Source of the DNA: a virus
Virus record (IMG/VR): IMGVR_UViG_3300029787_004704
Location: 1-64,000 of that record
Reading direction: 5' to 3' (one strand)
Length of the DNA: 64,000 nucleotides
In this document: positions 1-64,000 of the stretch, one piece after another
How the letters are laid out: each line of letters begins with the position of its first letter
How positions within the stretch are numbered: the first letter of the stretch is position 1
Notes under the pieces: generated by a model
What the model saw: only the letters and a program-made list of their open reading frames with translations
What the model was told of the DNA's origin: nothing
Databases searched by the model: none
Program-made: the position numbers and the translations under genes

Positions 1-198
1 TCAGCCATAGCAGTGACTTGGGCAGTGCCTAGACCTCAATGGGTATCTAGACTGTACACTCGAGTTGCTCGCACAATAGGTTCATCACGCACTTGGTCAT
101 AACTGGGCCGTCCACACTCACGCACCAGACACTGTACACAACCAAAAAAAATCGCAAAAGCGGAACGGCGTCGCTCTGCTCGACGTGATGGCAGTTCT

Positions 199-810
199 CT
201 AGCCTCTTTGGTAACACCACACTTCGTCTGACTTGTTGCGTTCTTGACGAGCATAGTTCAATTGTCGGAGTGTTTGCACACTGTGATCACAGATCTGTCT
301 GCGTTTGGCAGTCTTCATTTCGATATTGATCACAGGTTTGTGGGTTCGGATTGTGTTCTGAGCACCCATCAGCACACGATCTTCATAGCCATCCACATCA
401 ATCTTGATGAAGTCTACATCTGTGAGTGCGTAAGAGTCCAGTGTACACAACTGTATGACACCTTCTTTATCTGTGCGTGACAGGTTCTGTGGGCGATCGG
501 GCAAGTAGTTTGTGCTGTGTGCATGATCAGATAGGCCAACTTCGTGCAACACAGCATTGGAATCAGCAGGAATGTTCTGGTGCCAACAACGTGTGAATAT
601 GGGATTGGGTTCAAAACACACCACTTGATCAAAGTCTTTCTGCAGGAATCGTGTCCACATGCCCACACAAGCACCCACATCCACACAGGTTCGCCAATCA
701 GTCACATACTTGAGGGCACGATCTCTCAGACCCTTTTGTCCGTCACCCTGACCCAGTATGGTCTTTGAGTGATCTCGGTAACCAGGCATCCAAAAGTCTG
801 TGTCTGTCAT
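199..810 (-). CDS. FkbM-family SAM-dependent methyltransferase
   Basis: VDVGACVG, FEPNP and DFIKIDVDGYE motifs; start placed at 810 (ATGA overlap with upstream stop). Confidence 0.85.
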   Translation of the reverse strand: MTDTDFWMPGYRDHSKTILGQGDGQKGLRDRALKYVTDWRTCVDVGACVGMWTRFLQKDFDQVVCFEPNPIFTRCWHQNIPADSNAVLHEVGLSDHAHSTNYLPDRPQNLSRTDKEGVIQLCTLDSYALTDVDFIKIDVDGYEDRVLMGAQNTIRTHKPVINIEMKTAKRRQICDHSVQTLRQLNYARQERNKSDEVWCYQRG

Positions 811-1361
811 GCCAACCATCCTGCCAGTGCATAGCGATCATGTGCATGAGTCACTTGGGTCACCATGTGTTGCAAAGAGTTTTGGGTCACATCCATTAGA
901 ATCAATGTGCCATGCTGAGGTGGCATCATGCACCATGCATCATGGTTGGGTTGTTGCACACACAGAGCACCGCCCCATTCAGGCTGCCATCCACGATTCA
1001 GATACAGCAGGAATGCCAGTTTACGTTGACTCACTCCATCTCCATGAGCAGTCAGATAGTGTCCTTGGGAATATCTGGATGCCCACACACTCAACACACG
1101 AGTCACTGCACAGTGAGTGATTTCAACACATGCATTCACAAACTGATCAGATTCAATCAGATCGCACACAGGGTGATTCACATCTGTACACTGTTCCCAT
1201 TCATAGGTGAACGTGGGGTTGTCCAGTTGTTGACGCAGTGTGTATGGCAACTGTTCACAGTGTGTGAGCAGTGCATCAGCTGAATCCTCAGACCCCAACA
1301 CATTGTGGATCTGCCACACACGGGCACAGGGTGTGTGTATGTGATCAAACTGCAACTGCAT
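807..1361 (-). CDS. 2OG-Fe(II) oxygenase (prolyl-hydroxylase-like)
   Basis: HxD (AHGD), LYLN..W..EWGG.L, distal His and R (HMV...RYAL.GW). Confidence 0.8.
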   Translation of the reverse strand: MQLQFDHIHTPCARVWQIHNVLGSEDSADALLTHCEQLPYTLRQQLDNPTFTYEWEQCTDVNHPVCDLIESDQFVNACVEITHCAVTRVLSVWASRYSQGHYLTAHGDGVSQRKLAFLLYLNRGWQPEWGGALCVQQPNHDAWCMMPPQHGTLILMDVTQNSLQHMVTQVTHAHDRYALAGWLA

Positions 1362-1393
1362 AACAATTATGTATATCACCATTAAGTATGTGT

Positions 1394-2242
1394 ATGGTAA
1401 ACAGAGTGATTGAGAACAAATTGGAGTACAAACCTGATGGTGACTGTCATCTGTATCTCTCTATGAACAGGAGAAACCTTGTGATCACTGTGGGTGACTC
1501 ATGGTCATATGGTGACTGTTTGGGTGATCTAGGTTCACATGCATACAGACGCTCAGAAGAATGGTCACTGCACAGCAGTCTGTATCGCGATGCTAGACTG
1601 ACTCACTGTTGGGGTAGACATATGGCTGATGCACTGCGAGCTGATTGGTTCGAAGCCTCCACCAGAGGATCCTGCAATGACACCATACTGCATGAATCTG
1701 AATGGTGGTGTTGTCCAGATGCTGATGAATTCTTGGCACAGTATGATCATGTGTATCTGTGTGTGCTGTTGACCGAACCAGGGCGAGCAGACAGGTATCA
1801 CACACTCACACCAGAACCGGAAGAAATATTACGCACAGAAGAAGCAGACTGCTATCAAAGACTGCGACAGATGATCAAGCGTAGACCCAACACACACTTT
1901 TGGTTTGGTTGCAACATGACTCGATCATACAATCCCATGCACAACTCCAGTTGGAATGGCACACCATGGATGGATGTGATTGCTGACCAGGCCATTGCTG
2001 AACAGGGTTGGTTGAGTGGAGTGGCCACTCACAAATTGAATCGACTGTACATGAAACCCACAGTGAGCAAGTCGCTACAACAGTCTTGGAAACAACATTT
2101 TGTTGATCACACCAACAAGGTAGCACCTGTATGGAAGCATCTACATCAACATGAATTGCACTATGCTGGACACACCTGCCATCCTAGACCTCAAGCACAC
2201 AAAATGTATGCTGACTATGTTCTTGCTAATGCTGGTTGGTGA
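1394..2242 (+). CDS. SGNH/GDSL-like protein
   Basis: VGDSWSYG block I, GSCN block II, C-terminal CHPRPQAH; TAAGTA 5 nt before ATG 1394. Confidence 0.65.
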   Translation: MVNRVIENKLEYKPDGDCHLYLSMNRRNLVITVGDSWSYGDCLGDLGSHAYRRSEEWSLHSSLYRDARLTHCWGRHMADALRADWFEASTRGSCNDTILHESEWWCCPDADEFLAQYDHVYLCVLLTEPGRADRYHTLTPEPEEILRTEEADCYQRLRQMIKRRPNTHFWFGCNMTRSYNPMHNSSWNGTPWMDVIADQAIAEQGWLSGVATHKLNRLYMKPTVSKSLQQSWKQHFVDHTNKVAPVWKHLHQHELHYAGHTCHPRPQAHKMYADYVLANAGW

Positions 2243-2318
2243 TGGTGCCCTCACACGGACTTGAACCGCGAACCTATTGATTACAAATCAATTGCTCTAC
2301 CAATTGAGCTATGAGGGC
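2243..2318 (-). tRNA. trnT: tRNA-Thr(UGU) with encoded CCA
   Basis: GCCCTCA/TGAGGGC acceptor, D arm GCTC..GAGC, anticodon stem ATTGA/TCAAT with loop TTTGTAA, T loop GGTTCAAGTCC, ACCA end; 76 nt. Confidence 0.95.
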
Positions 2319-2813
2319 ATTGCCTTGTGTGTTGAGATGGTTCACATCGCCTGGATGCTGTTGCCATACATGATGATAGTTGTGAGGAATTCTTTCAGTG
2401 TCCTCAGGATCATGGAATGTGCAATGAACAGCACTGTCAATCTGCATCATCTGATCCACTGCTGAGTGCCACACCCACTGCTGATACTCGGCATCATAAT
2501 ACTTTGAGAGATATTGATTCACCAACTGCATCTCTTGATTGTGTTGAGCATGATATTCAACATCTGCCAATATGAAGTCATTGTGTGTTCTGGTATCACT
2601 GTCAGCATGTACAGGATGATGTGGAGTATGCACTCGCCACGGTGAAGTGTGTGCAATCAACACACAGTCATGATCTGCATGATCCTCTAACTGTTTCAGT
2701 ATCTTGTATTGACTCACCCCACGCTGACTGCGATTGGTCACGCTGACACCTAACTGCGATGGCCAACCATCAGTGTCAGCTGAAAAGGAATCTCCTACAA
2801 TCAGCAGACGCAT
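2274..2813 (-). CDS. SGNH/GDSL-like protein; last 45 nt overlap tRNA-Thr
   Basis: LIVGDSF, RGVSQ, DVNHLNTQGNALIAQLV; start taken at MRLLIVGDS. Confidence 0.7.
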   Translation of the reverse strand: MRLLIVGDSFSADTDGWPSQLGVSVTNRSQRGVSQYKILKQLEDHADHDCVLIAHTSPWRVHTPHHPVHADSDTRTHNDFILADVEYHAQHNQEMQLVNQYLSKYYDAEYQQWVWHSAVDQMMQIDSAVHCTFHDPEDTERIPHNYHHVWQQHPGDVNHLNTQGNALIAQLVEQLICNQ

Positions 2814-2817
2814 GTTT

Positions 2818-2943
2818 CTAGCCATTGACGTGACTGATAACAAACACAGCGATCATAAACACAACAAATATGACACAATCTAATCTGTATTTTTCATTCA
2901 GTTCGTATGGTATGAGAGGTTTCTCGTTGTAGTCCATACTCAT
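2818..2943 (-). CDS. small putative membrane protein (41 aa, not in ORF track)
   Basis: MSMDYNEKPL...CVIFVVFMIAVFVISHVNG; fills the gap between co-oriented genes. Confidence 0.45.
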   Translation of the reverse strand: MSMDYNEKPLIPYELNEKYRLDCVIFVVFMIAVFVISHVNG

Positions 2944-2945
2944 AG

Positions 2946-3485
2946 TTATTGATTTAGATATGCCAACATGGTCTCAGCATTGGTCACTTCAAACGGATCA
3001 GGATCTGAATCTTCAGTCAGTCCAGGCTCTACCCACATCTTTTCTATCACACCGTCTGTGATGATGGCTGAATATCTCCATGAACGTGCACCAAAGCCTC
3101 TGTTTTTGAATGTGGTGGCCATGCCCATGCCTTCGGTGAACTCACCATTACCGTCTGGAATAACTTTGCAGTGTTTGATGTCTTGATCTTTGCACCATGC
3201 ATTCATAACAAATGAATCATTTACTGACACACAATACACATCATCTAGTCCTGCTGACTGCAAAGCATCGTAGTGTGCTTCATATCCTGGCAGTTGCATG
3301 GATGAACATGTTGGCGTGAACGCTCCTGGTAAAGAAAATATACCAATTTTTTTGCCTTTGAATAAATCATCAGTGGTTATGTCTTTGAACTCTCCACCAA
3401 TAAAACCACAACCACCTTCTGTGATTGCTTGATCGTCACCAACTCTGCATTTGAAAGTGACTGCAGGTATTTGTTTACCCTCCAT
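2946..3485 (-). CDS. peroxiredoxin (Prx5/redoxin family)
   Basis: SLPGAFTPTCS, SVNDSFVMNAW, RSWRYS; AAGGAGA RBS before ATG 3485. Confidence 0.92.
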   Translation of the reverse strand: MEGKQIPAVTFKCRVGDDQAITEGGCGFIGGEFKDITTDDLFKGKKIGIFSLPGAFTPTCSSMQLPGYEAHYDALQSAGLDDVYCVSVNDSFVMNAWCKDQDIKHCKVIPDGNGEFTEGMGMATTFKNRGFGARSWRYSAIITDGVIEKMWVEPGLTEDSDPDPFEVTNAETMLAYLNQ

Positions 3486-3521
3486 GATTGTCTTCTCCTT
3501 GTACAATTAAAACTTGTGTTA

Positions 3522-3550
3522 ATATTAACATAGCATTTAATTTTTGTCAA
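3522..3550 (-). promoter_or_regulatory. sigma70-type promoter for the peroxiredoxin operon
   Basis: TTGACA-17 nt-TAATAT. Confidence 0.6.
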
Positions 3551-3583
3551 ATCAAGATGTGGGCAATTCTTGCAGAGGATTTC

Positions 3584-3738
3584 TGAGACAAAATGAGACT
3601 TTAACTAGACAATAACTTATAAGTGTGTATAATTACAAGTGAGGGCATTACTTAAACTCAAAACAAAATGAAGAACACAAAGGATGAGACAGGCATCCGC
3701 ACAGCGAGTATGAGACTGACTGTGATGATGCATAAGAC
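3584..3738 (+). repeat. cluster of (A)TGAGAC direct repeats
   Basis: TGAGAC at 3584, 3594, 3685, 3711; variants CTAGAC 3605 and TAAGAC 3733. Confidence 0.5.
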
Positions 3739-3885
3739 ATGACAACTGAAAAAGCCAAAAGAATAGCAAAATACTATGCTAAGAAGGAATATAGATATAT
3801 GAAAAACCACACATTCGATATAGGCCTGTTTGTAGGAACATCGGCCATGTCTGGATTCACGTTTTTGATATTATCTAACTTATAA
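3739..3885 (+). CDS. small protein with C-terminal hydrophobic segment (48 aa, not in ORF track)
   Basis: MTTEKAKRIAKYY...FLILSNL; downstream of TAGACA-16-TATAAT, followed by a GC hairpin. Confidence 0.45.
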   Translation: MTTEKAKRIAKYYAKKEYRYMKNHTFDIGLFVGTSAMSGFTFLILSNL

Positions 3886-3899
3886 CCATCAACTCCATC

Positions 3900-3925
3900 G
3901 CCACTGCGATTCTCGTCGCAGTGGC
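3900..3925 (+). terminator. GC-rich stem-loop, probable terminator
   Basis: GCCACTGCGA-TTCTCG-TCGCAGTGGC perfect 10-bp stem; weak U tract. Confidence 0.55.
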
Positions 3926-3939
3926 TTCAAACAATTCGA

Positions 3940-3947
3940 TATAAATA
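3940..3947 (+). promoter_or_regulatory. T4-type late promoter
   Basis: TATAAATA, 5 nt before ATG 3953. Confidence 0.65.
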
Positions 3948-3952
3948 ATATT

Positions 3953-4885
3953 ATGATAGTAAATTGGCTCATAGCACACAAACCAGTTAATCTGTTTATC
4001 CGCACAGCAAATGAATTCAAAAAGCAGATTGCAGAAGCAACGAACGGTGAAATTGAAATAGTAATTCACGAAAAAGAGTCTGAACTTGTGTTTGAAGCAG
4101 AGACAGGCAAGAACTGTGTCACAGCATTACAAGACAACGATTTTCAAATGAGTCAGACAGAAGTATACCTAATTGGACAGATGCATCCAGACACACAAGA
4201 CTTTCTAGCACTAGACCTACCATATTTGTTTGAGTCGCATGATCACTGTTCAGCAGTAATGGAAGGATCAGTAGGCGATGCATTGAATAGAAGACTATCT
4301 AAAACTTTTGATGTTACAGGACTTGCATACACTTATTCAGGTGGATACAGAAACATTGGAGCTGACACACCAGTAACAAGTCTAGTAGACCTGCAAGGTC
4401 AAAAAGTTAGAGTTGGTGGTAATCCTGTAAATCAAGACTTTATGCGAGAACTAGGAGCAACACCTAGCAGAGATAGGATAGAAGGCGAAAACGGTTTATG
4501 GATTGAGAACATCAGCGACATTGATGTAAAAGCAGTTGAAAACACATACACTAGATTTCCTGAAGCCAAGTATTGGTACAGAACTAATCACAATATGTTC
4601 TTAACAGACATAATGGTATCAAACAAGTTTTGGAACACACTGACTCCTGAACTACAAAAAACATTTAAAGACACAGCAGTAAAAGTTGCAAGACTTGAAA
4701 GAGCATGGTCAGAAGAAGATCATGATGCCTTCGAAGAGTCTGCACAACTACATGGCAAAACAATAACGCCAGTTACTCAAGAAGACAAAGTCACAATGAA
4801 ACAAAAAGCAAAACCTGTCTATGACAAGTGGAGCAAAATTATCACGCCTGGTTTGCTAGACGCTATATCTAACACTAAACATTAA
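3953..4885 (+). CDS. dctP: TRAP transporter solute-binding protein (DctP family), no signal peptide
   Basis: LDLPYLF.S.DH, GGYRNI, DLQGQKVRV, KFWNTLTPELQK DctP motifs. Confidence 0.8.
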   Translation: MIVNWLIAHKPVNLFIRTANEFKKQIAEATNGEIEIVIHEKESELVFEAETGKNCVTALQDNDFQMSQTEVYLIGQMHPDTQDFLALDLPYLFESHDHCSAVMEGSVGDALNRRLSKTFDVTGLAYTYSGGYRNIGADTPVTSLVDLQGQKVRVGGNPVNQDFMRELGATPSRDRIEGENGLWIENISDIDVKAVENTYTRFPEAKYWYRTNHNMFLTDIMVSNKFWNTLTPELQKTFKDTAVKVARLERAWSEEDHDAFEESAQLHGKTITPVTQEDKVTMKQKAKPVYDKWSKIITPGLLDAISNTKH

Positions 4886-5501
4886 AGTTATCAAGTATAT
4901 GATCAATTGCATTGGCATAAGAACCTTTTGCCTTCTTTGCATACTGTATGGGATGACCAAACAATTCACCTGATTCAGTTGGCAATGTACATGCAGTTTC
5001 TTTGCCACACACAATAGTTCCATCTATATAATATCTAGGAGTAAGTTTCCCTGTCTGTATATGTTCCAGCATTGACTTGGTCCGTTCAAAACAGTTTAAT
5101 GGTAAGTCAATCACTACGGTTCCAACATTACTTGTGTACAATTTTTTTAGATCCGGGTTGTAGTGTGCAAACGATTCATGAGAAAACACAACAAAATCAT
5201 GTTGACACCAGTCATACTTGTGACTGTCTTCTAGCACTGTGTGAATTCTTTCACTAGTGCCAACTGTTTTTTTCACAGTGTTGAAGAAAGGCTGTCGCCA
5301 TTTTTGCGGTAAGAACAAATAATTGTCTATCATGTACAGTTCTTTGTCTGTGTCCTTGATGTGTTCCCACAAACATCTAGAAACACTACCAGCAAATGCT
5401 CCTATGTCGCACACAGTTTTTGCATCTGAATTGGCTACAATGTTGCCAAGATATTTAAATTGTCTGCGAGAAAATTGATTCCATAGTGCTTCTATTTTCA
5501 T
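4875..5501 (-). CDS. class I SAM-dependent methyltransferase-like
   Basis: VCDIGAFAGS motif I, YMIDNY. Confidence 0.55.
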   Translation of the reverse strand: MKIEALWNQFSRRQFKYLGNIVANSDAKTVCDIGAFAGSVSRCLWEHIKDTDKELYMIDNYLFLPQKWRQPFFNTVKKTVGTSERIHTVLEDSHKYDWCQHDFVVFSHESFAHYNPDLKKLYTSNVGTVVIDLPLNCFERTKSMLEHIQTGKLTPRYYIDGTIVCGKETACTLPTESGELFGHPIQYAKKAKGSYANAIDHILDNFNV

Positions 5502-5534
5502 AAGTGTATGTATCTAGTATGTAAATATCAACAT

Positions 5535-6122
5535 ATGAAACTTTCTGAATATGTAGAACATCTAGATAATAAAAATTTTGATTATTATCAAGACACATTA
5601 CAATATGCAAATTATGATTTGCCTGGTTATACTTTTGTAAAAAATGTATCGGTACCTTCTTTAGATTTCATTAAGAAAATTACCAACAGCAATCGTTCAG
5701 ATCATAAAGATGTAACCTACACATTAGGCAAACATGAATTACTAGATACTTGGGCCACAACACAATTTCCTAATTTGATGTACAAACAAACTTATGCACA
5801 ACTGCAAAAGCCAGGCGAACAAGTATTGCCACATGTGGACACTTTGCACTCACAAATAAAAAACTGGATCAACGAAGATCCTAGCTTAGCAAACATTGAG
5901 CATTCTATGGAACATCCTAATCCTAACTTCAAAGCAGTGAGATACTTTATTGCTGTTGAAGATAATATTGATGGACAAGACTTTATTCTCAACAATAAAA
6001 AATGGATATGGAAAAAAGGAGATTGTATCAAACTTAATGTGTGGACAACAGAACATCACACAGCAAACAACAGCCATGTAGACAGATACATGTTGAAAAT
6101 CACTGCTATTGAAAACAGATAA
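5535..6122 (+). CDS. 2OG-Fe(II)/cupin oxygenase-like protein
   Basis: PGEQVLPHVD, H...N, R.ML.IT; TAAATA 7 nt before ATG. Confidence 0.55.
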   Translation: MKLSEYVEHLDNKNFDYYQDTLQYANYDLPGYTFVKNVSVPSLDFIKKITNSNRSDHKDVTYTLGKHELLDTWATTQFPNLMYKQTYAQLQKPGEQVLPHVDTLHSQIKNWINEDPSLANIEHSMEHPNPNFKAVRYFIAVEDNIDGQDFILNNKKWIWKKGDCIKLNVWTTEHHTANNSHVDRYMLKITAIENR

Positions 6123-6130
6123 TTACAAAC

Positions 6131-8047
6131 ATGCGTCACATATTGCTTAGTCAACCAAATTTTAGAACAGGCCAAGGATCATTTGAATCATACTGGTTGC
6201 CCTATTCTGTGGGGTGCCTATGGGCCTATGCCCAACAGCATGACACCATAAGATCTGCATATACAGTGCGAGACATTGTGTTCCGTAGGCATGACATTGA
6301 CTCATATGTGGGTGATCTTGAGTCAGTGGATGTGGCATTTTTCTCTCTGTATATGTGGAACAGGAACTATCAACATCATCTTGCTCGTGCTGTTCGAGCC
6401 AAGTATCCTCACTGTGTGATTGTGTACGGTGGACCTGAAGTTCCAAATCCTATGCCTGCTGATTGGTTAGACACACACCCATGGATTGACACAGTGGTGC
6501 TTAACGAAGGCGAACTTCCTTTTGTTGACATACTAAACACTTTGGCTGATGGCGACACTGTGGCAACTCAGTATGAAGGGTCTCGCATGACTGATCTAGA
6601 TGTGCCATCGCCCTACACCACAGGCGTGTTTGATTCTATCATTAGGTCAAATCCAGAAGTGCAGTTCAACGCCACCATAGAAACCAACAGAGGCTGTCCG
6701 TTCTCTTGCACATTCTGTGACTGGGGATCACTTACATATTCTAAGATAAAACAGTTTCCTATGCACAAGGTTATGGCAGAACTAGACTGGGTGGCTCGAA
6801 ATCGCTTGGAGTACATCACTATTGCTGATGCTAACTTTGGTGTGTTGTTCAAACGCGACATGCAGATCACTGATCGATTGATTGAACTGCAACAGAACAC
6901 AGGTTATCCTACTGTGGTAAATGCAACATGGTACAAGAATTCATCGGAACAGGTACTGGAGATTGTAAAAAAGTTTGCAGGATCAGGATTCAACAGAGGC
7001 ATGACCCTATCTATGCAAAGCATGGATGACACAGTATTGGAAAATATCAAACGCAAAAACATGGAGATATCCAATCTCAAACATATTTTTGATCAGTGTA
7101 ACAGACAGGACATAAAGAGTTACACAGAACTTATCTTAGGTCTGCCACACGAAACATATGATACATGGTGTGATGGTTTGTGTAGTGTGATTGAAGCAGG
7201 ACAGCATGGGGCTATAGAAACTTGGCTATGCCAGATATTGATCAACGCAGAACTAAACACACCACAACAGAAAGAAGAGCATGGCATATCTACTGTTACA
7301 GTGTATGACTATGTGACTGCCAATTTAGATTCAGATGGCATATCAGAAACTTCAGAACTGATCAATTCAACCAAATACATGAATACGGATCAGATGATTG
7401 AATCATGGACATATGGTTGGATGATCATTAACTTCCATTGTTTTGGTTGGAGTCAAGTGTACACGAGACTAGCCAATCAACGTGGTGTGTCTTACAGAGA
7501 GCAGTATGATCTACTGTTTAAACAAATACGTGAAGATGTTGGTATAGTGGGCCATACATACAGACAAGCAATGGCTACAATTGATCAGTATCTACGCACA
7601 GGCAAAGGTGCATCAGCTGGACACATGATACAGTATCGAGCACAATCTCAATTACATCTGCATCGCGCCGAGGTGATTGCATTTATTGATTCTGTGTTTA
7701 CTGCTGAATATCTCAATCTCACACCAAATCAGTATCTAGATCTACAGCAGTATCAACATGCATACACCACTGATCCAAACGCAACATATCCTTATAGTCT
7801 GCAGTTGAAACACAATTGGCCAGATGTATTGTTGGGAGATGACATTGTGGAGACAAACTCCGGTGAGTATATCGTGGACTGTCTTGAACATAATGTGCCA
7901 CCGGACGAATATGTAAATAGATTGTATTATCGTAGACGTCAAGGATGGGGCAAGTCTGTGATAACTAAAACAAATATAGTGTCCCAAACAGATTCAAATT
8001 GGCAAGCTATTGATTACAAATCAATTGCTCTATCAACTCCAGCGTAA
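6131..8047 (+). CDS. B12-binding radical SAM protein
   Basis: N-terminal B12-like domain (FSLYMWN, YGGPEV), ETNRGCPFSCTFCDWG, DANFG, ELILGLP.ET. Confidence 0.9.
   Translation: MRHILLSQPNFRTGQGSFESYWLPYSVGCLWAYAQQHDTIRSAYTVRDIVFRRHDIDSYVGDLESVDVAFFSLYMWNRNYQHHLARAVRAKYPHCVIVYGGPEVPNPMPADWLDTHPWIDTVVLNEGELPFVDILNTLADGDTVATQYEGSRMTDLDVPSPYTTGVFDSIIRSNPEVQFNATIETNRGCPFSCTFCDWGSLTYSKIKQFPMHKVMAELDWVARNRLEYITIADANFGVLFKRDMQITDRLIELQQNTGYPTVVNATWYKNSSEQVLEIVKKFAGSGFNRGMTLSMQSMDDTVLENIKRKNMEISNLKHIFDQCNRQDIKSYTELILGLPHETYDTWCDGLCSVIEAGQHGAIETWLCQILINAELNTPQQKEEHGISTVTVYDYVTANLDSDGISETSELINSTKYMNTDQMIESWTYGWMIINFHCFGWSQVYTRLANQRGVSYREQYDLLFKQIREDVGIVGHTYRQAMATIDQYLRTGKGASAGHMIQYRAQSQLHLHRAEVIAFIDSVFTAEYLNLTPNQYLDLQQYQHAYTTDPNATYPYSLQLKHNWPDVLLGDDIVETNSGEYIVDCLEHNVPPDEYVNRLYYRRRQGWGKSVITKTNIVSQTDSNWQAIDYKSIALSTPA
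8007..8032 (+). repeat. 26-bp exact copy of a tRNA-Thr segment (matches 2274-2299)
   Basis: CTATTGATTACAAATCAATTGCTCTA at both positions. Confidence 0.9.
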
Positions 8048-8052
8048 CTGGA

Positions 8053-9006
8053 TTATTCACACAATTTTTTTAAAATATTTTTATTATGCTCGCACTGTGA
8101 TCTAGTCTTATTCCATATGTCTTGCCATGAAATATTATGCAGTATATGATCTATTACATTACATGTTTCATCAACTCTAGTCCAGCCAGATGACTCATCG
8201 TACTCTTCGGACCATGCATGATTGAATGTTTCAAACCCTTGTTTATGTAACCAGTCAAGGTAGCCGGGTGCCGCAAGTGCAACAAATGGCCTGCCTCTAA
8301 GCATGGGTCTAATAATTTTTTCTGATAGACAGTATTCATTTTCCATTACCGATTCGCATACAATTTCGAGACAAGTATTATTGTATGCAGGATAAGAAGA
8401 CCAATGGAAGTCACCGTCATACAATTGATTGTGTGTTTGAACATCGCCGATATCATCTATCAAAATATTATCACGACTACACCATGCTGAAAAAACATCA
8501 TGCCACTTACTATCAGGTCTTGTTTCCTTCCAGAAGGTATCTAGTCCTTGTTGATCCATAAAGTTTTCGCTTAACTGATAAGATATTTTTACGCGGTTAC
8601 GATGATGATACCAACACCAAGCTGTCACTGCTGTGCGTTGCCATGTAGGTCTACCAATCATGTGCAACAGCATAGGACCTGAATCAGGCTCTGCTTGATT
8701 TAACGCAACTGATGGATTGCCTAAGTTTCTAAAGGCATACCTATCTTGCATTATTGGCATGTTGTATTGTTTTGGATCTATAACTGCAAAAATTCCGTCT
8801 AACACACACGTCTCGGGATCTATATTCAAATAATGACATGCAGATTTTATCATAGGCCATATATCAATAAATGAAACATCCCATGACACAAATGTTCGAT
8901 TGTGCGTTGATGCTGATAGAAAATTTAAAACAGCTACAAAAAAATCTCCTGTTTCTGTTTTATTAAAATGTCTAGACAAATAATTATCTACATTAAAAAT
9001 TGTCAT
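8053..9006 (-). CDS. putative glycosyltransferase (GT10-like 'TEK' family), paralogue 1
   Basis: EIVCES...LSEKIIRPM..GRPF...GFETF...E.YD. Confidence 0.55.
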   Translation of the reverse strand: MTIFNVDNYLSRHFNKTETGDFFVAVLNFLSASTHNRTFVSWDVSFIDIWPMIKSACHYLNIDPETCVLDGIFAVIDPKQYNMPIMQDRYAFRNLGNPSVALNQAEPDSGPMLLHMIGRPTWQRTAVTAWCWYHHRNRVKISYQLSENFMDQQGLDTFWKETRPDSKWHDVFSAWCSRDNILIDDIGDVQTHNQLYDGDFHWSSYPAYNNTCLEIVCESVMENEYCLSEKIIRPMLRGRPFVALAAPGYLDWLHKQGFETFNHAWSEEYDESSGWTRVDETCNVIDHILHNISWQDIWNKTRSQCEHNKNILKKLCE

Positions 9007-10016
9007 ATGGTGGTCAATCTCTTTATTTTTTTAGCAACATGTTGCAGATAAGATGGGCCTGCTTGTATCTGTTGCAGTCTCGTCTTGTTGTGATTAACAA
9101 TATGTTGTAGTTCATCTAGATGTTTGCCTGCTTTAAGAAAATGATCAACAGCAGATAGACACATCTTGATTCTAGTTTCAAGATCAGTTTCGCTATCATA
9201 TGACTCATCAATATAAGGATGAAACGTTTTGAATCCCATTTGTCGTAATCGTCTAAGATAGCCATAGTGACCCACAACCACAAATGCTTGTTGAGCCGCA
9301 ATTGGTTTCATAATTTTCTCAGTAATGAAAAATTTATTGTGGCTGGTCTCAGGCACAATTTCTAAAATACATTCTTGGTGCCATCTTTCCAGTATACAAT
9401 CGGCATTAACTTTCAATGCAGTATCAACGATATCTGATCTTTTTTTTATGCGTGGCCTAAACATTTTTGAAACAACTGCATCATGTTCTTGTGTAATTTG
9501 ATCATAAACAAACCAATAAGGTTTATAATCAAACAACGGCTGTATGTGCTTTGTCACAAGATCACGATGCACAGCATGTCTTCGCATGGTGCAACACCAA
9601 CCTTTTCTTTGGAGCAACGTCTTACTGTCAGTCTTGGGTACTGGTTGACTCCATACAAACTGACTCCATGGTGAAGAAATATGTTGTGGACTACTGTGTG
9701 GTATCAGTGCATCACCTATGAACGTTTTATTTTGTGTTACAACATCTTGATAATATCGTGCATACAATAATGAAACATCAACATCATAATAGTATGTGTG
9801 ATTGTTTATAGTAATCCAAGGACAAAACTTTGGTTGGGTTTTATCACGTGATACGATCTGCATCCGAACATTCAATTCGTTTGCCAATAGAATTGCTTCG
9901 AGTGGGCCTTGCACCAAACTGTTTGGCATCGGAAGTTTTTTGTTTCGTCTTATCTGTGCTCTAGGTATATCAACACCTGTACCCGGCTGATACACATTGT
10001 CATTCGTCATCATCAA
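9003..10016 (-). CDS. putative glycosyltransferase (GT10-like), paralogue 2
   Basis: EIVPET...ITEKIMKPI...GFKTFHPYIDESYD. Confidence 0.55.
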   Translation of the reverse strand: MMMTNDNVYQPGTGVDIPRAQIRRNKKLPMPNSLVQGPLEAILLANELNVRMQIVSRDKTQPKFCPWITINNHTYYYDVDVSLLYARYYQDVVTQNKTFIGDALIPHSSPQHISSPWSQFVWSQPVPKTDSKTLLQRKGWCCTMRRHAVHRDLVTKHIQPLFDYKPYWFVYDQITQEHDAVVSKMFRPRIKKRSDIVDTALKVNADCILERWHQECILEIVPETSHNKFFITEKIMKPIAAQQAFVVVGHYGYLRRLRQMGFKTFHPYIDESYDSETDLETRIKMCLSAVDHFLKAGKHLDELQHIVNHNKTRLQQIQAGPSYLQHVAKKIKRLTTI

Positions 10017-10731
10017 ATATACGTTTCACTATTTCATCATACAGCAGTTTGTGTCCATTGCGATCAGGATGTTGCCCGTCACGTGCAAACCATTCGTGGT
10101 CGTCACGTGCTGTATTTTTCTTTATCACAGCATCCATTACCTTCACAGTTTGGTTTTTATCTTGCCCGTCGAGCGTGTTTACTAACCATTCAACATCATC
10201 CCATTGTGAATCAGCGGCCGTCGCGGTGAACTGATCAATCCATGATGGCCATAACACGTTGATACCAAGTGCTTCATATGGGGCAGGATTCAGACTGCAC
10301 AGTCCCCCAACCACCCAAAAGTCTTGTCCTTGAAAGTTTTTGTGTATCTCAGATGCCAACCATGTATCGTAATCATCTGCTAGTTTTTGCCAATCATGGT
10401 GTTGGTTCCACCAATACAGCCATATCTTGTATCGGTTTTGATCTATGTTGTCATCAATAGCCTGTAATGGATGGAATAATAAATCTCTAATTGGATCGGT
10501 CTTGACCAATAACCAATGCATCACATTCATATCTTTCAGATGTGTCAGATTCTTTAAAGCATCACGATTGCTTAATCCATTCTGTCCTACATTGATAGTT
10601 TGATAATTGTTAGACTCTAGATAAAAAGATAAACCTCTGTGTGTAATTTGATATTCATCGCCCACATGTGAAAACTCTCCTTGTGTGTACGAACAACCTG
10701 ATACAGCAAGATTATAATACCATCTAGGCAT
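10000..10731 (-). CDS. SGNH-like protein
   Basis: SGCSYTQG, GLSN, DGQHPDRNGH. Confidence 0.6.
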   Translation of the reverse strand: MPRWYYNLAVSGCSYTQGEFSHVGDEYQITHRGLSFYLESNNYQTINVGQNGLSNRDALKNLTHLKDMNVMHWLLVKTDPIRDLLFHPLQAIDDNIDQNRYKIWLYWWNQHHDWQKLADDYDTWLASEIHKNFQGQDFWVVGGLCSLNPAPYEALGINVLWPSWIDQFTATAADSQWDDVEWLVNTLDGQDKNQTVKVMDAVIKKNTARDDHEWFARDGQHPDRNGHKLLYDEIVKRIFDDDE

Positions 10732-11891
10732 TACTTTCTTCCGTAGTGTACAACTTTAATTTTATCGTAGAATGTATTGTATTTTCTGTACATGTCGACA
10801 ACTACAGATCCTTCTGCAAAGTTGCCTGCTGAATAGTCAACTGGATGTGCTAACAGATACACTGCAGGAGAAACACTGTATTGATCATATGTAACTTTTT
10901 GTCCTGCTTGTTCAACATAGTGTCCAACCAACATTGATGTTGAACCATCTGTTAGATTAGTTTCTGGTTTGAATGATTTACCTAATATGTGTACAGGCAA
11001 ATTGTGACTTAATAATTCTTTGGCAACATTTTCTGCTTGTATCTCTCTTGCCTGCATAATAGATTTGAATAGGTCATAACCTAGATCTAATTTTTCTGCT
11101 AACCAACTCAATGCAATATTATCTCTAGGATGACATGGTCCGCCATCTCCCATTCCTGGTTCCATATACTTGTCTGATACAATTCTGTCTGCATGTCTAA
11201 GAGACTCTGCTATCACAGTTGGATTAGCATGTCCAATTTTGTTTGTAACATCTTGAATCATATTGGCAATGCCTACCTTGGCTGAAATATATGTGTTGTG
11301 GAATATCTTTATACACTCTGCTTCTTCCCATGTACCTAATGTAGTGTGTGGTATTCTTTTTGTTTGCACTGTTTTATAAAACTCTACCAACTTGTCTGCT
11401 TTCTTTTTATTCTCTTCAGTTGGGTAACGATCAAATCCTAACATCATAATGTCTGGAGCAAGAAAGTCTTCGGTCACTGTACCCATAGCAATCAGATAAG
11501 GATTGTAAACAAATCGATCACCAATGCCAAGTTCAGTTAACATTGGCCTAAGTGTGCCTGGAAGCACAGTTGATATGTTTACTATCATTGCATCTTTAGG
11601 AGCATACTCTACAAGATGTGTTAGTGTCTTTTTTAAATATTGATAATCAAAGTCTTTAGTAGGCAATTCAGATGAAGGAGCTTCGCCTCCATATGCTGGA
11701 TCATGTGGAGTAGGCACAGCAATAAAAATTATTTCTGAACCGTTACAAGCATTGAATAATGAATTACAAATTTGTATTTTTTCATTTCTAATATTGGTAT
11801 CAACATCATAACCTTTTACATCATGCTGTTCAGCCATTACTTCCGCAACTGGTAATCCTAGTTTACCTAGTCCTATCATTGTCACTTGCAT
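10731..11891 (-). CDS. ugd: UDP-glucose/GDP-mannose dehydrogenase family
   Basis: IGLGKLGLP, IAVPTP, STVLPGT, GDGGPCHPRD, SFKPET. Confidence 0.9.
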   Translation of the reverse strand: MQVTMIGLGKLGLPVAEVMAEQHDVKGYDVDTNIRNEKIQICNSLFNACNGSEIIFIAVPTPHDPAYGGEAPSSELPTKDFDYQYLKKTLTHLVEYAPKDAMIVNISTVLPGTLRPMLTELGIGDRFVYNPYLIAMGTVTEDFLAPDIMMLGFDRYPTEENKKKADKLVEFYKTVQTKRIPHTTLGTWEEAECIKIFHNTYISAKVGIANMIQDVTNKIGHANPTVIAESLRHADRIVSDKYMEPGMGDGGPCHPRDNIALSWLAEKLDLGYDLFKSIMQAREIQAENVAKELLSHNLPVHILGKSFKPETNLTDGSTSMLVGHYVEQAGQKVTYDQYSVSPAVYLLAHPVDYSAGNFAEGSVVVDMYRKYNTFYDKIKVVHYGRK

Positions 11892-12037
11892 TATCTTGCC
11901 TTTCCTTGCCCGCGATATGCTTTGAAATTTCTACGTTTGTGTTTGTTCTTGGGTCTTGTTCTAATGCTGTGACCAATGCTAGTTCTTTTTCTTACAGGAG
12001 TTCTGTATGCTGAAGTAGTATTGCCACGTGCTTTCAT
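11891..12037 (-). CDS. small basic protein ending YRGQG (48 aa, not in ORF track)
   Basis: MKARGNTTSAYRTPVRKRTSIGHSIRTRPKNKHKRRNFKAYRGQGKAR; TAATG coupling to ugd. Confidence 0.7.
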   Translation of the reverse strand: MKARGNTTSAYRTPVRKRTSIGHSIRTRPKNKHKRRNFKAYRGQGKAR

Positions 12038-12071
12038 ACACTAATTTATACTTTAAATATATTGGGCGTTG

Positions 12072-12620
12072 TTAATATGGCACTAATGAATTTAGAAAAT
12101 CCTCAGATGCTTTGTTGGCGTTTCTAGATATAATTCTATGCCACATTTTTGATTTGCGTTTATAGTTGGCCCAAACTATTTCGTTGTATTCGTCTTCTAA
12201 CCAAATTTTATTATCCACTTCAGCATCTAGTTGGCCAGGCTGCCACGAGCAAAATCCTAGCATAATCTTATAAAAAGTAGGCCCTTTTCCACGTGCAATA
12301 TCTTCAGCAATCTGTTCATTGAATGTGATTGCACAGTAATCATTCATTTGATTACTGCCTGAGATCATATAATCTAAACTGTGAATAATGGTAACTTTTT
12401 CTGTGGCCATAGGGCCACCACAGTATATTGGTTGTTTAGGCAACACTGTCTTGATCCCATATATTCTACTGATTTGACTGTAATCTATATTCATTACTTG
12501 TTGATTCATTATGAATCCTATGGTGCTGTCAATTTGATTGCCCAACATAATCACGGCATGTTGCCATAGATTGAAGTTATTGGCATTGACGTTTTTGCCT
12601 GACAGTATTAATTCGCTCAC
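12072..12620 (-). CDS. YqgE/AlgH family protein
   Basis: GFIMN, YCGGPM, IIHS, LGFCSWQPGQLDAEV...W; GTG start after TAAATA. Confidence 0.8.
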   Translation of the reverse strand: MSELILSGKNVNANNFNLWQHAVIMLGNQIDSTIGFIMNQQVMNIDYSQISRIYGIKTVLPKQPIYCGGPMATEKVTIIHSLDYMISGSNQMNDYCAITFNEQIAEDIARGKGPTFYKIMLGFCSWQPGQLDAEVDNKIWLEDEYNEIVWANYKRKSKMWHRIISRNANKASEDFLNSLVPY

Positions 12621-12658
12621 ATAAATATTTACATTATAAGTAGTAAGAGTAACAATTA

Positions 12659-13585
12659 ATGAGCACATACAAACTTACATTTTCAACTATGCACAATGCC
12701 TGGGCTAATGACGAAAAGATCAGTGCGGCAGGCCAAGATGCAGGCGATTCTACAAATCCATACTCGGACACAGCATACACAGTAACCCTCACTTTAGACG
12801 GCACACAGGTTGCTGAAGCAGAGGTTGACGGCTCGGCAACATTGTCATTTGATGCTGATCTAAGTGCAGGCAATCATGTCCTGGTTGCAACTTGCTCGGC
12901 TGGAACCGCTGGTGTGGTAATTGATAAGTTTGAAATAGGCTCTAACGAAGTAGTTGCTTCAAGATTAAAATACAACGAAGTAACAGCAGGTGGATCAGAT
13001 TTACTTAGATGGAAACTGTGTCATCCATGGACTAGTTGTGATGAATCATCAACTTATAATGTATGGTGGTCAATGGTCAAAGAAGACGGTTCATTCTTGT
13101 TGAACGCAATGACATATAGACCGCCGCTGTTTGCAGGCAACGAAATGCATTTCAATCTAACAAAACATTCTAACAATGTGTTGTCATTAACAGATACATA
13201 TGCATTTGATCCTGCCTCTGTAAATTTTGATTCTACAGAAACAACCAAATATTATTTGGCAGTGAAACCATCTTCTATAGTTGGATCTGCAGAGCAAGAT
13301 CCAAATAGTGTTGAACTACCAGATAGTTCAACAGATGAAGATTCATCTGCAACTTATGATGGAAGTTCTGCCGCGGATGCGAGCATGGTTGATTCATCTA
13401 CTCCACAATACATTGGCCCGGGCCAGTATGATGAAAATCTTGTGTGGCACAGTGATTCAATTGATGACAGCGATGATACTGCTGACAGAATTGTTATACT
13501 ATCCAAAACAGAATGGCAGAGAGCTAGAATAGTGTACAACTGGTCCAACGCCGGCAATTCAATCACACCAATCACAGTAACATAA
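12659..13585 (+). CDS. acidic S/T-rich putative virion protein
   Basis: beta-rich composition, repeated DST/DSST motifs, TAAGTA upstream. Confidence 0.55.
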   Translation: MSTYKLTFSTMHNAWANDEKISAAGQDAGDSTNPYSDTAYTVTLTLDGTQVAEAEVDGSATLSFDADLSAGNHVLVATCSAGTAGVVIDKFEIGSNEVVASRLKYNEVTAGGSDLLRWKLCHPWTSCDESSTYNVWWSMVKEDGSFLLNAMTYRPPLFAGNEMHFNLTKHSNNVLSLTDTYAFDPASVNFDSTETTKYYLAVKPSSIVGSAEQDPNSVELPDSSTDEDSSATYDGSSAADASMVDSSTPQYIGPGQYDENLVWHSDSIDDSDDTADRIVILSKTEWQRARIVYNWSNAGNSITPITVT

Positions 13586-13586
13586 C

Positions 13587-13808
13587 ATGAGTGCCAACGG
13601 AATATCACATTTGGCCAATAAGAGACAAAGACAAGAACAAAAGTTGGCACTGGCGGCAAGTAAGAGAGCAAGTGAAGGCAAACGTTCTACTTTAAAAAAA
13701 GCACAGATGCCTACGCTGTATTCTTCAGGAGGCAAAAATAATGCCGATGATCGTAAACTGATGCAAGACGGAAGCACACCATTGACTCCTGGGCGACCTT
13801 GGCAATAA
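13587..13808 (+). CDS. small basic phage protein
   Basis: 73 aa, 1 nt after upstream stop, ends GRPW. Confidence 0.6.
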   Translation: MSANGISHLANKRQRQEQKLALAASKRASEGKRSTLKKAQMPTLYSSGGKNNADDRKLMQDGSTPLTPGRPWQ

Positions 13809-13899
13809 TTCACTCTTAACATTATAACTTTTACAACCAAGTAAATACTATTACTGTTTGAGTCAAATCAAACATTAGGCAAACACAAGCAAAGGCAAT

Positions 13900-15591
13900 A
13901 TGAAAGACACAAAGGCACTAGATCAAATAGGCGAACTTACCTCGCGTTTTGTACGCACTTGCCCTCCAACATTAAAGTATCAAGAAAGACTCGCAGAAGA
14001 GATGGAGATCATACTCTCGTTACGATTCGTTGACTACTTCGGTCAAATCAGAGATATCTTAGATCTTACCACAGACATACCACACATGACACGTGGCTCT
14101 GCTGGATCTTCATTGGTGTGTTACCTAATGGGAATAACAGACGTTGACCCAATGCAGTGGGACATTCCTGTGGCACGGTTTCTCAATCCCAAGCGAGACG
14201 ACTTACCAGATGTTGATATTGATTATCCTCACTATCGACAAGAAGAAGTTATGAATCGCATATTCAAAAAATGGCCAGGCAAGTCAGCACGTATATCAAA
14301 CTATGTGTTGTACAAAGACAAGTCTGCCAAGCGAGAAGCGGCAAAACGATTAGGGTACAAGGGACGACTGCCCAGGAAGTTTACCTATGAATCACTAGGC
14401 ATAGATCCAAAAGAAGCAAAGCGAATAGAAAACAAACTGAAAGGCAAAAAGAAATGTATATCAAAACACTGTGGAGGCATCTTAATGTTTACAAGGCAAT
14501 TACCAAAATCTTTAATATCACAAACAAATCAAATACTGTTGGACAAAAACGAAGTGGAGGATCTGGAACATCTCAAAGTGGACATCCTAGCCAACAGAGG
14601 ACTCAGTCAACTGCTGGACATAGATCCGATAACAAAGTTATACGAGTATCCAGAGATAGACGAGGCTACTTCGTCTTTGTTGAGTCGGGGAGACGTGTTG
14701 GGGGTAACCCAAGGAGAGTCACCCGCCATGAGAAGGTTGTTTAGAGCCATTCGACCAACATCAATGAGAGACTGTGTATTTGCCACGGCACTGATTAGGC
14801 CAGTGGCCATGCAAGGCAGACGCAAGGCATCTTTCTTCAACGACTGGACTGCTGACAGAGTATCGGACGTTGTGGTATGTGAAGATGATGCTATCATACA
14901 GATAGCACAGTTGATTGGATGTAACTACTATGAAGCAGACATGTATCGCAGAGCATTTGCTAAGAAGAATGAAGAACGTGTGATGGAGTTCATGACCAGG
15001 CTGGGCGATCATCCACGCAAGGATGAAGTGTTTGCAACACTACAAGAGTTAAGTGGTTTTGGATTGTGTAAGGCCCATGCTGTGAACTTAGGCAGATTGA
15101 TATGGGCATTAGCATATCAGAAAGCACACAACCAAAAAGGATTCTGGTCAGCCGCACTCAAACACTGTCACGGTTCCTACAAGAAATGGGTATACAAGAC
15201 AGAAGCCAAACGTGTTGGACTCACTCCTGTCACAGTATCTAAGTCTGATCAGTTTGACGATCCTGCATGGCAGTACAAGAAGTATGGATGGTGGTCATCG
15301 GAAAAATTCTTGCCAGGCTTCTACACACGGTCACTGTATCTAGATCGTATAGAATTTGCTGGATTGGTTGCTAATGGTAGAGTGTACAAGAGCGGACACA
15401 AAAAGTACGTGACCTTTGTAACACTAGGAGTAGACAACGGTTATTATGTGGATTGCACAATTAATCAACCATTTGCATATTCAGACACAGATGTCATACG
15501 TGGCATAGGTAAAATAAAACATCTAAACAATTCTGATTACATTGAAGTTATTGAATGTGAAAGTTTAAAGATTGATCAGTTTTACAATTAG
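13900..15591 (+). CDS. dnaE: minimal DNA polymerase III alpha-like protein (no PHP domain)
   Basis: RGSAGSSLVCY, RFLNP.R...PDVDID, HCGG, KVDIL, GLCKAHA, C-terminal OB-like segment. Confidence 0.85.
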   Translation: MKDTKALDQIGELTSRFVRTCPPTLKYQERLAEEMEIILSLRFVDYFGQIRDILDLTTDIPHMTRGSAGSSLVCYLMGITDVDPMQWDIPVARFLNPKRDDLPDVDIDYPHYRQEEVMNRIFKKWPGKSARISNYVLYKDKSAKREAAKRLGYKGRLPRKFTYESLGIDPKEAKRIENKLKGKKKCISKHCGGILMFTRQLPKSLISQTNQILLDKNEVEDLEHLKVDILANRGLSQLLDIDPITKLYEYPEIDEATSSLLSRGDVLGVTQGESPAMRRLFRAIRPTSMRDCVFATALIRPVAMQGRRKASFFNDWTADRVSDVVVCEDDAIIQIAQLIGCNYYEADMYRRAFAKKNEERVMEFMTRLGDHPRKDEVFATLQELSGFGLCKAHAVNLGRLIWALAYQKAHNQKGFWSAALKHCHGSYKKWVYKTEAKRVGLTPVTVSKSDQFDDPAWQYKKYGWWSSEKFLPGFYTRSLYLDRIEFAGLVANGRVYKSGHKKYVTFVTLGVDNGYYVDCTINQPFAYSDTDVIRGIGKIKHLNNSDYIEVIECESLKIDQFYN

Positions 15592-16997
15592 TTGTCTTTG
15601 TTCATGTTAGCAATCAACTGTTTGATCTTTGATGACTCGATGTTTGCTTTAACTTTGCCAACATCGTCGCCTTCTGCTTTGTGTTCTTCTTTTGGTTCTT
15701 CTGATACTGTAGAAGTTCTTTTCAAGTTTTGATATATGCTTGGTGCTTGTTTCTTGAATGATTGATATTCCTCATCTTCAGCCAAGTCATGTATTCTCAA
15801 TGTGTCTATGTTAAATTCTAAATCAACCTTGTGTCCAACACCGGAACTTGATCTAGTTTTCATAAACTGTATTTGATACTTGCCACGTTCTCTCATTGCT
15901 CTGCTTGTAAAAATACCAATCACATTGTCTGCTGTTTGTATCTTAGACAGTCCGCCACTGATATGCGAATGATCAAACTCTATCTCTTCAACACTTGCTC
16001 TGTTCAACTGCGAAGCAGTAATCATCACACAGTTTAAATCCACTGCTAAGTTTCTAAGTTCTTCAGACACATATTTGTCTTTCACAAACAAGTCCGATGG
16101 TGATACACGTTTGTTGATAGGCATCAACAGATCTAGATAGTCAATCAATATCACATCACATTTAACATTGTGCTGAATTTCAAACTCTTTGATGTATGCT
16201 CTCACATCAATTGCAGTTGCACCACTTGGAAGATATTTTATACGCAACTTGCCCGACTCTTTTGCTTTCATCTTAACTTTAAGATCAACTGTGTCTAAGT
16301 CTTTGTATATGTCTCTTGTGTTTGTGTCAGTCATCATTGCGTCTATTCTCATGGCAGTCAAGTTCTCACTCAACTCTAATGTCACATACACAGCATTCAA
16401 TCCTTGTTCAACATAGTTGCAAGCCAAGTTTTGTAAAAACAAACTCTTACCAGCACCAGAGCCGCCTGCAAATATATTCAACTCGCCTCTGTTAAATCCA
16501 CCAAACAGTTTCTTATCAAAGTTCTTCCATCCTGTGGCCATTACACCATTGTTGTCTTTAAGTGCTTGAAGTCTTGCTTTTGGATCTTCAAAATAGTCAG
16601 TACCCATATCTCGAGTCAAACCAATTTGAACAGCCTCTTTGATCATTCCTTCTACAGGCCCAAACTCACCCTTCTCTAACAAGTCTGCAGATTTCAATAT
16701 GGCTGATTCTAATTCTTTGTGTCTTGAAAAAGATTCATACTCATCTAAGAACCATTCAAAATGTTTTGGGTCAATATCAGCCGCACTCAGTAAAGTAGAT
16801 CCTGTCTTTGCATTGACCATCTCAACTTCTGGCAACGTTTTATATTCTTGTGCATACTCATGAATAAACTTGGCCGCTTCACGCAGTTCAGCATCATAAT
16901 GTCTATAGAAGAAAATGTTCTGTGCTCTCACAAACGATTCGTTGTCTGCCAGAAACATTTCTAAGAATAATTTTTGTAAGTCCTTTGTATATTCCAC
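15588..16997 (-). CDS. 41: replicative DNA helicase (T4 gp41/DnaB-like)
   Basis: Walker A GGSGAGKS, TLELSE, IDYLDL, TASQLNR, KTRSS. Confidence 0.92.
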   Translation of the reverse strand: MEYTKDLQKLFLEMFLADNESFVRAQNIFFYRHYDAELREAAKFIHEYAQEYKTLPEVEMVNAKTGSTLLSAADIDPKHFEWFLDEYESFSRHKELESAILKSADLLEKGEFGPVEGMIKEAVQIGLTRDMGTDYFEDPKARLQALKDNNGVMATGWKNFDKKLFGGFNRGELNIFAGGSGAGKSLFLQNLACNYVEQGLNAVYVTLELSENLTAMRIDAMMTDTNTRDIYKDLDTVDLKVKMKAKESGKLRIKYLPSGATAIDVRAYIKEFEIQHNVKCDVILIDYLDLLMPINKRVSPSDLFVKDKYVSEELRNLAVDLNCVMITASQLNRASVEEIEFDHSHISGGLSKIQTADNVIGIFTSRAMRERGKYQIQFMKTRSSSGVGHKVDLEFNIDTLRIHDLAEDEEYQSFKKQAPSIYQNLKRTSTVSEEPKEEHKAEGDDVGKVKANIESSKIKQLIANMNKDN

Positions 16998-17010
16998 AGT
17001 TTATATTATA

Positions 17011-17874
17011 TTACATTCCAATGACTCTGTCATTCGGATAATTGGTTATTAGTAATTCTTTTCTCTCTTTTTGGTCTTTCATGTATGTACCTGTACTTCT
17101 CATGGTGTACTTCAAATCCCATTCCATTAATGTGAATGTGTCAAACAAATCGGTTATAGTTTGGTTTGAATTGTATGTAATCATAAAGTTTGCTCTTAAT
17201 TTTTTTATGTCTTCTGCAAACTTATCATGACTAAACCCTTTGTGTTGTTCTCCGTTACGCCCATACAAATTTGCTTTTATATCATATGGTGGATCCAAGA
17301 ATACAAAATCTCCTTCTAGGTCATGACTGCCCCAGTTTGCTTTGAGTATATTTGAATAATCAGTACAAGTAATTTTCCATTCTTTAATAAGTTTTTGATA
17401 ATGCACAAGATTTTTGATGTTGTTGATTGTAAAATTTCCGTCATATGCTTGTTTAGAAAATGAACTTGCTTCAGTCAAACCTGAGAACGAACATTTGTTT
17501 AGAATAAAAAAACATATTCCTACAGTGTATTCGTCGCCTGTGATGATTAATTCTTTTGCATCACGAAACATTTGTTTTTGGTCATCTATTGAATTGTATG
17601 TTGATGCTTTAATTTTTAACAAGTCTATGGCCATTCTACTGCCTTGATCTTTTAAAGTTTTCCAAAATGCTATCAGTGGATAGTAGGAATCATTGACCCA
17701 AACAGGTACCCATGGCATATTTTTTGTAACATACAAAGCCATAGATCCGCCACCTACAAAAGGGTCTCTATATGCAGAAACTCTTTCTGGCAACAAAGTA
17801 CCTAGATAGTTTACTGCTCTAGATTTGCCTCCAGGATATCTTAGTGGTGTTTTAAGAGAGCCAAAGTTTTTCAT
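17011..17874 (-). CDS. dam: DNA N6-adenine methyltransferase (D12/Dam family)
   Basis: LRYPGGKS, PFVGGGS, FLDPPY, ELLITNY; target sequence not determinable. Confidence 0.88.
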   Translation of the reverse strand: MKNFGSLKTPLRYPGGKSRAVNYLGTLLPERVSAYRDPFVGGGSMALYVTKNMPWVPVWVNDSYYPLIAFWKTLKDQGSRMAIDLLKIKASTYNSIDDQKQMFRDAKELIITGDEYTVGICFFILNKCSFSGLTEASSFSKQAYDGNFTINNIKNLVHYQKLIKEWKITCTDYSNILKANWGSHDLEGDFVFLDPPYDIKANLYGRNGEQHKGFSHDKFAEDIKKLRANFMITYNSNQTITDLFDTFTLMEWDLKYTMRSTGTYMKDQKERKELLITNYPNDRVIGM

Positions 17875-18814
17875 GTAATTTTATCTTTGTTTTGTTTGTG
17901 TGTTTGTGTGCTAGTATGGCTTGCATAGTCAAGACTTTGCCGTATCGCAACACTGCATTATTAATATCTTTTACATCATTGTGCCATGGCGGCATGCTCA
18001 CAGACCAATTGTATTCAATTGCTTGATCGATCAGTTTGGTACCTGCCTTGTCTCTGTCTGGTACAACAATTACTTCTCTGTTCAAAGAATCAATTTGCAG
18101 TTTTTGTTTGTGTGCAATCTCTGAACCAAGTATAGCAACACTGTCTAGCACAATGGCATCAAATATGCCTTCAACTACAATTACAAACCTGCGTGACCAA
18201 TGTTGATTGTCCATGTTGAATACTGTTCCTGGTTGCACGTTTGCAAAATATTTTGGTCTTGTGTTTGCACCCATAGCTCTCGCAACAAACCCAATTGGTT
18301 TGTGTTGCCATGTAACAGGAACAATCACTCTGTCACGTTGTGATGGAGCAGTAAAAAATAAACTGTCTGTGACGCTGATGCCACGTGATTGTAGATAGTT
18401 CACACAGTCTGGTTGTTGTTGTATCACCACAGCATCATCCGGCACTTTTACAGTATCAAACTTTATCTCATTATCTAATGTTCGTTGTGCAATTTCTCCT
18501 TCACTTGCATATCCCATGGCCTGCATACTAAGTTTTCCTATTTCACTCATTGGTATATTGATCCATTGCATCAACTGTCTAAAACGTCTGTTCAAATATC
18601 TACCTGGCGTATAGTTGGCTTTCCATCCACAGTTGAAACAGTGATACTGAATACCACCGTCTGGCAAAAACCATATGCCACCACGCATTCTGGTATCAGC
18701 TGATTCATTATTGTGAACACAACATGGAGCATCAAATGATATCCAGCCACTTGGTGTCTTCTTTCGCTTAGACGGAAGACGTGACTCTACTGCTTGTTTG
18801 AGTTCAGGAAACAT
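17852..18814 (-). CDS. 61: DNA primase (T4 gp61-like)
   Basis: Zn finger (PCC...YHCFNCG), TOPRIM VEGIFDA and PDRD, KDIN. Confidence 0.85.
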   Translation of the reverse strand: MFPELKQAVESRLPSKRKKTPSGWISFDAPCCVHNNESADTRMRGGIWFLPDGGIQYHCFNCGWKANYTPGRYLNRRFRQLMQWINIPMSEIGKLSMQAMGYASEGEIAQRTLDNEIKFDTVKVPDDAVVIQQQPDCVNYLQSRGISVTDSLFFTAPSQRDRVIVPVTWQHKPIGFVARAMGANTRPKYFANVQPGTVFNMDNQHWSRRFVIVVEGIFDAIVLDSVAILGSEIAHKQKLQIDSLNREVIVVPDRDKAGTKLIDQAIEYNWSVSMPPWHNDVKDINNAVLRYGKVLTMQAILAHKHTNKTKIKLHEKLWLS

Positions 18815-18828
18815 ATGTACAGTATAAA

Positions 18829-19098
18829 CTATTTTTTACGTTTGTCAAAGTTTGTTCTAGGATTGTGGAGTACTCCACGCACACTCTCATAGGCTCGCCA
18901 ACTGCTTAGAAAAATTAAACTCCATGCTCCGGTTACCATACCTAGATAAAAAAATAATGGTTGTGTAAAAATGGTAATCCAAAATCCTGTGTTACGTTCA
19001 TTGTTTGTTTTTCCGGATATTAAATGAAGAGCAGTCATTGATGCTATTACGCAAAGAGTGTTAATCCAAAACATTGGATCATTTACAAATTCACTCAT
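18829..19098 (-). CDS. small membrane protein
   Basis: several hydrophobic segments; in operon. Confidence 0.55.
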   Translation of the reverse strand: MSEFVNDPMFWINTLCVIASMTALHLISGKTNNERNTGFWITIFTQPLFFYLGMVTGAWSLIFLSSWRAYESVRGVLHNPRTNFDKRKK

Positions 19099-19312
19099 TA
19101 ATGATTGCTTGTGCTTGTTCTACTTTGTGTTTAACAATAACACCAGTGGTAAGTTGTGTAGCACCCTCTAGATTTGCTATATCAACAATCTCTTTAAGTA
19201 CAGGAATTAATCTTTTAAGTTTGTATTCTAATTTTGCAATCTGTAGATTAGCATCCATCATGTTTGCTTCTGCCGTATACAAAGCCGAGTTGTCTGAATT
19301 GTTTTGTGACAT
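19091..19312 (-). CDS. hypothetical protein
   Basis: TACAAT 5 nt before ATG; overlaps the next gene. Confidence 0.55.
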   Translation of the reverse strand: MSQNNSDNSALYTAEANMMDANLQIAKLEYKLKRLIPVLKEIVDIANLEGATQLTTGVIVKHKVEQAQAIINE

Positions 19313-19340
19313 ACTTTATTGTACAACAATTATTTGAAGT

Positions 19341-19745
19341 TTACAACCAGTACTTGACAAATAACCAACAGTATAAAAAATAACAACTGTAATGAAAACA
19401 TTGATCGATAGCAGTCAATTTCCAAAATGCTCTGTCACTGATTGTGAGATTATACTTTTTTGTAATAATGTTTTTCCGCCAGTCGATTATCAAATGTAAA
19501 ACATAATCCAACACTGCAAAAAACGGAATAGCTAACCACGGAGTTAACATACTCATATCATGTGAAATATTCATTACAATTAAAATTACTATTGATGTTC
19601 CAACAGCATGATCTAATGCATGTAAATTTTTCTTTTTAGAAAATAATTTATTTTCGTTGCCTCCGCCTTTCAATCTGCCTTGCAACATAAAATCACACAG
19701 AGCATGTTTTACCATAAGCAAATAAAAAAGGAAAGCAAACAGCAT
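19341..19745 (-). CDS. DUF3307-like membrane protein
   Basis: KHALCDFMLQ, H..DH, HLIID..K, DQCFH. Confidence 0.75.
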   Translation of the reverse strand: MLFAFLFYLLMVKHALCDFMLQGRLKGGGNENKLFSKKKNLHALDHAVGTSIVILIVMNISHDMSMLTPWLAIPFFAVLDYVLHLIIDWRKNIITKKYNLTISDRAFWKLTAIDQCFHYSCYFLYCWLFVKYWL

Positions 19746-20548
19746 TATGATCTATATAAAATTTTGTCTATACCTGCTAACACTGTAGACGAATCTGTCA
19801 TCTGGACTACAAAAGCCACACGTTCAAATACTCCTGTAAAGTTGACATATTTTATTCCTGATTGTTCAGTATAGTCCTGTCGATCAACTTCAAAGAATTC
19901 TGATTTCTTATCATCAGTTCCATATGAAGCGCCTGCGGTCATAGTGGCCATTATTTTGATGGAACCTGTAAAGTTAGTCAAATAGTATGCCGCTGTGTGC
20001 AAGCCGTCATTTGAATTTTGGTTTGGATTTGCATTTACTGATGTGGAAGAAAATTCATCATCAATTGTAGTAAATGTATTAATTTCTTGTGATGCTGTAA
20101 ATTCTGGTGATACTCCTTTTACAACTTCAAAGTTTATGCCCGCATCAAATCTTGTGTCAGCATACAGTATTTGCACAGTTGAGTCATTGCCGGTAAATCT
20201 TAATGCACCTGTATAGAATATGCCATCGAGATCTAACATGTTTGACTCTGTGATTGTAAACTTAATATGTCCTTTAGTTGCTGTACTAGAACCATCATCT
20301 TGCACAACACCAACCACAGTAATCACAAGTTTGTTATCTTCATCTGATATTTGTAGTTCACACGTAGCATCATTCACAAACTGTTTCTTCTGATCTTGAT
20401 TTTTGACCACGATAGTAAATGAATTGTCAAATTCGCTGTATAATTTTATAGGTCTTTCGTACACTTTTTCATGTCTCCGTTCGAGGCCGTCTGTGTGCAT
20501 TTGCACATCAATTTGATTGTCGAGAATGTATCCAGTAACATATTGCAT
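19745..20548 (-). CDS. putative virion structural protein (beta-sandwich)
   Basis: TATAAATA late promoter at 20560-20567; beta-rich; DST/DSST motifs. Confidence 0.55.
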   Translation of the reverse strand: MQYVTGYILDNQIDVQMHTDGLERRHEKVYERPIKLYSEFDNSFTIVVKNQDQKKQFVNDATCELQISDEDNKLVITVVGVVQDDGSSTATKGHIKFTITESNMLDLDGIFYTGALRFTGNDSTVQILYADTRFDAGINFEVVKGVSPEFTASQEINTFTTIDDEFSSTSVNANPNQNSNDGLHTAAYYLTNFTGSIKIMATMTAGASYGTDDKKSEFFEVDRQDYTEQSGIKYVNFTGVFERVAFVVQMTDSSTVLAGIDKILYRS

Positions 20549-20613
20549 AGCATTTGTAGTATTTATAGGCCAGACTGTTTGCTCTGTGTGAACTTGTCTG
20601 GTAATTACCTACA

Positions 20614-20988
20614 ATGAAGTTGAATGTAGAAGAAATTAAAGAGAATTACCCATTTCTATCCTTAGTACAGGTTGGAAAAATAGAACAAGTTGGGATCATA
20701 CAAAACGCTGATCCTAAAGTGTTAAGCATATATTGTGTAGACTCAGTGCCAAAAGCCTTAATAGAGGACTTCTTACAGTTCGGCCAAACATGGTGGTGGG
20801 AGAGCAATAGGAAATTGCCTATCAATATTTTTATTGGTAAGGATTTTATTAAATTCAAAAATGCTTTGAAAACCTTTTCAGCCAAAGATTGTTCTGTATC
20901 TTTCGGCCCTGTAACACGTCTCACTGATTTGACCAAAGACAAAAGAATCAGACGAAAAACTATTCAATTAGTACGCAGAGTCAAGTAA
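20614..20988 (+). CDS. phage hypothetical protein
   Basis: YPFLS...GIIQN...WWWESNR..PINIF; TAATTA 6 nt before ATG. Confidence 0.7.
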   Translation: MKLNVEEIKENYPFLSLVQVGKIEQVGIIQNADPKVLSIYCVDSVPKALIEDFLQFGQTWWWESNRKLPINIFIGKDFIKFKNALKTFSAKDCSVSFGPVTRLTDLTKDKRIRRKTIQLVRRVK

Positions 20989-21531
20989 ATTCATATTGAC
21001 CACAACTGCTCCGGCATATCCAAATGCATGAGCCTTCTTGAAGAAATAACTGCCGTCTTTAGGTTTTATCCATACCTCTTCAAGTATTTCTGGCCATGTC
21101 TTCTGTATCAAATGATATTTGGCTGGACGTATCACTGCAAGAGTTGCCGCAAGTTGTTCTAGATTAGCAGGCATCAATTTTGCCACGGTGTTGCTGTGAC
21201 CATTGAGATGAAACAACTGATCCACAAAAGTCTTATCATCAAGCCTATGCCATGGTGGCTCACGATCAAATAGTTCTTGCAGATGGTCACGTGATTTAAT
21301 TTGTGAATATAAGTTTACGTTGAGAATATCAATTTTAAAATATCCTAATTGATCCATAACTTTATAATCAATTGAACATTGATCGGTACCTGGAATACGT
21401 GGTGCTTCTGTGAAATATACACCTGTGTTGTGAGGCTTAGTGCCTTTGTCATCGATGATGGTTGCTCGAGTGTGTTTCACATGTTGCAACAACTCATTTC
21501 TATCTGCTACATCAATATCTATGTCAGGCAT
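20968..21531 (-). CDS. ultra-short DNA polymerase III alpha-like protein (187 aa)
   Basis: MPDIDID, HNTGVY, GYFKIDILN, LAVIRP, FKKAHAFGYA. Confidence 0.8.
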   Translation of the reverse strand: MPDIDIDVADRNELLQHVKHTRATIIDDKGTKPHNTGVYFTEAPRIPGTDQCSIDYKVMDQLGYFKIDILNVNLYSQIKSRDHLQELFDREPPWHRLDDKTFVDQLFHLNGHSNTVAKLMPANLEQLAATLAVIRPAKYHLIQKTWPEILEEVWIKPKDGSYFFKKAHAFGYAGAVVVNMNLLDSAY

Positions 21532-21562
21532 AGTTGTATTATAAATTGATATTGTGGTAATG

Positions 21563-21862
21563 TCAATCGTCGCCGTATACTAACATGAACACTGTTGCGT
21601 CAGACCTTTGTTCGAATGTTACTACTGCAATTTGATTTTCGTAAAAGTCGTATTGTTCATTTACATCAGGTTTAGGAATAAAGTGCCAACCAAATTTTCC
21701 TGTGCAATTCTTTTTGAGCCATTCGACTCTATCACTGCCTACGCCCCAAGTGTTTAACTTTATTTCATATTTGTAATGATGTCTATAACCACATCCTTTA
21801 GGTACATATTCTTCATTGGATAATATCCCCAACCCATTATCAAGTGTTGTCGTTGAGTGCAT
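21563..21862 (-). CDS. hypothetical protein
   Basis: co-oriented, overlaps speD. Confidence 0.55.
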   Translation of the reverse strand: MHSTTTLDNGLGILSNEEYVPKGCGYRHHYKYEIKLNTWGVGSDRVEWLKKNCTGKFGWHFIPKPDVNEQYDFYENQIAVVTFEQRSDATVFMLVYGDD

Positions 21863-22226
21863 ACTCTCTATCTAAGAATTTGGTTTCTATATCTACAGGA
21901 TCAAATTGTTCTAATGCTTTCATTACAACTTTGGTATCTAAAGACGAGCAAGTGTATACGTCTAACTGTATAAGTGCAGGATCTAATTCGTCCCATACAT
22001 GCATAGCAATATGACTGGTTTCTATAATTCCTGCAATGGTCAATCCTGAGTTGCCGGGTGTGTCCACATAACCACAGATTGGATTGTGTTCTACATCTAG
22101 TTTTTTCATCCCTATATCTTTGACCAATTGATTCCACCATGCCACTGCATCGTCTGGCCACATCGGAGGATTATTGCATTCTGCTCTGACAATAATATGT
22201 TTGTGTTGTATTGCTTGATGTTCCAT
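21840..22226 (-). CDS. speD: S-adenosylmethionine decarboxylase proenzyme
   Basis: IIETSHIAMHVWDE, LDVYTC. Confidence 0.85.
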   Translation of the reverse strand: MEHQAIQHKHIIVRAECNNPPMWPDDAVAWWNQLVKDIGMKKLDVEHNPICGYVDTPGNSGLTIAGIIETSHIAMHVWDELDPALIQLDVYTCSSLDTKVVMKALEQFDPVDIETKFLDREYALNDNT

Positions 22227-22245
22227 TATGTGTGTATTTAATACA

Positions 22246-23268
22246 CTAGGAGATTTGATGCTTAGTTTTTATCTCTTCCAACCAACGTTTTATAAAAGCA
22301 TCCGCAGTTTTGTTAAGGTATTTGTCTTGCAATAATTTTTGATTGTGCAACGTATCTTCTATAGTTGCATCATAAAATTGTTGGGGATTATGACTATCTA
22401 ATATTTCTTGTAGTTCAATTATTGCTTTATTAACTCTTATTATATCATCTGGTTCTTTATCATAATCATGATTTATTACACTGTCATAAACTTTGAAACC
22501 TAAGTCTCGCAGTATTTGTACATAGCCATGACCAGCAACATAGATTGCAGGAATACCAACAGTCATTGGACGTATAGATTTTTCTGTGATGAAAATTAAA
22601 TTATTGATAAACGCCTCACTTACCAGTTCTATCATTACATCATTGTACAGTGGTGTATCTGTGATATGGCCCTTGTATGTTTCTTTATCTACTTCTCTAG
22701 TATCACCAAATAAATCTTGCTCTATCAAGCCAGGAGCATCAAATACACGTTGATGGTAAACCACATTACCTCGATTGAGCAACCACCGGTGATGCAGATT
22801 CAACAGAGTTTGATCTCTGTGATCTCTGTGATTGTTCATTAGACACACATATCGCGATTCGCTTGTATTTGGTTTTTTAGGAGCAATAATCTTGCCTGAA
22901 AACTCTGCAACAAAGTTGCCTGGTATTGCATAGGATTGGTCAACGCACTTGTGCACCTCTTCTTGTAATAAGCCGTCTGTGTACCAAAATAAATTTTTGT
23001 GTTCTAGTATCTTGGCTCCTAGGTCGTTTGCGTGTTTAAGACGTCTATAGATTAAACATGCGTCACAAAATGGTGCCACAAACAATCGATTGCTATGTAG
23101 TAGTTCAGACAGTCGATCATATTGCTGTTTTGCCTCTTCTACATTGTCACTGGCAATAGGATCAAACTGCCTAGGTGAAATTATAATGTCTTGGTTTTGG
23201 TAGCCAGAAAATAATGGGCCGCCTTCTGGTAATGCCTGTTCATCAATAATCATAGTATTGTATTTCAA
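22246..23268 (-). CDS. putative glycosyltransferase (GT10-like), paralogue 3
   Basis: ELVSEA...ITEKSIRPM..G.P...LRDLGFKVY...HDYD; start may be 23253. Confidence 0.55.
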   Translation of the reverse strand: MKYNTMIIDEQALPEGGPLFSGYQNQDIIISPRQFDPIASDNVEEAKQQYDRLSELLHSNRLFVAPFCDACLIYRRLKHANDLGAKILEHKNLFWYTDGLLQEEVHKCVDQSYAIPGNFVAEFSGKIIAPKKPNTSESRYVCLMNNHRDHRDQTLLNLHHRWLLNRGNVVYHQRVFDAPGLIEQDLFGDTREVDKETYKGHITDTPLYNDVMIELVSEAFINNLIFITEKSIRPMTVGIPAIYVAGHGYVQILRDLGFKVYDSVINHDYDKEPDDIIRVNKAIIELQEILDSHNPQQFYDATIEDTLHNQKLLQDKYLNKTADAFIKRWLEEIKTKHQIS

Positions 23269-23401
23269 TAGACTCGTCTAATATGAATATACTCTGCAGG
23301 TCATAAAACATATCATACAATTCATTTATCTGAATTTGTTGATTTATTAAAATACCAAACAAAAATAAGATAATGATCAATATGAACAAATATTTTTTCA
23401 T
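23243..23401 (-). CDS. small protein with N-terminal TM/signal segment (52 aa, not in ORF track)
   Basis: MKKYLFILIIILFLFGILINQQ...; ATGA-coupled to upstream ORF. Confidence 0.5.
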   Translation of the reverse strand: MKKYLFILIIILFLFGILINQQIQINELYDMFYDLQSIFILDESIEIQYYDY

Positions 23402-23550
23402 TTCTTTTTGTCCATACTTTCTAAGAATTGTTTAGTGGTATTGGGAGATAATTTATTTAGATCGTCGTTTGAAATTTTTTTTCTAAATATAGAATCATAG
23501 TTTTCTCTAAATTTTTTTGTAGGCAAATGGGTACCATCTTTAATTGCCAT
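23398..23550 (-). CDS. small phage protein
   Basis: MAIKDG...KFRENYDSIFRKK. Confidence 0.55.
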   Translation of the reverse strand: MAIKDGTHLPTKKFRENYDSIFRKKISNDDLNKLSPNTTKQFLESMDKKK

Positions 23551-23782
23551 TTTTTTGCTCCTGATATTTTGCGGCCGCATCTATTCGTTTGCGTTCCACA
23601 AATTTTTCTTTTATAAATTCTGCACCATGGAACTTGCCATCATATGCAACCCACATTTCATGCAGTTCGATATTTACTGACTCGTCGTTGAACCAATGTA
23701 CCAGTTCGATTGGATCGTCTGTCTTAAACAATTCGCGATATGTGTCAACATGATGTATGGTAAAATATTTTTTCTTTGCCAT
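23540..23782 (-). CDS. hypothetical protein
   Basis: abuts the MazG-like gene. Confidence 0.6.
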   Translation of the reverse strand: MAKKKYFTIHHVDTYRELFKTDDPIELVHWFNDESVNIELHEMWVAYDGKFHGAEFIKEKFVERKRIDAAAKYQEQKNGN

Positions 23783-24127
23783 TTAATTCTTTTTGCCTCC
23801 TAAACCTTTTGGTATTGGATCTCCTTTAAGTTCCTCTTTGACAAATATTCCATCTACCATTTTGCCTGTTCTGTGTTTTATAGAATCATATGCTTTTTGT
23901 AAACAAATATCTACAGTTAGATCATTCCTGTGCATGATGTTTAACATAACTACCATCATGTCTCCTAGATCATCAGCTATCAACATAGGATGGTTATTTT
24001 TGCAAACATTATCACTTAGTTCTCCTAATTCTTGTGCAAGTTTTAAGACTTGATCTTTGTCAGTGCTACCTTCGATTAAATTTCGATCTTTGTGCCACTG
24101 TATAATGTCGTTTATTAAGTTTTGCAT
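23783..24127 (-). CDS. MazG-like nucleotide pyrophosphohydrolase
   Basis: Q..KL.QELGEL...DDLGD, IKHRTGKMVDGIFVKE. Confidence 0.85.
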   Translation of the reverse strand: MQNLINDIIQWHKDRNLIEGSTDKDQVLKLAQELGELSDNVCKNNHPMLIADDLGDMMVVMLNIMHRNDLTVDICLQKAYDSIKHRTGKMVDGIFVKEELKGDPIPKGLGGKKN

Positions 24128-24528
24128 GATTTTGCGTACTCCTTTATTTTCAGCAACATACTGTATGCCCCGTTGCGACGGTTGACCGAAAGTATGTTGC
24201 CAAAGTTTAGTTCTTCGGTCAAATCTCTTTCATTTGCTGTAATCTCATCTGGTGTATGTCCGCCATATATGTAACTGAACAACGTGACAACTCCTTTTGT
24301 AATCTGTGCATCTGAATCTGAATGAAATTTTATTATTCCATTTTTGAATTCTGGCACTAACCAAACTTGACTGACACAGCCTGAAACTTTAAATTCTGGT
24401 AGTCTATATTCTTCATTGAAGGGATCAGCCTGTTCTCCTTTATCCATCAGGAATCTATATCGGTCTAATGGATCTTCGAATATATTCATTACTTCTTTGA
24501 TTTCATCTATCTTCTTATCTATTGTCAT
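24115..24528 (-). CDS. sufE: SufE-family sulfur acceptor protein
   Basis: VSGCVSQVW, DSDAQITKG, LS.NRRNG. Confidence 0.92.
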   Translation of the reverse strand: MTIDKKIDEIKEVMNIFEDPLDRYRFLMDKGEQADPFNEEYRLPEFKVSGCVSQVWLVPEFKNGIIKFHSDSDAQITKGVVTLFSYIYGGHTPDEITANERDLTEELNFGNILSVNRRNGAYSMLLKIKEYAKSCKT

Positions 24529-25199
24529 TCTATTCCTGCTTCTCTCAAAGTGTTTCTCACAAAATCTTTGTCCTCATCACGTTTTTTGAATGTTCTTTTC
24601 CACCATTCTGGGTCAATTATTTCATATATTATTTTTATCTGATCATCATGCATTATGGTTAACATGTCTTTGCCTGTCTCACAGTTCAACATCACCCATG
24701 GTGATATTTTACCATTTGCTATCATCTGTGTGACTCTATTCAAATTTACATATTTAAAAAAGTCTTCTAGTCTTGCATTTTCTTGTTGTGACCATTCATC
24801 CATTGTAAGTATGGTTCTGTTTAGTGCTTGAGGTACTGGCTCAGTACGTATCAATTGTTTAATGTATGTGTCCACAGTGCCTTGCTTCGCCCACGAGTCA
24901 ACTCTAATTTTGGATGTGCAAAGCCAATCAATAAATGCACCTATCTCGATTGGTGTGTTTGCTGTGATAAATTCTGCTGTCTTTATAAATGCCCTGTAAT
25001 ATTGGGATTGTGCAAAATCTGTAAATGTTTTTGGTTTCTGATTGTTGTAATTAATTTCATAGAATCTACGAAATATTTCAAATGCTAACACATGGACTTT
25101 GTTATCTTTCTGTACCCATCTGCGTTTTGGTTCACACATATGTACATCCATAGTGGACTGTCGTGAGAAATGTTTGTTACAATATTCGCAAGTTGGCAT
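24525..25199 (-). CDS. phage protein with N-terminal zinc-finger-like motif
   Basis: CEYC...F......HMC; GKISPW. Confidence 0.65.
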   Translation of the reverse strand: MPTCEYCNKHFSRQSTMDVHMCEPKRRWVQKDNKVHVLAFEIFRRFYEINYNNQKPKTFTDFAQSQYYRAFIKTAEFITANTPIEIGAFIDWLCTSKIRVDSWAKQGTVDTYIKQLIRTEPVPQALNRTILTMDEWSQQENARLEDFFKYVNLNRVTQMIANGKISPWVMLNCETGKDMLTIMHDDQIKIIYEIIDPEWWKRTFKKRDEDKDFVRNTLREAGIE

Positions 25200-25202
25200 A
25201 AC

Positions 25203-25400
25203 TTATTTTAACATCTTGTGTATGTTCTTGTAAAATGAATAGTCTCCTAATATAAACAAAATTTGATGTAAAAATAATGACGGTGATGTTCCTGTGAACA
25301 AAACCATAAATCCTATTAAAAAAAGTTGTTGTTGTAGAATGTACATGATGTATAAACCAACTGCTTTGCGAGGCACAGCATAGTTTAACCAATCAGTCAC
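25203..25400 (-). CDS. small membrane protein
   Basis: hydrophobic; overlaps the thyX end. Confidence 0.5.
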   Translation of the reverse strand: MTDWLNYAVPRKAVGLYIMYILQQQLFLIGFMVLFTGTSPSLFLHQILFILGDYSFYKNIHKMLK

Positions 25401-26082
25401 TTATTAAATCCTCTGCCATTGGAAATATTTTTGCAATCACTTCCGCACAAGCATGAGCAATATCCATATGTTCTTTTTGTGTACCGTGTCCGCCTCTTAG
25501 TTCTATGTAATGGATCCAACTTCTCAATGTGCCATTCATGTATAATCTTGTTTTGGTCAGTCCTTCGGGCAATATAACTCTTGCTTGTTCTTTTGCAATA
25601 CCTTTTTCAATTGCATTGTCATATGTGGATTTTGCTATTTCTATGATATGTTTCTGTTGAGCATCCCACCACAGTTGCAAGTCCATATCGGCAGTTGCAA
25701 TACTGTTCTGTCTATTAGTTGGATCTTGCATTCTTGCTTCTCTAATTTCAAACGTGTCGTCCATGTCTTGTGGATTTGCATACCTCTGTGAAAACTCTTG
25801 AAAAGAAAATGATCTGTGCCTTACAATCTGATGTGCAATATCTCTTGTGGTGTTGATCTCCAAACAAGCAGAAACCATTTCAAGTGGTGACCAATGTTGG
25901 TGTTTGATCAAATATCTAATTAATTTTTCTGATGTATCACTGTTCATTTGGTTCGAAGGATTGCTTACTCTTGCACAGTAGGCAATCAAGTCCTGGCAGT
26001 CCATAGGCATTTTGCTCACAGCATTCATACCTAATAATGTTTGATCTCCAACTTGTGAATATGAAATAAGTTTTGCTATCAA
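25393..26082 (-). CDS. thyX: FAD-dependent thymidylate synthase
   Basis: HWSPLE, QIVRHRSFSFQEFSQRY, EQAR..LP. Confidence 0.95.
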   Translation of the reverse strand: MIAKLISYSQVGDQTLLGMNAVSKMPMDCQDLIAYCARVSNPSNQMNSDTSEKLIRYLIKHQHWSPLEMVSACLEINTTRDIAHQIVRHRSFSFQEFSQRYANPQDMDDTFEIREARMQDPTNRQNSIATADMDLQLWWDAQQKHIIEIAKSTYDNAIEKGIAKEQARVILPEGLTKTRLYMNGTLRSWIHYIELRGGHGTQKEHMDIAHACAEVIAKIFPMAEDLISD

Positions 26083-26345
26083 TGTTTGCTCCCAGAATGC
26101 ATTTCTTGAACCTGATCAGTTAACTCATACATAGTATCACAAAAGGCTTTATACTCATCATCTGAAAGTGATGTCTTGTATAATCTTAATGCGGAATTCA
26201 GCATGTTGGCCGCTATGATCATTGAATCGTATTTCTTAATCCAATCTAATGTTTGTGACCAAACTATTTCGTTCGCTTCTACTATAAGTTGTTTATCGTC
26301 CGCCTCAAGATCAAATTCAAATTGATCACTCATGCTCACCGCCAT
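26079..26345 (-). CDS. hypothetical protein
   Basis: coupled to thyX. Confidence 0.55.
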   Translation of the reverse strand: MAVSMSDQFEFDLEADDKQLIVEANEIVWSQTLDWIKKYDSMIIAANMLNSALRLYKTSLSDDEYKAFCDTMYELTDQVQEMHSGSKH

Positions 26346-26616
26346 GACCTCGTGTTAGAATACCGTCTATTCTTTGTTTGCGTACTTGTTTGAAATAAAA
26401 TGCTGTCAATACAGTCATTGTTATAAACAATGCGTGTGCTATCGCAGAGATGCCAAATGCGTATATACTTTCAATAATGTATATGCCAAAGACAGCAGAC
26501 CACATCCATGCCAGTATCTGCATAGACATAAATTTTACTTGGAACGGAAGATCTTTCAGTGCATTAACCTTGTCGTCCATAATAGCATCATAAGATTCTT
26601 TAATATCTTTTTTCAT
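26326..26616 (-). CDS. membrane protein
   Basis: NAL..LP.Q....MQILAWMWS..F; ends GGEHE; AAGGAGA RBS. Confidence 0.7.
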   Translation of the reverse strand: MKKDIKESYDAIMDDKVNALKDLPFQVKFMSMQILAWMWSAVFGIYIIESIYAFGISAIAHALFITMTVLTAFYFKQVRKQRIDGILTRGHGGEHE

Positions 26617-26663
26617 GTAAATCTCCTTGTTAAAATTATATTATACAACAAATACCACAGTTG

Positions 26664-27002
26664 TCAATCAGGTGTATAGTCACTGCCATCGAATAAATCT
26701 GTCTTATCTGCTATTTTACTTGCTTCTTCATAACCTGGCATAGGGTCTTTTTGATCTACTATTTGGTTGTTGTACCATTTATCTGCATATTCCTTGTTAA
26801 TGTTTGTCCAGTGAATGATGCTGTCTGAGTCTGGTTTAATTGCGTCCTCAGGACATTCAGGCTCACAAACACCACAGTCTATGCATTCGTCTGGGTGGAT
26901 GACTAGCATGTTTGGCCCTTCGTAGAAACAATCCACAGGACACACAGACACACAGGTTGTGTGTTTGCACATGATACATTTGTCATCCACCACATAAGTC
27001 AT
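26664..27002 (-). CDS. fdxA: 7Fe ferredoxin (FdxA type)
   Basis: [21 protein letters not shown]...[12 protein letters not shown]. Confidence 0.93.
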
Positions 27003-27009
27003 ATTGTAT

Positions 27010-27192
27010 TTAGATTTTCTTACGCAAGTGATCTACATCTGTAGACACACTTCTTAGGTCATCTTGCATTTGCGTAAAACGTATTCTTATCATTTTTATA
27101 TTTTCTCTTATTCTACCTAGAAGATACACAAGATACAATAGCATGAAAAACGATATTGTAAGTGCAATCAACTCTATTATTTCTGATCCCAT
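27010..27192 (-). CDS. small TM + coiled-coil protein
   Basis: GGAGG RBS; one TM helix. Confidence 0.6.
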
Positions 27193-27246
27193 ACAAACCT
27201 CCTATGGATTATGGTTACTATTATTATACACTGGTAATCTGTGTTG

Positions 27247-27693
27247 TCAAGTAATGCCGTGATCTTTTTTGAGTGCTGTAAACTCTTTGGTGCTCATGGT
27301 TGCGTCTAATAAATCTAGATCTACCTGTTTAGCAGTTGGATATAACTCTTGTAATTCTTTCATTTTTGATTTTGTCGATCCTGCTTTCTTTTTAGGATAT
27401 ATCCATTTGTGAAACAATACGAAAGTTGATCCACACATAGCACTCAGTTTCCATAACAGTCCTTTATGGTTTTTAGAAAGAGTCCACAGATGTTTATTGA
27501 TATTTGAATTGGCTTCCTCGATATAAAACTCTTGCACAGCACGGTCTTTGTGTTCAACTGACGCAGTCCATTTCAAAGTCATATACGGTGAATATAATTT
27601 TTTGTCTTCTTCTGACAAATTTTGAAACCAGTTTTTATCTCTGGTATCAACTGCTCTCATCATTTGTTTTATATCTAAAAACTTACCAGCCAT
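27247..27693 (-). CDS. putative clamp-loader small subunit (T4 gp62-like)
   Basis: YSPYM..KW.....N...N...HKWI..KK pattern and size resemble gp62. Confidence 0.5.
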   Translation of the reverse strand: MAGKFLDIKQMMRAVDTRDKNWFQNLSEEDKKLYSPYMTLKWTASVEHKDRAVQEFYIEEANSNINKHLWTLSKNHKGLLWKLSAMCGSTFVLFHKWIYPKKKAGSTKSKMKELQELYPTAKQVDLDLLDATMSTKEFTALKKDHGIT

Positions 27694-27720
27694 ACACTAT
27701 TATAACATAATTACTTGCCT

Positions 27721-28638
27721 ATGCCAATCATTTCTAAGCATCCACAACATTATACTACATGGAGCCTGACTTCGCAAGTGTACAACACATTTTCATCAGA
27801 CACTGTTACAGTTATAGACACAATGTGGACAGAAAATAATGAACTAAAAAATCTAGTTCAAATTGCGTTGGATAATAATCATAAAGTGGTTATAATGAAT
27901 TGGATTGATGAATTACGTGGAGAATGGCGAGATCCTATATACGAAAACAAAGATGTGCTAGTGGTAAAACATTTATGGCCTTTCCTAAAAACTTGCGAAC
28001 AAAGTTTTCAAAAGGTAAAGTGGGCCGATGTCTATCCAAATAATTTTGATTACGACTTTATGTGCTACATGTTCAAAGTAAAACCATGGAGGACCGATTT
28101 GTATAATAGATTGAAAGGCAAAAAAGGATTGCTGTCTCTCATGCAAGAGAAAAATTTTACAGAGCAACTTGAATACACTTGGGGGAACACAAACACAGAA
28201 CCAAGCAGTGATGGAGCACCTACTGTGGTGGACATTTACTCATTTGGAGATATGAATTTGTGGCGATCACATTTTTTAAACATTGTGTCAGAAGGATTGC
28301 ATGGCATTTATTATCCTGTGTGGATTACTGAAAAAACATTGAAACCTATCATGGGTGCTAGACCATTCATAATATATGGACATCCTGAAACTGCAGACTG
28401 TCTTAAACAAATAGGCTTTGAAACATTTGATGAAGATTTTGATCACAGACCAGACCCAGACTATGAAAAACACAGTGTCGAGATAGCAAAGGTAGTTGAT
28501 AATTTAACAAATGAAAATTTGTCATTGTTTTATAAAAAACTTCTACCAAAAATTGAACACAATTTTTATAATTGGCAAGACTATGCTGTTAGAGAACATG
28601 ATAAAATGTTATCACGTGTACAGGAGTTTCTGTGTTAG
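27721..28638 (+). CDS. putative glycosyltransferase (GT10-like), paralogue 4
   Basis: FLNIVSEG...WITEKTLKPIMGARPF...GFETFDEDF. Confidence 0.55.
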   Translation: MPIISKHPQHYTTWSLTSQVYNTFSSDTVTVIDTMWTENNELKNLVQIALDNNHKVVIMNWIDELRGEWRDPIYENKDVLVVKHLWPFLKTCEQSFQKVKWADVYPNNFDYDFMCYMFKVKPWRTDLYNRLKGKKGLLSLMQEKNFTEQLEYTWGNTNTEPSSDGAPTVVDIYSFGDMNLWRSHFLNIVSEGLHGIYYPVWITEKTLKPIMGARPFIIYGHPETADCLKQIGFETFDEDFDHRPDPDYEKHSVEIAKVVDNLTNENLSLFYKKLLPKIEHNFYNWQDYAVREHDKMLSRVQEFLC

Positions 28639-29615
28639 CAATATCCAAATATCCTAGTCATTGGGCCTCTTATCCTATGGTAAAACAGGTGTATGATGAC
28701 ATTGTAGATGATAAGACTCTACTGGTGGACACCACCTGGACTCAAAACCCTGCAGAAGTGCAAGACAACATTGAACGATGGTTAAACAATAAGCATCACA
28801 AAGTAGTCATTATGAATTGGTGGGATGATTTCGGGGGATATGCAGATTACGTTGCAAAATACAAAGACAATGATCGTGTGTTAGTGTCAGACTATAAAGC
28901 AAGTTGGTTGAATATTTGTGACACCAAATTTGTTCAGTACACATGGGAAGAAGTGCAACCAAAATCATTTGAACATTTGTTTTTGTGCTATCAAGGGAAA
29001 TGGAGGCACAATCGCGATGCTATGTACACAATGTTGACCGAATGGAACAGTGAACGAGCAAAGGCAGGAATTGTTACACTACAAGGAATAAATTCTTTGC
29101 AAGACAATATTCCACTACATGAAGGTGATGCAAGTATTGATAACAATCCTGATGTGCAAGATAAAAATTATTATCCAAATGACATTTATTCTTTAGGCGA
29201 CATCAATATATGGAACAATCATTTTTTAAATATTGTGACTGAAACTTTAGATGAACCAAGTGGACTTACTTGGATTACAGAAAAAACTTTGAAGCCAATA
29301 ATTGGTTCTCGACCTTTTGTGTTGTATGGCGATAAAAAAATATATGACTTACTTGAATCGTTTGGATTAGAACACTTTCAACAAGAATTAAATTTTCCTG
29401 ATGTGGAAATTTTAGAACCAGGATTTCCATCTTATCATTGGCAAACAATGGCAATAAGAAAAGGACTGAAACAGTTGTTACAAGTTGATTTACAAAATTT
29501 ATATCAACAGTGCTTGCCTAAGTTAAAACACAACTTTTATGCATGGCGTAAAGTTGCCCAAAATCAATATTCTACCATGATAGAAGGTGTCTCGGAATTT
29601 AAAAGCCGTTCATAG
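28632..29615 (+). CDS. putative glycosyltransferase (GT10-like), paralogue 5, tandem duplicate of paralogue 4
   Basis: DIYSLGD.N.W..HFLNIVTET...WITEKTLKPIIG.RPF. Confidence 0.55.
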   Translation: MLAISKYPSHWASYPMVKQVYDDIVDDKTLLVDTTWTQNPAEVQDNIERWLNNKHHKVVIMNWWDDFGGYADYVAKYKDNDRVLVSDYKASWLNICDTKFVQYTWEEVQPKSFEHLFLCYQGKWRHNRDAMYTMLTEWNSERAKAGIVTLQGINSLQDNIPLHEGDASIDNNPDVQDKNYYPNDIYSLGDINIWNNHFLNIVTETLDEPSGLTWITEKTLKPIIGSRPFVLYGDKKIYDLLESFGLEHFQQELNFPDVEILEPGFPSYHWQTMAIRKGLKQLLQVDLQNLYQQCLPKLKHNFYAWRKVAQNQYSTMIEGVSEFKSRS

Positions 29616-30175
29616 ATTTCATAATCTTTTTCATATTTGTTTCTACACCATCCTGACATCCATAATGGTTTGCGTGTGTAGGCAGTGTCTCCTTGCCATA
29701 TCGCAACTACAGGTGGTGGGTAATTAGCAGACACATTCAATCTTGGAAGACTATCAAACTGTATGCCTGTCGCATCAAGCATCATCGATTCGATTGCTTC
29801 ATAAGGATAAACAATTAATGTTTCGTTGTCTGGCACTATATCTACGCATGTTTCATATTGCGATATGGCATGATCCAAATACAACATTGATTCTGGATTA
29901 TTAGACCATTGATTCATTTTATCGTCCAATGCCGCATGTGCCCTATGCAAATTAACATCGTATACTTGGCACAGTTCACGTTGCAGAACACTGATCAATC
30001 TTTCATATGGATTTCGCCAAACTGTATAATATGCAAAATTGCCTTTTGGATATCTATCTTTAGTAATTTCAAATCCATTTTTTTGCAACACAAATTCTAA
30101 CATAGATGATGCGTTTCGCATGATAGGAATCACAGCAATTTTTGTTTGGTTATTAATTAGATAAGATTGAGTCAT
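29564..30175 (-). CDS. sulfotransferase (Sulfotransfer_2-like)
   Basis: IPIMRNASS (5'-PSB-like), RNPYERLIS (3'-PB), Y..DY..Y. Confidence 0.7.
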   Translation of the reverse strand: MTQSYLINNQTKIAVIPIMRNASSMLEFVLQKNGFEITKDRYPKGNFAYYTVWRNPYERLISVLQRELCQVYDVNLHRAHAALDDKMNQWSNNPESMLYLDHAISQYETCVDIVPDNETLIVYPYEAIESMMLDATGIQFDSLPRLNVSANYPPPVVAIWQGDTAYTRKPLWMSGWCRNKYEKDYEIYERLLNSETPSIMVEY

Positions 30176-30983
30176 CTTTTACAAATCGATCAAGATTTTT
30201 TAGTTTTGCAACTAAATCATGAAAGTCTCCCAGATGTAATGCATTCGGACCATCTGAAGGTGCATTGTTTGGATCATCGTGTACTTCTAAAAATACTCCA
30301 GCAATAGATTGAGCCACAGCACTCATACACAAAGGTTCAACCATAGTTCTGTCACCGCCTGATGATTGTCCTTGCCCACCAGGATGTTGAACAGAATGGG
30401 TTGCATCAAATATGATTGGAGTATCATTTCTTTTATGGTGTTCAAAGCCACGCATGTCCACAATTAAGTTTCCGTATCCAAAAGATGTGCCTCTTTCAAT
30501 AATCACACTTTGGGTGTTGCCTGCCTCAACAACTTTCCTACAAATATTATTTGTGTCTGTATAAGAAAGAAATTGTCCTTTTTTCACTGTAACAATTTTT
30601 CCTGTGTTTGCGGCCGCAACAATCAAATCTGTTTGCCTACACAAGAAAGCAGGAATTTGTAATACATCTACAACTTCAGCAACAGGTTGTGCTTGATCTG
30701 GCAAATGAATATCTGTTGTCACTGAGACGTCTAATTCTTTTTTTATTGTTTGTAATATTCTTAATCCTTCATCCATGCCTATTCCACGTTTACCACTCAT
30801 TGATGATCTGTTGGCTTTGTCGAAACTTGCTTTGAACAACAATGGCACAGACAGTTTGTCGCAGGCTTCTTTTACATGTTCAGCAATCATGATAGCATGA
30901 TCACGTGATTCAATTTGGCACGGACCTGATATAATCATCAGTGGTGTGTCGTTGTAAAAATTTTCGTAATTAATTGCGGCCAT
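30153..30983 (-). CDS. kdsA: KDO8P synthase (2-dehydro-3-deoxyphosphooctonate aldolase)
   Basis: GPCQIES, KASFDKANRSS, QIPAFLCRQTDL, DATHSVQ.PGG, SDGPN. Confidence 0.96.
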   Translation of the reverse strand: MAAINYENFYNDTPLMIISGPCQIESRDHAIMIAEHVKEACDKLSVPLLFKASFDKANRSSMSGKRGIGMDEGLRILQTIKKELDVSVTTDIHLPDQAQPVAEVVDVLQIPAFLCRQTDLIVAAANTGKIVTVKKGQFLSYTDTNNICRKVVEAGNTQSVIIERGTSFGYGNLIVDMRGFEHHKRNDTPIIFDATHSVQHPGGQGQSSGGDRTMVEPLCMSAVAQSIAGVFLEVHDDPNNAPSDGPNALHLGDFHDLVAKLKNLDRFVKDDSILSN

Positions 30984-31488
30984 TCCAAAATAATTTGTTC
31001 AAGTGTACAGAGTCATTGTTTCTGTTGATGTCTTTGATAAAGTAAGCACACTGTGGTTCTGGTTCTAAGTCTAATGGCACAGCAATCATTTGATTGTTTC
31101 TAACTCTAGGAAAGAACCATTCTACTTCGTTGTAAATGTTTGTGATTTGCACATCATGATATTTTGGTAATAGTCCATTGATGGGATTGAAACAAAATGC
31201 TTGAAATGATCGGTCGTTCAATGATGTCAGTGGCACAATTTCTAGTTCACCCACTTCAGAGTCACCTAACAGTATGTGCCAGTCTAACGGCATCTGTATG
31301 AGACTGTTTGCAATTTTTAATGTGACTGATGGTGAAGAAAATGATTCTAAATAAATCAAAGGCATAAAGAAAAAATCTGGTTCGTTAGGATCTGAATTAT
31401 CCAACACAGAAAATCTTAAATCCTCATCTACTTGATCTGGAATCTTATTGAGTACAAAGCATTCATTGTCTACTGTTAGTATTTGCAT
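30970..31488 (-). CDS. phage hypothetical protein downstream of uvsW
   Basis: 172-aa beta-rich ORF with TATAAT 8 nt before ATG. Confidence 0.65.
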   Translation of the reverse strand: MQILTVDNECFVLNKIPDQVDEDLRFSVLDNSDPNEPDFFFMPLIYLESFSSPSVTLKIANSLIQMPLDWHILLGDSEVGELEIVPLTSLNDRSFQAFCFNPINGLLPKYHDVQITNIYNEVEWFFPRVRNNQMIAVPLDLEPEPQCAYFIKDINRNNDSVHLNKLFWNGRN

Positions 31489-31506
31489 ATATTACTATTA
31501 TATGCT

Positions 31507-32964
31507 TTATGGTTGTTGGTAGTCAACCTTTGTGATATTAAATGGATATTGTGCTTCGCGATAAAACTTTTTGCGTTCTGTCAAATGTCTTTTAGAAAAT
31601 TTTGCTGTTGAACAAATATCCCAAACTTGTACAAAGTCTTTGTCTTTGGCTTTACGTATTCCTCTACCAATTGATTGTATAACTCTCACAAAAGATTTAC
31701 CTGGCTCTAGCAATACAAGATTGAATATACGTGGCAAATTTATTCCTACAGATGCAACACCATAAGTGGCAATTATAACTTTGCCTTCACTTTCTTTTAC
31801 TTCATCATATGTTTCTTTTCGGTCATCGGCCTTGGTTGCACCACTTACAAATGTTGAGTCTGGGATTGCTTCTTGCAATAATTCGCCAGTCTTTATGCGG
31901 TCAATCAAAACAAGTGTGTTGCCACTTTTTGCCATTTGTTCTACAAGTTTGCCTATATAATCTATCCTGTGTTGTTTAGTAACAAGATGTGTTTGTTCTT
32001 CCCTGTAATTTTTATATTCAACAAAGTCTACCATTTGCATAATTTCAATATTTAGATTTGCTAGTAGACCTTTGTCTTGTAATTCTTTTGCACTTACTTT
32101 GTTAATCACATCACCTAGTGATACGTGCAAAGATTTAAATTCATAATCTTTTTTTGGTATAGTGCCAGTAAGTCCCCAACGTATAGGAACAAATCCAAAC
32201 ACGTTGCTCAGCAGTCTTCTCAAAACATCGGCTTTGGCCATGTGTACTTCATCTACTATCACACACACTAAGTCACGTTTAAATTCTTCAATTAAATTGT
32301 CTTCAGCATTTAATCTTTTCTTTTCTAGTATGTTAAGTGATTGCCACGTAGCAATAGTGTGTGTATGTCCAACTTGTTTTCGATCGCCAAAGTATACGCC
32401 AACGTCAAGTCCCATGTTAATATAATCTTCTTCAGTTTGTGTAACCAAAGATTTGTTTGGCACAATAATGATGCTTCTACCATATGGCTCAATCAGTTTA
32501 CTCAGAGCCGCAGTAATAATAGTTTTACCTGCCGCAGTTGCAACCTCCTGTAAACATTGTGGATTGTTTACAAAGTTGTTAATCACTTCAACTTGATGAT
32601 CTCGTAATTCTATAGGTTCACCTGCGTTGTTGTGGCCAGTTGGCCACTTAACATGTTTGAATGTGTCAGTATTCACGGGGTCGAACTTGAGATCATAATG
32701 TTGACGTTCATCTTGTAGATCAAATGTGTAATTCATTTGTTCTAGTATAGGCATTATGTCATTCAATAAATTTACATATGTTAGTCCGCCCTGTGTAAAA
32801 AATGACACAGTGCCATCCCATCTGCCTAGTCTGACAGCCGGCATATACCTTGCTCCAGGTATCTCATATTTGAATGTGTTGGTAAGTTTACGTCTAGTGA
32901 CTAGATCTAGTCCCTCTAGTTTAACATTTACTTCATCTTTTATGACTATATTACAGTGAGGCAT
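31507..32964 (-). CDS. uvsW: UvsW-like SF2 DNA helicase
   Basis: LRDHQ, ATAAGKT, VDEVH, GLTGT, QSIGRGIR. Confidence 0.92.
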   Translation of the reverse strand: MPHCNIVIKDEVNVKLEGLDLVTRRKLTNTFKYEIPGARYMPAVRLGRWDGTVSFFTQGGLTYVNLLNDIMPILEQMNYTFDLQDERQHYDLKFDPVNTDTFKHVKWPTGHNNAGEPIELRDHQVEVINNFVNNPQCLQEVATAAGKTIITAALSKLIEPYGRSIIIVPNKSLVTQTEEDYINMGLDVGVYFGDRKQVGHTHTIATWQSLNILEKKRLNAEDNLIEEFKRDLVCVIVDEVHMAKADVLRRLLSNVFGFVPIRWGLTGTIPKKDYEFKSLHVSLGDVINKVSAKELQDKGLLANLNIEIMQMVDFVEYKNYREEQTHLVTKQHRIDYIGKLVEQMAKSGNTLVLIDRIKTGELLQEAIPDSTFVSGATKADDRKETYDEVKESEGKVIIATYGVASVGINLPRIFNLVLLEPGKSFVRVIQSIGRGIRKAKDKDFVQVWDICSTAKFSKRHLTERKKFYREAQYPFNITKVDYQQP

Positions 32965-32970
32965 CCGTTT

Positions 32971-32999
32971 ATTATAATTGGAAACCTGTGTTCAGTCAA
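32971..32999 (-). promoter_or_regulatory. sigma70-type promoter; leaderless uvsW transcript predicted
   Basis: TTGACT-17-TATAAT, 6 nt before ATG. Confidence 0.75.
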
Positions 33000-33148
33000 C
33001 GATAGTTGCTTAAATGTTTTCGTACCAGTGACTCGCGAACATTGGTCCAAAACCGTGTTTGCCATTCGGTCTTTGCGGTCAGGACCATCTGTTCTGCGTT
33101 TGATATCCGTAGGTCGGATAATTTAAACTGCGATAGCAATTTCTTCAT
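32996..33148 (-). CDS. small phage protein (50 aa, not in ORF track)
   Basis: MKKLLSQFKLSDLRISNAEQMVLTAKTEWQTRFWTNVRESLVRKHLSNYR; overlaps upstream gene end. Confidence 0.5.
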   Translation of the reverse strand: MKKLLSQFKLSDLRISNAEQMVLTAKTEWQTRFWTNVRESLVRKHLSNYR

Positions 33149-33458
33149 TCACTTGCTCTTGAGCAACTACTTCTGCTTGTGCTTGTACATCAGCAGTGAT
33201 TTGGTTAGTAGTCTTTGTTGCAATACCTGTGAATCTTGTCACAGTGCCGTCTACTAATACTTTGAATGAACCAGCAGTTTTCCAAGTTACTGAAGCATCT
33301 TCGTCTGTATGCATTTTCTTTACTACACCGTTGATTGTGCCTTCAGCAGTTGTTTTTCCTGTAATGAATTTAAATGAACCTGAACGACCGTTATAAGTTG
33401 TTCCTTCGGTACATATAGTTTCTTGTATTTTATCTAATACTAATTGTGCGTTTGTCAT
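33123..33458 (-). CDS. hypothetical early protein
   Basis: AAAGGT RBS and upstream sigma70 promoter. Confidence 0.7.
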   Translation of the reverse strand: MTNAQLVLDKIQETICTEGTTYNGRSGSFKFITGKTTAEGTINGVVKKMHTDEDASVTWKTAGSFKVLVDGTVTRFTGIATKTTNQITADVQAQAEVVAQEQVNEEIAIAV

Positions 33459-33494
33459 TTGTTGTTACCTTTATAGTTGGTTATTAATAATACT

Positions 33495-33523
33495 ATTATA
33501 TGGTATTTTTCCAAATGCGTCAA
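33495..33523 (-). promoter_or_regulatory. sigma70-type promoter
   Basis: TTGACG-17-TATAAT. Confidence 0.7.
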
Positions 33524-33542
33524 CCAGTTGTAAGTGCTTGAT

Positions 33543-34088
33543 TTAATTAAGAAAATCCATACCCACATACAAAGATAATCTGTTGTGAGCAGATGAATTA
33601 GGTTTTACTCCGTGCAATTGAGACTTATTATTTTGCATCAAATACCCTGTGTTAAAGTTGTAGTCAAAATTATATCTTTCAGATCCGTCCATTTGATAAA
33701 ATGTTGTACCGGATTGTCCTTGGTTTTGGCCAAGATATATTTGAAGAGCAACATCTGGTCTAGGATTCTCATCACCATCGATGTGTTCTTTCATATGGAA
33801 GCCAGGCTGGTCATACCATATACGTGGAACATGTAATAATGTGTCACGTTCGAAAAACTTAGTGAAGTATGTTTCGATATATGCTCCATTTAGATATTCA
33901 GCCATTCTATAGAACGAATGCGAAGAAGGACAAGTATTTGCATCTATTACTCCACGTGGAAAATTTTCTTGTTGTCCTTGCACTTGCCAATCAATGTTAT
34001 CAATTGATAGATCAAGTAATAATTCTTGTGTGAACATTTCTTCGACTAAGAATAAATCTCCAGCAGAATCAACGGCTGTAATTTTCAT
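33543..34088 (-). CDS. 2OG-Fe(II) oxygenase
   Basis: EHID, QIYL, GTTFY, NTGY...HGV...RLSLY. Confidence 0.7.
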   Translation of the reverse strand: MKITAVDSAGDLFLVEEMFTQELLLDLSIDNIDWQVQGQQENFPRGVIDANTCPSSHSFYRMAEYLNGAYIETYFTKFFERDTLLHVPRIWYDQPGFHMKEHIDGDENPRPDVALQIYLGQNQGQSGTTFYQMDGSERYNFDYNFNTGYLMQNNKSQLHGVKPNSSAHNRLSLYVGMDFLN

Positions 34089-34089
34089 T

Positions 34090-34452
34090 TTATTTTTTTG
34101 ATTTGGTGGGTTTTCCAATATTTGTTTTAAGGAAGTCTAAAAACCACGGATTGTCTTTGAACACTCCGATTAACCAATTGGAAATAGAGTTGGTTGTTTG
34201 TTCTTCTGCCTCGTCATCCTTAAGGGGTCCACCTGGTTGATTTAAAGATGAATGATACACAATGGCATGCATAACTTCGTGTAACAAAGTATTAGCAAGA
34301 TCATCACCTGCAATTTCTTCTTGCAGTTCTATCTTGTTTTCTCTATTCAAATATTGACCGTAACAATCTGTGTTGTCTTTTTTGAATGAGGCTTTAACAT
34401 ATTCTATATTGATGTCTTTCCAGCCTACTTTTATGTTTGTTGGTTTGCTCAT
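34090..34452 (-). CDS. HEXXH metallopeptidase-like protein
   Basis: TLLHEVMHA, EE..T, DNP. Confidence 0.7.
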   Translation of the reverse strand: MSKPTNIKVGWKDINIEYVKASFKKDNTDCYGQYLNRENKIELQEEIAGDDLANTLLHEVMHAIVYHSSLNQPGGPLKDDEAEEQTTNSISNWLIGVFKDNPWFLDFLKTNIGKPTKSKK

Positions 34453-34505
34453 ATTATATGTGTATTTAATTAATTGTAACTTATTGCCCTCACATTGTCA
34501 AGACA

Positions 34506-35486
34506 CTAATCTTCACGGTGTAATGGTAGTGTAATACAGGTCAACCCAGATCCAAAGAAATGACTATGCTCAAAATTTACAAATTCTATATCAAAATTGT
34601 GCTGTTCTAAATTTTTAATGAAGTTTTTTTGTAGTTTTTTTGATGTGTCTGTCATTAAAATTGTAGACTGATCTATGCTTAAACTATTCACTGCTAATAC
34701 AGAATTTTCTTGATCGTCGTCTTGCAATCTACTGTCTATAAATTCTGTTGGTTGTGTAACATGATCAACCTGAACGAATGTCCAATTGGTAAAATAATCA
34801 GGAAAATCTTCTTTGGCATGAAACGTTGCAATTACTCCAGGCCGTAATATATTGAAATGACAGTCAAGGTGGCCTGCAAATTTTGTAGGATTCATTTCGA
34901 TAAATTTTTTATCTGGTAAAATATTTTTCATCCATTCATAACCTAAGTCGTTACTGGCTCCTACCATACTTACAAAAACATGATCATCATGAATGTACAA
35001 ACAAGGACCATCGATGATAGGATCTAAATTTGGTATATCTTGATCCATAAGATCTATTTCATTCACATCATGCAAAGGCATAGGCATAGTCAGCCAACTG
35101 TTGCCTTCTGCTAGTGCAGAACGCATAACATCTCTCCAGTACATGCCAGTAAAAGAAGCTTCCTTGGTCCAACTTGCTGTTTCTATAATTGTGTTGTTTA
35201 CAACAAAAAAATTGTCTGCAGGATTTAGAGGAATTCGATGTCCTATGGTATCAAAATATGGTGTCACAAGTTTTTTATCACAGTTTAAACTTTTTGGACG
35301 AAATATTTTTACACCTAAAGTTTCTAATTTATTTTGAATTTTATTAAGATCAACTTCTGCACGTTCAAGCATTACTTGTAGTTTTGTTTTTTTATATTCG
35401 TCCATTTGAGATAAGACACTGAAATCAACATTGCCTAACATACAACTTTTAAGTTTTTCGTAATGATTATGTATTTTAATTTTCAT
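34506..35486 (-). CDS. amidinotransferase (pentein) family protein
   Basis: GVKIFRP, HLDCHF..LRPG, C-terminal GSGLTCITLPLHRED. Confidence 0.8.
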   Translation of the reverse strand: MKIKIHNHYEKLKSCMLGNVDFSVLSQMDEYKKTKLQVMLERAEVDLNKIQNKLETLGVKIFRPKSLNCDKKLVTPYFDTIGHRIPLNPADNFFVVNNTIIETASWTKEASFTGMYWRDVMRSALAEGNSWLTMPMPLHDVNEIDLMDQDIPNLDPIIDGPCLYIHDDHVFVSMVGASNDLGYEWMKNILPDKKFIEMNPTKFAGHLDCHFNILRPGVIATFHAKEDFPDYFTNWTFVQVDHVTQPTEFIDSRLQDDDQENSVLAVNSLSIDQSTILMTDTSKKLQKNFIKNLEQHNFDIEFVNFEHSHFFGSGLTCITLPLHRED

Positions 35487-36030
35487 TTTTAGACCATTGA
35501 TATTTTATTTTGTCTTTGTCTTCAAATATGAAGGGAGTCTTAAGCCAAGCAATTCTTTCTTGTTCTGCTTCTTGACACAAATATTGTTTAGATTTGTCAG
35601 CACCACTAAAATATTCATATATGATCTGACCAAACCAGCCAAAGTGTGCATTGTTGTTCACGTGTATAACTTCTTGGTATTTTGTTTGTTCTGTTTGTGA
35701 TAAAGTTTGCCACCAATCTTGATTTATTTTTGGATCATAATAATTGTGCAATATATCTAGTTTGTATCCTTGTACTTCTATGCTGTTTATTTTTAGATAT
35801 CTGTGTTCACTTTCTTTGCCTCCATTATAATCTATACAAATAACATTCTTGCCACCATCAGGTACAGCATGTTCAAAACGCACCACTTCATTTGTTTTGT
35901 CTCCCGGTGAATATTCTTTTTGATGTACTGTGGTGTTGTTGAATTTTATAGTAATGGATGTGGGAGAAACATCATGGAAAATATCAAAATCAATTTTGTG
36001 ATTGTATATTAATTGGAAATTGCTGTGCAT
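35476..36030 (-). CDS. hypothetical beta-sandwich protein
   Basis: in operon, overlapping both neighbours. Confidence 0.6.
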   Translation of the reverse strand: MHSNFQLIYNHKIDFDIFHDVSPTSITIKFNNTTVHQKEYSPGDKTNEVVRFEHAVPDGGKNVICIDYNGGKESEHRYLKINSIEVQGYKLDILHNYYDPKINQDWWQTLSQTEQTKYQEVIHVNNNAHFGWFGQIIYEYFSGADKSKQYLCQEAEQERIAWLKTPFIFEDKDKIKYQWSKNEN

Positions 36031-36689
36031 TTGTTGTTAAGTTGTTCATAAGTCATCGTAGAAACATTGTCTAAATTTAAGATGTCACTAGGAATATTAC
36101 CTTCTACAAAAGTCCATTGTGTGTTTGGATTATCTTTGATAAATTTTGTAATTTGTCTACCCCATACTGTTTGGTGCACTATTGTTTCCGCACTGTCATA
36201 AGCATTGGTTCCAGTATACACATTTAAATTTGGACCATCTTCTGCACAATCAAAACCTAAACAGATCAAATTTGTATGTCCATCATGTATTGCAATATGC
36301 ATGGCGGTGGTGCCTGCTCCCATATGTGGATTCTCAGGTATCAAATGGCTACTACCTCCCAGTCTAGTCATATTGAAATGGTTGGTGTATACAATATTTT
36401 TTTCTAAGTATTCTGAATCTTTTATTTCTGTATACATTCTTCGGTCGACAACAATTAAAAAATCAGGTTCATAATCTCTGTGCAAAGCATTACAACCATA
36501 AGAGTCTTGCGGTAATTTGTATAGGTCAAATCCAATTCTTGATGGGCCGTTGCCTATGATGTAAGCATCTTTACCTGCAGGATCGTTGTTTACAGTTCGT
36601 GGCATGTATACACGCTCTTCAGTTTTCTTCCCACCCTTGATTATGATTTTGGCGATTATCTCTTCACCTTTGTATTCACTAAGTGCCAT
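36009..36689 (-). CDS. Maf/DUF115-like (sialyltransferase-like fold) putative glycosyltransferase
   Basis: IIGNGPSR, YGCNAL.RD..PD..I.VD, GAG..A, LGFD, NVY.GT..Y. Confidence 0.65.
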   Translation of the reverse strand: MALSEYKGEEIIAKIIIKGGKKTEERVYMPRTVNNDPAGKDAYIIGNGPSRIGFDLYKLPQDSYGCNALHRDYEPDFLIVVDRRMYTEIKDSEYLEKNIVYTNHFNMTRLGGSSHLIPENPHMGAGTTAMHIAIHDGHTNLICLGFDCAEDGPNLNVYTGTNAYDSAETIVHQTVWGRQITKFIKDNPNTQWTFVEGNIPSDILNLDNVSTMTYEQLNNKCTAISN

Positions 36690-37183
36690 TATAAATTTTT
36701 TAAAATATTTTCCGCTGTTGATTGGTCTATGTCTTTTTCGTCCACAAACATTGTTGTTACTTGGCCATCTTCAATTATTGCCGCAAAACGTTTACAACGA
36801 TTTCCCAGTACACCCATGTCTGTTGCTAATCCCATTTGTTCAGCAACTTCGCCAAATGGATCAGCGGCCATTGTTATCTCTGAGCCTTCATGATTCATAT
36901 AATCATCAAATGCAATCATCACATATGGATCATTCATACTCATACAGATAACTTCCTGTATTCCTTTTTTGTACAATGCTCTTTCATGCTTGATAAAACC
37001 AGGCATATGTTTTTCTGTACAACCTGGTGTAAATGCTCCGGGAATTCCAACCAGCACAACTTTGCGATCACCTATGTATTGATCTAGGTTGTGACCTTCA
37101 AATGGAGGGCCTTCTTCGTCGTGTGTTGGTATGAATACTTCTCCTGTTGGCATACCATAACTGTGAAATTCAAATAATGACAT
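36689..37183 (-). CDS. second peroxiredoxin (Prx5 family)
   Basis: GIPGAFTPGCTEKHMPGF, NDPYV, RCKRFA. Confidence 0.88.
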   Translation of the reverse strand: MSLFEFHSYGMPTGEVFIPTHDEEGPPFEGHNLDQYIGDRKVVLVGIPGAFTPGCTEKHMPGFIKHERALYKKGIQEVICMSMNDPYVMIAFDDYMNHEGSEITMAADPFGEVAEQMGLATDMGVLGNRCKRFAAIIEDGQVTTMFVDEKDIDQSTAENILKNL

Positions 37184-37191
37184 ATACTAAT

Positions 37192-37647
37192 TTATCCTTT
37201 CTGTCTTAACCTGATGTATCTTTTCTTGGTAACAGATTCCCACTTACCAGCTCTGGTTAATTGTTCTTTGATTATTTTTGGCACTACTTTGCCTACATCT
37301 TTGATGTGTGCATTGCCTTTGAAATTGTCCCTTACATATTTCATCAATGTATTTTTTGTGTATGTGCTATTGTTTGTTATGACTTCGTCCATTATCTTTT
37401 TTACTTGCGACAAAGTTTCATACTTGTCTCCTTTACCGTCATTCTTTCTTGCTCTAGCAAATCCTATCCAAGATGGTCTGCCTTCTTGTTCTGCTTTTAG
37501 TTGACTGATTAACAAACGTTTCACAAATAATTTTCCATCTTTGACTGCTTGTTCGTGCGTAGGAATGTCTCTATAATTGTTCCATTCTTCTGTTGTAAAT
37601 TCTGTGTCAGGTTCATCAACCCTTATATAGATATCATCTTCACTCAT
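37192..37647 (-). CDS. hypothetical basic protein
   Basis: coupled within the glycan operon. Confidence 0.6.
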   Translation of the reverse strand: MSEDDIYIRVDEPDTEFTTEEWNNYRDIPTHEQAVKDGKLFVKRLLISQLKAEQEGRPSWIGFARARKNDGKGDKYETLSQVKKIMDEVITNNSTYTKNTLMKYVRDNFKGNAHIKDVGKVVPKIIKEQLTRAGKWESVTKKRYIRLRQKG

Positions 37648-38339
37648 TGCCAGTGCTCCATTATTGTTGGATCATGTTTTATATCCCCAGGATCTGGTTT
37701 GCCGTGAAACACAGCTACACAACAGTCTTTAGGAATTGGTGCATTCCGTATTTTGTCGTTTGAACGCCTTTGATCTTCTTTCATTAATCCGATTTCCCAT
37801 TTGTAACTCATAATCCAATCATGTGGCCACATACAAGAGTGCGGACGTTCTGCTGTAACATAGTTTTGATCTCCTTGGAATGAACTTTGTATTTTTGATG
37901 GATTATCTTTGAACTTGGCCCACATGTCATCTTCATTGCCTGCAAAAAATTTCATCACAGATGAATTACGCACTTGGTAATCTTTGATTCTGCATCTGTT
38001 GAAGTCTTGTATGATTACAAATGCATCACCTTCAAACTCCCACAAGTGATCAATATTCTTTAGTATAACAACATCTAAGTCCATGAAAATTACTGTTCCT
38101 TCTAACCCAATGTCATTTCTGAACATATGCACTTTGTTCCACCAGGACTTGTATAACGGTGCAACAACAATTTGTTTGATCTCGGGATTGAACCCTGATT
38201 TGTTTGAATCTGTAATCACATGGAATCGCACATCAGTTGAATTTCTTTGAACCATATTGTACAGTGTGTTTACATAACTTGGTGGATACTTGTCACCTGT
38301 GCATACACAAACAAAACTTTTTATCATATGTGCGACCAT
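37644..38339 (-). CDS. GT-A fold glycosyltransferase (GT8-like)
   Basis: G.KY...YV..L, WWNK, FMDLDVVI, NSSVM, GDQ, FHGKPDP. Confidence 0.8.
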   Translation of the reverse strand: MVAHMIKSFVCVCTGDKYPPSYVNTLYNMVQRNSTDVRFHVITDSNKSGFNPEIKQIVVAPLYKSWWNKVHMFRNDIGLEGTVIFMDLDVVILKNIDHLWEFEGDAFVIIQDFNRCRIKDYQVRNSSVMKFFAGNEDDMWAKFKDNPSKIQSSFQGDQNYVTAERPHSCMWPHDWIMSYKWEIGLMKEDQRRSNDKIRNAPIPKDCCVAVFHGKPDPGDIKHDPTIMEHWQ

Positions 38340-39217
38340 TGGTTAGTTAAGCCATCATCTAATCTTTGTCGTAGTCTACGCCATGGCACTCCTAGTCTTA
38401 TCTCATCAACGAACCATTCGCAATAACTTAATTTGTTTAACCAGTGTTGTCTGTCGTAATGACGCAATACACTGAGATCAGCATCAAGCGGATTTCCTAC
38501 TTTATAACACAATGAACTTTCATGCACTAGCACAGGCACTCCGGACATAATCGCTTCAATAGCCGGGTTTGAATTATAATTTATCACGCAATATGCAGTA
38601 TCTAATCGTTTGTCAAAATCTACAATATCACCGGACACAAAATTTGGGATGTCTTCTTTTACGTTTGGGTACTTGGTTAATAAAAGTTTTATATCTGATC
38701 TGTGTCTAGGATGTTGTCTTACAATTATTGGTCTGTGACTCTGTGACCTAACGTGTTCAATAGTGTCTTGCAACCATACATCCACAGGACCGCCAGTCCA
38801 TGCTTCTGATTTTGTATTTTGTAAGCAAATGACAATAGGTCCTCCGCCACCCATTTCACGCCATGGCTTTAATGTCAATCCTAGTTTTCTTACTCTGGAG
38901 TCATCTACATGATCAACATCTTGATTAGCAAAATCTGCCTCAGCATTAATTCCGCCGATTCCAATTCTCCATGTTTTATTTCTAATCAATCCACCAACTT
39001 CGATTACAATTATTTGTGCTTTGTTTTTGTAATAATCATAAATTGGTTTACGTCCATACATATTCAACAGCACTGACCATATGACCACAACATCGACTTC
39101 AGGTCTTTTGTCATTTGTGCATACAACATAATCTTCACCTTGAAGTGATTGTATAAATGCATCCATGACAGGTTTACCTGCTTTTGCGGCTGTGTCTTTG
39201 AATACTGCTATTTTCAT
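38324..39217 (-). CDS. KpsC/KpsS-like (capsule polysaccharide synthesis family) glycosyltransferase
   Basis: ICLQ, IIVRQHPR, NSNPAIEAIMSGVPV, DR..WL..L.Y.EW. Confidence 0.6.
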   Translation of the reverse strand: MKIAVFKDTAAKAGKPVMDAFIQSLQGEDYVVCTNDKRPEVDVVVIWSVLLNMYGRKPIYDYYKNKAQIIVIEVGGLIRNKTWRIGIGGINAEADFANQDVDHVDDSRVRKLGLTLKPWREMGGGGPIVICLQNTKSEAWTGGPVDVWLQDTIEHVRSQSHRPIIVRQHPRHRSDIKLLLTKYPNVKEDIPNFVSGDIVDFDKRLDTAYCVINYNSNPAIEAIMSGVPVLVHESSLCYKVGNPLDADLSVLRHYDRQHWLNKLSYCEWFVDEIRLGVPWRRLRQRLDDGLTNQWSHI

Positions 39218-40005
39218 TTCCAGTGATCATGCTCCCATTTTACTTTTAATGACTCTTTACTATTTTTAGCATCTTTTCTGTCACCTTTCAAGTGATCCAT
39301 ATATTCTCCTAATTCTGAATTGACGAAGGGATGCTTAGATCCGCGATATCCTAAAAATCTTCCATCATTAAGATCGTTGTCCAAATACCTTGGTGTTGTG
39401 TCTACCCTGGCCGCATCGTATGTGAAAGAATCTGTAAAGCCTTTAAGATCCATCCAAAGATCTTTGTCATAATATTCTTGCCATCTGTCAAAGAATTTTT
39501 GTGCATGTGGCAGTTCAAGATTGAATGTAATAAATCCTGTTTCGGAGAATCCTTTTTTTGGTCTGCCCAAAAAGGTTGAAAATTTATTGCCAGGTGCTAT
39601 ATGTTCTAACCATGTCATAGGAATGTCCTTGTATGTTACTGTATCAGCATCGACAAATATTAATCTGTCTGTGTTACATTTACTTGCCGCGTCTATCATA
39701 CAAAACACTTTCCATGAAAATCTTACAGCATCATATTCAAATGCTGAACGTAAAGGTTTATCCATACGTGCTTTTATATATTCACTGTTTTTATTGCGGT
39801 CAATAAACTCCTGCAATTTTGGTTGTGTTTCTTTAAGTGTGTAATATTCAGTGTTTGGTGCTTCAATAGATTGCACTAGATCATCAGGATAGTATATTTT
39901 TTTTACTTCTTTCGGCCAATATTTCTCAATTGACTCAATACATCTACGTGCATACACGTTCCAATGTTTTGATCCCCATGTTGTTGTTACTGTAAAACTA
40001 GTCAT
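39214..40005 (-). CDS. GT-A fold glycosyltransferase
   Basis: DAVRFSWKVF, FVDADT, SETGF, DHLKG.RK. Confidence 0.7.
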   Translation of the reverse strand: MTSFTVTTTWGSKHWNVYARRCIESIEKYWPKEVKKIYYPDDLVQSIEAPNTEYYTLKETQPKLQEFIDRNKNSEYIKARMDKPLRSAFEYDAVRFSWKVFCMIDAASKCNTDRLIFVDADTVTYKDIPMTWLEHIAPGNKFSTFLGRPKKGFSETGFITFNLELPHAQKFFDRWQEYYDKDLWMDLKGFTDSFTYDAARVDTTPRYLDNDLNDGRFLGYRGSKHPFVNSELGEYMDHLKGDRKDAKNSKESLKVKWEHDHWK

Positions 40006-40627
40006 TCTTTGTTATAAAATCATGCAAATTTTTTGCAATTAATTCATGTCCTTTTTGATTTGGATGATATTTGTTAGGTTTAATATATTCATTATCTTGA
40101 AATTTTGTAAGTTCTAAAGTTTTGTCATTTGTTTTTGCACCAAACATTTCGGTTGCACTTTGCGGCAAAAATTTCGTTGTGTCGATACCATGATATTTCC
40201 AATCAATATTTGTCCAGCCTTCCATGTAGTAATCTCTATATCCTTTTTGTTGACACATTCTCTGTAGTGCTAGGATTGATATGTTTGCTTTGTGATAATC
40301 CAATTGATCTGATTGCACTTCACCAAAGTAAAATTTTGTTAATGCACTTTTATCTCCTGTTGGTCTTAAAATTTTTGCTTTGTTGTTTTCGAAATACAAA
40401 TACCTTGCAGGATTAGTGATAAAAAATACACATATACAGTCCTCTATTTTTTTCTTCATGAAATCATGTAATTGGATAACCAAAGAATCTATTGTGCTTC
40501 CTTGTTCAGCACAATTAAAAAAATTGTTAGTGTTCAATCTTTCATGTAATAGATCACCAAACGCAAGTTCATGTGATGCAAGTTCAGTACCCACTGGCCA
40601 ACTATCACCAAATACTGCTAGATTCAT
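39998..40627 (-). CDS. SGNH-like protein
   Basis: FGDSWPVG, QGST, YHPNQKGHELIA. Confidence 0.7.
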   Translation of the reverse strand: MNLAVFGDSWPVGTELASHELAFGDLLHERLNTNNFFNCAEQGSTIDSLVIQLHDFMKKKIEDCICVFFITNPARYLYFENNKAKILRPTGDKSALTKFYFGEVQSDQLDYHKANISILALQRMCQQKGYRDYYMEGWTNIDWKYHGIDTTKFLPQSATEMFGAKTNDKTLELTKFQDNEYIKPNKYHPNQKGHELIAKNLHDFITKND

Positions 40628-41307
40628 TGCATTGCCTTTCTTAATCTTTTAACATCATCTGGAAAGAAACATTCTTTAGTTTTGTTATATAACCATTCGT
40701 CTCTTAATTGCACTGATGATGTTCTTATTCTTTTTGCTGTTGAGTCTTGTGTAATTTTTTTTACTTTAATCATAACATCTTCTAAAAATATATATCTGTT
40801 GACTGCCACAGCAAGATCTTTTGTGTAAGAATCAAGACACCAATGGTGGAATTGTGGCGGCCAAAAATAGCCTAGTGCATCACGCCACTGTCTTGCAATA
40901 GTAGGATGTGGACAAGTTTGATATTCAAGTCCATGCTTTTTGCCAGTTGCTGTGCCAATTGCAAATATTCCATCTGGGTGTCGAGACAGTTGATCTAAAA
41001 ATATTTGATCCCAAGAAGTTGTCACAAACTGTGCATCGTCACCTACCATTTTGTACATCTTACTGTGTTCGCTTTCTGCCAACACATTCCAACTCATTAC
41101 TGTGCTTCTGTCAGGGCCTATGTCAACATGACGCAGATTATGTTTTTTATATTCACCTAATGTAGAATCGTCATCATTGAGATAAAATTTTACTTTAATT
41201 TTGTCAGGCCACTTGGCTGTGTCATATGCAGACTGTTCCATGCGTTTTGCAAGATCGGGACGTCCTCTGCTGGGGCAACATATGGTTATATTAGTTTCTT
41301 TGTCCAT
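40624..41307 (-). CDS. GT2-like glycosyltransferase
   Basis: CPSRGRP, WN.LA, GDD..F.T..WD, HW..D. Confidence 0.75.
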   Translation of the reverse strand: MDKETNITICCPSRGRPDLAKRMEQSAYDTAKWPDKIKVKFYLNDDDSTLGEYKKHNLRHVDIGPDRSTVMSWNVLAESEHSKMYKMVGDDAQFVTTSWDQIFLDQLSRHPDGIFAIGTATGKKHGLEYQTCPHPTIARQWRDALGYFWPPQFHHWCLDSYTKDLAVAVNRYIFLEDVMIKVKKITQDSTAKRIRTSSVQLRDEWLYNKTKECFFPDDVKRLRKAMQ

Positions 41308-42290
41308 GTGGTTGGCGTATGCTCGTTATCAATTTCTATAGGCAAGGAGTAATTGAATTTTCTTATACCTCTTGTCCTAATGTATTGTAACGTATTTTGT
41401 ATGCCTTCTGCAATAGAAACTTTGGTTTTGTAATTGAAGAATTTTCTTATCTTGTCAGATGAACATGTTGCATATTTTACTTCTTTGGGTCTGCCCGGCA
41501 TGTATTCGTGTTCTCCATTGAAACCAGTTGCATTGGCAGTAAGGTTGGCCAGTTCATTTATAGTAACATAATCCTCATCTGGCCCTATGTTAAAAATTTG
41601 GCCAACTGCAGACTCTTCAAAACAAACTTTATCAAACACCTGTAAAGTGTCATCTATATATGAAAAACATCTTTTCTGTTCACCATCGCCATATATTATG
41701 CAAGGTTTTCCCTGTAAGTTTCTGTGTAAGAATATTGATACAACATTTCTAAATGGATCATCATACACCTGATTAGGCCCATAGATATTATGAGGCACAA
41801 CAATAGTCCAGTCTATTCCGTTTACATCGCACAAACATTTGACAGTGTCCTCGGCCGCAACTTTGGCAATGCCATATGGGTCTTCTGGTTCTGGTTTCAT
41901 ATCTTCTGTAAACGGTGGTTCTTGCTTTCCGTAACGAGCCATGGAACTCATGTATACAAAACGGTTAATCTTGTGCTTTATGGATGCGGATAATACGTTT
42001 ACAGTAGCATCAAATGTGTTTCGTGTGACTAGTACCGGCGACACAACACTTAAGCCTTCGTATGCTGTGCAGGCCGCATGAATTACAAGTTCAAATTTTT
42101 CTTTAGCAAACAACTGGTCGAGTGCTGATTGATCACAGCAATCTATTCGTAGTGTTTGAACTTCTGTGAGGTTGTCATCATATCCGCCCACTCCGTTGTC
42201 TATGCCGATCACTGTGTGGCCTTGATTATGATATCTTTTAGCAAGATGTGAACCTACAAAACCTAGCGAGCCTGTAACTAAAATTTTCAT
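41286..42290 (-). CDS. NAD-dependent epimerase/dehydratase
   Basis: TGSLGFVGSH, SSMARYG, YGIAK, HNIYGP. Confidence 0.92.
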   Translation of the reverse strand: MKILVTGSLGFVGSHLAKRYHNQGHTVIGIDNGVGGYDDNLTEVQTLRIDCCDQSALDQLFAKEKFELVIHAACTAYEGLSVVSPVLVTRNTFDATVNVLSASIKHKINRFVYMSSMARYGKQEPPFTEDMKPEPEDPYGIAKVAAEDTVKCLCDVNGIDWTIVVPHNIYGPNQVYDDPFRNVVSIFLHRNLQGKPCIIYGDGEQKRCFSYIDDTLQVFDKVCFEESAVGQIFNIGPDEDYVTINELANLTANATGFNGEHEYMPGRPKEVKYATCSSDKIRKFFNYKTKVSIAEGIQNTLQYIRTRGIRKFNYSLPIEIDNEHTPTTWTKKLI

Positions 42291-42832
42291 TCGTACACTC
42301 CTATTGAGGCAACCTGTTGATTAGCAGGACCAAGTATTTCTTCAACTGCTTGTTTGACTCCTGTTGCTCTGTGGAAAAAATCATGAAACAATATTTTTCC
42401 GTCTGAAAGAATGTGTATATTTTTGGTCAATAGTTTCATCCATTCATATGTGTGATTGGCATCAATAAAAATTAAGTCATAAAATTCAGGTAATGGTTTG
42501 TTGTTCAATTCCATCACATAGTTGATTGCATCGGCAGTAACATAATTGATATTGACGTCTACTTTTATATTTTGTTTTGTTTGTAAAATGTTTTCTTCAA
42601 ACACATCTAAAGTTGTGATTGAACCTTTATTTCCTGCGTCGTATTTTGCTTGAGCTATTATGCTTGTTGACAAACCGTGATAAGATCCTAGTTCCAAAAT
42701 GTTATGTGAATTATATGCACACTCATATAGATAATGTGCTTCTATAGGTTGCAACCAACCTTCTATATCTGATTTTATTACACCATTTTCAGTTGGCAAA
42801 TGCAACAGACTTTCGTGGTACTCATTTAACAT
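42287..42832 (-). CDS. class I SAM methyltransferase (Methyltransf_24-like)
   Basis: LELGSYHGLS, DLIFIDANHTYE, FHD, GVKQAV. Confidence 0.85.
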   Translation of the reverse strand: MLNEYHESLLHLPTENGVIKSDIEGWLQPIEAHYLYECAYNSHNILELGSYHGLSTSIIAQAKYDAGNKGSITTLDVFEENILQTKQNIKVDVNINYVTADAINYVMELNNKPLPEFYDLIFIDANHTYEWMKLLTKNIHILSDGKILFHDFFHRATGVKQAVEEILGPANQQVASIGVYE

Positions 42833-43454
42833 AGATACAGTCTCTGGTCACTTTCACTGCTCTTTTGTATCCAAGTTCTACTAGCAAATCATGACTGTCG
42901 TTCTTTGTGTACCCGTATGCTTCTGAATTCAACACACATCGTTCTATTATGATCACAGGTGAACAACGCTCTAAAGTTTTCCTTGCTCCATTTAGAACAG
43001 GAATTTCAAGTCCTTCTACGTCTATCTTTAATACATCTATTGTGTCGTAGTTGTGTTCGTCCATTGTTTTCAACACAATGTCGCCTTCATCTCCTGGCCA
43101 CACTCTTGTAGATCCTAGATGTTGCTCGATTGCAACAGCAAGTTTGCCTTTGCCTGGTTTGTCTGCAAGGCCATATTCATGCAGTGTAATATTTGATTTG
43201 CTTTCAGTGTTGATTTTAAAACATTCAATATTGTAATCAGCAGGTTCAAATGCTGTAACTTGTTCGAAGATGTCAGCATAATAGTTTGCCCATCTTCCGA
43301 CATTACCGCCAACATCTATCATGTGCGATCTTCCTTGAGTCAGTTTCAATACTTGTTCATGAATTTTGTTGTCGTGTTCTTTGACATTGCCGCCTACGTG
43401 GTGGACTGGATCGTCACCATCTGGAATATAATAACCGTCTTCTAGAAGTTTCAT
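42822..43454 (-). CDS. FkbM-family methyltransferase
   Basis: IDVGGNVG, AFEP, DVLKIDVEGLE. Confidence 0.88.
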   Translation of the reverse strand: MKLLEDGYYIPDGDDPVHHVGGNVKEHDNKIHEQVLKLTQGRSHMIDVGGNVGRWANYYADIFEQVTAFEPADYNIECFKINTESKSNITLHEYGLADKPGKGKLAVAIEQHLGSTRVWPGDEGDIVLKTMDEHNYDTIDVLKIDVEGLEIPVLNGARKTLERCSPVIIIERCVLNSEAYGYTKNDSHDLLVELGYKRAVKVTRDCIYVK

Positions 43455-44173
43455 CTAAGTTTTGTATCCATCACATTTACTTTTGGTTCCCAACCTAAAG
43501 CTCTCAATTTCGATGATGGTAAAACATTAGATTCTAATTCAAAATCTTCTCCGTCTGTTACTGGCACGTCGAAGCCATTTTTTGCAACCAGTTGATCCAC
43601 TTTGAATGCAATTCCACAACCACATTCAAACACACCTTTTTCATCTGGATTGTCTATTATGGTTTGTATAGCATTCACAACATCTGCAACATTTATAAAA
43701 TCTCTAGTGTGTGTAGTTGCATATTTTACTATGCCCAATTTGATCTTTGATATCAGCATAGTGTCTCTTGCTCCATCTCCCCACACAGTTGAAAAACGTA
43801 ATCCAACTGATTTTTTAGGAGCCATAAATTCATCCACATACTTGGATAGTGCATATGGATTTCTATGCCATTCTAAACAAGCAGATGACGATGCGTAAAT
43901 TACTCTGATGTTGTGTTCATCACACTGCTCAAACACTTTCCTACATTTAACCACATTTTCGTTCCAATACAAATTAGGATTTTTAAAACTTTCTCGTATG
44001 TCTGCTTTGGCAGCTAGATGTATGCAAAGATCTGATTTAGGATCAATGTCAAAGTTGGCAATGTCTTTGTTGATTAACAAATCCCAACAGTCTACTGTAT
44101 GTCCATTTGCTTCTAAATGATTACGCAGATGTGTGCCAATAAAACCATGTGATCCTGTAAGTGTGATGTGCAT
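43451..44173 (-). CDS. NAD-dependent epimerase/dehydratase (short)
   Basis: TGSHGFIG, HLAA, YASSS, YALSK, RDFI.V.D. Confidence 0.88.
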   Translation of the reverse strand: MHITLTGSHGFIGTHLRNHLEANGHTVDCWDLLINKDIANFDIDPKSDLCIHLAAKADIRESFKNPNLYWNENVVKCRKVFEQCDEHNIRVIYASSSACLEWHRNPYALSKYVDEFMAPKKSVGLRFSTVWGDGARDTMLISKIKLGIVKYATTHTRDFINVADVVNAIQTIIDNPDEKGVFECGCGIAFKVDQLVAKNGFDVPVTDGEDFELESNVLPSSKLRALGWEPKVNVMDTKLR

Positions 44174-44177
44174 ACGT

Positions 44178-44810
44178 CTATATATAGAAGTTTCTGTTGG
44201 ACGTTAATGATTCTTGATTGTTCACTTTGACTGCTCTTGGAGTCACCACTTGTATGTTACAGTATAGATCTTTCACAAACATGTCAGCGGCAGTCAGACC
44301 TTCTTCATATGCTCCACGTATTAACCGTTCAGCAGTTTTTGGTTTGATTACGTATCCATAGGTGCCTTGTAATTGTTGTTGTCCTTTGCGATAATGTTCT
44401 AGTTTTTGTATGCTAGGTTCTTGTCCTAGATCAGGATCAGGCTCGACAAATCGGTGTTTGTCCAAATGTAGTAGTTCATCAAACGGTGTTTTGTATGAGT
44501 CTGATACCACAATAGAATCGTGTTCAAGTATGACCACTGTTTCATCTAGTTCAACACATTTTTTCCACATTTCCAAATGTGAAATCATGCATCCTCTGAC
44601 ACCACCTTTATTCCATTTTATTTTGTATAACTTTGGCCCGGGAAAATATGGTTGTAAATTTTCTCGTTTGATATATTCATCTGCACGTGAAGGTGTGTAC
44701 CCTTCAAACATCTCAGCGTCTAGGCCATGTGCTTTAGCACTGACCATTGCGTCAATAGCTGGTTGATGTGTGCTTTCAACTTCTCTTAAAAATAATACAA
44801 ACGCTTTCAT
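44178..44810 (-). CDS. glycosyltransferase family 25
   Basis: GCMISH..MW, ILEHD, GTYGYVI.P..A. Confidence 0.82.
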   Translation of the reverse strand: MKAFVLFLREVESTHQPAIDAMVSAKAHGLDAEMFEGYTPSRADEYIKRENLQPYFPGPKLYKIKWNKGGVRGCMISHLEMWKKCVELDETVVILEHDSIVVSDSYKTPFDELLHLDKHRFVEPDPDLGQEPSIQKLEHYRKGQQQLQGTYGYVIKPKTAERLIRGAYEEGLTAADMFVKDLYCNIQVVTPRAVKVNNQESLTSNRNFYI

Positions 44811-45220
44811 TTTTTGATAACGGACCCATGTACTCTTACTCTTATGTGGCCGTTGTAGTAATCATCTGATTCAAGTACACCTCTAGCAAACTGTTCTTTT
44901 GCTTCAAGATAATTGCATTCGCCTTTAGATTTGCATAGATGAATTATTTCTCTTTTGAATTTTTCTTTGCCTAGTTTGTTTACATCTTCGATCAGCAAGT
45001 CACTCGAACCATAATAATCTTGCCAGTCACTTTCTACTGTGTGTCTGCGTTTATTTTTTCTGCCTTTGAGAGGTGGTCTTGACCTTTTGAATTTTGCCAA
45101 TTTCTTCCCCACGTACATTCTACCTGTTGTGGTGTTGGTTATGAGATATACAAATCCCACTACACCGTCTGGTAATGTTTCTACTAGTTCTCCTTGATAT
45201 GTCCAATTGACTTTTGTCAT
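44807..45220 (-). CDS. GIY-YIG endonuclease
   Basis: GFVYLITN..TGRMYVGKK, YYGSS, FKREI. Confidence 0.85.
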   Translation of the reverse strand: MTKVNWTYQGELVETLPDGVVGFVYLITNTTTGRMYVGKKLAKFKRSRPPLKGRKNKRRHTVESDWQDYYGSSDLLIEDVNKLGKEKFKREIIHLCKSKGECNYLEAKEQFARGVLESDDYYNGHIRVRVHGSVIKK

Positions 45221-45242
45221 GCTTTATTTTATTATATACTAT

Positions 45243-45776
45243 ATGCATGATGCCACACAACCAGTAATCGATAGTATTCTCCAGTGGATGGAAAAGTTTG
45301 TAGAAGTACCACATCCATCATTTGGTAACATGCCTCCATGTCCTTATGCACGGCAATACCGAGTGCAAGACAAGATTAAAATTGTTGAAGCACCGGTCAA
45401 TACCAAAGGCAATCCGCCCGATATTTGGGAGACTGCTGAACAAGTGTTTGAAACATGGAACGATGACTTTGAAGCCATCATTGTGGCACGTGAAAACGTG
45501 GCCCGTCGATATAATAGTGCAGAAATGTTATCGGCTCGAATAAAAGAATTAAATGACAAATACAAATCAAACGATTTAGTGGCCCTGGAAGATCATCCAA
45601 TGGATCCCGAAGTGATTGACGGCGTACAAATGAACCATGGCGGTTTAATTCTTGTTGTAATACAACGTTTGAGCAAGATAAACAAACACTCAGAGATGCT
45701 CAAAGGTGGAGAATACTACGATAAATGGTCGCAAGAAAATTTGGATGATGTTGTAAATTGGCGGTTTAAGAAATAG
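45243..45776 (+). CDS. DUF1415-like protein
   Basis: W...FVE.P.......PCPYA, LEDHP, .QRL. Confidence 0.55.
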   Translation: MHDATQPVIDSILQWMEKFVEVPHPSFGNMPPCPYARQYRVQDKIKIVEAPVNTKGNPPDIWETAEQVFETWNDDFEAIIVARENVARRYNSAEMLSARIKELNDKYKSNDLVALEDHPMDPEVIDGVQMNHGGLILVVIQRLSKINKHSEMLKGGEYYDKWSQENLDDVVNWRFKK

Positions 45777-45954
45777 ACCTCAATGCTTCTAATTTGTCCA
45801 TAGCTGTTGCTAATACATCCAATTTCTTTTCAGCAGTGGCAACATAATCAATATGTTCTGCAACACCTATCTGCTTTTCTAAAAAAATATTAAGATCTGC
45901 TTTGGCAACTTCTATATCACCTTCTAGTTTTTTTATCAATGCTTGTTTAATCAT
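45766..45954 (-). CDS. small phage protein
   Basis: AAAGGAG RBS; G.I..A.A....L....GVAEH.D. Confidence 0.7.
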   Translation of the reverse strand: MIKQALIKKLEGDIEVAKADLNIFLEKQIGVAEHIDYVATAEKKLDVLATAMDKLEALRSIS

Positions 45955-46000
45955 TTTATCTCCTTTTTGCTATTGCATACTATTTGCAATACGTTATTCA

Positions 46001-46031
46001 TAAGAAAAGGAAACACAAGGTTTCCTTCTTA
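46001..46031. terminator. stem-loop downstream of the ATE-like gene
   Basis: AAGGAAAC-ACAAG-GTTTCCTT with A/T-rich flanks. Confidence 0.5.
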
Positions 46032-46043
46032 CTGCTACTTATA

Positions 46044-46721
46044 TTAGAATGTTATCTTAAAGTCAATATCTTTTTGTATTGCCGAATTGTATGCATCTTT
46101 ATCATCACTCCACCCTGATCCAGTCCACCATTCAAATCCAGGAATGGATGCTTTCCATTTGCATGACTTGTCGTAACTGGCTCCTAGATAGAACCATTCA
46201 TAACCTAGTTCATGTGCATGATGTATTTCGTGCCACAGACTGTATTTGCCCAGTTGCAGTTTGAAGTCAGCATAGTTCCACGCCATTTGCCAGTTGTCTA
46301 GACTGTTGATATACGTGGTCCATATGGAGAATCCTATAAGATCATTTTTCAATCTGTACAACCACACAGTGTCTGCATGACCAATATCCTCCAGTGGGTT
46401 TGGTTCCAACATGGTGTAACCGTGATGATCAAGATATGCTTCATATATCGGCATCAATTGAGGCATCATTAATTTTGCTTCTAGACCATAAATTTTTTCA
46501 GCAATTATGTCAGGATCAGTTTTTGGTTTCTTTGCTTTTTTTATAAATCTGTCTATGTTGATTCTAACAGCACGAACTTGTTGCCATGCATCTTCTAATT
46601 GTATAAAACCTTGTGCCAATGCTTCGTCTGATTCTTGGGGGTGTACGTCTGCCCACACTTTCATGAACTGTATGTCTTGTTGATCTAGTTTGCCAAATAA
46701 ATGTTCATACCAAATTTTCAT
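46044..46721 (-). CDS. aminoacyl-tRNA-protein transferase (ATE/Bpt C-terminal GNAT-like)
   Basis: LIGFS, W.Y....LGKYSL..EI..A...G..W.YLG......WK ATE_C pattern; start at MKIWYEH. Confidence 0.65.
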   Translation of the reverse strand: MKIWYEHLFGKLDQQDIQFMKVWADVHPQESDEALAQGFIQLEDAWQQVRAVRINIDRFIKKAKKPKTDPDIIAEKIYGLEAKLMMPQLMPIYEAYLDHHGYTMLEPNPLEDIGHADTVWLYRLKNDLIGFSIWTTYINSLDNWQMAWNYADFKLQLGKYSLWHEIHHAHELGYEWFYLGASYDKSCKWKASIPGFEWWTGSGWSDDKDAYNSAIQKDIDFKITF

Positions 46722-46738
46722 GTGTAAGTATCCTGTAT

Positions 46739-47086
46739 ATGGATATCTATCACATTTTTGCAGATCATCACCCTGAAGTGGATTCTTATGAATTCGCTGA
46801 CAAGATGAGATCATTTTTAGATGGCATGGTGAGTTTAGGAAAAATGCAAAATTACAGATTAACCAGAGCCAAACTAGGCTTCCGTTCTATGGACCTTCCA
46901 GAGTTTCATGTCATGATGGAATTTGTAAACATGCAACAACTGGATGATGCTATGACTTCTGTGTTACGCAACGAAAAAAGTATTGATGAAAAACATGTCA
47001 ACTTCAATCAATTGGTTGATAGTGAAACCATACAACATTTTCTATATAGAGACTTTCCGGATCAGATCGACGACAGCAAATCTTAG
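46739..47086 (+). CDS. DUF6614-like protein
   Basis: MDIYHI, YRLTR.KLGF...LPEFH.MMEF....QLD.A, LYRDFPD. Confidence 0.65.
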   Translation: MDIYHIFADHHPEVDSYEFADKMRSFLDGMVSLGKMQNYRLTRAKLGFRSMDLPEFHVMMEFVNMQQLDDAMTSVLRNEKSIDEKHVNFNQLVDSETIQHFLYRDFPDQIDDSKS

Positions 47087-47099
47087 GTCGGTATAATAT

Positions 47100-47434
47100 A
47101 GTTGTGCAAGGCAATCAAGGCACTTCAAAAAAATCTTAGGCAACATAACGTCTCCGAACACAGCGAACTACTCTGTAACAACAGCGGCGAATCGCTTGAC
47201 GTCCAATATTCATACGGTATCTACGTTTACCACCGCGTAGTATAAAAAAAGCGAGACCATAGGTTGGTATAATCCTCCGTTGCAACAATGTCTCTGGATG
47301 CTTGGCTGTGCGACTCACATCAAGAAAAACATTCACCTGGCAACAGGTGGATACTGACTTAACAATCTACATCAAGCAACGGCATTATAAAATGCTCGAG
47401 TGCAAACGAAGAGCGATTGACGTAGTCAATCTTT
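47100..47434 (+). ncRNA. candidate structured non-coding RNA (unassigned)
   Basis: TATAAT at 47092-47097; several hairpins including a GCAA tetraloop, long-range complementarities and a terminal hairpin. Confidence 0.5.
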
Positions 47435-47660
47435 ACTTGTTGTCCACTTTGTGAGCATCATAGTCATGCATGAAATCATTTAATGTTATGTCCGCACGTC
47501 TTAGATCAGTGTGTTTTTCAAAAAAGTCAAACAGCAAATTAGCACACTCTTTGGGAGAATGTGTCATCAGCATCTTTTGTAGGACGTAGTTGGTTTTGTT
47601 TCTGCGTTGTTCAGTGTTCAACACCGCATGTTTGGGAACAGGAGCAAAGTTGTTCTTCAT
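47433..47660 (-). CDS. hypothetical protein
   Basis: 75-aa ORF converging on the structured element. Confidence 0.5.
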   Translation of the reverse strand: MKNNFAPVPKHAVLNTEQRRNKTNYVLQKMLMTHSPKECANLLFDFFEKHTDLRRADITLNDFMHDYDAHKVDNK

Positions 47661-47702
47661 AGTAGTAGCTATATTAACTGTGTTCCCTATTAAGTTATAG
47701 TA

Positions 47703-48143
47703 TTAAAATTTTATTTTCTGCTTGGCAAACTGTTTGCCAAAACCACCGCCTTTTAGACCCTTTTTCTTGAACTCTTTTTCTTTGGCGTTTATCTGGTCAA
47801 TCATTTGTGCTATTAGTCCACGCACATATTTTGAATTAGGCTTGCCCCCTTGCACAATTTTGTCTGGTTCAACATTTAAGCCAAAACTTTTGATACCTGC
47901 TTTTTTAGCCACTCCTTCGGCCCAATCAGCAAAAAATGGAGCTATTGCTAGGTCTGGATTGTCGTTCAATGCTTTGTTTAATTTAGAGTTAAGATCGTTC
48001 AGCATGGTTTCCATGTCTTGTAGTTTTGCTGTAAGTGGAATAGGGCCTTTTAGCGAATCTGCGGCTTGCCCAATGCCTTGTGCGGCAGTGCCTAACGCGG
48101 CACCAACTTTGGGGTCATATTCAAATAGGTCTAAAAGTTTCAT
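47703..48143 (-). CDS. late protein, possible internal head protein
   Basis: TATAAATA (48149-48156) 5 nt before ATG; N-terminus MKLLDLFE. Confidence 0.6.
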   Translation of the reverse strand: MKLLDLFEYDPKVGAALGTAAQGIGQAADSLKGPIPLTAKLQDMETMLNDLNSKLNKALNDNPDLAIAPFFADWAEGVAKKAGIKSFGLNVEPDKIVQGGKPNSKYVRGLIAQMIDQINAKEKEFKKKGLKGGGFGKQFAKQKIKF

Positions 48144-48151
48144 ATCAATAT

Positions 48152-48382
48152 TTATAGTAAAGGCAGTTTAGTGTTCTTTGTGTTCTCTATGTTCTGTTTT
48201 ACAAGTTCAGCCATCATGGATCTGTCTTCAGGCCCTAGCAAAAATGCTGTGTTGTAATCCAACGACCCACGCATGTACCAACACAATTTAATAAGTTCAT
48301 CCTTTAAATTTTTGTTTGTGTTTTCAAGTTCTTTAAAATATTCTTCAAGTTCAGAAGGCGAGAGAGTTAGGATCTTGATACG
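48152..48382 (-). CDS. gp51-like segment, predicted -1 frameshift extension of the gp26-like gene (76 aa)
   Basis: open frame RIKILTLSPSELEEY...LCWYMRGSLDY...EDR..M...VKQNIE...LPLL; opens 2 codons before T-TTT-TTC. Confidence 0.65.
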   Translation of the reverse strand, partial: RIKILTLSPSELEEYFKELENTNKNLKDELIKLCWYMRGSLDYNTAFLLGPEDRSMMAELVKQNIENTKNTKLPLL

Positions 48383-49230
48383 AAAAAATTGGAGTTATCC
48401 ATTGATATAGGAGCGTCAAACGACGCTGGAGCACCTTTTTCTATTTGTTCCTTTGTTGGTGTAATAGTAATAGGTTTAATTCTGCCTAAATCTTTTTGTA
48501 CATCTAATCTTTTTTTAATTTTGTCGGCAGTGGCACCATCCATGTTGTCCACAAATTCTTCAATGTAAACACGATCAGTGATAGTTTGTCCATCAGCTGT
48601 GACCTCCAAAATAGATTCTTTCATGTTAGCCAAAGTTAAGTTGGTCATATGGCCAAATATTTCAGCAAATTTTTCCTGTTTTTGTGATGCATTTAATTCA
48701 TTGGTATCAATGACTTGTGTTATAATTCTTTGTTGTTCAAAGGTGCGTAATTGTAAGTTTGTGAGTTGACGATAACTCATTGGCTTTATTTTGAAAGACA
48801 CTTTGTCTGCAGGCACATATCCATCAAATGGTGTCTTGTCAATTTTATCTCCTGCTGTACGCAAATCAACATTGTAGACTACTTTGTCTTCTGTGTTGGG
48901 AATAGTCACATTGATATCCATCATGTGGCCATAAGTTGCAATACGTATAGCAATCATTATGGAGTCTAAATCTAACACCGGCATCATCCATGGATCTTTG
49001 ATTCCTGGCACACATGAACGTATGACATTTATTGTTGATTCTCCGTTTAACAGTGCGTCTGGTGTATTCATGGTCATTTCATCTTTAGCAGTCATAGGAT
49101 ATACTGCAAGTTCTTTTTCGTTGTCAAATACTAAAGCTCCTTCAGGATACCAATCACCATTAGATGGCAGAGTTGTGTATATTGCTGGTTGCCTAAAGAA
49201 CTTTGCTAAAGGGTTTTGTGAAGTTGTCAT
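48367..49230 (-). CDS. baseplate hub assembly protein (T4 gp26-like)
   Basis: NPL..FFRQP.IY..LPS.G..Y, MTAKDE, DLD.I.IAIR.ATYG, C-terminal NFF. Confidence 0.75.
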   Translation of the reverse strand: MTTSQNPLAKFFRQPAIYTTLPSNGDWYPEGALVFDNEKELAVYPMTAKDEMTMNTPDALLNGESTINVIRSCVPGIKDPWMMPVLDLDSIMIAIRIATYGHMMDINVTIPNTEDKVVYNVDLRTAGDKIDKTPFDGYVPADKVSFKIKPMSYRQLTNLQLRTFEQQRIITQVIDTNELNASQKQEKFAEIFGHMTNLTLANMKESILEVTADGQTITDRVYIEEFVDNMDGATADKIKKRLDVQKDLGRIKPITITPTKEQIEKGAPASFDAPISMDNSNFFVSRS

Positions 49231-49243
49231 AATTTATAGTCCA

Positions 49244-49268
49244 TAAATACTTACTATAACAATATTTA
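49244..49268. promoter_or_regulatory. pair of oppositely oriented late promoters
   Basis: TAAATA on + (49244-49249) and on - (49263-49268) between the divergent gp26-like and tape-measure-like genes. Confidence 0.55.
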
Positions 49269-49280
49269 TGTACGTATAAA

Positions 49281-51290
49281 ATGGCTAGTTTTAAAGAGGT
49301 TGATATAGAAGGTGTTCAGGTAAAGGTTCCTCAAGATGGTTTTGCATCTGAAGAAACTCTACAAGAATTGGTAAAAGCACTGGGTGGGCGTAGTGCCGCC
49401 AGTGGTGGTACCGGTGGAGCCAAAGCACTGGCCGGAGCCACAAAAGGAGCAGGCAAAGACGTAAAAGCATTTGGTAAATCTTTGTTCAAAATGAATCCTG
49501 CCCTTAATGCCTTGGAAACAGGATTTAATCTGTTGGGATCTGCTATCACAGGGGCAACTGGTTTAGTAAAGTCAATGGCAACAGCCGATGGTTCGTTTCA
49601 ATCTCTAGGTGCTGTGGTAGATTTTTCAACTGCCCAAATCACAAAATTTACTAATATGATTCCTATATTTGGAGGATTTTTTACAGCCGTGGCAGAATCT
49701 TCGGCCGAGATGGTGAAACTTAAATTGGCATTTATGGATCTCCAAAGAGACACATTCCAGGGTCTGTCTGAAGCAGGTTTTAGATTGAATGGAAATTTAG
49801 GTGATACCTTAACCACAGTTTTAGCGGCGAATATCAGTTTGGATCAGTTTGGAAATATAGTTGGTGAAAACACTGATGGTTTGAGAATATTTGGTGGTAC
49901 AATTAATAATGCCGCAGACCAATTTGCAAACAGATTAGGAAGGCTAACTGATCAAGGATCAGATGTGGGTATGGGATTGCGTCTGCTAGGATTAAATTCA
50001 ACAGCTATTGCTGAAGAATTTGCCGACTTTGTTACAACAAACAGATTGAATGCATCTTTAATGACTGGCAATGAACGGCAGTTGAATGATCAGTTGCTTA
50101 AACGTACTAAGAATGAAAGAATAATAACTGAATTGTCTGGCAAGAGCATCAAAGAACAACGTGCGGCACAAATGGCAGCTGTGGCTGATTCTGCCTTCCA
50201 GGCCGCTTTGGTAGGCATGGGAGAACAGGGAGCAGAATTGACCACATTTGTGGCAGGATTGCCAGGACCAATAGGTGATGCTGTGAAACAGATTATTGCA
50301 TTCGGCACAGTGACTGATGAACAGTCAGCAAGACTGATAGCAACTATACCAGGGTTAAGAGAAACTCTTGAAAATAATATTGAAGGCATCAAAAGCGGAA
50401 ATATAAGTTCAAGCAAAGCAGTGGCAGACACAATCCAATTGGGGCAGAATGCAATTGAAGACGGCAACGGTTTGTTCTTGGCAAAAATATCCATGATTGA
50501 TCCTGCCTTTGCCGCAGTTGCTGATTTTATCATGCAAGGAAGAGCGTCGGCAATACAACTTGAAAATATCAACGATGTGTTAGGTACTTCGTTCACTGAG
50601 CTTGGTCAGGCACAAGAAGAGTTTAATGCACAACATGATGAACAACTTAAGATAGCAGAGGATCTAGCCAAACAGGGCAAATTGAACGAAGAAAATCTTA
50701 GAGCGGCAGGCATGGATGATAAAACGATCGGTATATTGTTAAATGCTGTAAAAGTAGAAGATGCTGTGGGGACGTTCCAAGCAGGATTATTCCAAACAAC
50801 AAATAATCTTGGTCTGTTGGATGACGGAATTACTGGATTGATTGATACTTTAAACAAGATGCTTAGAATGATTGATCCTAATTACGTAAACCCTAACGAA
50901 TTAGCCAGACGAACAAAGGAAGTGGCAGAAAAGGGCGGAGATCAATTATTTGATCCGCTACCAGGTATGGTGTCACCTCTAGAAACAGATTTTAGAAAAG
51001 CAAGATTTGGAGGAGACATACAACAGCAAACAGAGGCATTGGTCGCTGAGGTAGGAATAAAGACAGTTGAGGCCGCAGTACAAGGCGGAAGTATGAACGC
51101 TGACGAGGTTAGGGAGTACAAGGATAATATGAAGGTCTTTGACCGTGAGTATGATGAGGATGGCAAGGTTATAACAAACGGATCTGGACCAAACATGCAA
51201 ACAACTAATGACATATTGATTGATATCAATAAAAATATCAAAAAAAACAATACAGAAATCCACGGAGGCCTACTAAACACCAAGAATTAA
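49281..51290 (+). CDS. tape-measure/baseplate hub-like protein
   Basis: long Ala/Gly-rich helical protein (ASEETL..L N-terminus) between the gp26-like gene and portal. Confidence 0.6.
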   Translation: MASFKEVDIEGVQVKVPQDGFASEETLQELVKALGGRSAASGGTGGAKALAGATKGAGKDVKAFGKSLFKMNPALNALETGFNLLGSAITGATGLVKSMATADGSFQSLGAVVDFSTAQITKFTNMIPIFGGFFTAVAESSAEMVKLKLAFMDLQRDTFQGLSEAGFRLNGNLGDTLTTVLAANISLDQFGNIVGENTDGLRIFGGTINNAADQFANRLGRLTDQGSDVGMGLRLLGLNSTAIAEEFADFVTTNRLNASLMTGNERQLNDQLLKRTKNERIITELSGKSIKEQRAAQMAAVADSAFQAALVGMGEQGAELTTFVAGLPGPIGDAVKQIIAFGTVTDEQSARLIATIPGLRETLENNIEGIKSGNISSSKAVADTIQLGQNAIEDGNGLFLAKISMIDPAFAAVADFIMQGRASAIQLENINDVLGTSFTELGQAQEEFNAQHDEQLKIAEDLAKQGKLNEENLRAAGMDDKTIGILLNAVKVEDAVGTFQAGLFQTTNNLGLLDDGITGLIDTLNKMLRMIDPNYVNPNELARRTKEVAEKGGDQLFDPLPGMVSPLETDFRKARFGGDIQQQTEALVAEVGIKTVEAAVQGGSMNADEVREYKDNMKVFDREYDEDGKVITNGSGPNMQTTNDILIDINKNIKKNNTEIHGGLLNTKN

Positions 51291-51299
51291 ATTAAATAG

Positions 51300-51328
51300 T
51301 TGCAATTAGGAGCAAACTAAGGTATAAT
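51300..51328 (+). promoter_or_regulatory. sigma70-type promoter upstream of portal
   Basis: TTGCAA-17-TATAAT, 7 nt before ATG; TAAATA also at 51293-51298. Confidence 0.6.
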
Positions 51329-51335
51329 ACAACAT

Positions 51336-53051
51336 ATGGCATGGAAAAAATATTTTAATCTTGTACAACCAGACGGTTCAATGTCGCCAGTAAGTGGCAC
51401 CAATACTGCCAATGGTGGTGCAATGATGGGCAAGAGAAACTACACTTCATATCTACCAGAAGTGTACACAGGACATCCAAACAGACAAGAACGTTACTAT
51501 CAATATGATTCAATGGATCAAGATTCAGAAGTAAATGCGGCATTGGATATCATTGCAGAATTCTGCACACAGAATAACGAAAAAACAAAAACACCTTTCA
51601 CTATACAGTACAAAACAGAGCCAACAGAATCAGAAGCAATGATTTTGAATGATGCAATCAAGCAATTCACATCATTGAATGATTGGAGCAGAAGAATGTT
51701 CCGTATGTTCCGAAACACATTAAAGTATGGTGATTCATTTTTTATTAGAGATCCTGAAACACAACAATTGATTCATGTGGCGGCTACAAAATGTGAAAAA
51801 ATTATTGTGAATGAATCCAAAGGCAAAACACCTGAACAGTATGTGTTCAAAGATTTAAACTTAAATCTAGAATCATTGTCAGCATCGCAAGTAGCGGCCA
51901 ATGTAACATATTCTTCACCGGGTGCTTCTGCTATTATTGATCAAGGATATGGCAAGTCAGGTGGAGCATATTCAGGACCAGGCACATATGGCACAGGCGG
52001 TTCAGGCAGATTCGAAAGCACACAGAATCAATATGCAATTGATGCCAATCATGTTACTCATATGAGCATGTCAGAAGGACTTGATGCAAACTTCCCATTT
52101 GGTACATCCATACTGGAAACTGTGTTCAAAACATTCAAGCAGAAAGAAATGCTGGAAGATGCTATCATCATATACAGAGTACACAGAGCACCTGAACGTA
52201 GAGTGTTTTATATTGATGTAGGCAACATGCCAACACATATGGCCATGGGTTTTGTTGAAAGAGTCAAAAATGAAATTCACCAAAGACGTATTCCATCTGT
52301 GAGCGGTGGACAGAATTCAGTGGATGCAACATACAATCCGTTAAGCATAAACGAAGATTATTTCTTCCCACAAACAGCAGAAGGTAGAGGCTCTAAAGTG
52401 GAAACATTGCCAGGTGGCACAAACCTAGGTGAAATTGATGACTTAAGATACTTTACTAATAAACTGTATCGTGCTTTGAGGATTCCAAGTGCTTATTTGC
52501 CCACAGGCCCAGATGATGGTGCCAACCCACAATACTCAGATGGTAGAGTAGGCACAGCATATATTCAAGAATTAAGATTCAACAAGTATTGTGAAAGATT
52601 GCAGGACATTGTTATTCCGCCAATCAATCATGAGTTCAAGTTGTTCCTTAAACAAAGAGGCATTAACATAGACACATCATTGTTTGATGTAAAACTTACA
52701 CCACCACAAAACTTTGCCGCATACAGACAGATTGAACTAGACAATCAACGTGTACAAGCATTCACACAGATAGAGCAAGTACCATATTTGAGTAAAAGAT
52801 TTGCTTTACAAAGATTCTTAGGATTGAGTGAACAAGAACTTGCTAAAAATATGGAGATGTGGGCAGAAGAAAAAGGCGAATCAATGGACAATGCTGTCAA
52901 AGGTGAAGATCTACGTAATGTAGGAGTCACTGGCGGCGATCTTAACACAGACATATCAGATCAAACTCAACCCGATGAAGCACCAGAAGGTCCAGGACCA
53001 GGCGAAGAAGGTGGCGAACTCGAAGCTGGCGATGATGATATTGAGATCTAG
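51336..53051 (+). CDS. 20: portal vertex protein (T4 gp20-like)
   Basis: LEDAIIIYRVHRAPERRVFYIDVGNMP, EDYFFP...GRGSKVETLPGG.NLGEIDD. Confidence 0.95.
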   Translation: MAWKKYFNLVQPDGSMSPVSGTNTANGGAMMGKRNYTSYLPEVYTGHPNRQERYYQYDSMDQDSEVNAALDIIAEFCTQNNEKTKTPFTIQYKTEPTESEAMILNDAIKQFTSLNDWSRRMFRMFRNTLKYGDSFFIRDPETQQLIHVAATKCEKIIVNESKGKTPEQYVFKDLNLNLESLSASQVAANVTYSSPGASAIIDQGYGKSGGAYSGPGTYGTGGSGRFESTQNQYAIDANHVTHMSMSEGLDANFPFGTSILETVFKTFKQKEMLEDAIIIYRVHRAPERRVFYIDVGNMPTHMAMGFVERVKNEIHQRRIPSVSGGQNSVDATYNPLSINEDYFFPQTAEGRGSKVETLPGGTNLGEIDDLRYFTNKLYRALRIPSAYLPTGPDDGANPQYSDGRVGTAYIQELRFNKYCERLQDIVIPPINHEFKLFLKQRGINIDTSLFDVKLTPPQNFAAYRQIELDNQRVQAFTQIEQVPYLSKRFALQRFLGLSEQELAKNMEMWAEEKGESMDNAVKGEDLRNVGVTGGDLNTDISDQTQPDEAPEGPGPGEEGGELEAGDDDIEI

Positions 53052-53063
53052 GTAAATACTGTC

Positions 53064-53291
53064 ATGCAACTATTTGAGTTTTTTACAGAATTAGATCAAG
53101 ACAGATACAACAGCGATATGGACATCACTGTGTACGAAAAGAGCGATACAAGAAAATCTAAACTCACACTAGAAATGTTAAATCAACTTAGACATCACAT
53201 GCAGTCACGCAGACAAGAAAAAGTCAAAGCAATGGAACTGTATCAAAAAATGTACGGTGGCTCAGTTGGCGACTCAGCTGAAGTAGCCTAG
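53064..53291 (+). CDS. small head-module protein
   Basis: TAAATA 5 nt before ATG; DTRKSKLTL..LN.LR...MYG. Confidence 0.7.
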   Translation: MQLFEFFTELDQDRYNSDMDITVYEKSDTRKSKLTLEMLNQLRHHMQSRRQEKVKAMELYQKMYGGSVGDSAEVA

Positions 53292-53310
53292 TACTAATTA
53301 ATCTACATCA

Positions 53311-54171
53311 ATGGCAGGAAGAAGAGCACAGTGGAGACTCGCATCAGCACAAGCGGCTGTTCGTGGAGAAAAAACAGTATCCTTGTATGGCAAGACAGGT
53401 GAAATATCTGCATGGCTCAATCCTGAACAACTTAAAGACCCTAAAAAAACTCTTGCAGAACTTGAAAAAATTACAAAAAAATCTCACAAAGCAGAGATAC
53501 CAAAATCAGAACCTATACCACCCAAAGACACTGCATACAAACCAGACGGTGAAGTGTGTTTCCTAATAGCCAACGGTGAATCAAGACGTGCATTTGATCT
53601 GAACAAACTTAAAGGCAAAGGATACATTGTAGGAATGAATGTGTTGCCTGTGGTAGAAGATTTTTGGCCTGACATGTTGGTCAGTGTGGATATTGCTACG
53701 GTCAAATGGTTGAGTGAAAAAGATGTGCCAGCAAAACTTGAACATTGGAGTTATCCGCGAGGCGGAGTAAAAGATCCTAGGATCAAAAGAATAGCAAAAG
53801 ACTGGGGTTGGTCATCAGGCCCAACAGCAACAAGAATAGCACTTGAATACAAACGGTTTAAAACACTGTACATCCTAGGCATGGATTTTTTCGGCATAAC
53901 TGCTACAGGCGAAGTTGATGAGAAAAAAGGCGACAAATTAAACAACATGTACAAAGGACAAGAAAGATACCGCAAAGCCAACTCAAGCAGAACCTATTTT
54001 GGCAACTGGCAGAATCAAATGGAAACTAACACCAAGAATCATCCTGATGCTAAATTTTACCATGTAGTGCTGGATAATCAAAAATCACCCAATAAACTAG
54101 CACAAAAGTCCAATTGGATAGACATAAATTATAGTATATTTGAAGAACATCTTCAAAAAATGTCAAAATGA
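53311..54171 (+). CDS. Maf/DUF115-like putative glycosyltransferase within the head module
   Basis: IANGESR..FDL, GMN, PD.LVSVD, WSSGPTA, ILGMDF, NNMYKG...Y. Confidence 0.65.
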   Translation: MAGRRAQWRLASAQAAVRGEKTVSLYGKTGEISAWLNPEQLKDPKKTLAELEKITKKSHKAEIPKSEPIPPKDTAYKPDGEVCFLIANGESRRAFDLNKLKGKGYIVGMNVLPVVEDFWPDMLVSVDIATVKWLSEKDVPAKLEHWSYPRGGVKDPRIKRIAKDWGWSSGPTATRIALEYKRFKTLYILGMDFFGITATGEVDEKKGDKLNNMYKGQERYRKANSSRTYFGNWQNQMETNTKNHPDAKFYHVVLDNQKSPNKLAQKSNWIDINYSIFEEHLQKMSK

Positions 54172-54242
54172 GCCTCTTAAAAAGGTCTTAACTCCTTGCA
54201 ACCTTAAATACAACACCTAACAACCAACCAAAGGAGACAATC

Positions 54243-55148
54243 ATGTCTAAATTTGAAAAACTCCTGGACTTGCTTGTGAATGAGCAAAAGGATGAAGCTG
54301 AAAAAGTATTTCATGAAATAGTTGTCGAAAAATCAAGACAAATTTATGAAGGCATCCTTGCTGACGAAGAAGCAACAGAGGACACAGCTAAAGACGCTGA
54401 AGAAGTTGAAGAAGCATCGGACAAAGATGAAGATGCCGAAACTGAAGCAGTAGACGAAGCAAAAAAAGATGATGACGACGAAGACGATAAAGATAAAGAA
54501 GAAGTTGATGAAACTTCTGATGAAGAAGTCGACGAAGCATCTGAAGAAACTATCGAAGAAATTGGCGGAGACGCTACAGACGATTTAATATCAGATATCG
54601 AAGCAGAAGCAGAAGGCGACGACATGGCTGACATGGGAGATGAAAATGGCGACATGGACATGGACGGTGACGGCGATGCAGATCCTGAAGCAGAAGAAAT
54701 GTTCGAACCATTAGAAAAAGAACTTGACGCTCTAAAAGCCGAGTTTGCTAAAATGATGGACAGCGACGAAGAAGGTGAAGCTGAAGAATCAGTAAATCCT
54801 TTCGAAGACGCAGAACCAAAAGATGCTGATACTATTGTTAAAGAATATGCAAACATGGTTAAAGACGGACACGGTGCAGAGAAAAAAGGCTCTGAATCAG
54901 GTGCGGATAATAAAAAATCAGTGGTTGCTAAGAAAAACAAACCAATGAATAATGCATCTCCAGTAAAAATGGACCAAGGCGGCGAAGAAAAAGGCGGCGT
55001 TGGAAAAGCACTTACAGGTGACACAGCGAAACCTATGGGCGGATCTTATAAAAATGCAGGTGGAATTAATAAAGTTTCAACTGAAAAAACTCCAGCACCA
55101 CAGAACGACACTGGATCAACTGACAAGTCACCAGTTGCTACAAAGTAA
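54243..55148 (+). CDS. highly acidic prohead core/scaffold protein
   Basis: FHEIVVEKSR.IYE, E/D-rich, between portal and protease; AAGGAGA RBS. Confidence 0.75.
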   Translation: MSKFEKLLDLLVNEQKDEAEKVFHEIVVEKSRQIYEGILADEEATEDTAKDAEEVEEASDKDEDAETEAVDEAKKDDDDEDDKDKEEVDETSDEEVDEASEETIEEIGGDATDDLISDIEAEAEGDDMADMGDENGDMDMDGDGDADPEAEEMFEPLEKELDALKAEFAKMMDSDEEGEAEESVNPFEDAEPKDADTIVKEYANMVKDGHGAEKKGSESGADNKKSVVAKKNKPMNNASPVKMDQGGEEKGGVGKALTGDTAKPMGGSYKNAGGINKVSTEKTPAPQNDTGSTDKSPVATK

Positions 55149-55160
55149 GGAAATAGGATA

Positions 55161-55784
55161 ATGCAAGTACTATCGGAACGATTAACATTTGATCAAGCAC
55201 AAGTTGTGGTTGAATCAAGTAACGAAGGTAAGGACTTGTACATGAAAGGCATTTGCATTCAAGGTAACGTTAAAAATGCAAACCAAAGAGTGTATCCTAC
55301 TTCGGAAATTAGTAAAGCAGTACAAAAAGTATCCGAACAAGTTGCCGGGGGCTCAAGTGTCCTCGGCGAGGTTGACCATCCAGAAGATCTCAAAATCAAT
55401 TTAGATAGAGTATCTCACATGATTACAAGCATGTGGATGGAAGGCCATAACGGATATGGAAAATTAAAGATTCTCCCAACACCAATGGGAAAATTAGTAG
55501 AAACAATGTTACAATCAGGCGTAAAATTAGGCGTATCATCCAGAGGATCAGGCAACGTAGACGAGGCATCAGGGAACGTATCAGAATTTGATATTATTAC
55601 CGTGGATGTTGTGGCTCAACCATCGGCTCCCAATGCTTACCCAACTCCAATTTATGAAGGTCTCCTTAATATGAGACACGGTCATAAACTAATGGGAATT
55701 GCGAAAGCGGCAAGAGAAGACAGTAGAGTTCAAAAACATCTAAAAGAAGGAGTGATCCAATTAATAAAGGATCTTAAACTATAA
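55161..55784 (+). CDS. 21: prohead core protease (T4 gp21-like)
   Basis: NANQRVYP, GEVDHP, VSH, LGVSSRGSG, DVVAQPSAP.A. Confidence 0.95.
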   Translation: MQVLSERLTFDQAQVVVESSNEGKDLYMKGICIQGNVKNANQRVYPTSEISKAVQKVSEQVAGGSSVLGEVDHPEDLKINLDRVSHMITSMWMEGHNGYGKLKILPTPMGKLVETMLQSGVKLGVSSRGSGNVDEASGNVSEFDIITVDVVAQPSAPNAYPTPIYEGLLNMRHGHKLMGIAKAAREDSRVQKHLKEGVIQLIKDLKL

Positions 55785-55794
55785 GGAGAAAATT

Positions 55795-56862
55795 ATGCTA
55801 GAAGTAATCAAACAACTCCTTGACAAAGACCTGGTAAACGAAGAAACTCGTGCCGAAATACAAGAGGCATGGGATCAGAAGTTATCAGAAGTCAAAGAAG
55901 AAGCAAAAACCGAAGTAAGAGAGGAATTTGCAACAAGATACGAGCATGACAAGTCCGTAATGGTAGAAGCAATGGACCGACTAGTCAACGAAGCTCTGCA
56001 AAAAGAAATTGCAGAATTTGTTGAAGATAGAAAACAACTAGCGGCCCAAAGAGTAATGTACAAAAGAGGTGTTAAACCACACATGGAAACACTTCAAAAG
56101 TTTGTTACTCGTCAACTTGCAACTGAAATGGCTGAGTTACAAGCAGATAGAAAATCAATGGCAGAGCAAATTAAAACTCTAGAAGCATTTGTTACATCAA
56201 CACTTGCTAAAGAGCTTAATGAGTTTGAAAGTGATAAACGATCTGTTGTAGAAACTCGCGTAAAACTAGTTAAAGAAGCAAAAGAAAAATTTGCTCAAAT
56301 TAGAAACGCATTCATTAAGAAAGCAAGTAAAATTGTAGAACAAGTAGTAAGTGAGAATATCACTAAAGAGATGACACAATTTAAAGATGACATCAAAACT
56401 GCTAGGGAAAACAATTTTGGACGTAAGATTTTTGAAGCATATACTTCAGAATATCTAACTTCATACCTGCATGAGACTTCTGAAATTCGTAAATTGCAGA
56501 AACAACTCGACGAGACCACAGCACAAGTTGAAGAGAACGAAAAACTTCTTGAGTCTGAGAAAATCGAAAAACATAAGATTGAATCAAGACACAGAAGAGA
56601 TAAAGTTCTTAACGAAATGTTAGGTCCACTTTCAGGTGATAAGAAAGAAGTTATGGGCAATCTGTTAGAAACAGTTCAAACAGACAACCTAAAAACAGCT
56701 TTCACAAAATATCTTCCACACGTAATGAAAGACGCTAAAAAAGCTTCAATCATAAGTGAGTCAAGAACAGAAAAAACAGGCGATAAAACACAGGCAAACA
56801 CACAGGCAAAAGAACAAGACGCGGATGTATTAAGCATTCGTAAATTAGCAGGTATAAACTAA
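55795..56862 (+). CDS. 22: prohead core scaffold (T4 gp22-like)
   Basis: coiled-coil between gp21 and gp23; FGRKIFEA. Confidence 0.8.
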   Translation: MLEVIKQLLDKDLVNEETRAEIQEAWDQKLSEVKEEAKTEVREEFATRYEHDKSVMVEAMDRLVNEALQKEIAEFVEDRKQLAAQRVMYKRGVKPHMETLQKFVTRQLATEMAELQADRKSMAEQIKTLEAFVTSTLAKELNEFESDKRSVVETRVKLVKEAKEKFAQIRNAFIKKASKIVEQVVSENITKEMTQFKDDIKTARENNFGRKIFEAYTSEYLTSYLHETSEIRKLQKQLDETTAQVEENEKLLESEKIEKHKIESRHRRDKVLNEMLGPLSGDKKEVMGNLLETVQTDNLKTAFTKYLPHVMKDAKKASIISESRTEKTGDKTQANTQAKEQDADVLSIRKLAGIN

Positions 56863-56875
56863 GGAGAAACAAAAC

Positions 56876-58051
56876 ATGACATCCCAATTGCTAGAACATA
56901 AATGGCAAGAAACTAAAGGCGCTTTAATGGAAGGCGTTGAAGGTTCTAAAGCCAAAAACTTGGATGTGGTCTTAGAGAATACACGCAAATACTTGTCAGA
57001 GCAGGCAACTTCTGGAGCTACTGGTTCCGGTAACGTTGCAACTCTAAACAGAGTAATTTTGCCTGTAATTCGTAGGGTCATGCCAACAGTGATTGCTAAC
57101 GAGCTAGTAGGTGTACAACCTATGACTGGCCCAGTTGGTCAAATTCACACATTGAGAGTTAGATATGCTGACGCAACTACCGGCGGTGCTACAAACATCG
57201 CAGCTGGTGACGAAGCATTATCACCTTTCAAAATTGCATCATCTTATTCAGGTAACGACAGTGACCCGGCTAAGGGTGCATCAACAGCTACTTTAGAAGG
57301 TACTGCAGGTAACAGATTAAACGTGCAGATCCTAAAACAAGTAGTAGAAGCTAAATCAAGAAAACTATCTGCAAGATGGACTTTTGAAGCGGCTCAAGAC
57401 GCACAAGCACAGCAAGGTGTTGATATTGAAGCAGAAATCATGGCGGCATTAGCTCAAGAGATTACTGCTGAGATCGACCAAGAAATAATCGGCTCTCTAA
57501 GAACATTAGCGGGTTCGGCAGCTGCGGCTTTTGATCAATCTGCTGTTTCAGGTACAGCAACATTCGTTGGTGACGAACATGCGGCTCTAGCTGTACTGAT
57601 CAACCAACAAGCAAACTTAATTGCACAAAGAACAAGACGTGGTGCAGGTAACTATGCTGTTGTTTCATCTGAAGCACTAACAATCTTACAATCTGCTACA
57701 ACTTCAGCGTTTGCTAGATCTACAGAGGGTGTATTTGAAGCACCAACTAACACTAAGTTTGTTGGAACTTTGAACAACTCAATGAGAGTCTACGTAGACG
57801 GTTATGCAGCTACAGGAACAGATGTATTAGTAGGATACAAAGGACCATCAGAAGCAGATGCTCCAGCGTTCTATTGCCCATACATACCGTTAATGAGCTC
57901 AGGCGTTGTACTGGATCCGTCTACATTCGAGCCGGTAGTAAGTTTCTTAACTAGATATGGATACACTGAGTTATCAAACACAGCATCATCTCTAGGTAAT
58001 GCGGCTGACTATCTTGCTAGAATTAGCATCAGTAACGTATCATTCAAATAA
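56876..58051 (+). CDS. 23: major capsid protein (T4 gp23-like)
   Basis: RRVMPTVIANELVGVQPMTGPVGQI, SRKLSARWTFEAAQD, FYCPYIPL, TRYG. Confidence 0.97.
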   Translation: MTSQLLEHKWQETKGALMEGVEGSKAKNLDVVLENTRKYLSEQATSGATGSGNVATLNRVILPVIRRVMPTVIANELVGVQPMTGPVGQIHTLRVRYADATTGGATNIAAGDEALSPFKIASSYSGNDSDPAKGASTATLEGTAGNRLNVQILKQVVEAKSRKLSARWTFEAAQDAQAQQGVDIEAEIMAALAQEITAEIDQEIIGSLRTLAGSAAAAFDQSAVSGTATFVGDEHAALAVLINQQANLIAQRTRRGAGNYAVVSSEALTILQSATTSAFARSTEGVFEAPTNTKFVGTLNNSMRVYVDGYAATGTDVLVGYKGPSEADAPAFYCPYIPLMSSGVVLDPSTFEPVVSFLTRYGYTELSNTASSLGNAADYLARISISNVSFK

Positions 58052-58066
58052 TTTTATTTGAATACT

Positions 58067-58094
58067 AGAAGGGGGGCCATTGTGCCCCTCTTCT
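58067..58094 (+). terminator. intrinsic terminator after the major capsid gene
   Basis: AGAAGGGGGGC-CATTGT-GCCCCTCTTCT stem. Confidence 0.7.
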
Positions 58095-58127
58095 CTTGAG
58101 TTCAGTATACTTCAATAAATACTTCAT

Positions 58128-60536
58128 ATGAAGATTATCCAAGGACAGGAAAAAGTAATTCTACGAGCAGTTTCGCCGGACGGGGGAACTACATCAGGAG
58201 ATTTGTTAACAGCTTTTGCAGAAGATAGTGGCACAACAGGTATTAGAATTTCCAATCTAGAAGTAGAAACACAAACAACACTTAACAGCACAACAACCAC
58301 AATTGAAGATTCGTTTTTAGAAGTAAACAGAAATAATTCAACAGCAGACAGTGAAGATTCAGGAATATTTTTCAATAGAGGATCTGTTGATCATGCACTA
58401 TTATATTGGGACGCAGGTGATGATAATTTTGTAGTAGGGACTACAACACATGAATCAACAGTAACAGCAATTTCAAATGTTACTCTCGGACAACTCAAAG
58501 TTGCCACAACCCCAAGTCATGCAAATCATGCCGCAAGTAAAAGTTATGTTGATTCAAAAACAATCACAGTAGCAGGAGACAACAGTGCGGCTATCACAAT
58601 AGATTTTGATGATGCAGAATTAGTATTATCAGGAGGAACTAGTATAACCACTGCCACCACAGCAGGAGGTAACGCTTTTGAGATAAGTGTTGATGCCGCA
58701 ATGACAGGAATCAACTCAATAACATCAGCCTCGGCTGAAAATATTACATTAGTAGCACAAAGTAATTTGATTGTGATCGACGATACAATCACATTTAATT
58801 CACAATTAGCATCAGATCCAAGTGCGGCAAGCATTGCCAAACTGTATGCTAAATCTCCTTCAATAGGCGGCACAGGATTATACGTAATTCATAGTGGTGT
58901 CAATGGTGGCGAATCGACAGAGATTATGGGTCAAACAAGTAACAATCTAGTTGTGTTTGGAGATGACTCAACTACAATGGAAATTTTGATTCCAGATGTT
59001 CCTTTGACTGTAAGTGGAGGTAACAGCATAACAACTTCTACTTCAAGTACACAAACTTTGACAGTAGCATTAGACAATCAGATTTTTGTAAATGAAATAT
59101 CATCAAACGACTCAACAGGCGTTACTCTCAAGGATGATTTATTATTAGCAGGAACGTTGAGAGCCGAAGATTCTACTAACATAAGTGTTGATGGAGGTAT
59201 GCAGATTAGTGGTGTGGTTACTGGATTAACTATAGAAGCAACAGGTGACACAGCGGCCAATGACAATGCCGCAATGGGATATACAGCCGCAGAAGGTTTG
59301 ATATTGACTGGACAAGGATCTACAAATGATGTAACAATTAAAAATGATGCTGATGCTGATGTAATTGAAATACCAACTGGTACAACCAATGTAACTATTG
59401 CAGGAACACTAGGAACAGGTGGATCTATTACTGCTACAGGCTCATTCATAATTGGCTCAGCTGACATGAACGAGGCCGACCTTGAAAAATTAGACGGAAT
59501 CACAAACGGTACAGTAGCGGCATCCAAAGCAGTTGTTGTAGATGCAGACAAAGATGCATCAGGATTTAGAAACGTTACAGCAACTGGTTCATTCATAATT
59601 GGCTCAGCTGATATGAACGAAACTGATCTAGAAAAACTAGACGGAATCACAAACGGCACAGTGGCGGCAAACAAAGCAGTTGTAGTTGATGCCTCGAAAG
59701 ACATCGGCACATTTGGAACAATTACTGGCAGTGCTTTAGTAGTTGAAACTATATCTTCAGCAGACTCAACCAGTGTATTTTTTAATGATGGGATTACCAT
59801 AGCAGGCTCGATCAAAGCAGATGATTCTGCTACAATTAATATTGATGATGGACTTGACGTCGAAGGTGCTGTAACTTTAGGTTCAACAGTATCGCTAGGT
59901 GACACTATGAGTATACCTGATTCTGTCAAAATATTGTTTGGTACAGGTAATGATTTAGAAATTTTCCATGATGGTACTGATAGTGTTATTAAAGATGGCG
60001 GAGCTGGCTCACTTGAAATTAGAGCCACAGATTTAAAAATTAACAACAGTGCTAACAATCACAATATGATCAAAGCAATTGATGGTGGTACTGTTGAACT
60101 TTATCATAATAATGTTAAAAAAATAGAAACCACTGCTACTGGCGTCACAGTGACAGGCGGAATAACATCTTCAGGGGCAACCATAATGACACCAGTAGAT
60201 GATTTAGCAACATCAACCACTGCTTTGTCATTGACTGCAACAGTTCATTCACTTGCAGTAGGTGAAGCCAATTACACTTTGGCCGCAGGTACAGAAGGAC
60301 AAATTATGCACTTTGTGATTGCAGGCGGCGACTCTGTGATAGGTAATGTTGCAAACACAACTGTGACAATATCTCAGGTTAGAGACCCAGATGATGGAGA
60401 TGTGTTGGCCACTTATGCATGGAGTCCATTTATAGGAAATCAAGCAGGCGATTCAACAACACCTAAACGTACACTGGCAACCTGTGTGTTTGCCAATGGT
60501 GCTTGGAACCTAGATCAATATAACGATATCACATAA
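58128..60536 (+). CDS. repeat-rich virion structural / tail fibre-like protein
   Basis: TAAATA 6 nt before ATG; T/S/G/D-rich beta repeats, 49-aa tandem duplication. Confidence 0.75.
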   Translation: MKIIQGQEKVILRAVSPDGGTTSGDLLTAFAEDSGTTGIRISNLEVETQTTLNSTTTTIEDSFLEVNRNNSTADSEDSGIFFNRGSVDHALLYWDAGDDNFVVGTTTHESTVTAISNVTLGQLKVATTPSHANHAASKSYVDSKTITVAGDNSAAITIDFDDAELVLSGGTSITTATTAGGNAFEISVDAAMTGINSITSASAENITLVAQSNLIVIDDTITFNSQLASDPSAASIAKLYAKSPSIGGTGLYVIHSGVNGGESTEIMGQTSNNLVVFGDDSTTMEILIPDVPLTVSGGNSITTSTSSTQTLTVALDNQIFVNEISSNDSTGVTLKDDLLLAGTLRAEDSTNISVDGGMQISGVVTGLTIEATGDTAANDNAAMGYTAAEGLILTGQGSTNDVTIKNDADADVIEIPTGTTNVTIAGTLGTGGSITATGSFIIGSADMNEADLEKLDGITNGTVAASKAVVVDADKDASGFRNVTATGSFIIGSADMNETDLEKLDGITNGTVAANKAVVVDASKDIGTFGTITGSALVVETISSADSTSVFFNDGITIAGSIKADDSATINIDDGLDVEGAVTLGSTVSLGDTMSIPDSVKILFGTGNDLEIFHDGTDSVIKDGGAGSLEIRATDLKINNSANNHNMIKAIDGGTVELYHNNVKKIETTATGVTVTGGITSSGATIMTPVDDLATSTTALSLTATVHSLAVGEANYTLAAGTEGQIMHFVIAGGDSVIGNVANTTVTISQVRDPDDGDVLATYAWSPFIGNQAGDSTTPKRTLATCVFANGAWNLDQYNDIT
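59431..59703 (+). repeat. 147-bp tandem duplication (49 aa)
   Basis: TCATTCATAATTGGCTCAG at 59442 and 59589; encodes GSFIIGSADMNE.DLEKLDGITNGTVAA.KAVVVDA. Confidence 0.9.
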
Positions 60537-60594
60537 TATCCCCCATAATAGATAACCCGGCCAACGAGTTGCTTTGGATTAAATACACTCATAC

Positions 60595-63500
60595 ATGACC
60601 AAACAACGTATTCAAATAGGTGCTATTAACTCTGGATCCGGCGATACCTTAAGAGCCGCGATGATAAAAATCAATAACAACTTTGATGAGTTGTATGATT
60701 TACAGGGACAAGACTCTAGTGGTCAGGGCATTGATATAAATGGAAACACAATCACATCAAATTTTGAAGACACTGACATAACATTATCACCAAACGGCAC
60801 AGGTGACATTGTAATGGATGGTGATCTTGTTGTTACTGTTATAAAATCAGATGATTCTACAGAAGTTAAAATAAGTGATTCATTGAACGTCACAGGCACA
60901 GTGACAGCAACAGCATTTGTTGGTGATGGATCAGGACTTACAGGAGTAAGTGGTAGTGGTGGTGGCGGCGGTGACTCTACAGAAGTTTACACAAATATTT
61001 TAAGATCAAATGACTCCACTGCTATCCAAGTTGCAGACAATTTAGTACCAACAGCAGATGACACTTTCAGTTTAGGTACAGCAGACAAAAAATGGTCAGC
61101 AGTGCATGTTTCCGGAGGCACTATATTCTTAGGAAACTTACAGATCAAAGATTCAGGATCAAATTCATTACAAATTTTAAGGTCAGACGGGTCTACTACG
61201 GCGGCAGTTGAATCTACAAGCACAACATTGAATGTTGTAGGTGATGACTCCACTGACATGGAAATTGTAGTTGGCACAGATAGATTACATTTCCAAGGTG
61301 GCACAAACATTGAAACATCCACAGACAGTGGTGCACAACTTACAATATCTACAAGTAACACTCCAACATTCAGTGGCACAGTCACAGCAGGTGGATTAAC
61401 AATTGGATCAGCAGTAATTAATGAAGCAGAACTAGAAACTATTGATGGTGTCACAGCAGGCACTGTGGCAGCTTCCAAAGCAGTGATTGTTGATGCCAAC
61501 AAAGACGCGGCATCATTTAGAAACATTACTGCCACTGGTGCAGTAACAGGTGGCTCTTTTGTAATTGGATCTGCAGACATTAGTGAAGCAGATCTAGAAA
61601 AACTAGATGGAATAACAAATGGAACTGCCGCGGCAAATAAAGCAATAGTAGCTGATGGCAACATTGATGTTACTGCAATTAGAAATCTTACACTAACAGG
61701 AAACATACAGGTTGGTGGCGACATGACTGTGAGTGGCACAACTACATCAGTCAACACAACAAATTTAGAAATATCAGATGCACTATTAGAACTAAACAAA
61801 AATAACTCAGGTGGTGCAGATACTGATGCTGGACTATTAATACAAAGAGGATCTGCAGGCAACAATGCCGCGTTTTATTGGAATGAAGGTGCTGACAAAT
61901 TCAAAGCAGTATTAACCACATCGGCAGCCACAGCAAGTGCAGTCACTGACTCAAGCACAGCAACCATTGTTGCAAATCTTGAAGGAGCAGTAACAGGCAA
62001 TGCCGACACAGCAACAGCTTTAGCCACAGCAAGGAATATTGGTGGTGTTAGTTTTGACGGTACTGGAAATATAAATTTACCTGGTGTAAACACTGCCGGT
62101 GACCAAGACACAAGTGGAACTGCCGCAATAGCAACTAAGATTATAGTAACTGATAACGAAAGTACAAATGAAAATAATGTAATTTTGTTTGCGTCTAGCG
62201 TAGGTGATTCGAGTACTGCAAGTGGAAGTGGCGTAGAATCTGATGGTAACATGACATACAATCCCAGCACAGGCAAAATCACTGCTACTGGATTTATAGG
62301 TGCTGTAACTGGTGATGTTACAGGTGATGTTACAGGTAATGCCGACACAGCAACAGCTTTAGCCACAGCAAGAACAATAGGTGGTGTGTCATTTGATGGC
62401 ACAGGAAATATTAACTTGCCAGGAGTTAACACTGCTGGTAACCAAAATACAAGTGGAACAGCCGCGATAGCAACCCTTGTAACAGTAACTGACAACGAAA
62501 ACACAAATGAAGAAAATGTTGTTACATTCGTTGCTGGTGCAGATGCAGATGGTGGCAATGTTGGCCTTGAGTCAGATGGAAACTTTACATATAATCCAAG
62601 CACAGGGGCAGTAACAGCAACAAAATTCAAAGGTGATGGATCAGAACTTACTGGAATAAGCGGTGGTGGTGGATCAAGCACATTGAACGTTGTTGGTGAT
62701 GATTCAACTGACATGGAAATTACGCTTGGAACAGATAGATTATATTTCCAAGGTGGCACAAATATTTCAACGTCAACAGACAGTGGGGCACAACTAACAA
62801 TTACTGTTGCTGATGCTCCAACATTTAGTGGTGCAGTCACTGCCGCTGGATTTACAATAGGCAGTGCCGCTATTAACGAATCGGAACTTGAAACAATTGA
62901 TGGTGTCACAGCAGGTACTGTGGCCGCAAGTAAAGCTGTCGTAGTTGACTCGAACAAAGATGCAACAGGATTTAGAAACGTTACAGGCACAGGAGATGTC
63001 GAAGGTGCAAGTTTAACTGTTACAAGTGGCGTTGCCATTACAGCATCAAGTGGCGATGTTACTGTTGCGAATGCAACATCAAATAAAGATTTAATATTCA
63101 CAGTAAATGATGGTGGCTCTGCTACTGAGGTAATGAGATTAGATGGTGATGTGTCAGCATTATTAGTGGCGTCTGGGAAAGAATTGAGATTTGCAGACTC
63201 CGGAGAAAAAATATCAGGTGACGGCACTGACTTAACCATTGCATCAGGAGCCAAAATAAACCTAACAGCAACATCGGATGTTGTTGTTCCAGCTAACGTA
63301 GGAATTACATTTGGCACTGGCGAAAAAATTGAAGGCGACAACACAGACTTAACTATTACTTCAGGTGCTAAAATTAATTTGGCAGCTACTTCAGATGTAC
63401 ATATTCCAAATGATGTTGGTATTGTGTTTGGTGGAGATTCAGAAAAAATTGAAGGAGATGGAACGGACTTAGTCATATCTGCAAATAATTTAACAGTTGA

Positions 63501-64000
63501 CGCGGCCGCTGATATAATTTTAGACGCAGGTGGCAATGACTTCCAATTCAAAGCAGGTGGCACTCACATATTAAGCATTGTGAATTCATCTAGTGATGTC
63601 ATAATCAAACCTATCGCTGATGCAAAAGATATAATATTGCAACAAAGAGATGGCACAGAAGTTGCTCGCGTTGAAGACAACGGAACATTCAATATTGTCA
63701 CAGACAAATTAGCAATAAATGGCACAGCGGTTACATCAACTGCCGCAGAGTTAAATTTTGTTGATGGCAGTACAGCAGGCACTGTGGTGGCATCTAAAGC
63801 AGTGGTTGTCGATTCAAACAAAGATGCTGGAGACTTCCGTAACTTAACTGGAGTAACTTTAAAAGGAACAACTTCATTACAAACACCATTGATTGAATTC
63901 ACTGATGGCGACAATGCAATTACTATTGCAAATGGAGGTGGTATTACTGCTAATACAAGTTTAACATTGGCAAGTGGTGCAACTGTTACAGCAATACTTG
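60595..64000 (+). CDS. large tail fibre/baseplate-attached protein, truncated by window end (not in ORF track)
   Basis: MTKQRIQIGAINSGSGDTLRAAMIKINNNFDELY N-terminal anchor motif; TAAATA at 60580; no stop seen before 64000. Confidence 0.8.
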   Translation, partial: MTKQRIQIGAINSGSGDTLRAAMIKINNNFDELYDLQGQDSSGQGIDINGNTITSNFEDTDITLSPNGTGDIVMDGDLVVTVIKSDDSTEVKISDSLNVTGTVTATAFVGDGSGLTGVSGSGGGGGDSTEVYTNILRSNDSTAIQVADNLVPTADDTFSLGTADKKWSAVHVSGGTIFLGNLQIKDSGSNSLQILRSDGSTTAAVESTSTTLNVVGDDSTDMEIVVGTDRLHFQGGTNIETSTDSGAQLTISTSNTPTFSGTVTAGGLTIGSAVINEAELETIDGVTAGTVAASKAVIVDANKDAASFRNITATGAVTGGSFVIGSADISEADLEKLDGITNGTAAANKAIVADGNIDVTAIRNLTLTGNIQVGGDMTVSGTTTSVNTTNLEISDALLELNKNNSGGADTDAGLLIQRGSAGNNAAFYWNEGADKFKAVLTTSAATASAVTDSSTATIVANLEGAVTGNADTATALATARNIGGVSFDGTGNINLPGVNTAGDQDTSGTAAIATKIIVTDNESTNENNVILFASSVGDSSTASGSGVESDGNMTYNPSTGKITATGFIGAVTGDVTGDVTGNADTATALATARTIGGVSFDGTGNINLPGVNTAGNQNTSGTAAIATLVTVTDNENTNEENVVTFVAGADADGGNVGLESDGNFTYNPSTGAVTATKFKGDGSELTGISGGGGSSTLNVVGDDSTDMEITLGTDRLYFQGGTNISTSTDSGAQLTITVADAPTFSGAVTAAGFTIGSAAINESELETIDGVTAGTVAASKAVVVDSNKDATGFRNVTGTGDVEGASLTVTSGVAITASSGDVTVANATSNKDLIFTVNDGGSATEVMRLDGDVSALLVASGKELRFADSGEKISGDGTDLTIASGAKINLTATSDVVVPANVGITFGTGEKIEGDNTDLTITSGAKINLAATSDVHIPNDVGIVFGGDSEKIEGDGTDLVISANNLTVDAAADIILDAGGNDFQFKAGGTHILSIVNSSSDVIIKPIADAKDIILQQRDGTEVARVEDNGTFNIVTDKLAINGTAVTSTAAELNFVDGSTAGTVVASKAVVVDSNKDAGDFRNLTGVTLKGTTSLQTPLIEFTDGDNAITIANGGGITANTSLTLASGATVTAIL
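61225..62990 (+). repeat. ~310-bp module repeated at 1455-bp spacing (61225-61535 and 62680-62990)
   Basis: TLNVVGDDSTDMEI..GTDRL.FQGGTNI.TSTDSGAQLTI...INE.ELETIDGVTAGTVAASKAV in both copies. Confidence 0.85.
61990..62629 (+). repeat. 339-bp tandem duplication (113 aa)
   Basis: GCCGACACAGCAACAGCTTTAGCCACAGCAAG at 62002 and 62341. Confidence 0.9.

What the first reader, a model, noticed from the sequence alone, without database searches (positions are those of the whole stretch)
2243..2318. An intact tRNA-Thr also encodes the C-terminal helix of an SGNH protein
Seen: the first 45 nt of the tRNA (GCC CTC ATA GCT CAA TTG GTA GAG CAA TTG ATT TGT AAT CAA TAG) are the last 14 codons plus stop of the same-strand gene 2274-2813 (ALIAQLVEQLICNQ*). 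They follow DVNHLNTQGN, exactly where SGNH proteins need the amphipathic helix after the catalytic His; the paralogue at 39998 reads YHPNQKGHELIAKNLHDFI. The CCA end abuts the convergent gene's stop at 2242. Inference: true dual-coding. RNase P cleavage at the tRNA 5' end would leave a non-stop mRNA, so each transcript would yield tRNA or protein, not both.
Basis: partly seen in the sequence, partly recalled or inferred. Interest (0 to 1): 0.72.

Follow-up and report, generated by a model that had tools for sequence, protein, structure and literature searches.

The report
Phage tRNA that also encodes protein
In this marine phage, the first 45 bases of a working threonine tRNA gene also encode the last helix and stop codon of an esterase-like enzyme; related phages keep the same arrangement, so one stretch of DNA appears to serve both as RNA and as protein-coding sequence.

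Summary
A canonical tRNA-Thr(UGU) lies at 2243-2318 (-) (ARAGORN; Rfam 74.6 bits; CCA encoded). Its first 45 nt are the last 14 codons plus TAG of ORF 2274-2813 (-). The anticodon is read in frame as Cys.

- Every homologue has a helix at this position.
- The gene is under purifying selection (dN/dS 0.14-0.19).
- Independent metagenome runs bridge the junction without indels.

The protein has no Pfam or PHROG match. It folds confidently (pLDDT 93.8) as an SGNH hydrolase (Z 12.2 to E. coli TAP, end to end).

Two metagenomic relatives (81% and 68% identity, dS 0.8 to saturated) keep the same 45-nt overlap. One carries four compensatory stem changes, so the tRNA is under selection as RNA.

On the tree the overlap arose once. 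It was lost once, leaving a 14-nt tRNA vestige, and a helix tail resembling a neighbouring paralogue's took its place.

The tRNA-encoded peptide mimics the family's native tail (6 of 200,000 shuffles score as well).

The expression logic is plausible but untested: RNase P cleavage leaving a non-stop mRNA, in competition with translation.

Closest analogues are mitochondrial tRNA/ORF overlaps and plant t-elements. This scan has not reported the arrangement on other DNA.

The parts
2243..2318 (-). tRNA-Thr (anticodon UGU), canonical cloverleaf, CCA encoded
   Evidence: ARAGORN. Rfam RF00005 at 74.6 bits, full length. All 21 stem pairs are standard in both sequence variants, with 4 compensatory pair changes against L081. 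It is the only tRNA in the 107.9-kb record.
2274..2318 (-). Dual-use segment: tRNA nt 1-45 are also codons 166-179 (ALIAQLVEQLICNQ) plus the TAG stop of the SGNH-fold gene
   Evidence: Sequence and ORF list. The same 45-nt overlap is present in L081 and L084. The peptide scores 12.2 bits against a matrix built from native tails; 6 of 200,000 shuffles reach that score. In the AF2 model it is part of helix 162-177.
2274..2813 (-). SGNH-fold (GDS...NH) hydrolase-like gene, 179 aa, of an uncharacterised marine-phage family
   Evidence: Homologues P0001-P0008 and L081-L116. Invariant residues include G7 D8 S9, G32, H159 and G164 N165. dN/dS is 0.14-0.19. AF2 pLDDT is 93.8. Z is 12.2 to 1ivn, aligned 1-179 against 2-177. 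No Pfam or PHROG hit.
1388..2242 (+). Convergent 284-aa gene with GDS- and H-motifs, whose stop abuts the tRNA CCA end
   Evidence: ORF list. An orthologue sits in the same abutting position in L084 (3144-3992, next to the tRNA end at 3143).
2818..2943 (-). Small 41-aa hydrophobic ORF immediately upstream on the same strand (probably the same transcript)
   Evidence: ORF list. There is only a 4-nt gap to the ATG at 2813.
2946..3506 (-). Peroxiredoxin gene, first gene of the presumed operon
   Evidence: Pfam Redoxin, E 2.5e-24. Matches peroxiredoxin genes of pelagiphage HTVC008M and cyanomyoviruses. L084 has a homologous 191-aa ORF (1102-1677) two genes upstream of the SGNH gene (ORF list).
3522..3550 (-). 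Sigma-70-like promoter candidate (TTGACA-17-TAATAT with TG) upstream of the peroxiredoxin gene
   Evidence: Consensus scan. This is weak: the number of such sites in the region equals the shuffle expectation. No sigma-70-like or TAAATA late-type motif lies on the minus strand between the tRNA and this site.

Best explanation
A functional phage tRNA-Thr(UGU) gene is fused in frame to the 3' end of a functional SGNH-fold hydrolase gene. tRNA nt 1-45 (acceptor 5' strand, D-arm, anticodon arm) are also the enzyme's last 14 codons and its stop.

Shown here: both products are under selection, and the arrangement is old and conserved.

Inferred origin: the family's native tail has the form GN-x-[IL]-[IV]-A-[EQ]-x-[IV]-x-x-L-[LI]*. 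A recombination at a stretch of nucleotide similarity with the tRNA 5' end replaced it. Frame 1 of this tRNA happens to spell an amphipathic helix with the same hydrophobic pattern, so the enzyme stayed functional and the fusion was kept.

Inferred mechanism: the tRNA is transcribed as the 3' end of the peroxiredoxin / small ORF / SGNH message. A ribosome reading to UAG (tRNA nt 43-45) must unfold the tRNA. A folded tRNA is cut by RNase P between 2319 and 2318, with U at position -1. That cut releases the tRNA and leaves an mRNA without a stop codon. Any product of that mRNA would lack the helix and would be handled by ribosome rescue (tmRNA). Translation and tRNA maturation therefore compete on each molecule. 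A message can still be translated first and yield the tRNA afterwards. The tRNA reads ACA, which makes up 54% of Thr codons in the window's long ORFs.
For: tRNA quality.

The overlap is conserved in L081 (81% aa identity) and L084 (68%) at the same nucleotide.

Tree built without the tail: (L084,(L081,(window,(L082,L083)))), supports 100/96 and 99/91. This implies one gain and one loss.

tRNA selection:
- Window and L084 are 76/76 identical while gene dS is above 1.3.
- L081 differs at 13 nt. Four differences are double compensatory changes (6-67, 7-66, 49-65, 52-62) and one is U-A to U-G.
- All pairs remain standard in both versions.

Gene selection: dN/dS is 0.14-0.19.

The helix is universal in the family. 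27 of 31 outgroup proteins end exactly 11 residues after GN.

Mimicry:
- The tail scores 12.2 bits; 6 of 200,000 shuffles and 5 of 127,934 window 33-mers score as high.
- No other frame or offset of the tRNA scores above 0.
- Native tails already share 17-19 of 33 nt with the tRNA 5' end. I count 12 of the first 15 for L112 against the L081-type tRNA.

After the tRNA was lost, L082 and L083 keep its first 14 nt. L083 carries a new tail resembling the tail of its upstream paralogue, not a truncation.

Structure:
- SGNH fold, with helix 162-177 at pLDDT 88-98.
- In the model without the 14 residues, confidence over residues 151-165 falls from 97-98 to 64-53. That stretch carries the catalytic His159, and strand 154-157 is lost.

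The DNA is right: contigs of independent runs X2 and X8 cover 2291-2900 and 2292-2900 with 1-2 substitutions and no indel.

No internal promoter-like site lies inside the gene. ACA usage is 54%.
Against: There is no direct expression data. The RNA-library contigs cover only the gene interior (2366-2709 and 2392-2605), not the junction. Contigs also cannot show RNA ends or strand.

Protein-level selection on the 14 overlapped codons cannot be separated from tRNA constraint. The only 3 differences there (2 synonymous, 1 Ile to Val) would be conservative whatever the base.

Only three independent sequences with the overlap have DNA available. No further case turned up in IMG/VR or in GenBank phages.

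The replacement tails of L082 and L083 score about 0 on the native-tail matrix, so the enzyme may tolerate varied tails.

The Asp of the DxxH block is not conserved across the family, so the catalytic chemistry is unproven.

The promoter assignment is weak.
Confidence: 0.75

Rival explanations
1. Accidental, tolerated fusion. The tRNA is the only selected element in 2243-2318. The enzyme merely tolerates whatever tail the tRNA imposes, or works without a defined tail. On this reading the overlap exists in the DNA but is not dual-functional in any meaningful sense.
For: No test can show protein-level selection inside the overlap. The tails of L082 and L083 after tRNA loss are unlike the native consensus, scoring about 0, which suggests tolerance.
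Against: The helix is present in every family member, and its length is fixed in 27 of 31 outgroup proteins. The tRNA-coded tail fits the native pattern far better than chance, about 3e-5. The truncated model loses confidence around the catalytic His. When the tRNA was lost, a paralogue-like helix tail took its place rather than an early stop. The gene stayed under purifying selection throughout the overlap-bearing clade.
Confidence: 0.14
2. The tRNA-shaped sequence is no longer used in translation. It serves as a coding tail plus an RNA processing or stability element, like a plant mitochondrial t-element, that defines or protects the mRNA 3' end.
For: It sits at the 3' end of an operon with no recognisable terminator. 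t-elements at ORF ends are known in plant mitochondria (PMC1920247).
Against: The cloverleaf is perfect at 74.6 bits, the CCA is encoded, and the anticodon loop is intact. G1-C72 and C2-G71, known from E. coli work as Thr identity elements (my own knowledge), are present. It is the only tRNA of the record and matches the phage's commonest Thr codon. A second copy at about 8 kb was allowed to decay while this one stayed intact.
Confidence: 0.07
3. Artefact or pseudogene: an assembly or sequencing error hides the true stop, or the ORF is a decaying remnant read through into the tRNA.
For: None found. Many spurious ORFs over tRNAs carry AQLVE-type peptides.
Against: Contigs from independent studies reproduce 2291-2900 without indels. 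Fourteen runs hold at least half of the stretch's sampled words, and all holders together come from 13 studies. Relatives at 68-81% identity keep the frame open to the same stop. dN/dS is 0.14-0.19.
Confidence: 0.02

Closest known systems
t-elements inside the ccmC and nad6 reading frames of Arabidopsis mitochondria (Forner et al. 2007, PMC1920247)
   Same: A tRNA-shaped structure on the same strand overlaps the 3' end of an ORF. RNase P cleavage at its 5' end gives mRNAs whose 3' ends lie before the stop codon (ccmC -46, nad6 -17). This is exactly the processing consequence proposed here.
   Different: t-elements are degenerate and are not decoding tRNAs. Their ORF tails are not shown to be a conserved structural element. 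They occur in organelles, not in a phage. Here the element is a canonical tRNA with an intact anticodon, and the overlapped codons replace a conserved helix.
tRNA/protein-gene overlaps in metazoan mitochondrial genomes (for example 14, 19 and 28 nt in Aphrocallistes vastus; proposed simultaneous tRNA and protein coding; bioRxiv 10.1101/001875)
   Same: The overlap is on the same strand, between a tRNA gene and the end or interior of a protein-coding gene, inside a polycistronic transcript.
   Different: Most of those overlaps are short, involve reduced 'bizarre' tRNAs, and are often resolved by re-annotation or truncated stop codons. The author states that no general mechanism is known. Here the overlap is 45 of 76 nt of a full-size tRNA, with compensatory-change evidence and a protein-structure rationale.
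tmRNA (SsrA)
   Same: One RNA gene combines a tRNA-like part with a translated reading frame. tmRNA would also be the expected rescuer of the non-stop mRNA left after RNase P cleavage (textbook knowledge).
   Different: In tmRNA the tRNA-like and mRNA-like parts are separate segments, and the ORF encodes a degradation tag. Here the very same nucleotides are tRNA body and enzyme codons.
E. coli TAP/TesA and other SGNH (GDSL) hydrolases
   Same: The fold matches: Z 12.2, rmsd 2.6 A over 130 residues, aligned end to end with 1ivn. Ser (GDS), Gly, Asn and His blocks are present, and a terminal helix follows the catalytic His.
   Different: There is no sequence-profile match to any Pfam family or PDB sequence. 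The Asp of DxxH is not conserved in the family. The substrate is unknown.
tRNA genes of T4-like marine myoviruses (Limor-Waisberg et al. 2011, PMC3152331)
   Same: Like the phage-encoded tRNAs tied to translation efficiency in T4-like cyanomyoviruses (abstract), this tRNA matches a codon the phage favours: ACA is 54% of Thr codons, and the window is 38% GC.
   Different: Those tRNAs are free-standing genes, usually in clusters. This one is the only tRNA in 108 kb and is embedded in a coding sequence.

Membership tests
Canonical elongator tRNA-Thr | Cloverleaf with conserved D- and T-loop nucleotides, scoring above the Rfam/ARAGORN thresholds | tested here: met
   ARAGORN call. RF00005 at 74.6 bits against a gathering score of 29, model positions 1-71. 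All 21 pairs are standard.
Canonical elongator tRNA-Thr | Thr anticodon, plus the G1-C72 and C2-G71 acceptor pairs (ThrRS identity elements in E. coli; from my own knowledge) | tested here: met
   Anticodon UGU at positions 34-36. G1-C72 and C2-G71 are invariant in all three sequences. Whether the unknown host's ThrRS uses them was not tested.
Canonical elongator tRNA-Thr | Evolutionary maintenance of the structure (compensatory substitutions) | tested here: met
   Four pairs change on both sides and one on one side between the window/L084 version and the L081 version. None is broken. The sample is only 2 distinct sequences.
Canonical elongator tRNA-Thr | Processing, modification and aminoacylation in vivo | not testable with these tools
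   Only assembled contigs were available from RNA libraries, and they do not cover the tRNA junction.
SGNH (GDSL) hydrolase superfamily | Block I: GDS with the nucleophile Ser near the N-terminus | tested here: met
   G7 D8 S9 are invariant in 35 sequences.
SGNH (GDSL) hydrolase superfamily | Block II Gly and block III Asn (oxyanion hole) | tested here: met
   G32 is invariant. N78 is at least 90% conserved, next to invariant D79. Assignment to the blocks rests on position in the fold alignment and was not checked residue by residue.
SGNH (GDSL) hydrolase superfamily | Block V: DxxH with the catalytic His (and Asp) | tested here: inconclusive
   H159 is invariant, and the window has D156-x-x-H159. 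In relatives the Asp position is N, Q, E, T or I, so a full Ser-His-Asp triad is not a family feature.
SGNH (GDSL) hydrolase superfamily | Three-layer alpha/beta/alpha SGNH fold | tested here: met
   AF2 pLDDT 93.8. All top Foldseek and VIA hits are SGNH/GDSL enzymes. Z is 12.2 to 1ivn over model residues 1-179.
SGNH (GDSL) hydrolase superfamily | Match to a curated sequence family (Pfam Lipase_GDSL families, PHROGs) | tested here: not met
   No Pfam family matches better than E = 0.18, and that one is unrelated. No PHROG matches. The family profile finds no PDB sequence. The protein therefore belongs to the superfamily by fold and motifs, not to any named family.
True dual-coding (RNA gene plus protein gene on the same nucleotides) | Both overlapping products are independently under purifying selection | tested here: met
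   tRNA. Non-overlapped part of the CDS: dN/dS 0.14-0.19. The overlap is retained across dS of 0.8 to saturation.
True dual-coding (RNA gene plus protein gene on the same nucleotides) | The overlapped codons themselves matter for the protein | tested here: inconclusive
   Indirect support comes from the universal helix, the mimicry p of about 3e-5, the loss of confidence in the truncated model and the tail replacement after tRNA loss. There is no direct substitution-based test, because only 3 differences exist and all are uninformative.
t-element-type processing (RNase P cut inside an ORF giving a stop-less mRNA) | Mapped mRNA 3' end at the tRNA 5' end, with release of the tRNA | not testable with these tools
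   No raw RNA reads were available. Contigs show neither ends nor strand.

The most novel reading that the evidence does not exclude
The overlap is a built-in switch, not just compaction. On every transcript, ribosome passage (which unfolds the tRNA) and RNase P cleavage (which removes the stop codon and the helix codons) exclude each other. The phage thereby couples output of its only tRNA, for its commonest Thr codon, inversely to output of the SGNH enzyme. Cleaved messages are cleared through tmRNA-mediated rescue. It would be the first case in a virus of bacteria where a canonical tRNA body, anticodon included, is itself translated as a structural element of an enzyme, with regulatory consequences.
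Probability: 0.25. Interest if true: 0.85.

Novelty: new variant of a known kind. Interest (0 to 1): 0.66.

Why it matters
Gene finders and, to my knowledge, annotation practice treat ORFs that run into tRNA genes as errors, so cases like this are discarded systematically.

Here comparative evidence indicates that a full-size, canonical tRNA and an enzyme share 45 nucleotides. That evidence is compensatory tRNA changes, purifying selection on the gene, conservation of the junction, and a structural rationale.

It gives a clean system, open to experiment, for three questions:
- How does a cell partition one transcript between translation and tRNA maturation?
- What happens to the non-stop mRNA that RNase P leaves behind?
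- How can an RNA gene be co-opted as protein sequence? Frame 1 of the common D-arm spells an amphipathic helix.

It also shows how such fusions arise and dissolve by recombination. One lineage retains a 14-nt tRNA vestige and a tail resembling a paralogue's.

Tried and rejected
DNA for clusters P0002, P0003 and P0005 could therefore be reached only indirectly, through the single metagenome scan.

GenBank phage collection: no protein match to the gene. The DNA search found only the peroxiredoxin gene and generic tRNA-Thr hits.

IMG/VR:
- The 80 kept relatives are all 35% identical or less.
- None of the 60 scanned has a tRNA next to the gene.
- A junction-pattern scan returned 57 tRNAs, none fused to this gene.

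Pfam, PHROGs and a profile search of PDB sequences gave no family.

RNA evidence:
- Two metatranscriptome runs hold contigs only from the interior of the gene.
- Nothing can be concluded about transcription across the junction, RNA ends or strand.
- The very high depth over 2240-2340 in all runs comes from other organisms' tRNAs.

I considered that L082 might carry the ancestral native tail, because it has the same length as the outgroup tails. I rejected this. L082 and L083 are nested inside the overlap-bearing clade, they keep 14 nt of the tRNA, and their tails score about 0 on the native-tail matrix.

I considered an attP-like or integration-scar origin. I rejected it because the tRNA is complete and the overlap involves its 5' half.

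The plus-strand Rfam hit to Plastid-ycf2 (33 bits, below its 65.7 threshold) is the antisense of the tRNA and means nothing.

The drop in confidence is a modelling result, not proof of instability.

Complex prediction, the protein atlas and the representative-protein search were not needed.

Full report
**1. What is there**

The minus strand of 2243-2318 is a canonical tRNA-Thr with anticodon UGU.
- ARAGORN calls it.
- The Rfam tRNA model scores 74.6 bits over its full length.
- The 3' CCA is in the DNA.
- It is the only tRNA in the window, and the only one in the 107,868-bp IMG/VR virus record that holds the window.

An ORF on the same strand runs from the ATG at 2813 to a TAG at 2276-2274. 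An alternative start lies at 2825. The start at 2813 matches L081, which has an in-frame stop just upstream of its own start.

The last 14 codons and the stop of this ORF are tRNA nt 1-45. The peptide ALIAQLVEQLICNQ* is spelled by the acceptor 5' strand, the D-arm and the anticodon arm. The anticodon UGU is read as Cys. The stop is nt 43-45, at the 3' end of the anticodon stem.

The convergent ORF 1388-2242 ends exactly where the CCA ends.

**2. The gene is real, and it is an SGNH-fold protein**

Pfam and PHROGs give no match. The large protein database holds a family: eight clusters at 34-99% identity. The metagenome scan returned 37 loci and IMG/VR returned 238, of which 80 were kept.

Invariant residues are G7-D8-S9, G32, H55, S57, H159 and G164-N165. 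N78 is nearly invariant.

Pairwise dN/dS among the five closest sequences is 0.12-0.19. dS ranges from 0.8 to saturation for the pairs that carry the overlap.

An AlphaFold model built on 35 sequences has mean pLDDT 93.8. All top structural matches are SGNH/GDSL hydrolases. The best is E. coli thioesterase I/TAP 1ivn: Z 12.2, rmsd 2.6 A, 130 residues, model 1-179 against chain 2-177. The alignment therefore runs to the end of both chains, and the model's last element is helix 162-177.

The Asp of the DxxH block is present in the window (D156) but not conserved in the family. The chemistry may therefore rest on a Ser-His dyad.

**3.

(a) Homologues do not end before the helix. All have one, and 27 of 31 outgroup proteins end exactly 11 residues after the invariant GN. 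The pattern is x-[IL]-[IV]-A-[EQKD]-x-[IV]-x-x-[LI]-[LI].

(b) There is no pseudogene decay.

(c) There is no hidden stop. Fourteen public runs hold at least half of the stretch's sampled words, and all holders together come from 13 studies. Contigs of two independent DNA runs cover 2291-2900 and 2292-2900 with 1-2 substitutions and no indel.

**4. The overlap is conserved, and the tRNA is selected as RNA**

L081 (81% protein identity) and L084 (68%) have a tRNA-Thr(UGU) starting at the same codon, with the same 45-nt overlap and the same stop. L084 also keeps the convergent gene abutting the CCA.

The L084 tRNA is 76/76 identical to the window's, although synonymous sites in the adjoining gene are saturated. 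The 31 nt that do not code for protein are among those identical bases.

The L081 tRNA differs at 13 positions:
- Pairs 6-67, 7-66, 49-65 and 52-62 changed on both sides.
- Pair 5-68 went from U-A to U-G.
- All 21 pairs remain standard in both versions.

Inside the 45 shared nucleotides there are only three differences: CTC to CTA (synonymous), ATA to GTA (Ile to Val) and CAA to CAG (synonymous). These do not discriminate. Any base at those sites would give a synonymous or hydrophobic change, or a mild Gln-to-His change at the third. Protein-level selection on the overlapped codons therefore cannot be shown from substitutions.

**5. History**

A maximum-likelihood tree was built without the tail columns. 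It gives (L084,(L081,(window,(L082,L083)))), with 100/96 support for the five-sequence clade and 99/91 for the inner four.

L082 and L083 have no tRNA. They still read GCCCTTGTAGCTCA, the first 14 nt of the tRNA, right after the GN codons, and then diverge. The economical reading is one gain at the base of the clade and one loss.

In L083 the new tail (..MFTAEVKRRGWL*) resembles, in protein and in DNA, the tail of the SGNH-like paralogue immediately upstream (..MFYAEVKRRGWI*). A helix tail of that kind was therefore put in place of the tRNA. Both replacement tails score about 0 on a matrix of native tails. L082 is thus not a surviving ancestral form.

None of the more distant relatives has a tRNA next to the gene: 33 metagenome loci and 60 viral loci were scanned.

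**6. Why the fusion could work**

A position matrix was built from 24 distinct native tails. The tRNA-encoded 11-mer ALIAQLVEQLI scores 12.2 bits on it.
- Only 6 of 200,000 shuffles of the tRNA score as high.
- Only 5 of 127,934 33-mers in the window score as high.
- No other offset or strand of the tRNA scores above zero.

All six conserved positions of the tail are matched (L, I, A, V, L, I).

Native tails already share 17-19 of 33 nucleotides with the tRNA 5' end. By my count, L112 reads GCC TTA GTA GCA CAA against GCC CTA GTA GCT CAG, which is 12 of 15.

I infer that a recombination at this similarity replaced the native tail with the tRNA in register. The result survived because the D-arm in frame 1 spells an amphipathic helix.

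The model without the 14 residues supports a structural role. Confidence over residues 151-165 drops from 97-98 to 64-53. That segment carries N158-H159, and strand 154-157 disappears. This is a modelling result only.

**7. How it probably works (inferred)**

On the minus strand, no sigma-70-like site and no TAAATA late-type motif lies between the tRNA and a promoter-like site at 3550-3522, upstream of the peroxiredoxin gene. No terminator-like site follows the tRNA.

The tRNA is therefore most likely the 3' end of a peroxiredoxin / 41-aa ORF / SGNH transcript.

RNase P would cut between 2319 and 2318. The -1 base is U, from the invariant Asn codon AAT. The cut would release the tRNA and leave an mRNA that ends at ...GGC AAU with no stop codon. 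That is a substrate for ribosome rescue, and its product would lack the helix.

Conversely, a ribosome reading to UAG at nt 43-45 must melt the acceptor, D and anticodon stems, and it covers the T-arm. Folding for RNase P and translation thus exclude each other at any one moment.

A message may be translated several times and then yield the tRNA.

The tRNA reads ACA, which is 54% of Thr codons in 59 long ORFs of this 38%-GC window. This fits the described role of tRNAs in T4-like marine myoviruses (PMC3152331, abstract).

A second tRNA-Thr copy at about 7985-8050 (-) has decayed. It keeps 26 nt identical to the D-stem 3' side plus the anticodon arm. Its T-arm is degraded and resembles L081's, and it has lost the acceptor and 5' D-stem. 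The embedded copy is the one that was retained.

**8. Comparison with what is known**

The nearest analogues are in organelles.
- In Arabidopsis mitochondria, t-elements overlap the ends of ccmC and nad6. RNase P produces mRNAs ending 46 and 17 nt before the stop codon (PMC1920247). Those elements are not decoding tRNAs.
- In metazoan mitochondria, same-strand tRNA/protein overlaps of 14-28 nt are accepted. 'Simultaneous tRNA and protein coding' has been proposed on weaker evidence (bioRxiv 10.1101/001875).

My literature searches found no description of a canonical tRNA whose body and anticodon encode a conserved structural element of an enzyme in a phage or bacterium. That is absence in a limited library, not proof.

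Among 57 IMG/VR loci with the same tRNA type, none has an ORF of 100 aa or more ending deep in the tRNA. One (L162) has a 181-aa ORF ending 10 nt in.

**9. Verdict**

The dual-coding interpretation is supported by comparative and structural evidence (confidence about 0.75). The expression mechanism is plausible but untested.

I class it as a new variant of a known kind, namely tRNA/ORF overlap with RNase P-dependent stop-less mRNA. It is notable for the canonical tRNA, the depth of the overlap, the helix mimicry, and the traceable gain and loss.

This scan has not reported the same arrangement on other DNA.

Noticed in passing
window 7985-8050 (-), inside the 3' end of ORF 6131-8047 (+): A decayed second copy of tRNA-Thr(UGU). 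It keeps 26 nt identical to 2274-2299 (D-stem 3' side plus the whole anticodon arm). Its T-arm is degraded and resembles the L081 allele (GAATCTGT). The acceptor stem is lost. It lies antisense to the C-terminal codons of the long, reportedly radical-SAM ORF. ARAGORN does not call it.
   Followed up: partly
L083:1630-1663 versus L083:1075-1112: In a relative that lost the tRNA, the gene's new C-terminal tail (MFTAEVKRRGWL*) resembles the tail of the adjacent upstream SGNH-like paralogue (MFYAEVKRRGWI*), so tail swapping between paralogues looks likely. Directly before the new tail, 14 nt of the tRNA remain as codons ALVAQ.
   Followed up: yes
window 1388-2242 (+) and 39998-40627 (-); L081:1769-2500, L084:1779-2576, L083:273-1112: These phages carry several different GDS...H-motif (SGNH-like) genes with no Pfam or PHROG match, often next to each other. 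BLASTP detects no similarity between the convergent neighbour 1388-2242 and the tRNA-fused gene.
   Followed up: partly
L162 (IMGVR_UViG_3300032218_002454), tRNA at about 5596: A 181-aa ORF ends 10 nt inside a tRNA of the same sequence type, using U8-A9-G10 as its TAG stop. This may be a second, shallower tRNA/ORF overlap. The ORF was not characterised.
   Followed up: no
window 1-64000: ACA makes up 54% of Thr codons in 59 long ORFs, and GC is 38%. The record (107,868 bp, estimated 26% complete by CheckV) carries a single tRNA, the one that reads ACA.
   Followed up: partly
window 2245-2318 (+): The plus strand gives a sub-threshold Rfam hit to Plastid-ycf2 5'UTR RNA (33.3 bits against a gathering score of 65.7). 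It is the antisense of the tRNA and is not a real element.
   Followed up: yes
L083:1820-2623 (-): Downstream of the tRNA-less relative's gene lies a 267-aa ORF with a GHSLGAA motif (class-3 lipase-like). The window has the convergent SGNH-like gene at the corresponding position, so the neighbourhood is mosaic.
   Followed up: no

What the first reader, a model, noticed from the sequence alone, without database searches (positions are those of the whole stretch)
47092..47434. ~330-nt highly structured intergenic element, candidate novel ncRNA or origin RNA
Seen: the largest gene-free gap in a dense genome, between convergent genes, with TATAAT at 47092 and a final hairpin GATTGAC-GTA-GTCAATC-TTT (47415-47434). 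Local stems: ACGTC/GACGT (47148/47198), AGCGG-CGAA-TCGCT (47183-47196), CTACG/CGTAG (47221-47240), ATTCACCTG-GCAA-CAGGTGGAT (47331-47352, GNRA loop), GCATT/AATGC (47382-47395). Long-range pairs: CACAGC/GCTGTG (47159/47305), GAGAC/GTCTC (47253/47290), and CCGTTGC/GCAACGG (47277/47376), which crosses them as a pseudoknot. I do not recognise it as tRNA, tmRNA or RNase P. Inference: a large folded RNA (ribozyme, scaffold or replication primer).
Basis: partly seen in the sequence, partly recalled or inferred. Interest (0 to 1): 0.8.

Follow-up and report, generated by a model that had tools for sequence, protein, structure and literature searches.

The report
Twin-box structured RNA of giant phages
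The gene-free gap holds a real gene for a roughly 330-base, intricately folded non-coding RNA, the shortest member of a large uncatalogued family in uncultured aquatic giant phages. The RNA carries the same short variable "word" twice, as if it grips two copies of a partner that is still unknown.

Summary
Window 47103-47434 (+ strand) is an independent RNA gene with a sigma-70-type promoter (47070-47097) and a terminal hairpin (47415-47431). nhmmer found homologues in 139 viral-contig loci (92 distinct sequences, 333-448 nt); the window's copy is the shortest form.

On 80 sequences, 86 proposed pairs are 94% canonical, against 32-41% when the partners are slid. 59 pairs show double-sided changes, and the long forms have a covarying pseudoknot. 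G-U outnumbers A-C 736:161, which fixes the + strand. There is no coding signal.

The window and 35 other family loci were scanned against Rfam 15 without a hit. blastn and tblastn found no relative in 50,697 cultured-phage records, and I found no paper.

Two 6-10-nt boxes (47317-47324 and 47369-47376) are identical within every RNA, although nine variants exist and at least 13 concerted switches occurred. No complement lies in the RNA or its flanks. I infer pairing in trans with two copies of an unknown partner.

The RNA stays beside an ATE1-fold aminoacyl-tRNA transferase gene and a GIY-YIG nuclease gene.

This scan found the family before on other DNA ("twin-box RNA"). Its lead to Rfam Polynucleobacter-1 was not met here, but a Limnohabitans RNA links the two. 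Function is unknown.

The parts
47070..47097 (+). Sigma-70-type promoter: -35 ACGACA (47070-47075), 16-nt spacer, -10 TATAAT (47092-47097)
   Evidence: Promoter scan, 10 of 12 consensus matches. At the same place, 41 of 79 homologues have TTGAC-N16-19-TAnnnW and 64 of 79 have a -10-like box.
47103..47434 (+). The RNA gene, about 330 nt. The 5' end is inferred from the promoter and the 3' end from the terminal hairpin.
   Evidence: nhmmer E = 5e-61 to the family profile. Alignment A4 and pair counts. G-U 736 against A-C 161 fixes the strand.
47108..47142 (+). A-rich single-stranded leader with three AGGCA motifs (47108, 47117, 47137)
   Evidence: All 80 homologues have 2-4 such motifs in the leader.
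47148..47202 (+). 5' domain: P1 (47148-47152 / 47198-47202), P2 (47162-47166 / 47192-47196), P3 (47173-47176 / 47181-47184), with conserved internal loops GAACTAC and GGCGAATC
   Evidence: Helices 1-2: 11 pairs with double-sided changes. Window coordinates.
47221..47240 (+). Lineage-specific small hairpin CTACG/CGTAG. It stands where long forms carry P4-P6 and the pseudoknot loop.
   Evidence: L004/L005 have a different hairpin at this place.
47253..47294 (+). Central hairpin: GAGAC/GTCTC (position of family P7) enclosing AGG/CCT (47261-47263 / 47275-47277; position of P8)
   Evidence: Alignment A4. P7 pair at columns 268/311 is C-G in 62, U-A in 17 and A-U in 1 sequence. Coordinates.
47317..47324 (+). 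Box 1 (ACATCAAG), preceded by GACTC
47331..47352 (+). P10 hairpin with a GCAA (GNRA) loop, between the two boxes
   Evidence: Helix 11: 11 pairs, 8 with double-sided changes, 98.5% paired.
47369..47376 (+). Box 2 (ACATCAAG), preceded by ATCT. Identical to box 1 and 52 nt downstream of it.
   Evidence: The first six bases of box 1 and box 2 are identical in all 92 distinct sequences, with nine variants. At least 13 concerted switches on the tree.
47394..47414 (+). P11 (GCTC/GAGC) enclosing tandem G-A/A-G, two pairs and a GCAA loop (47398-47409)
   Evidence: Helices 12-13: all 5 outer pairs have double-sided changes.
47415..47434 (+). P12 terminal hairpin (47415-47421 / 47425-47431) plus TTT: terminator-like
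   Evidence: Helix 14 has 5 pairs with double-sided changes. 45 of 80 homologues have at least 3 U in the 7 nt at the hairpin's end.
46044..46814 (-). Linked gene: 256-aa aminoacyl-tRNA-transferase-like protein (weak ATE_C/GNAT by Pfam; ATE1-like predicted fold)
   Evidence: Pfam. AlphaFold model with pLDDT 81; best PDB folds are ATE1, MprF and FemX. The gene lies within 5 kb of the RNA in 28 of 34 loci with enough flank, in three different arrangements.
44807..45220 (-). SegE-like GIY-YIG endonuclease gene, the family's most frequent neighbour. It is 1.9 kb away here.
   Evidence: Pfam SegE_GIY-YIG, E = 6e-38. Found in 79 of 112 loci, median 24 nt upstream and divergent.

Best explanation
Window 47103-47434 (+ strand) is a stand-alone gene for a structured non-coding RNA. 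A host-type (sigma-70-like) promoter drives it and a hairpin ends it. It is the most reduced member (333 nt) of a family of 333-448-nt pseudoknotted RNAs carried by uncultured aquatic giant T4-related phages.

Shown: the gene, its strand, its conserved fold, its wide distribution and its absence from Rfam.

Inferred mechanism: the RNA acts in trans as a folded scaffold. It exposes two identical single-stranded 6-10-nt boxes, one on each side of a GNRA hairpin, and each follows a similar GACT-containing stretch. The boxes pair with two copies of one outside nucleic-acid partner, or with two identical sites. I put about 50% on this step.

Which partner and which effector protein is not shown. 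My leading guess, at about 10-15%, is that the RNA works with the linked ATE1-fold aminoacyl-tRNA transferase and that the boxes dock tRNA anticodon loops.
For: - Homologues: 139 loci and 92 distinct full-length sequences by nhmmer, E = 1e-25 to 1e-126.
- Structure on 80 sequences: 86 pairs are 94.0% canonical, against 32-41% with partners slid. 59 pairs have double-sided changes. The covariation score is 0.412 against 0.168 for shuffles (0 of 500 reach it) and 0.04-0.08 for slid partners.
- Pseudoknot in the long forms: 9 pairs, 7 compensatory.
- Strand: G-U 736 against A-C 161.
- Promoter conserved.
- Not coding: no period-3 signal (p = 0.29), gap lengths not in threes, and the 66-aa ORF is lost in relatives.
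- Boxes: identical hexamers in 92 of 92 sequences across nine variants. Identity runs 6-10 nt and spacing is 47-60 nt. At least 13 concerted switches. No complementary column inside the RNA.
- Linked gene: ATE1-like predicted fold. It stays next to the RNA through three rearrangements.
Against: - No transcript evidence. The only RNA runs holding the stretch are oligo-dT libraries with low-depth contigs on the flanks.
- No partner for the boxes was found. Their reverse complement is not enriched in flanking DNA: 76 per Mb against 94 per Mb for other lineages' boxes.
- The phage tRNAs seen (Thr UGU, Ala UGC, Ser UGA, Leu UAG) do not match the box triplets.
- Concerted evolution by local gene conversion cannot be excluded as the cause of box identity.
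- The transferase gene is missing near the RNA in 6 of 34 well-flanked loci, and beside the likely bacterial relative.
- The window's copy lacks the pseudoknot domain.
Confidence: 0.8

Rival explanations
1. tRNA-docking scaffold for the linked transferase. The boxes act like T-box specifier sequences: positions 3-5 read CAC, UAC, GUG, AUG or AUC and are followed by an invariant A. Two tRNAs of one kind dock by their anticodons and present their charged ends to the small ATE1-fold enzyme.
For: - The box pattern is a variable triplet plus an invariant A.
- The triplet switched at least 8 times, always in both boxes. Switching to another ready-made tRNA needs no co-evolving third site.
- The neighbouring gene has an ATE1/MprF/FemX-type fold and keeps its place beside the RNA.
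- Neither the RNA nor the enzyme was found in cultured phages by BLAST.
Against: - Positions 1-2 and 7-10 of the boxes also stay identical, which a 3-nt codon does not require.
- Box position 2 is mostly C, which would face the purine at tRNA position 37.
- Phage-encoded tRNAs found in the fragments do not match the triplets.
- There is no T-box or tRNA-like Rfam signal.
- 6 of 34 loci lack the enzyme gene nearby.
Confidence: 0.12
2. RNA partner or guide of small DNA enzymes. The boxes pair with two identical DNA sites and bring them to the adjacent GIY-YIG nuclease in phages, or to a tyrosine recombinase in bacteria.
For: - A GIY-YIG gene lies a median 24 nt upstream, divergent, in 79 of 112 loci.
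- The Limnohabitans RNA that carries twin boxes sits directly before a tyrosine integrase gene.
- Earlier notes of this scan report the same kind of neighbours.
Against: - Two unrelated enzyme families make an odd pair of partners for one RNA.
- In the window the GIY-YIG gene is 1.9 kb away, with three or four genes in between.
- Homing endonucleases and integrases are known to settle beside or inside conserved RNA genes such as tRNA and tmRNA genes (established knowledge). That explains the adjacency without any partnership.
- No box-matching DNA site is enriched nearby.
Confidence: 0.1
3. Replication-origin element or primer RNA. An early transcript forms an R-loop that primes DNA synthesis, as at T4 oriF near uvsY-25-26.
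For: - It has an early-type promoter.
- It lies at the junction of recombination genes (SbcCD/gp46-47 type) and the baseplate-hub module.
- It contains direct repeats.
Against: - Selection acts on RNA helices, GNRA/UNCG loop swaps and a pseudoknot, with a strong G-U over A-C bias. A priming R-loop needs none of this.
- There are only two repeats, and they are short and change between lineages, unlike iterons.
- I did not run GC-skew, so the position of the origin is untested.
Confidence: 0.05
4. Cis-acting leader or riboswitch of the transferase gene.
For: In 45 loci the transferase gene starts about 2-30 nt after the matched stretch, which runs past the terminal hairpin, on the same strand.
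Against: - The RNA ends in a terminator-like hairpin.
- A separate TAAATA/TAAGTA box lies before the gene.
- In the window and the marine long forms the gene is upstream or on the other strand.
Confidence: 0.03

Closest known systems
Polynucleobacter-1 RNA motif (Rfam RF01718; Weinberg et al. 2010, PMC2864571), an orphan motif of Burkholderiales and fresh water or estuary
   Same: A Limnohabitans genome has an RF01718 match of 53 bits. It is followed by GAACUC-AUCGAA and, 59 nt on, GAAUCU-AUCGAA (L446 1273-1268 and 1214-1209, minus strand). That is the same twin-box context and spacing as in the phage family. MAFFT also lines up the blocks GCGUU, ACCGCCC and GAGCG.CAGCGAA. Earlier notes of this scan call the motif the first third of the full-length RNA.
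   Different: RF01718 gives no hit, even at E <= 10, in the window's record, and no hit in any of the 35 other family loci that I scanned. A covariance model of the phage core scores the Limnohabitans RNA only 7.4 bits, E = 0.19. The catalogued motif has 141 positions, no known function and no twin boxes.
ROOL (RF03087) and GOLLD (RF01998), large ornate RNAs of phages and prophages (PMC12286853)
   Same: They are large, highly structured, phage-borne non-coding RNAs of unknown function with their own transcription signals.
   Different: There is no sequence or structure match in Rfam scans. This RNA is shorter (333-448 nt). Twin covarying boxes are not a described feature of those RNAs, as far as I know.
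T-box leader RNAs
   Same: Works-like resemblance only. An exposed variable triplet followed by a conserved purine, flanked by structured modules, could read a tRNA anticodon.
   Different: There is no Rfam T-box match. This RNA is not a leader of an aminoacyl-tRNA synthetase gene, it has two copies of the box, and box identity extends beyond three bases.
Small RNAs with duplicated seed motifs, such as RsaE with its C-rich motifs (from my own knowledge)
   Same: Two identical single-stranded recognition motifs in one RNA.
   Different: Those are about 100-nt RNAs with invariant seeds aimed at Shine-Dalgarno sequences. Here the boxes change between lineages and sit in a 330-450-nt pseudoknotted scaffold.

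Membership tests
Twin-box phage RNA family (uncatalogued; defined here by alignments A4 and A6 and their profiles) | Sequence homology to the family profile | tested here: met
   nhmmer E = 5.4e-61 over profile positions 3-402 (locus L001 = window). The covariance model of the core gives a weak hit at 47234-47378 (16.8 bits, E = 0.036).
Twin-box phage RNA family (uncatalogued; defined here by alignments A4 and A6 and their profiles) | Conserved helices P1, P2, P10, P11 and P12 formed | tested here: met
   In the window, 5/5, 5/5, 9/11, 4/5 and 7/8 pairs form.
Twin-box phage RNA family (uncatalogued; defined here by alignments A4 and A6 and their profiles) | Two identical boxes flanking P10, after ..CTC and ..TCT | tested here: met
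   ACATCAAG at 47317 and 47369.
Twin-box phage RNA family (uncatalogued; defined here by alignments A4 and A6 and their profiles) | P4-P6 domain and loop-to-downstream pseudoknot | tested here: not met
   The window has gaps at the P6 and pseudoknot columns and no pairing at the P4/P5 columns. The short forms replace the domain with a small hairpin.
Polynucleobacter-1 (RF01718) | Rfam covariance-model score of at least 37 bits | tested here: not met
   No hit at gathering score or at E <= 10 in the window or its whole record.
Polynucleobacter-1 (RF01718) | Homology to a full-length RNA whose 5' third is RF01718 | tested here: inconclusive
   The Limnohabitans RNA shares the twin-box context and several blocks. 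The phage-core model scores it at only E = 0.19.
tRNA, tmRNA, RNase P, group I intron, ROOL, GOLLD, T-box (Rfam 15) | Match to the family covariance model | tested here: not met
   No match at E <= 10 on 46900-47600. ARAGORN finds only the tRNA-Thr at 2243-2318. The element is not inside a gene, so it is not an intron.
Replication origin with primer RNA (T4 oriF type) | Mapped initiation of DNA synthesis, and an R-loop with a DNA-unwinding element | not testable with these tools
   No replication data exist for an uncultured phage. GC-skew was not run.
Aminoacyl-tRNA-dependent transferases (ATE1, Bpt, FemX, MprF) for the linked 256-aa protein | GNAT-type transferase fold matching ATE1 | tested here: met
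   Foldseek best hit is human ATE1 8tzv_A, E = 9e-9, followed by yeast ATE1, MprF and FemX. Pfam ATE_C matches 7 of 21 members, best E = 5e-8. Catalysis is not tested.

The most novel reading that the evidence does not exclude
The RNA is a template-like docking platform. Its two identical boxes each present a codon-like triplet followed by an invariant A, and each docks the anticodon of the same tRNA species. In this way the RNA chooses which aminoacyl-tRNA the small linked ATE1-fold transferase uses. This would be RNA-specified, ribosome-free amino-acid transfer in a phage.
Probability: 0.08. Interest if true: 0.95.

Novelty: new variant of a known kind. Interest (0 to 1): 0.7.

Why it matters
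Large, conserved, pseudoknotted RNAs are rare, and they have usually turned out to be ribozymes or cores of ribonucleoprotein machines. This one is common in uncultured aquatic giant phages. It is absent from Rfam as a full-length RNA and has no known function.

Its most telling feature is a pair of fast-changing boxes kept identical through at least 13 switches. That points to sequence-programmed recognition of two copies of a partner.

The window adds three things:
- A natural minimal version of 333 nt, which shows that the P4-P6/pseudoknot domain is dispensable.
- A persistent link to an aminoacyl-tRNA-transferase-like gene with an ATE1-like fold.
- A likely bridge to the orphan Polynucleobacter-1 motif, catalogued in 2010 without a function.

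Each of these makes the open question of what the RNA binds directly testable.

Tried and rejected
- Rfam at gathering score on the window and 35 family loci, and at E <= 5-10 on nine stretches: no family, including RF01718.
- blastn and tblastn of the RNA and the transferase against 50,697 cultured-phage records: no match.
They say nothing about distribution.
- RNA runs: two oligo-dT marine libraries hold low-depth contigs on the flanks and the last 40 nt only, and two metatranscriptomes hold nothing. This is no evidence for or against expression.
- Partner search for the boxes: no complementary column in the RNA, no exact complement in the loci, and no enrichment in flanks.
- No tRNA genes in 1.25 Mb of flanking loci. 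tRNAs elsewhere on two large contigs do not match the box triplets.
- Protein-coding reading rejected.
- UCGCG/UGCGA (helix 7) is almost invariant, so it is neither supported nor refuted.
- Supplements of PMC10690425 (8,495 candidate RNAs of 29-151 nt from IMG/VR) are not held. Pieces of this RNA may be among them; this is unchecked.
- Literature searches found no description.

Full report
**What is at the coordinates.** The interval lies between the stop of a DUF6614 gene (46739-47086, +) and the stop of a 75-aa gene (47433-47660, -). TATAAT at 47092 and the hairpin at 47415-47431 are present, and the promoter scan pairs the TATAAT with ACGACA at 47070. Folded alone, the + strand is only modestly more stable than shuffles (z = -1.94) and the - strand is not (z = +0.49). 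The single sequence therefore proves little. Rfam gives only a tRNA elsewhere in the window, and nothing at E <= 10 in 46900-47600.

**The host.** The baseplate-hub protein next door is 28-30% identical to those of giant myoviruses (Agrobacterium phage Atu_ph07, GAP32, PA5oct). The 108-kb record is rated 26% complete. Related records of 196 kb and 108 kb are rated 55% and 29% complete. This is an uncultured marine giant T4-related phage of roughly 360-415 kb. Its DNA occurs in marine metagenomes of about ten studies.

**Homologues.**
- Loci found through the DUF6614 neighbour showed that the element is conserved. In L004 and L005, inserted genes separate the DUF6614 gene from the element, so the element stays with the genes on its other side.
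- Two conserved words then retrieved more viral contigs.
- nhmmer confirmed 139 loci with 92 distinct full-length sequences in 24 clusters at 80% identity, 333-448 nt long.
- The window's form is the shortest. It lacks about 90 nt of the long forms.
- None of the 36 family loci scanned (the window among them) reaches any Rfam family's gathering score, and none of the nine stretches also searched at E <= 5-10 matches a family there.
- No cultured-phage record matches by blastn.

**Structure.**
- I placed 14 helices on an 80-sequence alignment (A4) from one long reference. I then counted pairs.
- Of the cells, 94.0% are canonical, against 80.4% in column shuffles and 32-41% with partners slid by 1-3 columns.
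- 59 of 86 pairs have changes on both sides. The covariation score is 0.412, against 0.168 for shuffles (0 of 500 reach it) and 0.04-0.08 for slid partners.
- The alignment was made by sequence (MAFFT), not fitted to the structure. The structure was, however, derived from one of the sequences, which favours it somewhat in the slid control.
- Strongly supported helices: P1, P2, P3, P4, P6, P10, P11 and P12.
- Also supported: a mini-hairpin in which GNRA and UNCG loops replace each other (by eye), and a long-range pseudoknot between the loop of P6 and a strand 85 nt downstream (9 pairs, 7 compensatory).
- G-U cells outnumber A-C cells 736 to 161, so the + strand is the folded one.
- Variation has no 3-nt period (p = 0.29) and gaps are not in threes.
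- The window's 66-aa minus-strand ORF is absent in L004, L005 and L029.

**Transcription signals.** Upstream of the conserved 5' end, 41 of 79 sequences have TTGAC, 16-19 nt, then TAnnnW, and 64 of 79 have a -10-like box. This is a host-type, hence probably early, promoter. The last helix is followed by at least 3 U in 45 of 80 sequences. Expression itself is untested: the RNA runs available were uninformative.

- Conserved: P1 (47148/47198), P10 (47331/47344), P12 (47415/47425), and GAGAC/GTCTC (47253/47290), which stands at the place of P7.
- CTACG/CGTAG is lineage-specific, but another hairpin replaces it in L004/L005.
- TCGCT (47192) pairs with AGCGA at 47162, not with AGCGG at 47183.
- GCATT/AATGC clashes with P11.
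- CACAGC/GCTGTG and the pseudoknot CCGTTGC/GCAACGG are not kept in relatives.

**Twin boxes.**
- Two stretches, one on each side of P10, have the same first six bases in all 92 sequences, although nine hexamers occur: ACCACA 45, GCCACA 16, ACGTGA 9, AGCACA 6, ACATCA 6, AGTACA 5, ACATGA 3, AAATCA 1, ACTACA 1.
- Identity runs 6-10 nt. Spacing is 47-60 nt.
- Each box follows a similar module (GACTGC, six bases, then the box) and precedes a hairpin.
- On a tree built without the box columns, the box changed at least 13 times, always in both copies.
- No column of the RNA is complementary to the variable box positions. No exact complement lies in the loci. The complement is not enriched in flanks (76 against 94 per Mb).
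- I infer that both boxes read one outside partner.
- Gene conversion is a weaker alternative, because the sequences just before the boxes differ consistently between the two modules.
- Positions 3-5 read CAC, UAC, GUG, AUG or AUC and are followed by an invariant A. This recalls T-box specifiers. It does not explain why the flanking positions also match.

**Neighbours (112 distinct loci).**
- A SegE-like GIY-YIG gene lies a median 24 nt upstream and divergent in 79 loci.
- A 250-aa protein gene occurs within 5 kb in 58 loci, and in 28 of 34 loci with enough flank. It is directly downstream on the same strand in 45 loci, directly upstream and divergent in 5, and further upstream in 8, including the window (46044-46814, -).
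- The protein's Pfam signal is weak: ATE_C in 7 of 21 members.
- An AlphaFold model (pLDDT 81) matches ATE1 best (E = 9e-9), then MprF and FemX. All are aminoacyl-tRNA-dependent transferases.
- The protein has 323 clusters in metagenomes, none of them named, and no tblastn match in cultured phages.
- The RNA and this gene thus stay together through rearrangements. This suggests, but does not show, a shared function.
- Phage tRNAs found on large contigs (Thr, Ala, Ser, Leu) do not match the box triplets.

**Earlier notes of this scan.**
- Look-ups showed that the same family had been found many times on other genomes and called the "twin-box RNA". The notes carried a lead that its first third is the Rfam motif Polynucleobacter-1.
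- I tested this. RF01718 does not hit the window or any other family locus I scanned (and earlier ones).
- A Limnohabitans genome has an RF01718 match of 53 bits. It is followed by GAACUC-AUCGAA and, 59 nt later, GAAUCU-AUCGAA. That is the same context and spacing as the phage boxes, and several shared blocks align.
- A covariance model of the phage core finds distant phage members at 70-133 bits and the window at 16.8 bits. It finds the Limnohabitans RNA only at 7.4 bits, E = 0.19.
- One family is therefore plausible, not proven.
- In Limnohabitans the RNA precedes a tyrosine integrase gene.
- Integrases and homing endonucleases commonly settle at conserved RNA genes (established for tRNA and tmRNA genes). 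I therefore read the DNA-enzyme neighbours as a consequence of the RNA gene's conservation rather than as partners.

**Verdict.** This is a real, independently transcribed, conserved, pseudoknotted non-coding RNA gene on the + strand. Its job is unknown. The best-supported mechanistic step is trans recognition by the twin boxes. The full-length RNA is not catalogued. Its only catalogued relative is an orphan 141-position motif, which the window's copy does not match.

Noticed in passing
window 46044-46814 (-): A 256-aa protein with an ATE1/MprF/FemX-like predicted fold. It has 323 clusters in metagenomes, all unnamed, and none in cultured phages. It looks like a phage aminoacyl-tRNA-dependent transferase of unknown substrate.
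   Followed up: partly
window 46739-47086 (+) and 45207-45776 (+): A DUF6614 gene sits head-to-head with the transferase gene, and a weak DUF6875-like gene lies nearby.
   Followed up: no
L054, L431, L422 and others, about 10-30 nt before the transferase start codon: A TTAAATA / TTAAGTA box lies between the RNA's terminal hairpin and the transferase gene. It may be a phage middle or late promoter (T4 late consensus TATAAATA).
   Followed up: no
Long family members, variable region after box 2 (A4 columns about 410-490): One to three copies of GCGTAA(A/G), and a hairpin ACGCA...TGCGT that could alternatively pair with a second TGCGT. This may be a switch or a protein site.
   Followed up: no
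5' leader of L060, L422, L365, L419 and others: An optional extra hairpin (GAAGGG-CAACNGYAT-CCTTC) with compensatory changes between lineages, followed by another AGGCA motif.
   Followed up: no
L446 (Limnohabitans sp. Rim28), 54-734 (-), 2032-2466 (+), 2579-2971 (+): The bacterial RNA with an RF01718 5' third lies beside a small tyrosine integrase, a DUF6641 gene and a RelE toxin gene. The setting looks like a genomic island or prophage end.
   Followed up: partly
window 2243-2318 (-): tRNA-Thr (UGU). Related phage records carry the same Thr-Ala tRNA pair plus Ser or Leu.
   Followed up: partly
window 47394-47566: A low-depth contig from an oligo-dT marine RNA library covers the RNA's 3' end and the 75-aa gene. 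Its 18-nt unmatched end resembles the L004-type variant. It probably comes from a related strain and possibly from carried-over DNA.
   Followed up: no

Follow-up and report, generated by a model that had tools for sequence, protein, structure and literature searches.

The DNA analysed here, called the window throughout, is a stretch of 64,000 nucleotides that forms positions 1–64,000 of the IMG/VR virus record IMGVR_UViG_3300029787_004704. On its minus strand lies a gp26-like gene with a slippery heptamer near its 3′ end, and a −1 frame that stays open from the heptamer nearly to the next gene (Table 1). A 669-aa protein is encoded divergently. The portal gene places the gp26-like locus in the virion structural module, and the block after the 669-aa ORF also holds tail-fibre-like genes along with those for the portal, the protease and the major head protein.

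The whole record is 107,868 bp long and its completeness is estimated by CheckV at 26%, so the source is a giant phage, an uncultured one related to T4. A single PF12322 gene and a single copy of the extension are found in these 108 kb (~26% of the genome). The closest cultured relatives of the gp26-like protein are in the giant myophages Atu_ph07, Phosso, GAP32, CBB and PA5oct, at 27–30% identity, and a blastn search with the locus gave no match among cultured phages.

Table 1. Features at and around the locus, in window coordinates
Feature	Position	Strand	Details
gp26-like gene, frame 0	48367..49230	−	short product of 287 aa (P0001); ATG at 49230, TAA at 48369–48367
Slippery heptamer T_TTT_TTC (X_XXY_YYZ)	48382..48388	−	codons AAT TTT TTC, N281 F282 F283; read from the sequence
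−1 frame extension, 76 codons and stop (P0002)	48152..48382	−	from translation
Next downstream gene, 146 aa	47703..48143	−	from the ORF list; no Pfam or PHROG family match; conserved in relatives L001–L004
Divergent neighbour, 669 aa (P0015), possibly a tape-measure protein	49281..51290	+	a lead
Portal protein gene	51336..53051	+	phrog_213 portal, E 1e-108
Prohead protease	55161–55784		downstream of the portal gene
Major head protein	56876–58051		downstream of the portal gene

Two further ORFs may be recorded. The one at 60595–63999 (+, >1135 aa) runs out of the window end, matches tail-fibre PHROGs repeatedly and has an N-terminus that matches the baseplate wedge tail-fibre connector. The other, of 210 aa at 44178–44810 (−), is surrounded by small genes, downstream of the structural block, and weakly matches a 2OG-Fe(II) oxygenase PHROG (E 3e-7).

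The probable slip site and the −1 frame

The gp26-like gene ends with AAT TTT TTC GTA TCA AGA TCC TAA. An earlier note, made from the sequence of the window, had read an in-phase X_XXY_YYZ heptamer here, and our reading confirms T_TTT_TTC at 48388–48382. The same holds for its account of the −1 frame, which is closed by a TAA two codons ahead of the heptamer and is then open for 76 codons, from CGT (48382–48380) up to the stop at 48154–48152. Only 8 nt separate this stop from the ATG of the next gene (48143).

The −1 ORF translates as RIKILTLSPSELEEYF...WYMRG...KLPLL. Its starts come late, as had been claimed, the first TTG being codon 33 and the first ATG codon 37. In a −1 shift the base 48382 would be read twice and the long product would consist of residues 1–283 plus 76, so the sizes given in the note, 287 aa and 283+76 = 359 aa, are arithmetically correct. 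The predicted tryptic peptides are GAPASFDAPISMDNSNFFR, across the junction, for the long form and GAPASFDAPISMDNSNFFVSR for the short form.

Such a frame is unlikely to be open by chance. From the base composition, the probability of 76 open codons is P = 0.005, and only 0.13% of the −1 off-frame runs within the long ORFs of the window reach this length.

Conservation of the heptamer

Relatives were collected in three IMG/VR sets and from cultured-phage loci, and amount to ~160 non-redundant loci, at 30–92% protein identity, that include about eight cultured phages and are otherwise metagenomic and not fully independent of each other. The heptamer is kept in ~99% of these ~160 unique loci. 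An exact-pattern scan for relatives of P0136 had returned none, and relatives were found by the alignment-based scan.

The earlier note had proposed looking at relatives for a slippery heptamer at the terminal FF codons. In the first set of 73 unique loci, which are 25–92% identical to the window protein, N-T_TTT_TTC-G stands in 72, the exception being Xoo-sp13 with T_TTT_TTT-A. A second clade of higher G+C, with ~29 unique PRF-type loci, has TTTTTTC in all of them. A third scan yielded 66 further unique split loci, 65 of which have TTTTTTCG.

Among the cultured phages, T_TTT_TTC is present in Atu_ph07, Phosso, Vibrio phage 2.275.O, PA5oct, GAP32, CBB and cyanophage P-SSM2, and T_TTT_TTT in Xoo-sp13 and Methylophilales phage Melnitz.

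The entropy in the first set is 0 bits at heptamer positions 0–5 and 1.2–1.9 bits at nearby third codon positions, and the neighbouring synonymous sites are saturated among the relatives. Elsewhere in these genes the Phe codons are TTT in 79% and TTC in 21% of cases. With TTC the minority codon, the fixed TTT-TTC is not a matter of codon bias. Very probably, some ribosomes slip back one base on the strictly conserved TTTTTTC, giving rise to proteins of 287 and 359 residues.

Coding signature and the missing start

In the first set, low entropy tracks the second codon positions of frame 0 until the heptamer is reached, and those of frame −1 right from the base that follows. Directly after the heptamer comes a C-G-N codon whose third base is free; it encodes an invariant Arg in the −1 frame, while the same bases in frame 0 would give Val, Ala, Gly or Glu.

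Differences between the extension of the window and those of its relatives fall mostly on third codon positions. Counted at codon positions 1, 2 and 3, they are 5, 2 and 19 against L001, and 21, 8 and 44 against L002. Coding upstream of the WYMRG motif was another check that the note had suggested, and in codons 1–32, which precede any start in the window, third-position changes again dominate (1, 0 and 7 against L001; 6, 3 and 14 against L002). In the overlap of the two frames, the changes relative to close relatives are synonymous in the −1 frame (AAG to AAA, CTA to CTG and ACT to ACC). By these substitution patterns, the −1 frame is under purifying selection and is coding from its first codon.

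The extension measures 76 aa from the slip site in nearly all loci and has W-x-M-R-G at residue 35. Its profile matches the window with E 1.1e-32 and, when searched against 1.84 billion cluster representatives, matches 507 clusters formed at 50% identity. In these public clusters, gene callers set the start of the small ORF at scattered positions.

The first ATG, GTG or TTG of the −1 ORF in the relatives can be anywhere from codon 2 to codon 37. Across 73 loci, codon 2 is ATA in 33, GTA in 15, ATG in 13 and ATC in 6, the rest being ACA, TCG, AGC, GCA or CTA. The ATG cases are the TGA stop of frame 0 read one base earlier, that is, an ATGA overlap. Given this scatter and the lack of a conserved start, independent initiation cannot be the general mechanism. 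In the 13 lineages with the overlap, coupled initiation could supplement the slip.

None of the GenBank records that we opened annotates a joined CDS, and the long product is absent from those examined. The −1 ORF is unannotated in PA5oct, truncated in Atu_ph07, GAP32 and CBB, and given as a free 57-aa 'gp51' in P-SSM2. That of PA5oct has 73 codons (L133:2365–2587, record positions 77633–77855) and lies in an apparent intergenic gap after the baseplate-hub gene; RNA-seq and proteomics of this phage are published. The gp26 homologue of Acinetobacter phage Stupor (MN662249.1, 117393–118034) is annotated as 'tape measure protein assembly chaperone', without a frameshift.

Fused and two-gene lineages

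Lineages in which the PF12322 domain and the extension form one continuous reading frame serve as natural controls. Among the best 150 of the 507 clusters, 20 are such long forms, of 319–351 aa. The junction is x-F-R in 20/20, with x never being Phe. Hence the protein needs only one Phe, and the second Phe and the fixed codons belong to the slip site.

The contigs covered include five independent fused loci (L090, L140, L144, L145 and L146). All five are without the heptamer, and all five have a short second gp26-like gene directly beside the fused one. At L090 (8001–9920 of a 260-kb IMG/VR contig), this short paralogue shares 42% identity with the long form and stops short of the FF position. 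A single gp26-like ORF is present in 72 of the 74 split loci from the same scan.

T4 itself fits the two-gene pattern, having genes 26 and 51, and the FF of its gene 26 is encoded by TTC TTT. A midpoint-rooted FastTree of the N-terminal domains puts the fused forms in at least three places, with uneven support values. Judged from the sequences, one gene with the heptamer and two genes without it are interchangeable arrangements, as is expected if the short and long forms are both required.

Stimulatory elements

In the window, the 100 nt downstream of the heptamer contain no stimulatory structure (MFE −6.6 kcal/mol, z = +1.2 against shuffles), nor is a Shine-Dalgarno-like element visible upstream by eye. 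The slip in the window would thus depend solely on the heptamer, with a possible contribution from the stop codon four codons beyond it. In lambda G/GT, the slip reportedly depends on the heptamer itself.

Many of the relatives L012–L089 have a hairpin that starts 5 nt after the heptamer and is formed by columns 13–24 and 33–44 of alignment A2. In this hand-specified hairpin, 71.8% of the cells are paired versus 32–50% with the partner slid, and 0/500 shuffles matched the observed paired percentage or covariation score. Compensatory changes occur at its inner pairs. Some relatives appear to pair with an alternative 3′ partner ~40 nt further on. The hairpin is absent in the window and L001–L004, and RNAalifold gave no consensus structure for all 63 sequences together.

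Family, fold and the extension

The gp26-like identity given in the note is well founded. The protein matches PF12322 T4_baseplate over residues 37–243 with 40.2 bits (cut-off 24.5, E 3.9e-10), or 38.6 bits when the whole record is searched, and phrog_150 baseplate hub with E 2e-13. It has no match to a Pfam tail-chaperone family, and the extension alone has none to any Pfam or PHROG family.

The label 'gp51-like' for the extension is reasonable by way of cyanophage P-SSM2, the −1 ORF of which matches an HMM of the T4-type gp51 C-terminus with E 7.6e-12, as does that of Melnitz with 3e-7. The label fits the window's own extension less well, its match being weak (E 0.013 in a single comparison), although the register is the same in all three. 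In hhalign, the extension profile meets the gp51 alignment at the matching C-terminal register with E 0.0076 and a probability of 5%, and the C-terminal tails stay unaligned when the extension or long-form profiles are compared with the single T4 gp51 or gp26 sequence. Precomputed annotations of T4-like gp51 assign its tail to PF28602, and the natural long forms carry PF12322 only. Altogether, these profile comparisons suggest a weak kinship of the window extension with the T4 gp51 tail.

AlphaFold2 models the short form with pLDDT 89.1 and pTM 0.83. The natural long form P0011 is modelled as one confident body (pLDDT 95.5, pTM 0.91), on which the extension is predicted to pack as helices. The top PDB match of the short form in Foldseek is the HK97 tail assembly chaperone 2ob9, with E 0.27 and probability 0.33. 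A fold search with the long form and a PDB sequence profile search gave no match, and VIA-align searches gave nothing convincing, being dominated by a helical hairpin. The models thus hint weakly at a fold kinship with the lambda-type chaperones.

The divergent neighbour

The 669-aa protein had been called tape-measure-like, with its gene divergent from the gp26-like one. The divergent position holds, and homologues occupy it in L001, L002, L012 and L015 as well. The identity comes from one feature-based atlas search, in which the tape-measure family TMP_3 appears at 0.92 among otherwise unnamed viral clusters, and is better called a lead.

The protein has no Pfam or PHROG match and no BLASTP similarity to T4 gp29, and tblastn found no match to it among the neighbours in cultured giant phages. 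The divergent neighbour in PA5oct, GAP32 and CBB is annotated as a virion structural protein. The 669-aa protein is rich in Gly and Ala and has hydrophobic segments. As a lead, a tape measure is plausible.

Mechanism and alternatives

The earlier note had proposed that a programmed −1 shift joins the gp26-like gene to the start-less ORF. The heptamer, the switch of coding frame, the lack of a start and the fused controls all support it, and the comparative data favour a programmed shift as the only reading that fits them. We hold it highly likely that a −1 frameshift at 48388–48382 yields the predicted 359-aa long form.

Most ribosomes would read AAT TTT TTC GTA TCA AGA TCC and stop, which gives the 287-aa protein. 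A minority would slip back one base with two tRNA-Phe on UUU UUC (48387–48382), re-pair them on UUU UUU and decode a further 76 codons of the −1 frame, beginning with CGU. The 359-aa product would then share residues 1–283 with the short one and end in a helical extension, and the ratio of short to long form would be set by the slip frequency. By analogy with T4 gp26/gp51 and lambda gpG/gpGT, the two forms may act jointly in assembling the central hub, the tape measure and the tube initiator. The ribosome rather than RNA polymerase as the slipping agent, the frequency of the slip and the protein partners are what we infer here.

The 76 codons might instead be an independent small gene that is translated by coupled re-initiation near the gp26 stop, at an ATG or a near-cognate codon such as the ATC of the window. 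Database records do annotate a separate small ORF, Atu_ph07 and Phosso have the ATGA overlap right after the heptamer, and codon 2 is ATG in 13 of 73 loci. However, it is a non-start (GTA, ACA, TCG, AGC, GCA or CTA) in 21 and ATA or ATC in 39, and it is preceded by an invariant Arg whose codon is free at the wobble base only. No standard start precedes codon 33 in the window, although codons 1–32 evolve as coding sequence. An independent gene also leaves unexplained both the frozen TTT TTC with its preceding T, and the loss of FF together with the gain of a second short gene in the fused lineages. We therefore give it a very low probability.

Transcriptional slippage would make the same protein by another mechanism, with RNA polymerase adding one U in the T6 run. 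The slip site is indeed a homopolymer run, and an inserted U gives exactly ...NFFRIK, so that the sequence by itself fits both mechanisms. Productive slippage by bacterial RNA polymerases is known at runs of ~8–9 or more, however, and T6 is shorter. Moreover, the run is fixed at T6 followed by C in ~99% of loci with no drift to longer ones, it is always in the X_XXY_YYZ phase, and the hairpin of many relatives begins 5 nt downstream, which is the classic spacing of a ribosomal stimulator. RNA polymerase as the slipping agent is unlikely on these grounds. As for an artefact, be it a fortuitous open frame, a pseudogene or a misassembled homopolymer, such runs do invite sequencing errors, but the same arrangement recurs in ~160 contigs and about eight cultured phages with the −1 frame under purifying selection. 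This conservation effectively refutes an artefact, whose probability is negligible.

Implications

The tail assembly chaperone genes of long-tailed phages are reportedly joined by a conserved −1 frameshift, as Xu, Hendrix and Duda described in 2004. This is now a textbook rule, and the same logic would here operate in the T4 lineage's own chaperone family. The lambda-type frameshift and the two-gene pair of T4 were already known; new here is a probable tail-chaperone frameshift in the PF12322 family. The note had supposed that a frameshifted chaperone was undescribed for the gp26/gp51 group, and our literature search, in which subscription papers were thinly covered, likewise found no published report of a frameshift in genes of this type.

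A passage of the review by Atkins et al. (2016; PMC5009743) speaks of the G-T frameshifting as conserved 'except T4'. Passages of Leiman et al. (2010; PMC3004832) count gp26 and gp51 among the chaperones of hub assembly; gp51 is described there as essential, with a function not yet known, and as missing from the particle. If the broader proposal below is true, the sole stated exception to the tail-chaperone rule vanishes and the role of gp51, long without an explanation, can be put to the test. The frameshift itself would readily explain the presence in T4 of two paralogous genes for hub 'catalysts' of unclear function.

With middling confidence, we propose more broadly that the T4 superfamily, comprising the T4-like cyanophages, the pelagic myophages and the giants of the Rak2/PA5oct/Atu_ph07 type, has its own G/GT-like switch built on the PF12322 fold. 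The frameshift would be common in it and probably older; gene duplication would have replaced it several times independently, T4 genes 26 and 51 being one such case. Both forms would chaperone a gp29-like tape measure, with the tube initiator or the tube protein brought in by the extension.

The natural one-gene and two-gene variants make the need for both forms testable. As to annotation, the long product is missing from the records examined, in which the −1 ORF is unannotated, truncated or listed as free-standing.

Comparison with known systems

The locus resembles lambda gpG/gpGT in several respects. In each, a tail-morphogenesis gene has a canonical heptamer close to its 3′ end, and a −1 ORF lacking a start supplies a further C-terminal domain, so that two products would share a common N-terminus. 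The window gene also adjoins that of a large protein, possibly the tape measure. As with the lambda-type chaperones, the T4 homologues are assembly factors, and in the pertinent passages of Leiman et al. gp51 is not in the virion (PMC3004832). Unlike lambda, the window protein is of PF12322 and has 287 aa, and its gene is opposite in strand to the large neighbour rather than flanked by the tube and tape-measure genes. Where lambda has the heptamer G_GGA_AAG, the window has U_UUU_UUC.

Cyanophage P-SSM2 comes close to the window in its PSSM2_015 (57 aa, L138:2193–2366), which agrees in position, in the −1 frame and in the T_TTT_TTC that ends gp26. It differs in being annotated as a free-standing 'gp51 baseplate hub assembly catalyst' with an internal ATG and no frameshift, and its extension is of the T4 gp51 type whereas that of the window is of the WYMRG type. 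The match of PSSM2_015 to T4 gp51 is confined to the C-terminal tail of the latter.

The two-gene relatives L090, L140 and L144–L146 agree with the window in their N-terminal domain and in having the WYMRG extension. In contrast to the window, their extension is fused in frame, the heptamer is missing and a short paralogue is adjacent.

T4 gp26 (208 aa) and gp51 (249 aa) belong to the same family as the window protein, with PF12322 E values of 9e-64 and 4e-52, and likewise pair a short form with a longer one that has a C-terminal tail. T4 gene 26 is divergent from the operon of the tape-measure gene 29, as the window gene is from that of its 669-aa neighbour. Unlike the window, T4 has two separate genes and no slippery site at its FF codons, TTC TTT. 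The tail of its gp51 is shorter than the window extension, which it matches weakly, and matches the cyanophage −1 ORF well.

What the first reader, a model, noticed from the sequence alone, without database searches (positions are those of the whole stretch)
58128..64000. Recurrent D-S-[S/T] motif in structural proteins: candidate sequon of a virion O-glycosylation system
Seen: DST five times in the 802-aa protein (GDDSTT, SNDSTG, AEDSTN, SADSTS, AGDSTT); about eight in the first ~720 aa of the 60595 protein (QDSSG, DDSTE, GDSTE, NDSTA, DDSTD twice, TDSST, GDSST); five in 12659-13585; two in 19745-20548. They occur in unrelated contexts and proteins, and one 113-aa repeat copy has GDSSTA where the other has DADGGN. 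Established: D-(S/T)-x is the Bacteroidota O-glycosylation sequon, and some phages glycosylate their virions. Inference: with over ten GT-like genes, two Maf-like enzymes and many tailoring enzymes, the phage may encode a sequon-directed glycan coat for shielding, receptor mimicry or stability.
Basis: partly seen in the sequence, partly recalled or inferred. Interest (0 to 1): 0.82.

Follow-up and report, generated by a model that had tools for sequence, protein, structure and literature searches.

The report
Conserved D-S-S/T motif on phage tail proteins
An uncultured marine jumbo phage carries a short Asp-Ser-Ser/Thr motif, conserved in surface loops and turns of several unrelated tail proteins, alongside a Maf-like sugar transferase in its virion gene module; this makes phage-encoded glycosylation of the tail plausible and testable, but unproven.

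Summary
D-S-[ST] is about 3-fold over composition in the two fibres (21 seen, 6.7 expected). Shuffling within 15- to 60-residue blocks does not remove the excess.

Two cautions apply. The fibres are internally repetitive, so DST ranks only 67th of 330 tripeptides. In addition, 16 of the 21 fibre copies are followed by the same alternating-hydrophobic strand pattern, and most sit in a few recurring strand-turn-strand units.

The stronger evidence lies outside the fibres:
- In the gp15-like tail terminator, all four copies lie in a clade-specific insertion that holds 0 to 4 copies across relatives.
- In the tail sheath, all three copies lie in variable loops: one is an 8-residue clade-specific insertion, one a variable-length loop, one beside a 3-residue insertion.
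- In the 12659-13585 protein family, D and S are more conserved than their flanks.
- A related 331-kb jumbo phage has no excess (0.88x), even in its giant fibres.

The 53311-54171 protein, in the head module, folds like the Maf catalytic domain (Z 14). It was found in clade members but not in that control phage.

The Bacteroidota sequon as defined is not enriched, and only four GT-like genes were confirmed, not more than ten.

Verdict: a selected short motif. It is most likely an acceptor site for cytoplasmic O-glycosylation (about 0.4), with a purely structural turn as a close rival.

The parts
58128..60536 (+). Fibre protein of 802 aa with 5 DST plus one DSA. Four DST sites and the DSA site are followed by the x-phi-x-phi strand pattern; three DST and the DSA sit in the unit phi-x-[SA]-x-D-S-T-x-phi-x-phi-x-D-G, and one in a VVFGDDSTTMEI unit.
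   Evidence: phrog_19195 virion structural protein; 72 metagenome homologues in which these units recur
60595..64000 (+). N-terminal 1135 aa of a 3015-aa giant tail-fibre protein that continues to contig position 69642. It has 16 DS[ST] in all. It contains a 39-aa tandem repeat, GEKIEG-D-x-T-DLTITSG, in which x is S in 2 copies, G in 5, N in 5 and D in 2.
12659..13585 (+). Protein of 308 aa with no Pfam or PHROG family and only weak CBM-like leads. It has 5 DS[ST]. In 30 homologues the sites are conserved islands; YDSTE is kept in all 29 other family members in the alignment.
19745..20548 (-). Virion structural protein of 267 aa with 2 DS[ST] against 0.32 expected (p about 0.04).
53311..54171 (+). 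Maf/GT42-fold transferase of 286 aa, lying between the portal and prohead protease genes. Residues 77-286 form the catalytic domain. Residues 1-76 form a mostly helical N-terminal extension.
   Evidence: Z 14.0 to Maf 5mu5; family profile E about 1e-6 to CstII
36009..36689 (-). Paralogue of the Maf-like gene, lying in the sugar cluster (28% identity, E 9e-10). Its PF01973 match is weak (18.5 bits; curated cut-off 34.6).
30153..30983 (-). Member of the DAHP_synth_1 family, read here as KdsA-type Kdo-8-phosphate synthase. It is a possible source of an ulosonic-acid donor.
   Evidence: E 1.2e-65
37644..38339 (-). GT8-like glycosyltransferase.
   Evidence: phrog_1962, E 1.3e-22; PF01501, weak
41286..44810 (-). 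Sugar-tailoring block: NAD-dependent epimerase/dehydratase, two methyltransferases (one of FkbM type), a short epimerase, and a GT25 glycosyltransferase.
10731..11891 (-). Dehydrogenase of the UDP-glucose/GDP-mannose dehydrogenase family.

Best explanation
D-S-[S/T] (with A occasionally third) is a short motif under selection in one clade of uncultured marine jumbo myophages. It sits on loops and turns of tail-surface proteins: the tail sheath, the gp15-like tail terminator and two fibres. It also occurs in one uncharacterised protein with weak CBM-like leads.

The most likely function is an acceptor site for cytoplasmic O-glycosylation of the Ser at position 2. The candidate enzyme is the phage's minimal Maf/GT42-fold transferase, encoded in the head/virion module at 53311-54171, with a paralogue in the sugar cluster. 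The first sugar may be a CMP-activated ulosonic acid such as Kdo, since the cluster encodes KdsA. The GT25, the GT8-like enzyme, the epimerases and the methyltransferases could extend or tailor the glycan.

Shown here: the motif statistics, its conservation, its clade specificity, and the enzyme's fold. Inferred: that the enzyme acts on these proteins, the identity of the donor, and that any sugar is attached at all.
For: - Enrichment survives composition and local-composition controls.
- It is directional and Ser-specific. In loci from clade relatives, DS[ST] is 2.98x expectation, the reverse [ST]SD is 1.03x and DT[ST] is 0.62x.
- In three unrelated families D is the most enriched residue before S[ST]: 3.6x, 7.1x and 5.9x.
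- The four copies in the gp15-like protein lie in a 29-aa insertion that is absent from Phosso and PA5oct. Across relatives the insertion holds 0, 1, 2, 3 or 4 copies with variable spacers.
- The three sheath copies are kept in 80-100% of clade relatives, against 56-79% identity for the flanks. All lie in variable loops: an 8-residue clade-specific insertion, a variable-length loop, and a site next to a 3-residue insertion. One site shows only S-to-T exchange.
- In the 12659-13585 family, D and S identity is 0.90-1.00 at the three best-kept sites, against 0.55-0.63 for the flanks.
- A 93%-complete related jumbo phage has 48 copies against 54.5 expected, and its five fibre-like proteins of more than 2000 aa are at expectation. 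No Maf-like gene was found in it. Clade members G001, G004 and G015 carry one.
- The Maf-like model has pLDDT 91.8. Its best match is the Maf catalytic domain (5mu5, Z 14.0), ahead of CstII (Z 10.6). The family profile hits GT42 sialyltransferases at E about 1e-6.
- Maf enzymes O-glycosylate Ser/Thr, and one of them accepts CMP-Kdo (PMC11339370).
- Phage-encoded virion glycosylation has a precedent in mycobacteriophages (Freeman 2023, as cited in PMC11256854).
Against: - There is no biochemical evidence.
- Sixteen of the 21 fibre copies are followed by the same strand pattern, and most sit in recurring strand-turn-strand units. In the 39-aa repeat the Ser is replaced by G, N or D in 12 of 14 copies, as expected for a simple turn.
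- DST is not an outlier among fibre tripeptides.
- Known Maf enzymes have no defined sequon (PMC11339370).
- Pelagiphage HTVC008M encodes a distant homologue of the Maf-like protein but shows no DS[ST] excess in its virion proteins.
- The co-occurrence of the gene and the motif rests on one clade against two distant phages, so it is confounded by phylogeny.
- The transferase could act on host LPS or capsule instead.
- No KdsB was found in the 108-kb fragment.
- The major capsid protein has no copies.
Confidence: 0.4

Rival explanations
1. The motif is purely structural. D-S-[ST] forms an Asx/ST-type turn that caps short beta-strands. It recurs because fibre repeat units were duplicated, and because new loops in the sheath and gp15 adopted the same favourable turn. 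Nothing is attached to it.
For: - Sixteen of the 21 fibre copies are followed by the x-phi-x-phi strand pattern, and most fall into a few recurring units; the best-defined is phi-x-[SA]-x-DS[ST]-x-phi-x-phi-x-[DEN].
- These units recur and are conserved across 72 fibre homologues.
- In the 39-aa repeat the middle residue is S, G, N or D.
- The low-confidence AF2 model places the motifs between short strands.
- Many other tripeptides are equally enriched in these repetitive proteins.
Against: - This does not explain why the same tripeptide is enriched 3- to 7-fold in unrelated families of one clade.
- It does not explain why D and S are better conserved than their flanks inside variable, gapped loops.
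- It does not explain why Thr at position 2 is depleted.
- Giant fibre-like proteins of a related jumbo phage show no excess.
Confidence: 0.35
2. The motif is functional but is not a glycosylation site. It could be the target of another modification, such as phosphorylation, or a binding element for an ion, a host surface polymer or an assembly factor. The Maf-like and sugar genes would then modify the host envelope instead.
For: The conservation and clade specificity are the same as for the best explanation. KdsA, GT25 and sugar-tailoring genes fit host LPS remodelling equally well. HTVC008M has a distant homologue of the Maf-like protein without the motif.
Against: No kinase or other candidate writer or reader was found among the roughly 40 window proteins scanned. 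The best structural match of 53311-54171 is Maf, a protein O-glycosyltransferase, and the gene sits in the head/virion module.
Confidence: 0.17
3. The recurrence is chance, or a by-product of D/S/T-rich composition.
For: The proteins are rich in D, S and T. The four non-fibre proteins grouped were picked after their motif counts had been seen.
Against: Global and block shuffles reject this explanation for the fibres, the gp15-like protein and 12659-13585. The reverse motif and DT[ST] are not enriched. The sites are conserved across homologues.
Confidence: 0.03

Closest known systems
Maf flagellin O-glycosyltransferases (for example Magnetospirillum Maf, PDB 5mu5; Clostridium botulinum CbMaf)
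   Same: The catalytic-domain fold matches (Z 14.0, 176 residues aligned). These are cytoplasmic enzymes that put CMP-activated ulosonic acids on surface-exposed Ser/Thr of a filament protein before assembly. CbMaf accepts CMP-Kdo (PMC11339370).
   Different: The phage protein is 286 aa against about 630 aa. It lacks Maf's N- and C-terminal domains and has its own 76-residue N-terminal extension. Its Pfam MptE-like score is below the curated cut-off. Maf enzymes have no known sequon, whereas here a tripeptide is conserved. The proposed acceptors are phage tail proteins, not flagellin.
Bacteroidota general O-glycosylation at D(S/T)(A/I/L/V/M/T)
   Same: It uses an Asp followed by a hydroxyl residue. 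DST and DSA fit the published motif (PMC5420450).
   Different: The motif as defined is not enriched. Thr at position 2 and hydrophobic residues at position 3 are depleted, and DSS does not fit. [quoted passage not shown] By my own knowledge the glycan is transferred en bloc in the periplasm, whereas virion proteins are cytoplasmic. The host phylum is unknown.
Mycobacteriophage virion glycosylation (Che8 and Rita; Freeman et al. 2023, as cited in PMC11256854)
   Same: Phage-encoded glycosyltransferases covalently decorate virion proteins and form a glycan shield.
   Different: Those are actinobacteriophages, and major capsid proteins are the reported targets (PMC11256854). Here the capsid protein has no motif, the targets would be tail proteins, and the candidate enzyme is of the Maf/GT42 type.
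AIDA-I/TibA beta-helix repeats heptosylated by Aah/TibC, and staphylococcal Ser-Asp repeats GlcNAc-ylated by SdgA/SdgB (from my own knowledge, not checked here)
   Same: Cytoplasmic O-glycosyltransferases modify Ser residues in strand-loop-strand repeat units or next to Asp. A structural repeat and an acceptor site can therefore be the same element.
   Different: The enzyme families and sugars differ. No homologues of these enzymes were detected in the window.

Membership tests
Bacteroidota O-glycosylation sequon D(S/T)(A/I/L/V/M/T) | The three-residue motif as defined is over-represented in, or marks, the target proteins. | tested here: not met
   the fibres have 26 against 35.8 expected, DTT 0 against 5.6, DT[AILVM] 7 against 15.6, and DS[AILVM] 5 against 11. 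Only the DS[ST] subset is enriched.
Bacteroidota O-glycosylation sequon D(S/T)(A/I/L/V/M/T) | The substrates are exported to the cell envelope. | not tested
   No signal-peptide predictor was run. Virion proteins of tailed phages assemble in the cytoplasm (established knowledge).
Bacteroidota O-glycosylation sequon D(S/T)(A/I/L/V/M/T) | The host belongs to Bacteroidota. | tested here: inconclusive
   The DctP gene gave no close genomic relative. Fibre modules are shared with pelagiphages, cyanophages and roseophages. The capsid protein is closest to jumbo phages of Proteobacteria.
Maf (motility-associated factor) protein glycosyltransferases | A central sialyltransferase-like catalytic domain. 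| tested here: met
   Z 14.0, rmsd 3.6 A over 176 residues to 5mu5 residues 269-516, with CstII next at Z 10.6; family profile against CstII/Cst-I at E about 1e-6.
Maf (motility-associated factor) protein glycosyltransferases | A Pfam PF01973 (MptE-like, formerly MAF_flag10) match above the curated cut-off. | tested here: not met
   no match for 53311-54171, and 18.5 bits against a 34.6 cut-off for 36009-36689; 7 of 62 family members match, best E 3.6e-4.
Maf (motility-associated factor) protein glycosyltransferases | N- and C-terminal accessory domains flanking the catalytic domain. | tested here: not met
   The protein is 286 aa and only residues 77-286 align to the 632-aa Maf chain.
Maf (motility-associated factor) protein glycosyltransferases | Transfers a CMP-ulosonic acid to Ser/Thr of a protein. 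| not testable with these tools
   This needs an enzyme assay or glycoproteomics.
Phage fibre structural repeat (strand-turn-strand unit) | The motif copies share an extended repeat context that is conserved in homologues. | tested here: met
   16 of the 21 fibre copies share the downstream strand pattern, and the same units recur in 72 homologues. This is not met for the gp15, sheath and 12659-13585 sites.

The most novel reading that the evidence does not exclude
A marine jumbo phage glycosylates its own tail (sheath, terminator and fibres) at a defined D-S-[S/T] sequon in the cytoplasm. It does so with a minimal Maf-type transferase and an ulosonic acid such as Kdo. This would be the first sequon known for a Maf-family enzyme and the first virion glycosylation system in a phage of Gram-negative bacteria.
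Probability: 0.3. Interest if true: 0.85.

Novelty: new variant of a known kind. Interest (0 to 1): 0.62.

Why it matters
Virion glycosylation is so far documented mainly in mycobacteriophages, and Maf-type enzymes have no known acceptor rule. A conserved tripeptide on tail-surface loops, paired with a minimal Maf-fold enzyme in the virion module, would give a compact system of enzyme plus sequon. Such a system could be tested by co-expression in E. coli. If it works, it would be useful for glyco-engineering. It would also bear on how abundant marine jumbo phages shield or tune their tails. If the motif turns out to be only structural, it still defines a widespread and undescribed fibre repeat unit.

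Tried and rejected
- Composition and local composition as explanations were rejected.
- The canonical Bacteroidota sequon was tested and is not enriched.
- A PDB sequence search of both fibres found no relatives.
- An AF2 monomer model of the 802-aa fibre was too poor to use for exposure (mean pLDDT 44).
- tblastn of the motif-bearing fibre segment against cultured phages gave no match. Fibres of cultured marine phages (S-CAM9, S-PRM1, CRP-13, HTVC120P, HTVC115P) share other modules and show at most a weak DS[ST] excess.
Long metagenome contigs carrying distant fibre homologues could therefore not be inspected.
- IMG/VR contigs with Mtd_N-type DS[ST] fibres were jumbo-phage fragments. One belongs to the same clade; four lack the head module. 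They gave no independent test.
- HTVC008M, used as an independent co-occurrence test, was negative.
- My recollection that the Tannerella nonulosonic-acid transferases are Maf-like was wrong. The paper describes them as GT-B/TagB-like.
- The count of 'over ten GT-like genes' could not be reproduced with Pfam or PHROGs on about 40 window proteins.
Full report
**What the DNA is.** The window is the first 64 kb of a single 107,868-bp virus contig. It encodes T4-type portal, prohead protease, scaffold, major capsid, gp15-like terminator and sheath proteins. The capsid protein is 65-69% identical to those of jumbo phages such as Phosso, PA5oct and Vibrio 2.275.O. CheckV rates the contig 26% complete, and relatives of 70-108 kb are rated 19-29% complete. 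It is therefore a fragment of a jumbo myophage, by extrapolation of roughly 400 kb. Its fibre modules are shared with pelagiphages, cyanophages and roseophages, and its relatives are IMG/VR metagenome contigs. The host is unknown.

**Checking the observation.** The 60595 ORF continues to contig position 69642 (3015 aa) and has 16 copies. Per-protein shuffles give 21 observed against 6.7 expected for the two fibres (z 5.8). The rest of the proteome has 9 against 12.1. Shuffling within 60-, 30- or 15-residue blocks leaves the excess in the fibres, in 12659-13585 and in the gp15-like protein, so local composition is not the cause.

The fibres have 26 against 35.8 expected, DTT is 0 against 5.6, and hydrophobic third residues are depleted. 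That sequon is confirmed as D(S/T)(A/I/L/V/M/T) in PMC5420450.

**Cautions for the fibres.** Both fibres are internally repetitive. DST ranks 67th of 330 tripeptides with at least four occurrences, and 50 tripeptides are at least 3-fold enriched. Sixteen of the 21 fibre copies are followed by the same x-phi-x-phi strand pattern, and most fall into a few recurring units:
- phi-x-[SA]-x-D-S-[ST]-x-phi-x-phi-x-[DEN]
- VVGDDSTxMEI
- AVTDSS
- a 39-aa tandem repeat, GEKIEG-D-x-T-DLTITSG, in which x is S in 2 copies, G in 5, N in 5 and D in 2. That spectrum is what a plain turn would show.

The first two units recur and are conserved in 72 metagenomic fibre homologues, some of which carry Mtd_N. In those homologues DS[ST] is 340 against 93 expected. 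A monomer AF2 model of the 802-aa fibre was poor (pLDDT 44). It only suggests that the motifs lie between short strands. From the fibres alone, a structural repeat would be an adequate explanation.

**Evidence from outside the fibres.** This is what changed my reading.
- *gp15-like terminator (contig 70077-71570).* Its four copies all lie in a 29-aa insertion that is absent from the Phosso and PA5oct homologues. Across graded relatives the insertion holds 4, 3, 2, 1 or 0 copies. The spacers vary while the DS[ST] units are kept.
- *Tail sheath (contig 74655-78098).* All three copies are kept in 80-100% of clade relatives, against 56-79% identity for the flanks. They lie in variable loops: one is an 8-residue insertion absent from relatives at 41-48% identity, one a variable-length loop, and one is next to a 3-residue insertion. 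One site shows only S-to-T exchange.
- *The 12659-13585 family.* All 30 homologues have 3-7 copies against 0.4-1.1 expected. YDSTE is kept in all 29 other family members in the alignment, and two further sites are conserved islands in a gapped linker. D and S identity is 0.90-1.00 against 0.55-0.63 for the flanks.
- *Specificity across families.* D is the most enriched residue before S[ST] in the fibre family (3.6x), the close gp15 set (7.1x) and the 12659 family (5.9x), but not in distant gp15.
- *Clade loci as a whole.* DS[ST] is 2.98x expectation, the reverse motif 1.03x and DT[ST] 0.62x. The excess is confined to gp15, the sheath and the fibres. Neighbouring virion genes and the capsid protein have none or fewer than expected.
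- *Control phage.* A 93%-complete related jumbo phage of 331 kb shows 48 against 54.5 proteome-wide. Its five fibre-like proteins of more than 2000 aa are at expectation.

**The candidate enzyme.** The gene at 53311-54171 lies between the portal and the prohead protease. It is a paralogue of 36009-36689 in the sugar cluster (28% identity, E 9e-10). Pfam gives only a sub-threshold MptE-like hit for the paralogue. However, a 62-member family profile matches the GT42 sialyltransferases CstII and Cst-I at E about 1e-6. The AF2 model is confident (pLDDT 91.8). Its best structural match is the Maf catalytic domain (5mu5, Z 14.0), ahead of CstII at Z 10.6. Residues 1-76 are a separate, mostly helical N-terminal extension, and the accessory domains of Maf are missing.

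The gene is present in clade members G001, G004 and G015. It was not found in two distant jumbo relatives, 93% and 77% complete, whose gp15 homologues carry no DS[ST] in the C-terminal 120 residues. Maf enzymes O-glycosylate exposed Ser/Thr of flagellin, have no known sequon, and one of them accepts CMP-Kdo (PMC11339370).

The window also encodes the following sugar genes:
- a KdsA-type synthase
- two epimerase/dehydratases
- two methyltransferases
- a UDP-glucose/GDP-mannose dehydrogenase
- a GT25
- a GT8-like enzyme

That makes four GT-like genes supported, not more than ten. No KdsB was found in the fragment.

**Weighing the explanations.** The motif is real, directional, Ser-specific, clade-specific and better conserved than its surroundings in unrelated proteins. 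That argues for a selected short linear motif rather than chance. It also argues against a single inherited structural repeat. A clade-specific Maf-fold enzyme in the virion module makes cytoplasmic O-glycosylation the best single mechanism.

Several points count against it:
- Nothing shows attachment of a sugar.
- Much of the fibre signal is structural inheritance.
- The co-occurrence of gene and motif is phylogenetically confounded.
- HTVC008M has a distant homologue of the Maf-like protein without the motif.
- The sugar genes could serve host envelope remodelling.

I put glycosylation at about 0.4, a purely structural turn at 0.35, another function at 0.17 and chance at 0.03.

**Comparison with known systems.** The proposal works like Maf-type flagellin glycosylation, and like the virion glycosylation of mycobacteriophages (Freeman 2023, as cited in PMC11256854). 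It is not a member of the Bacteroidota sequon system. The protein shares the Maf catalytic fold but fails the Pfam cut-off and lacks the accessory domains. If the reading is true, this is a new variant of a known kind.

**Limits.** No multimer modelling was available. The phage is uncultured and only about a quarter of its genome is in hand.

Noticed in passing
whole contig (window 1-64000 and contig 64001-107868): The contig is rated 26% complete by CheckV. Its capsid protein is 65-69% identical to those of jumbo phages (Phosso, PA5oct). It is therefore a fragment of a marine jumbo myophage, by extrapolation of roughly 400 kb, with many IMG/VR relatives whose capsid proteins are 94-100% identical.
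   Followed up: partly
window 53311-53540 (residues 1-76 of the Maf-like protein): The head-module Maf-like protein has a confidently modelled, mostly helical N-terminal extension that its ~200-aa relatives lack. It might target the enzyme to the prohead or to a virion protein. This was not tested.
   Followed up: no
L001:595-9642 (contig 60595-69642), residues about 860-2600: The giant fibre contains many copies of a ~39-aa tandem unit, GITFGTGEKIEG-D-x-T-DLTITSGAKINLxATSD. It has no match among PDB sequences.
   Followed up: partly
window 3953-4885: The phage encodes a solute-binding protein of a TRAP transporter (DctP family, E 1.6e-40). No close relative was found in the genome collection.
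   Followed up: partly
window 13900-15591: A 563-aa ORF carries the NTPase and finger domains of bacterial DNA polymerase III alpha. This looks like a truncated or split replicative polymerase.
   Followed up: no
window 6131-8047: A 638-aa radical SAM protein with a B12-binding domain lies next to a weak aspartyl/asparaginyl beta-hydroxylase-like ORF (5508-6122).
   Followed up: no
window 44807-45220: A SegE-type GIY-YIG homing endonuclease gene lies next to the GT25 gene, at the edge of the sugar cluster.
   Followed up: no
window 46044-46814: A protein with weak matches to ATE_C and an acetyltransferase (GNAT) domain (E 1e-5), as another first-stage note also flagged.
   Followed up: no
window 12659-13585: The feature search in the ESM Atlas gives only weak leads (0.83-0.85) to CBM35, CBM6 and fn3-type beta-sandwich proteins. 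Whether this protein is part of the virion is unknown.
   Followed up: partly
L007 (Pelagibacter phage HTVC120P gp40, gp42) and L005 (S-PRM1 fibre): The widespread fibre motif (M)RIDSSGNVGIG contains DSS. This gives cultured marine phage fibres a small DS[ST] excess that is unrelated to the units described here.
   Followed up: no
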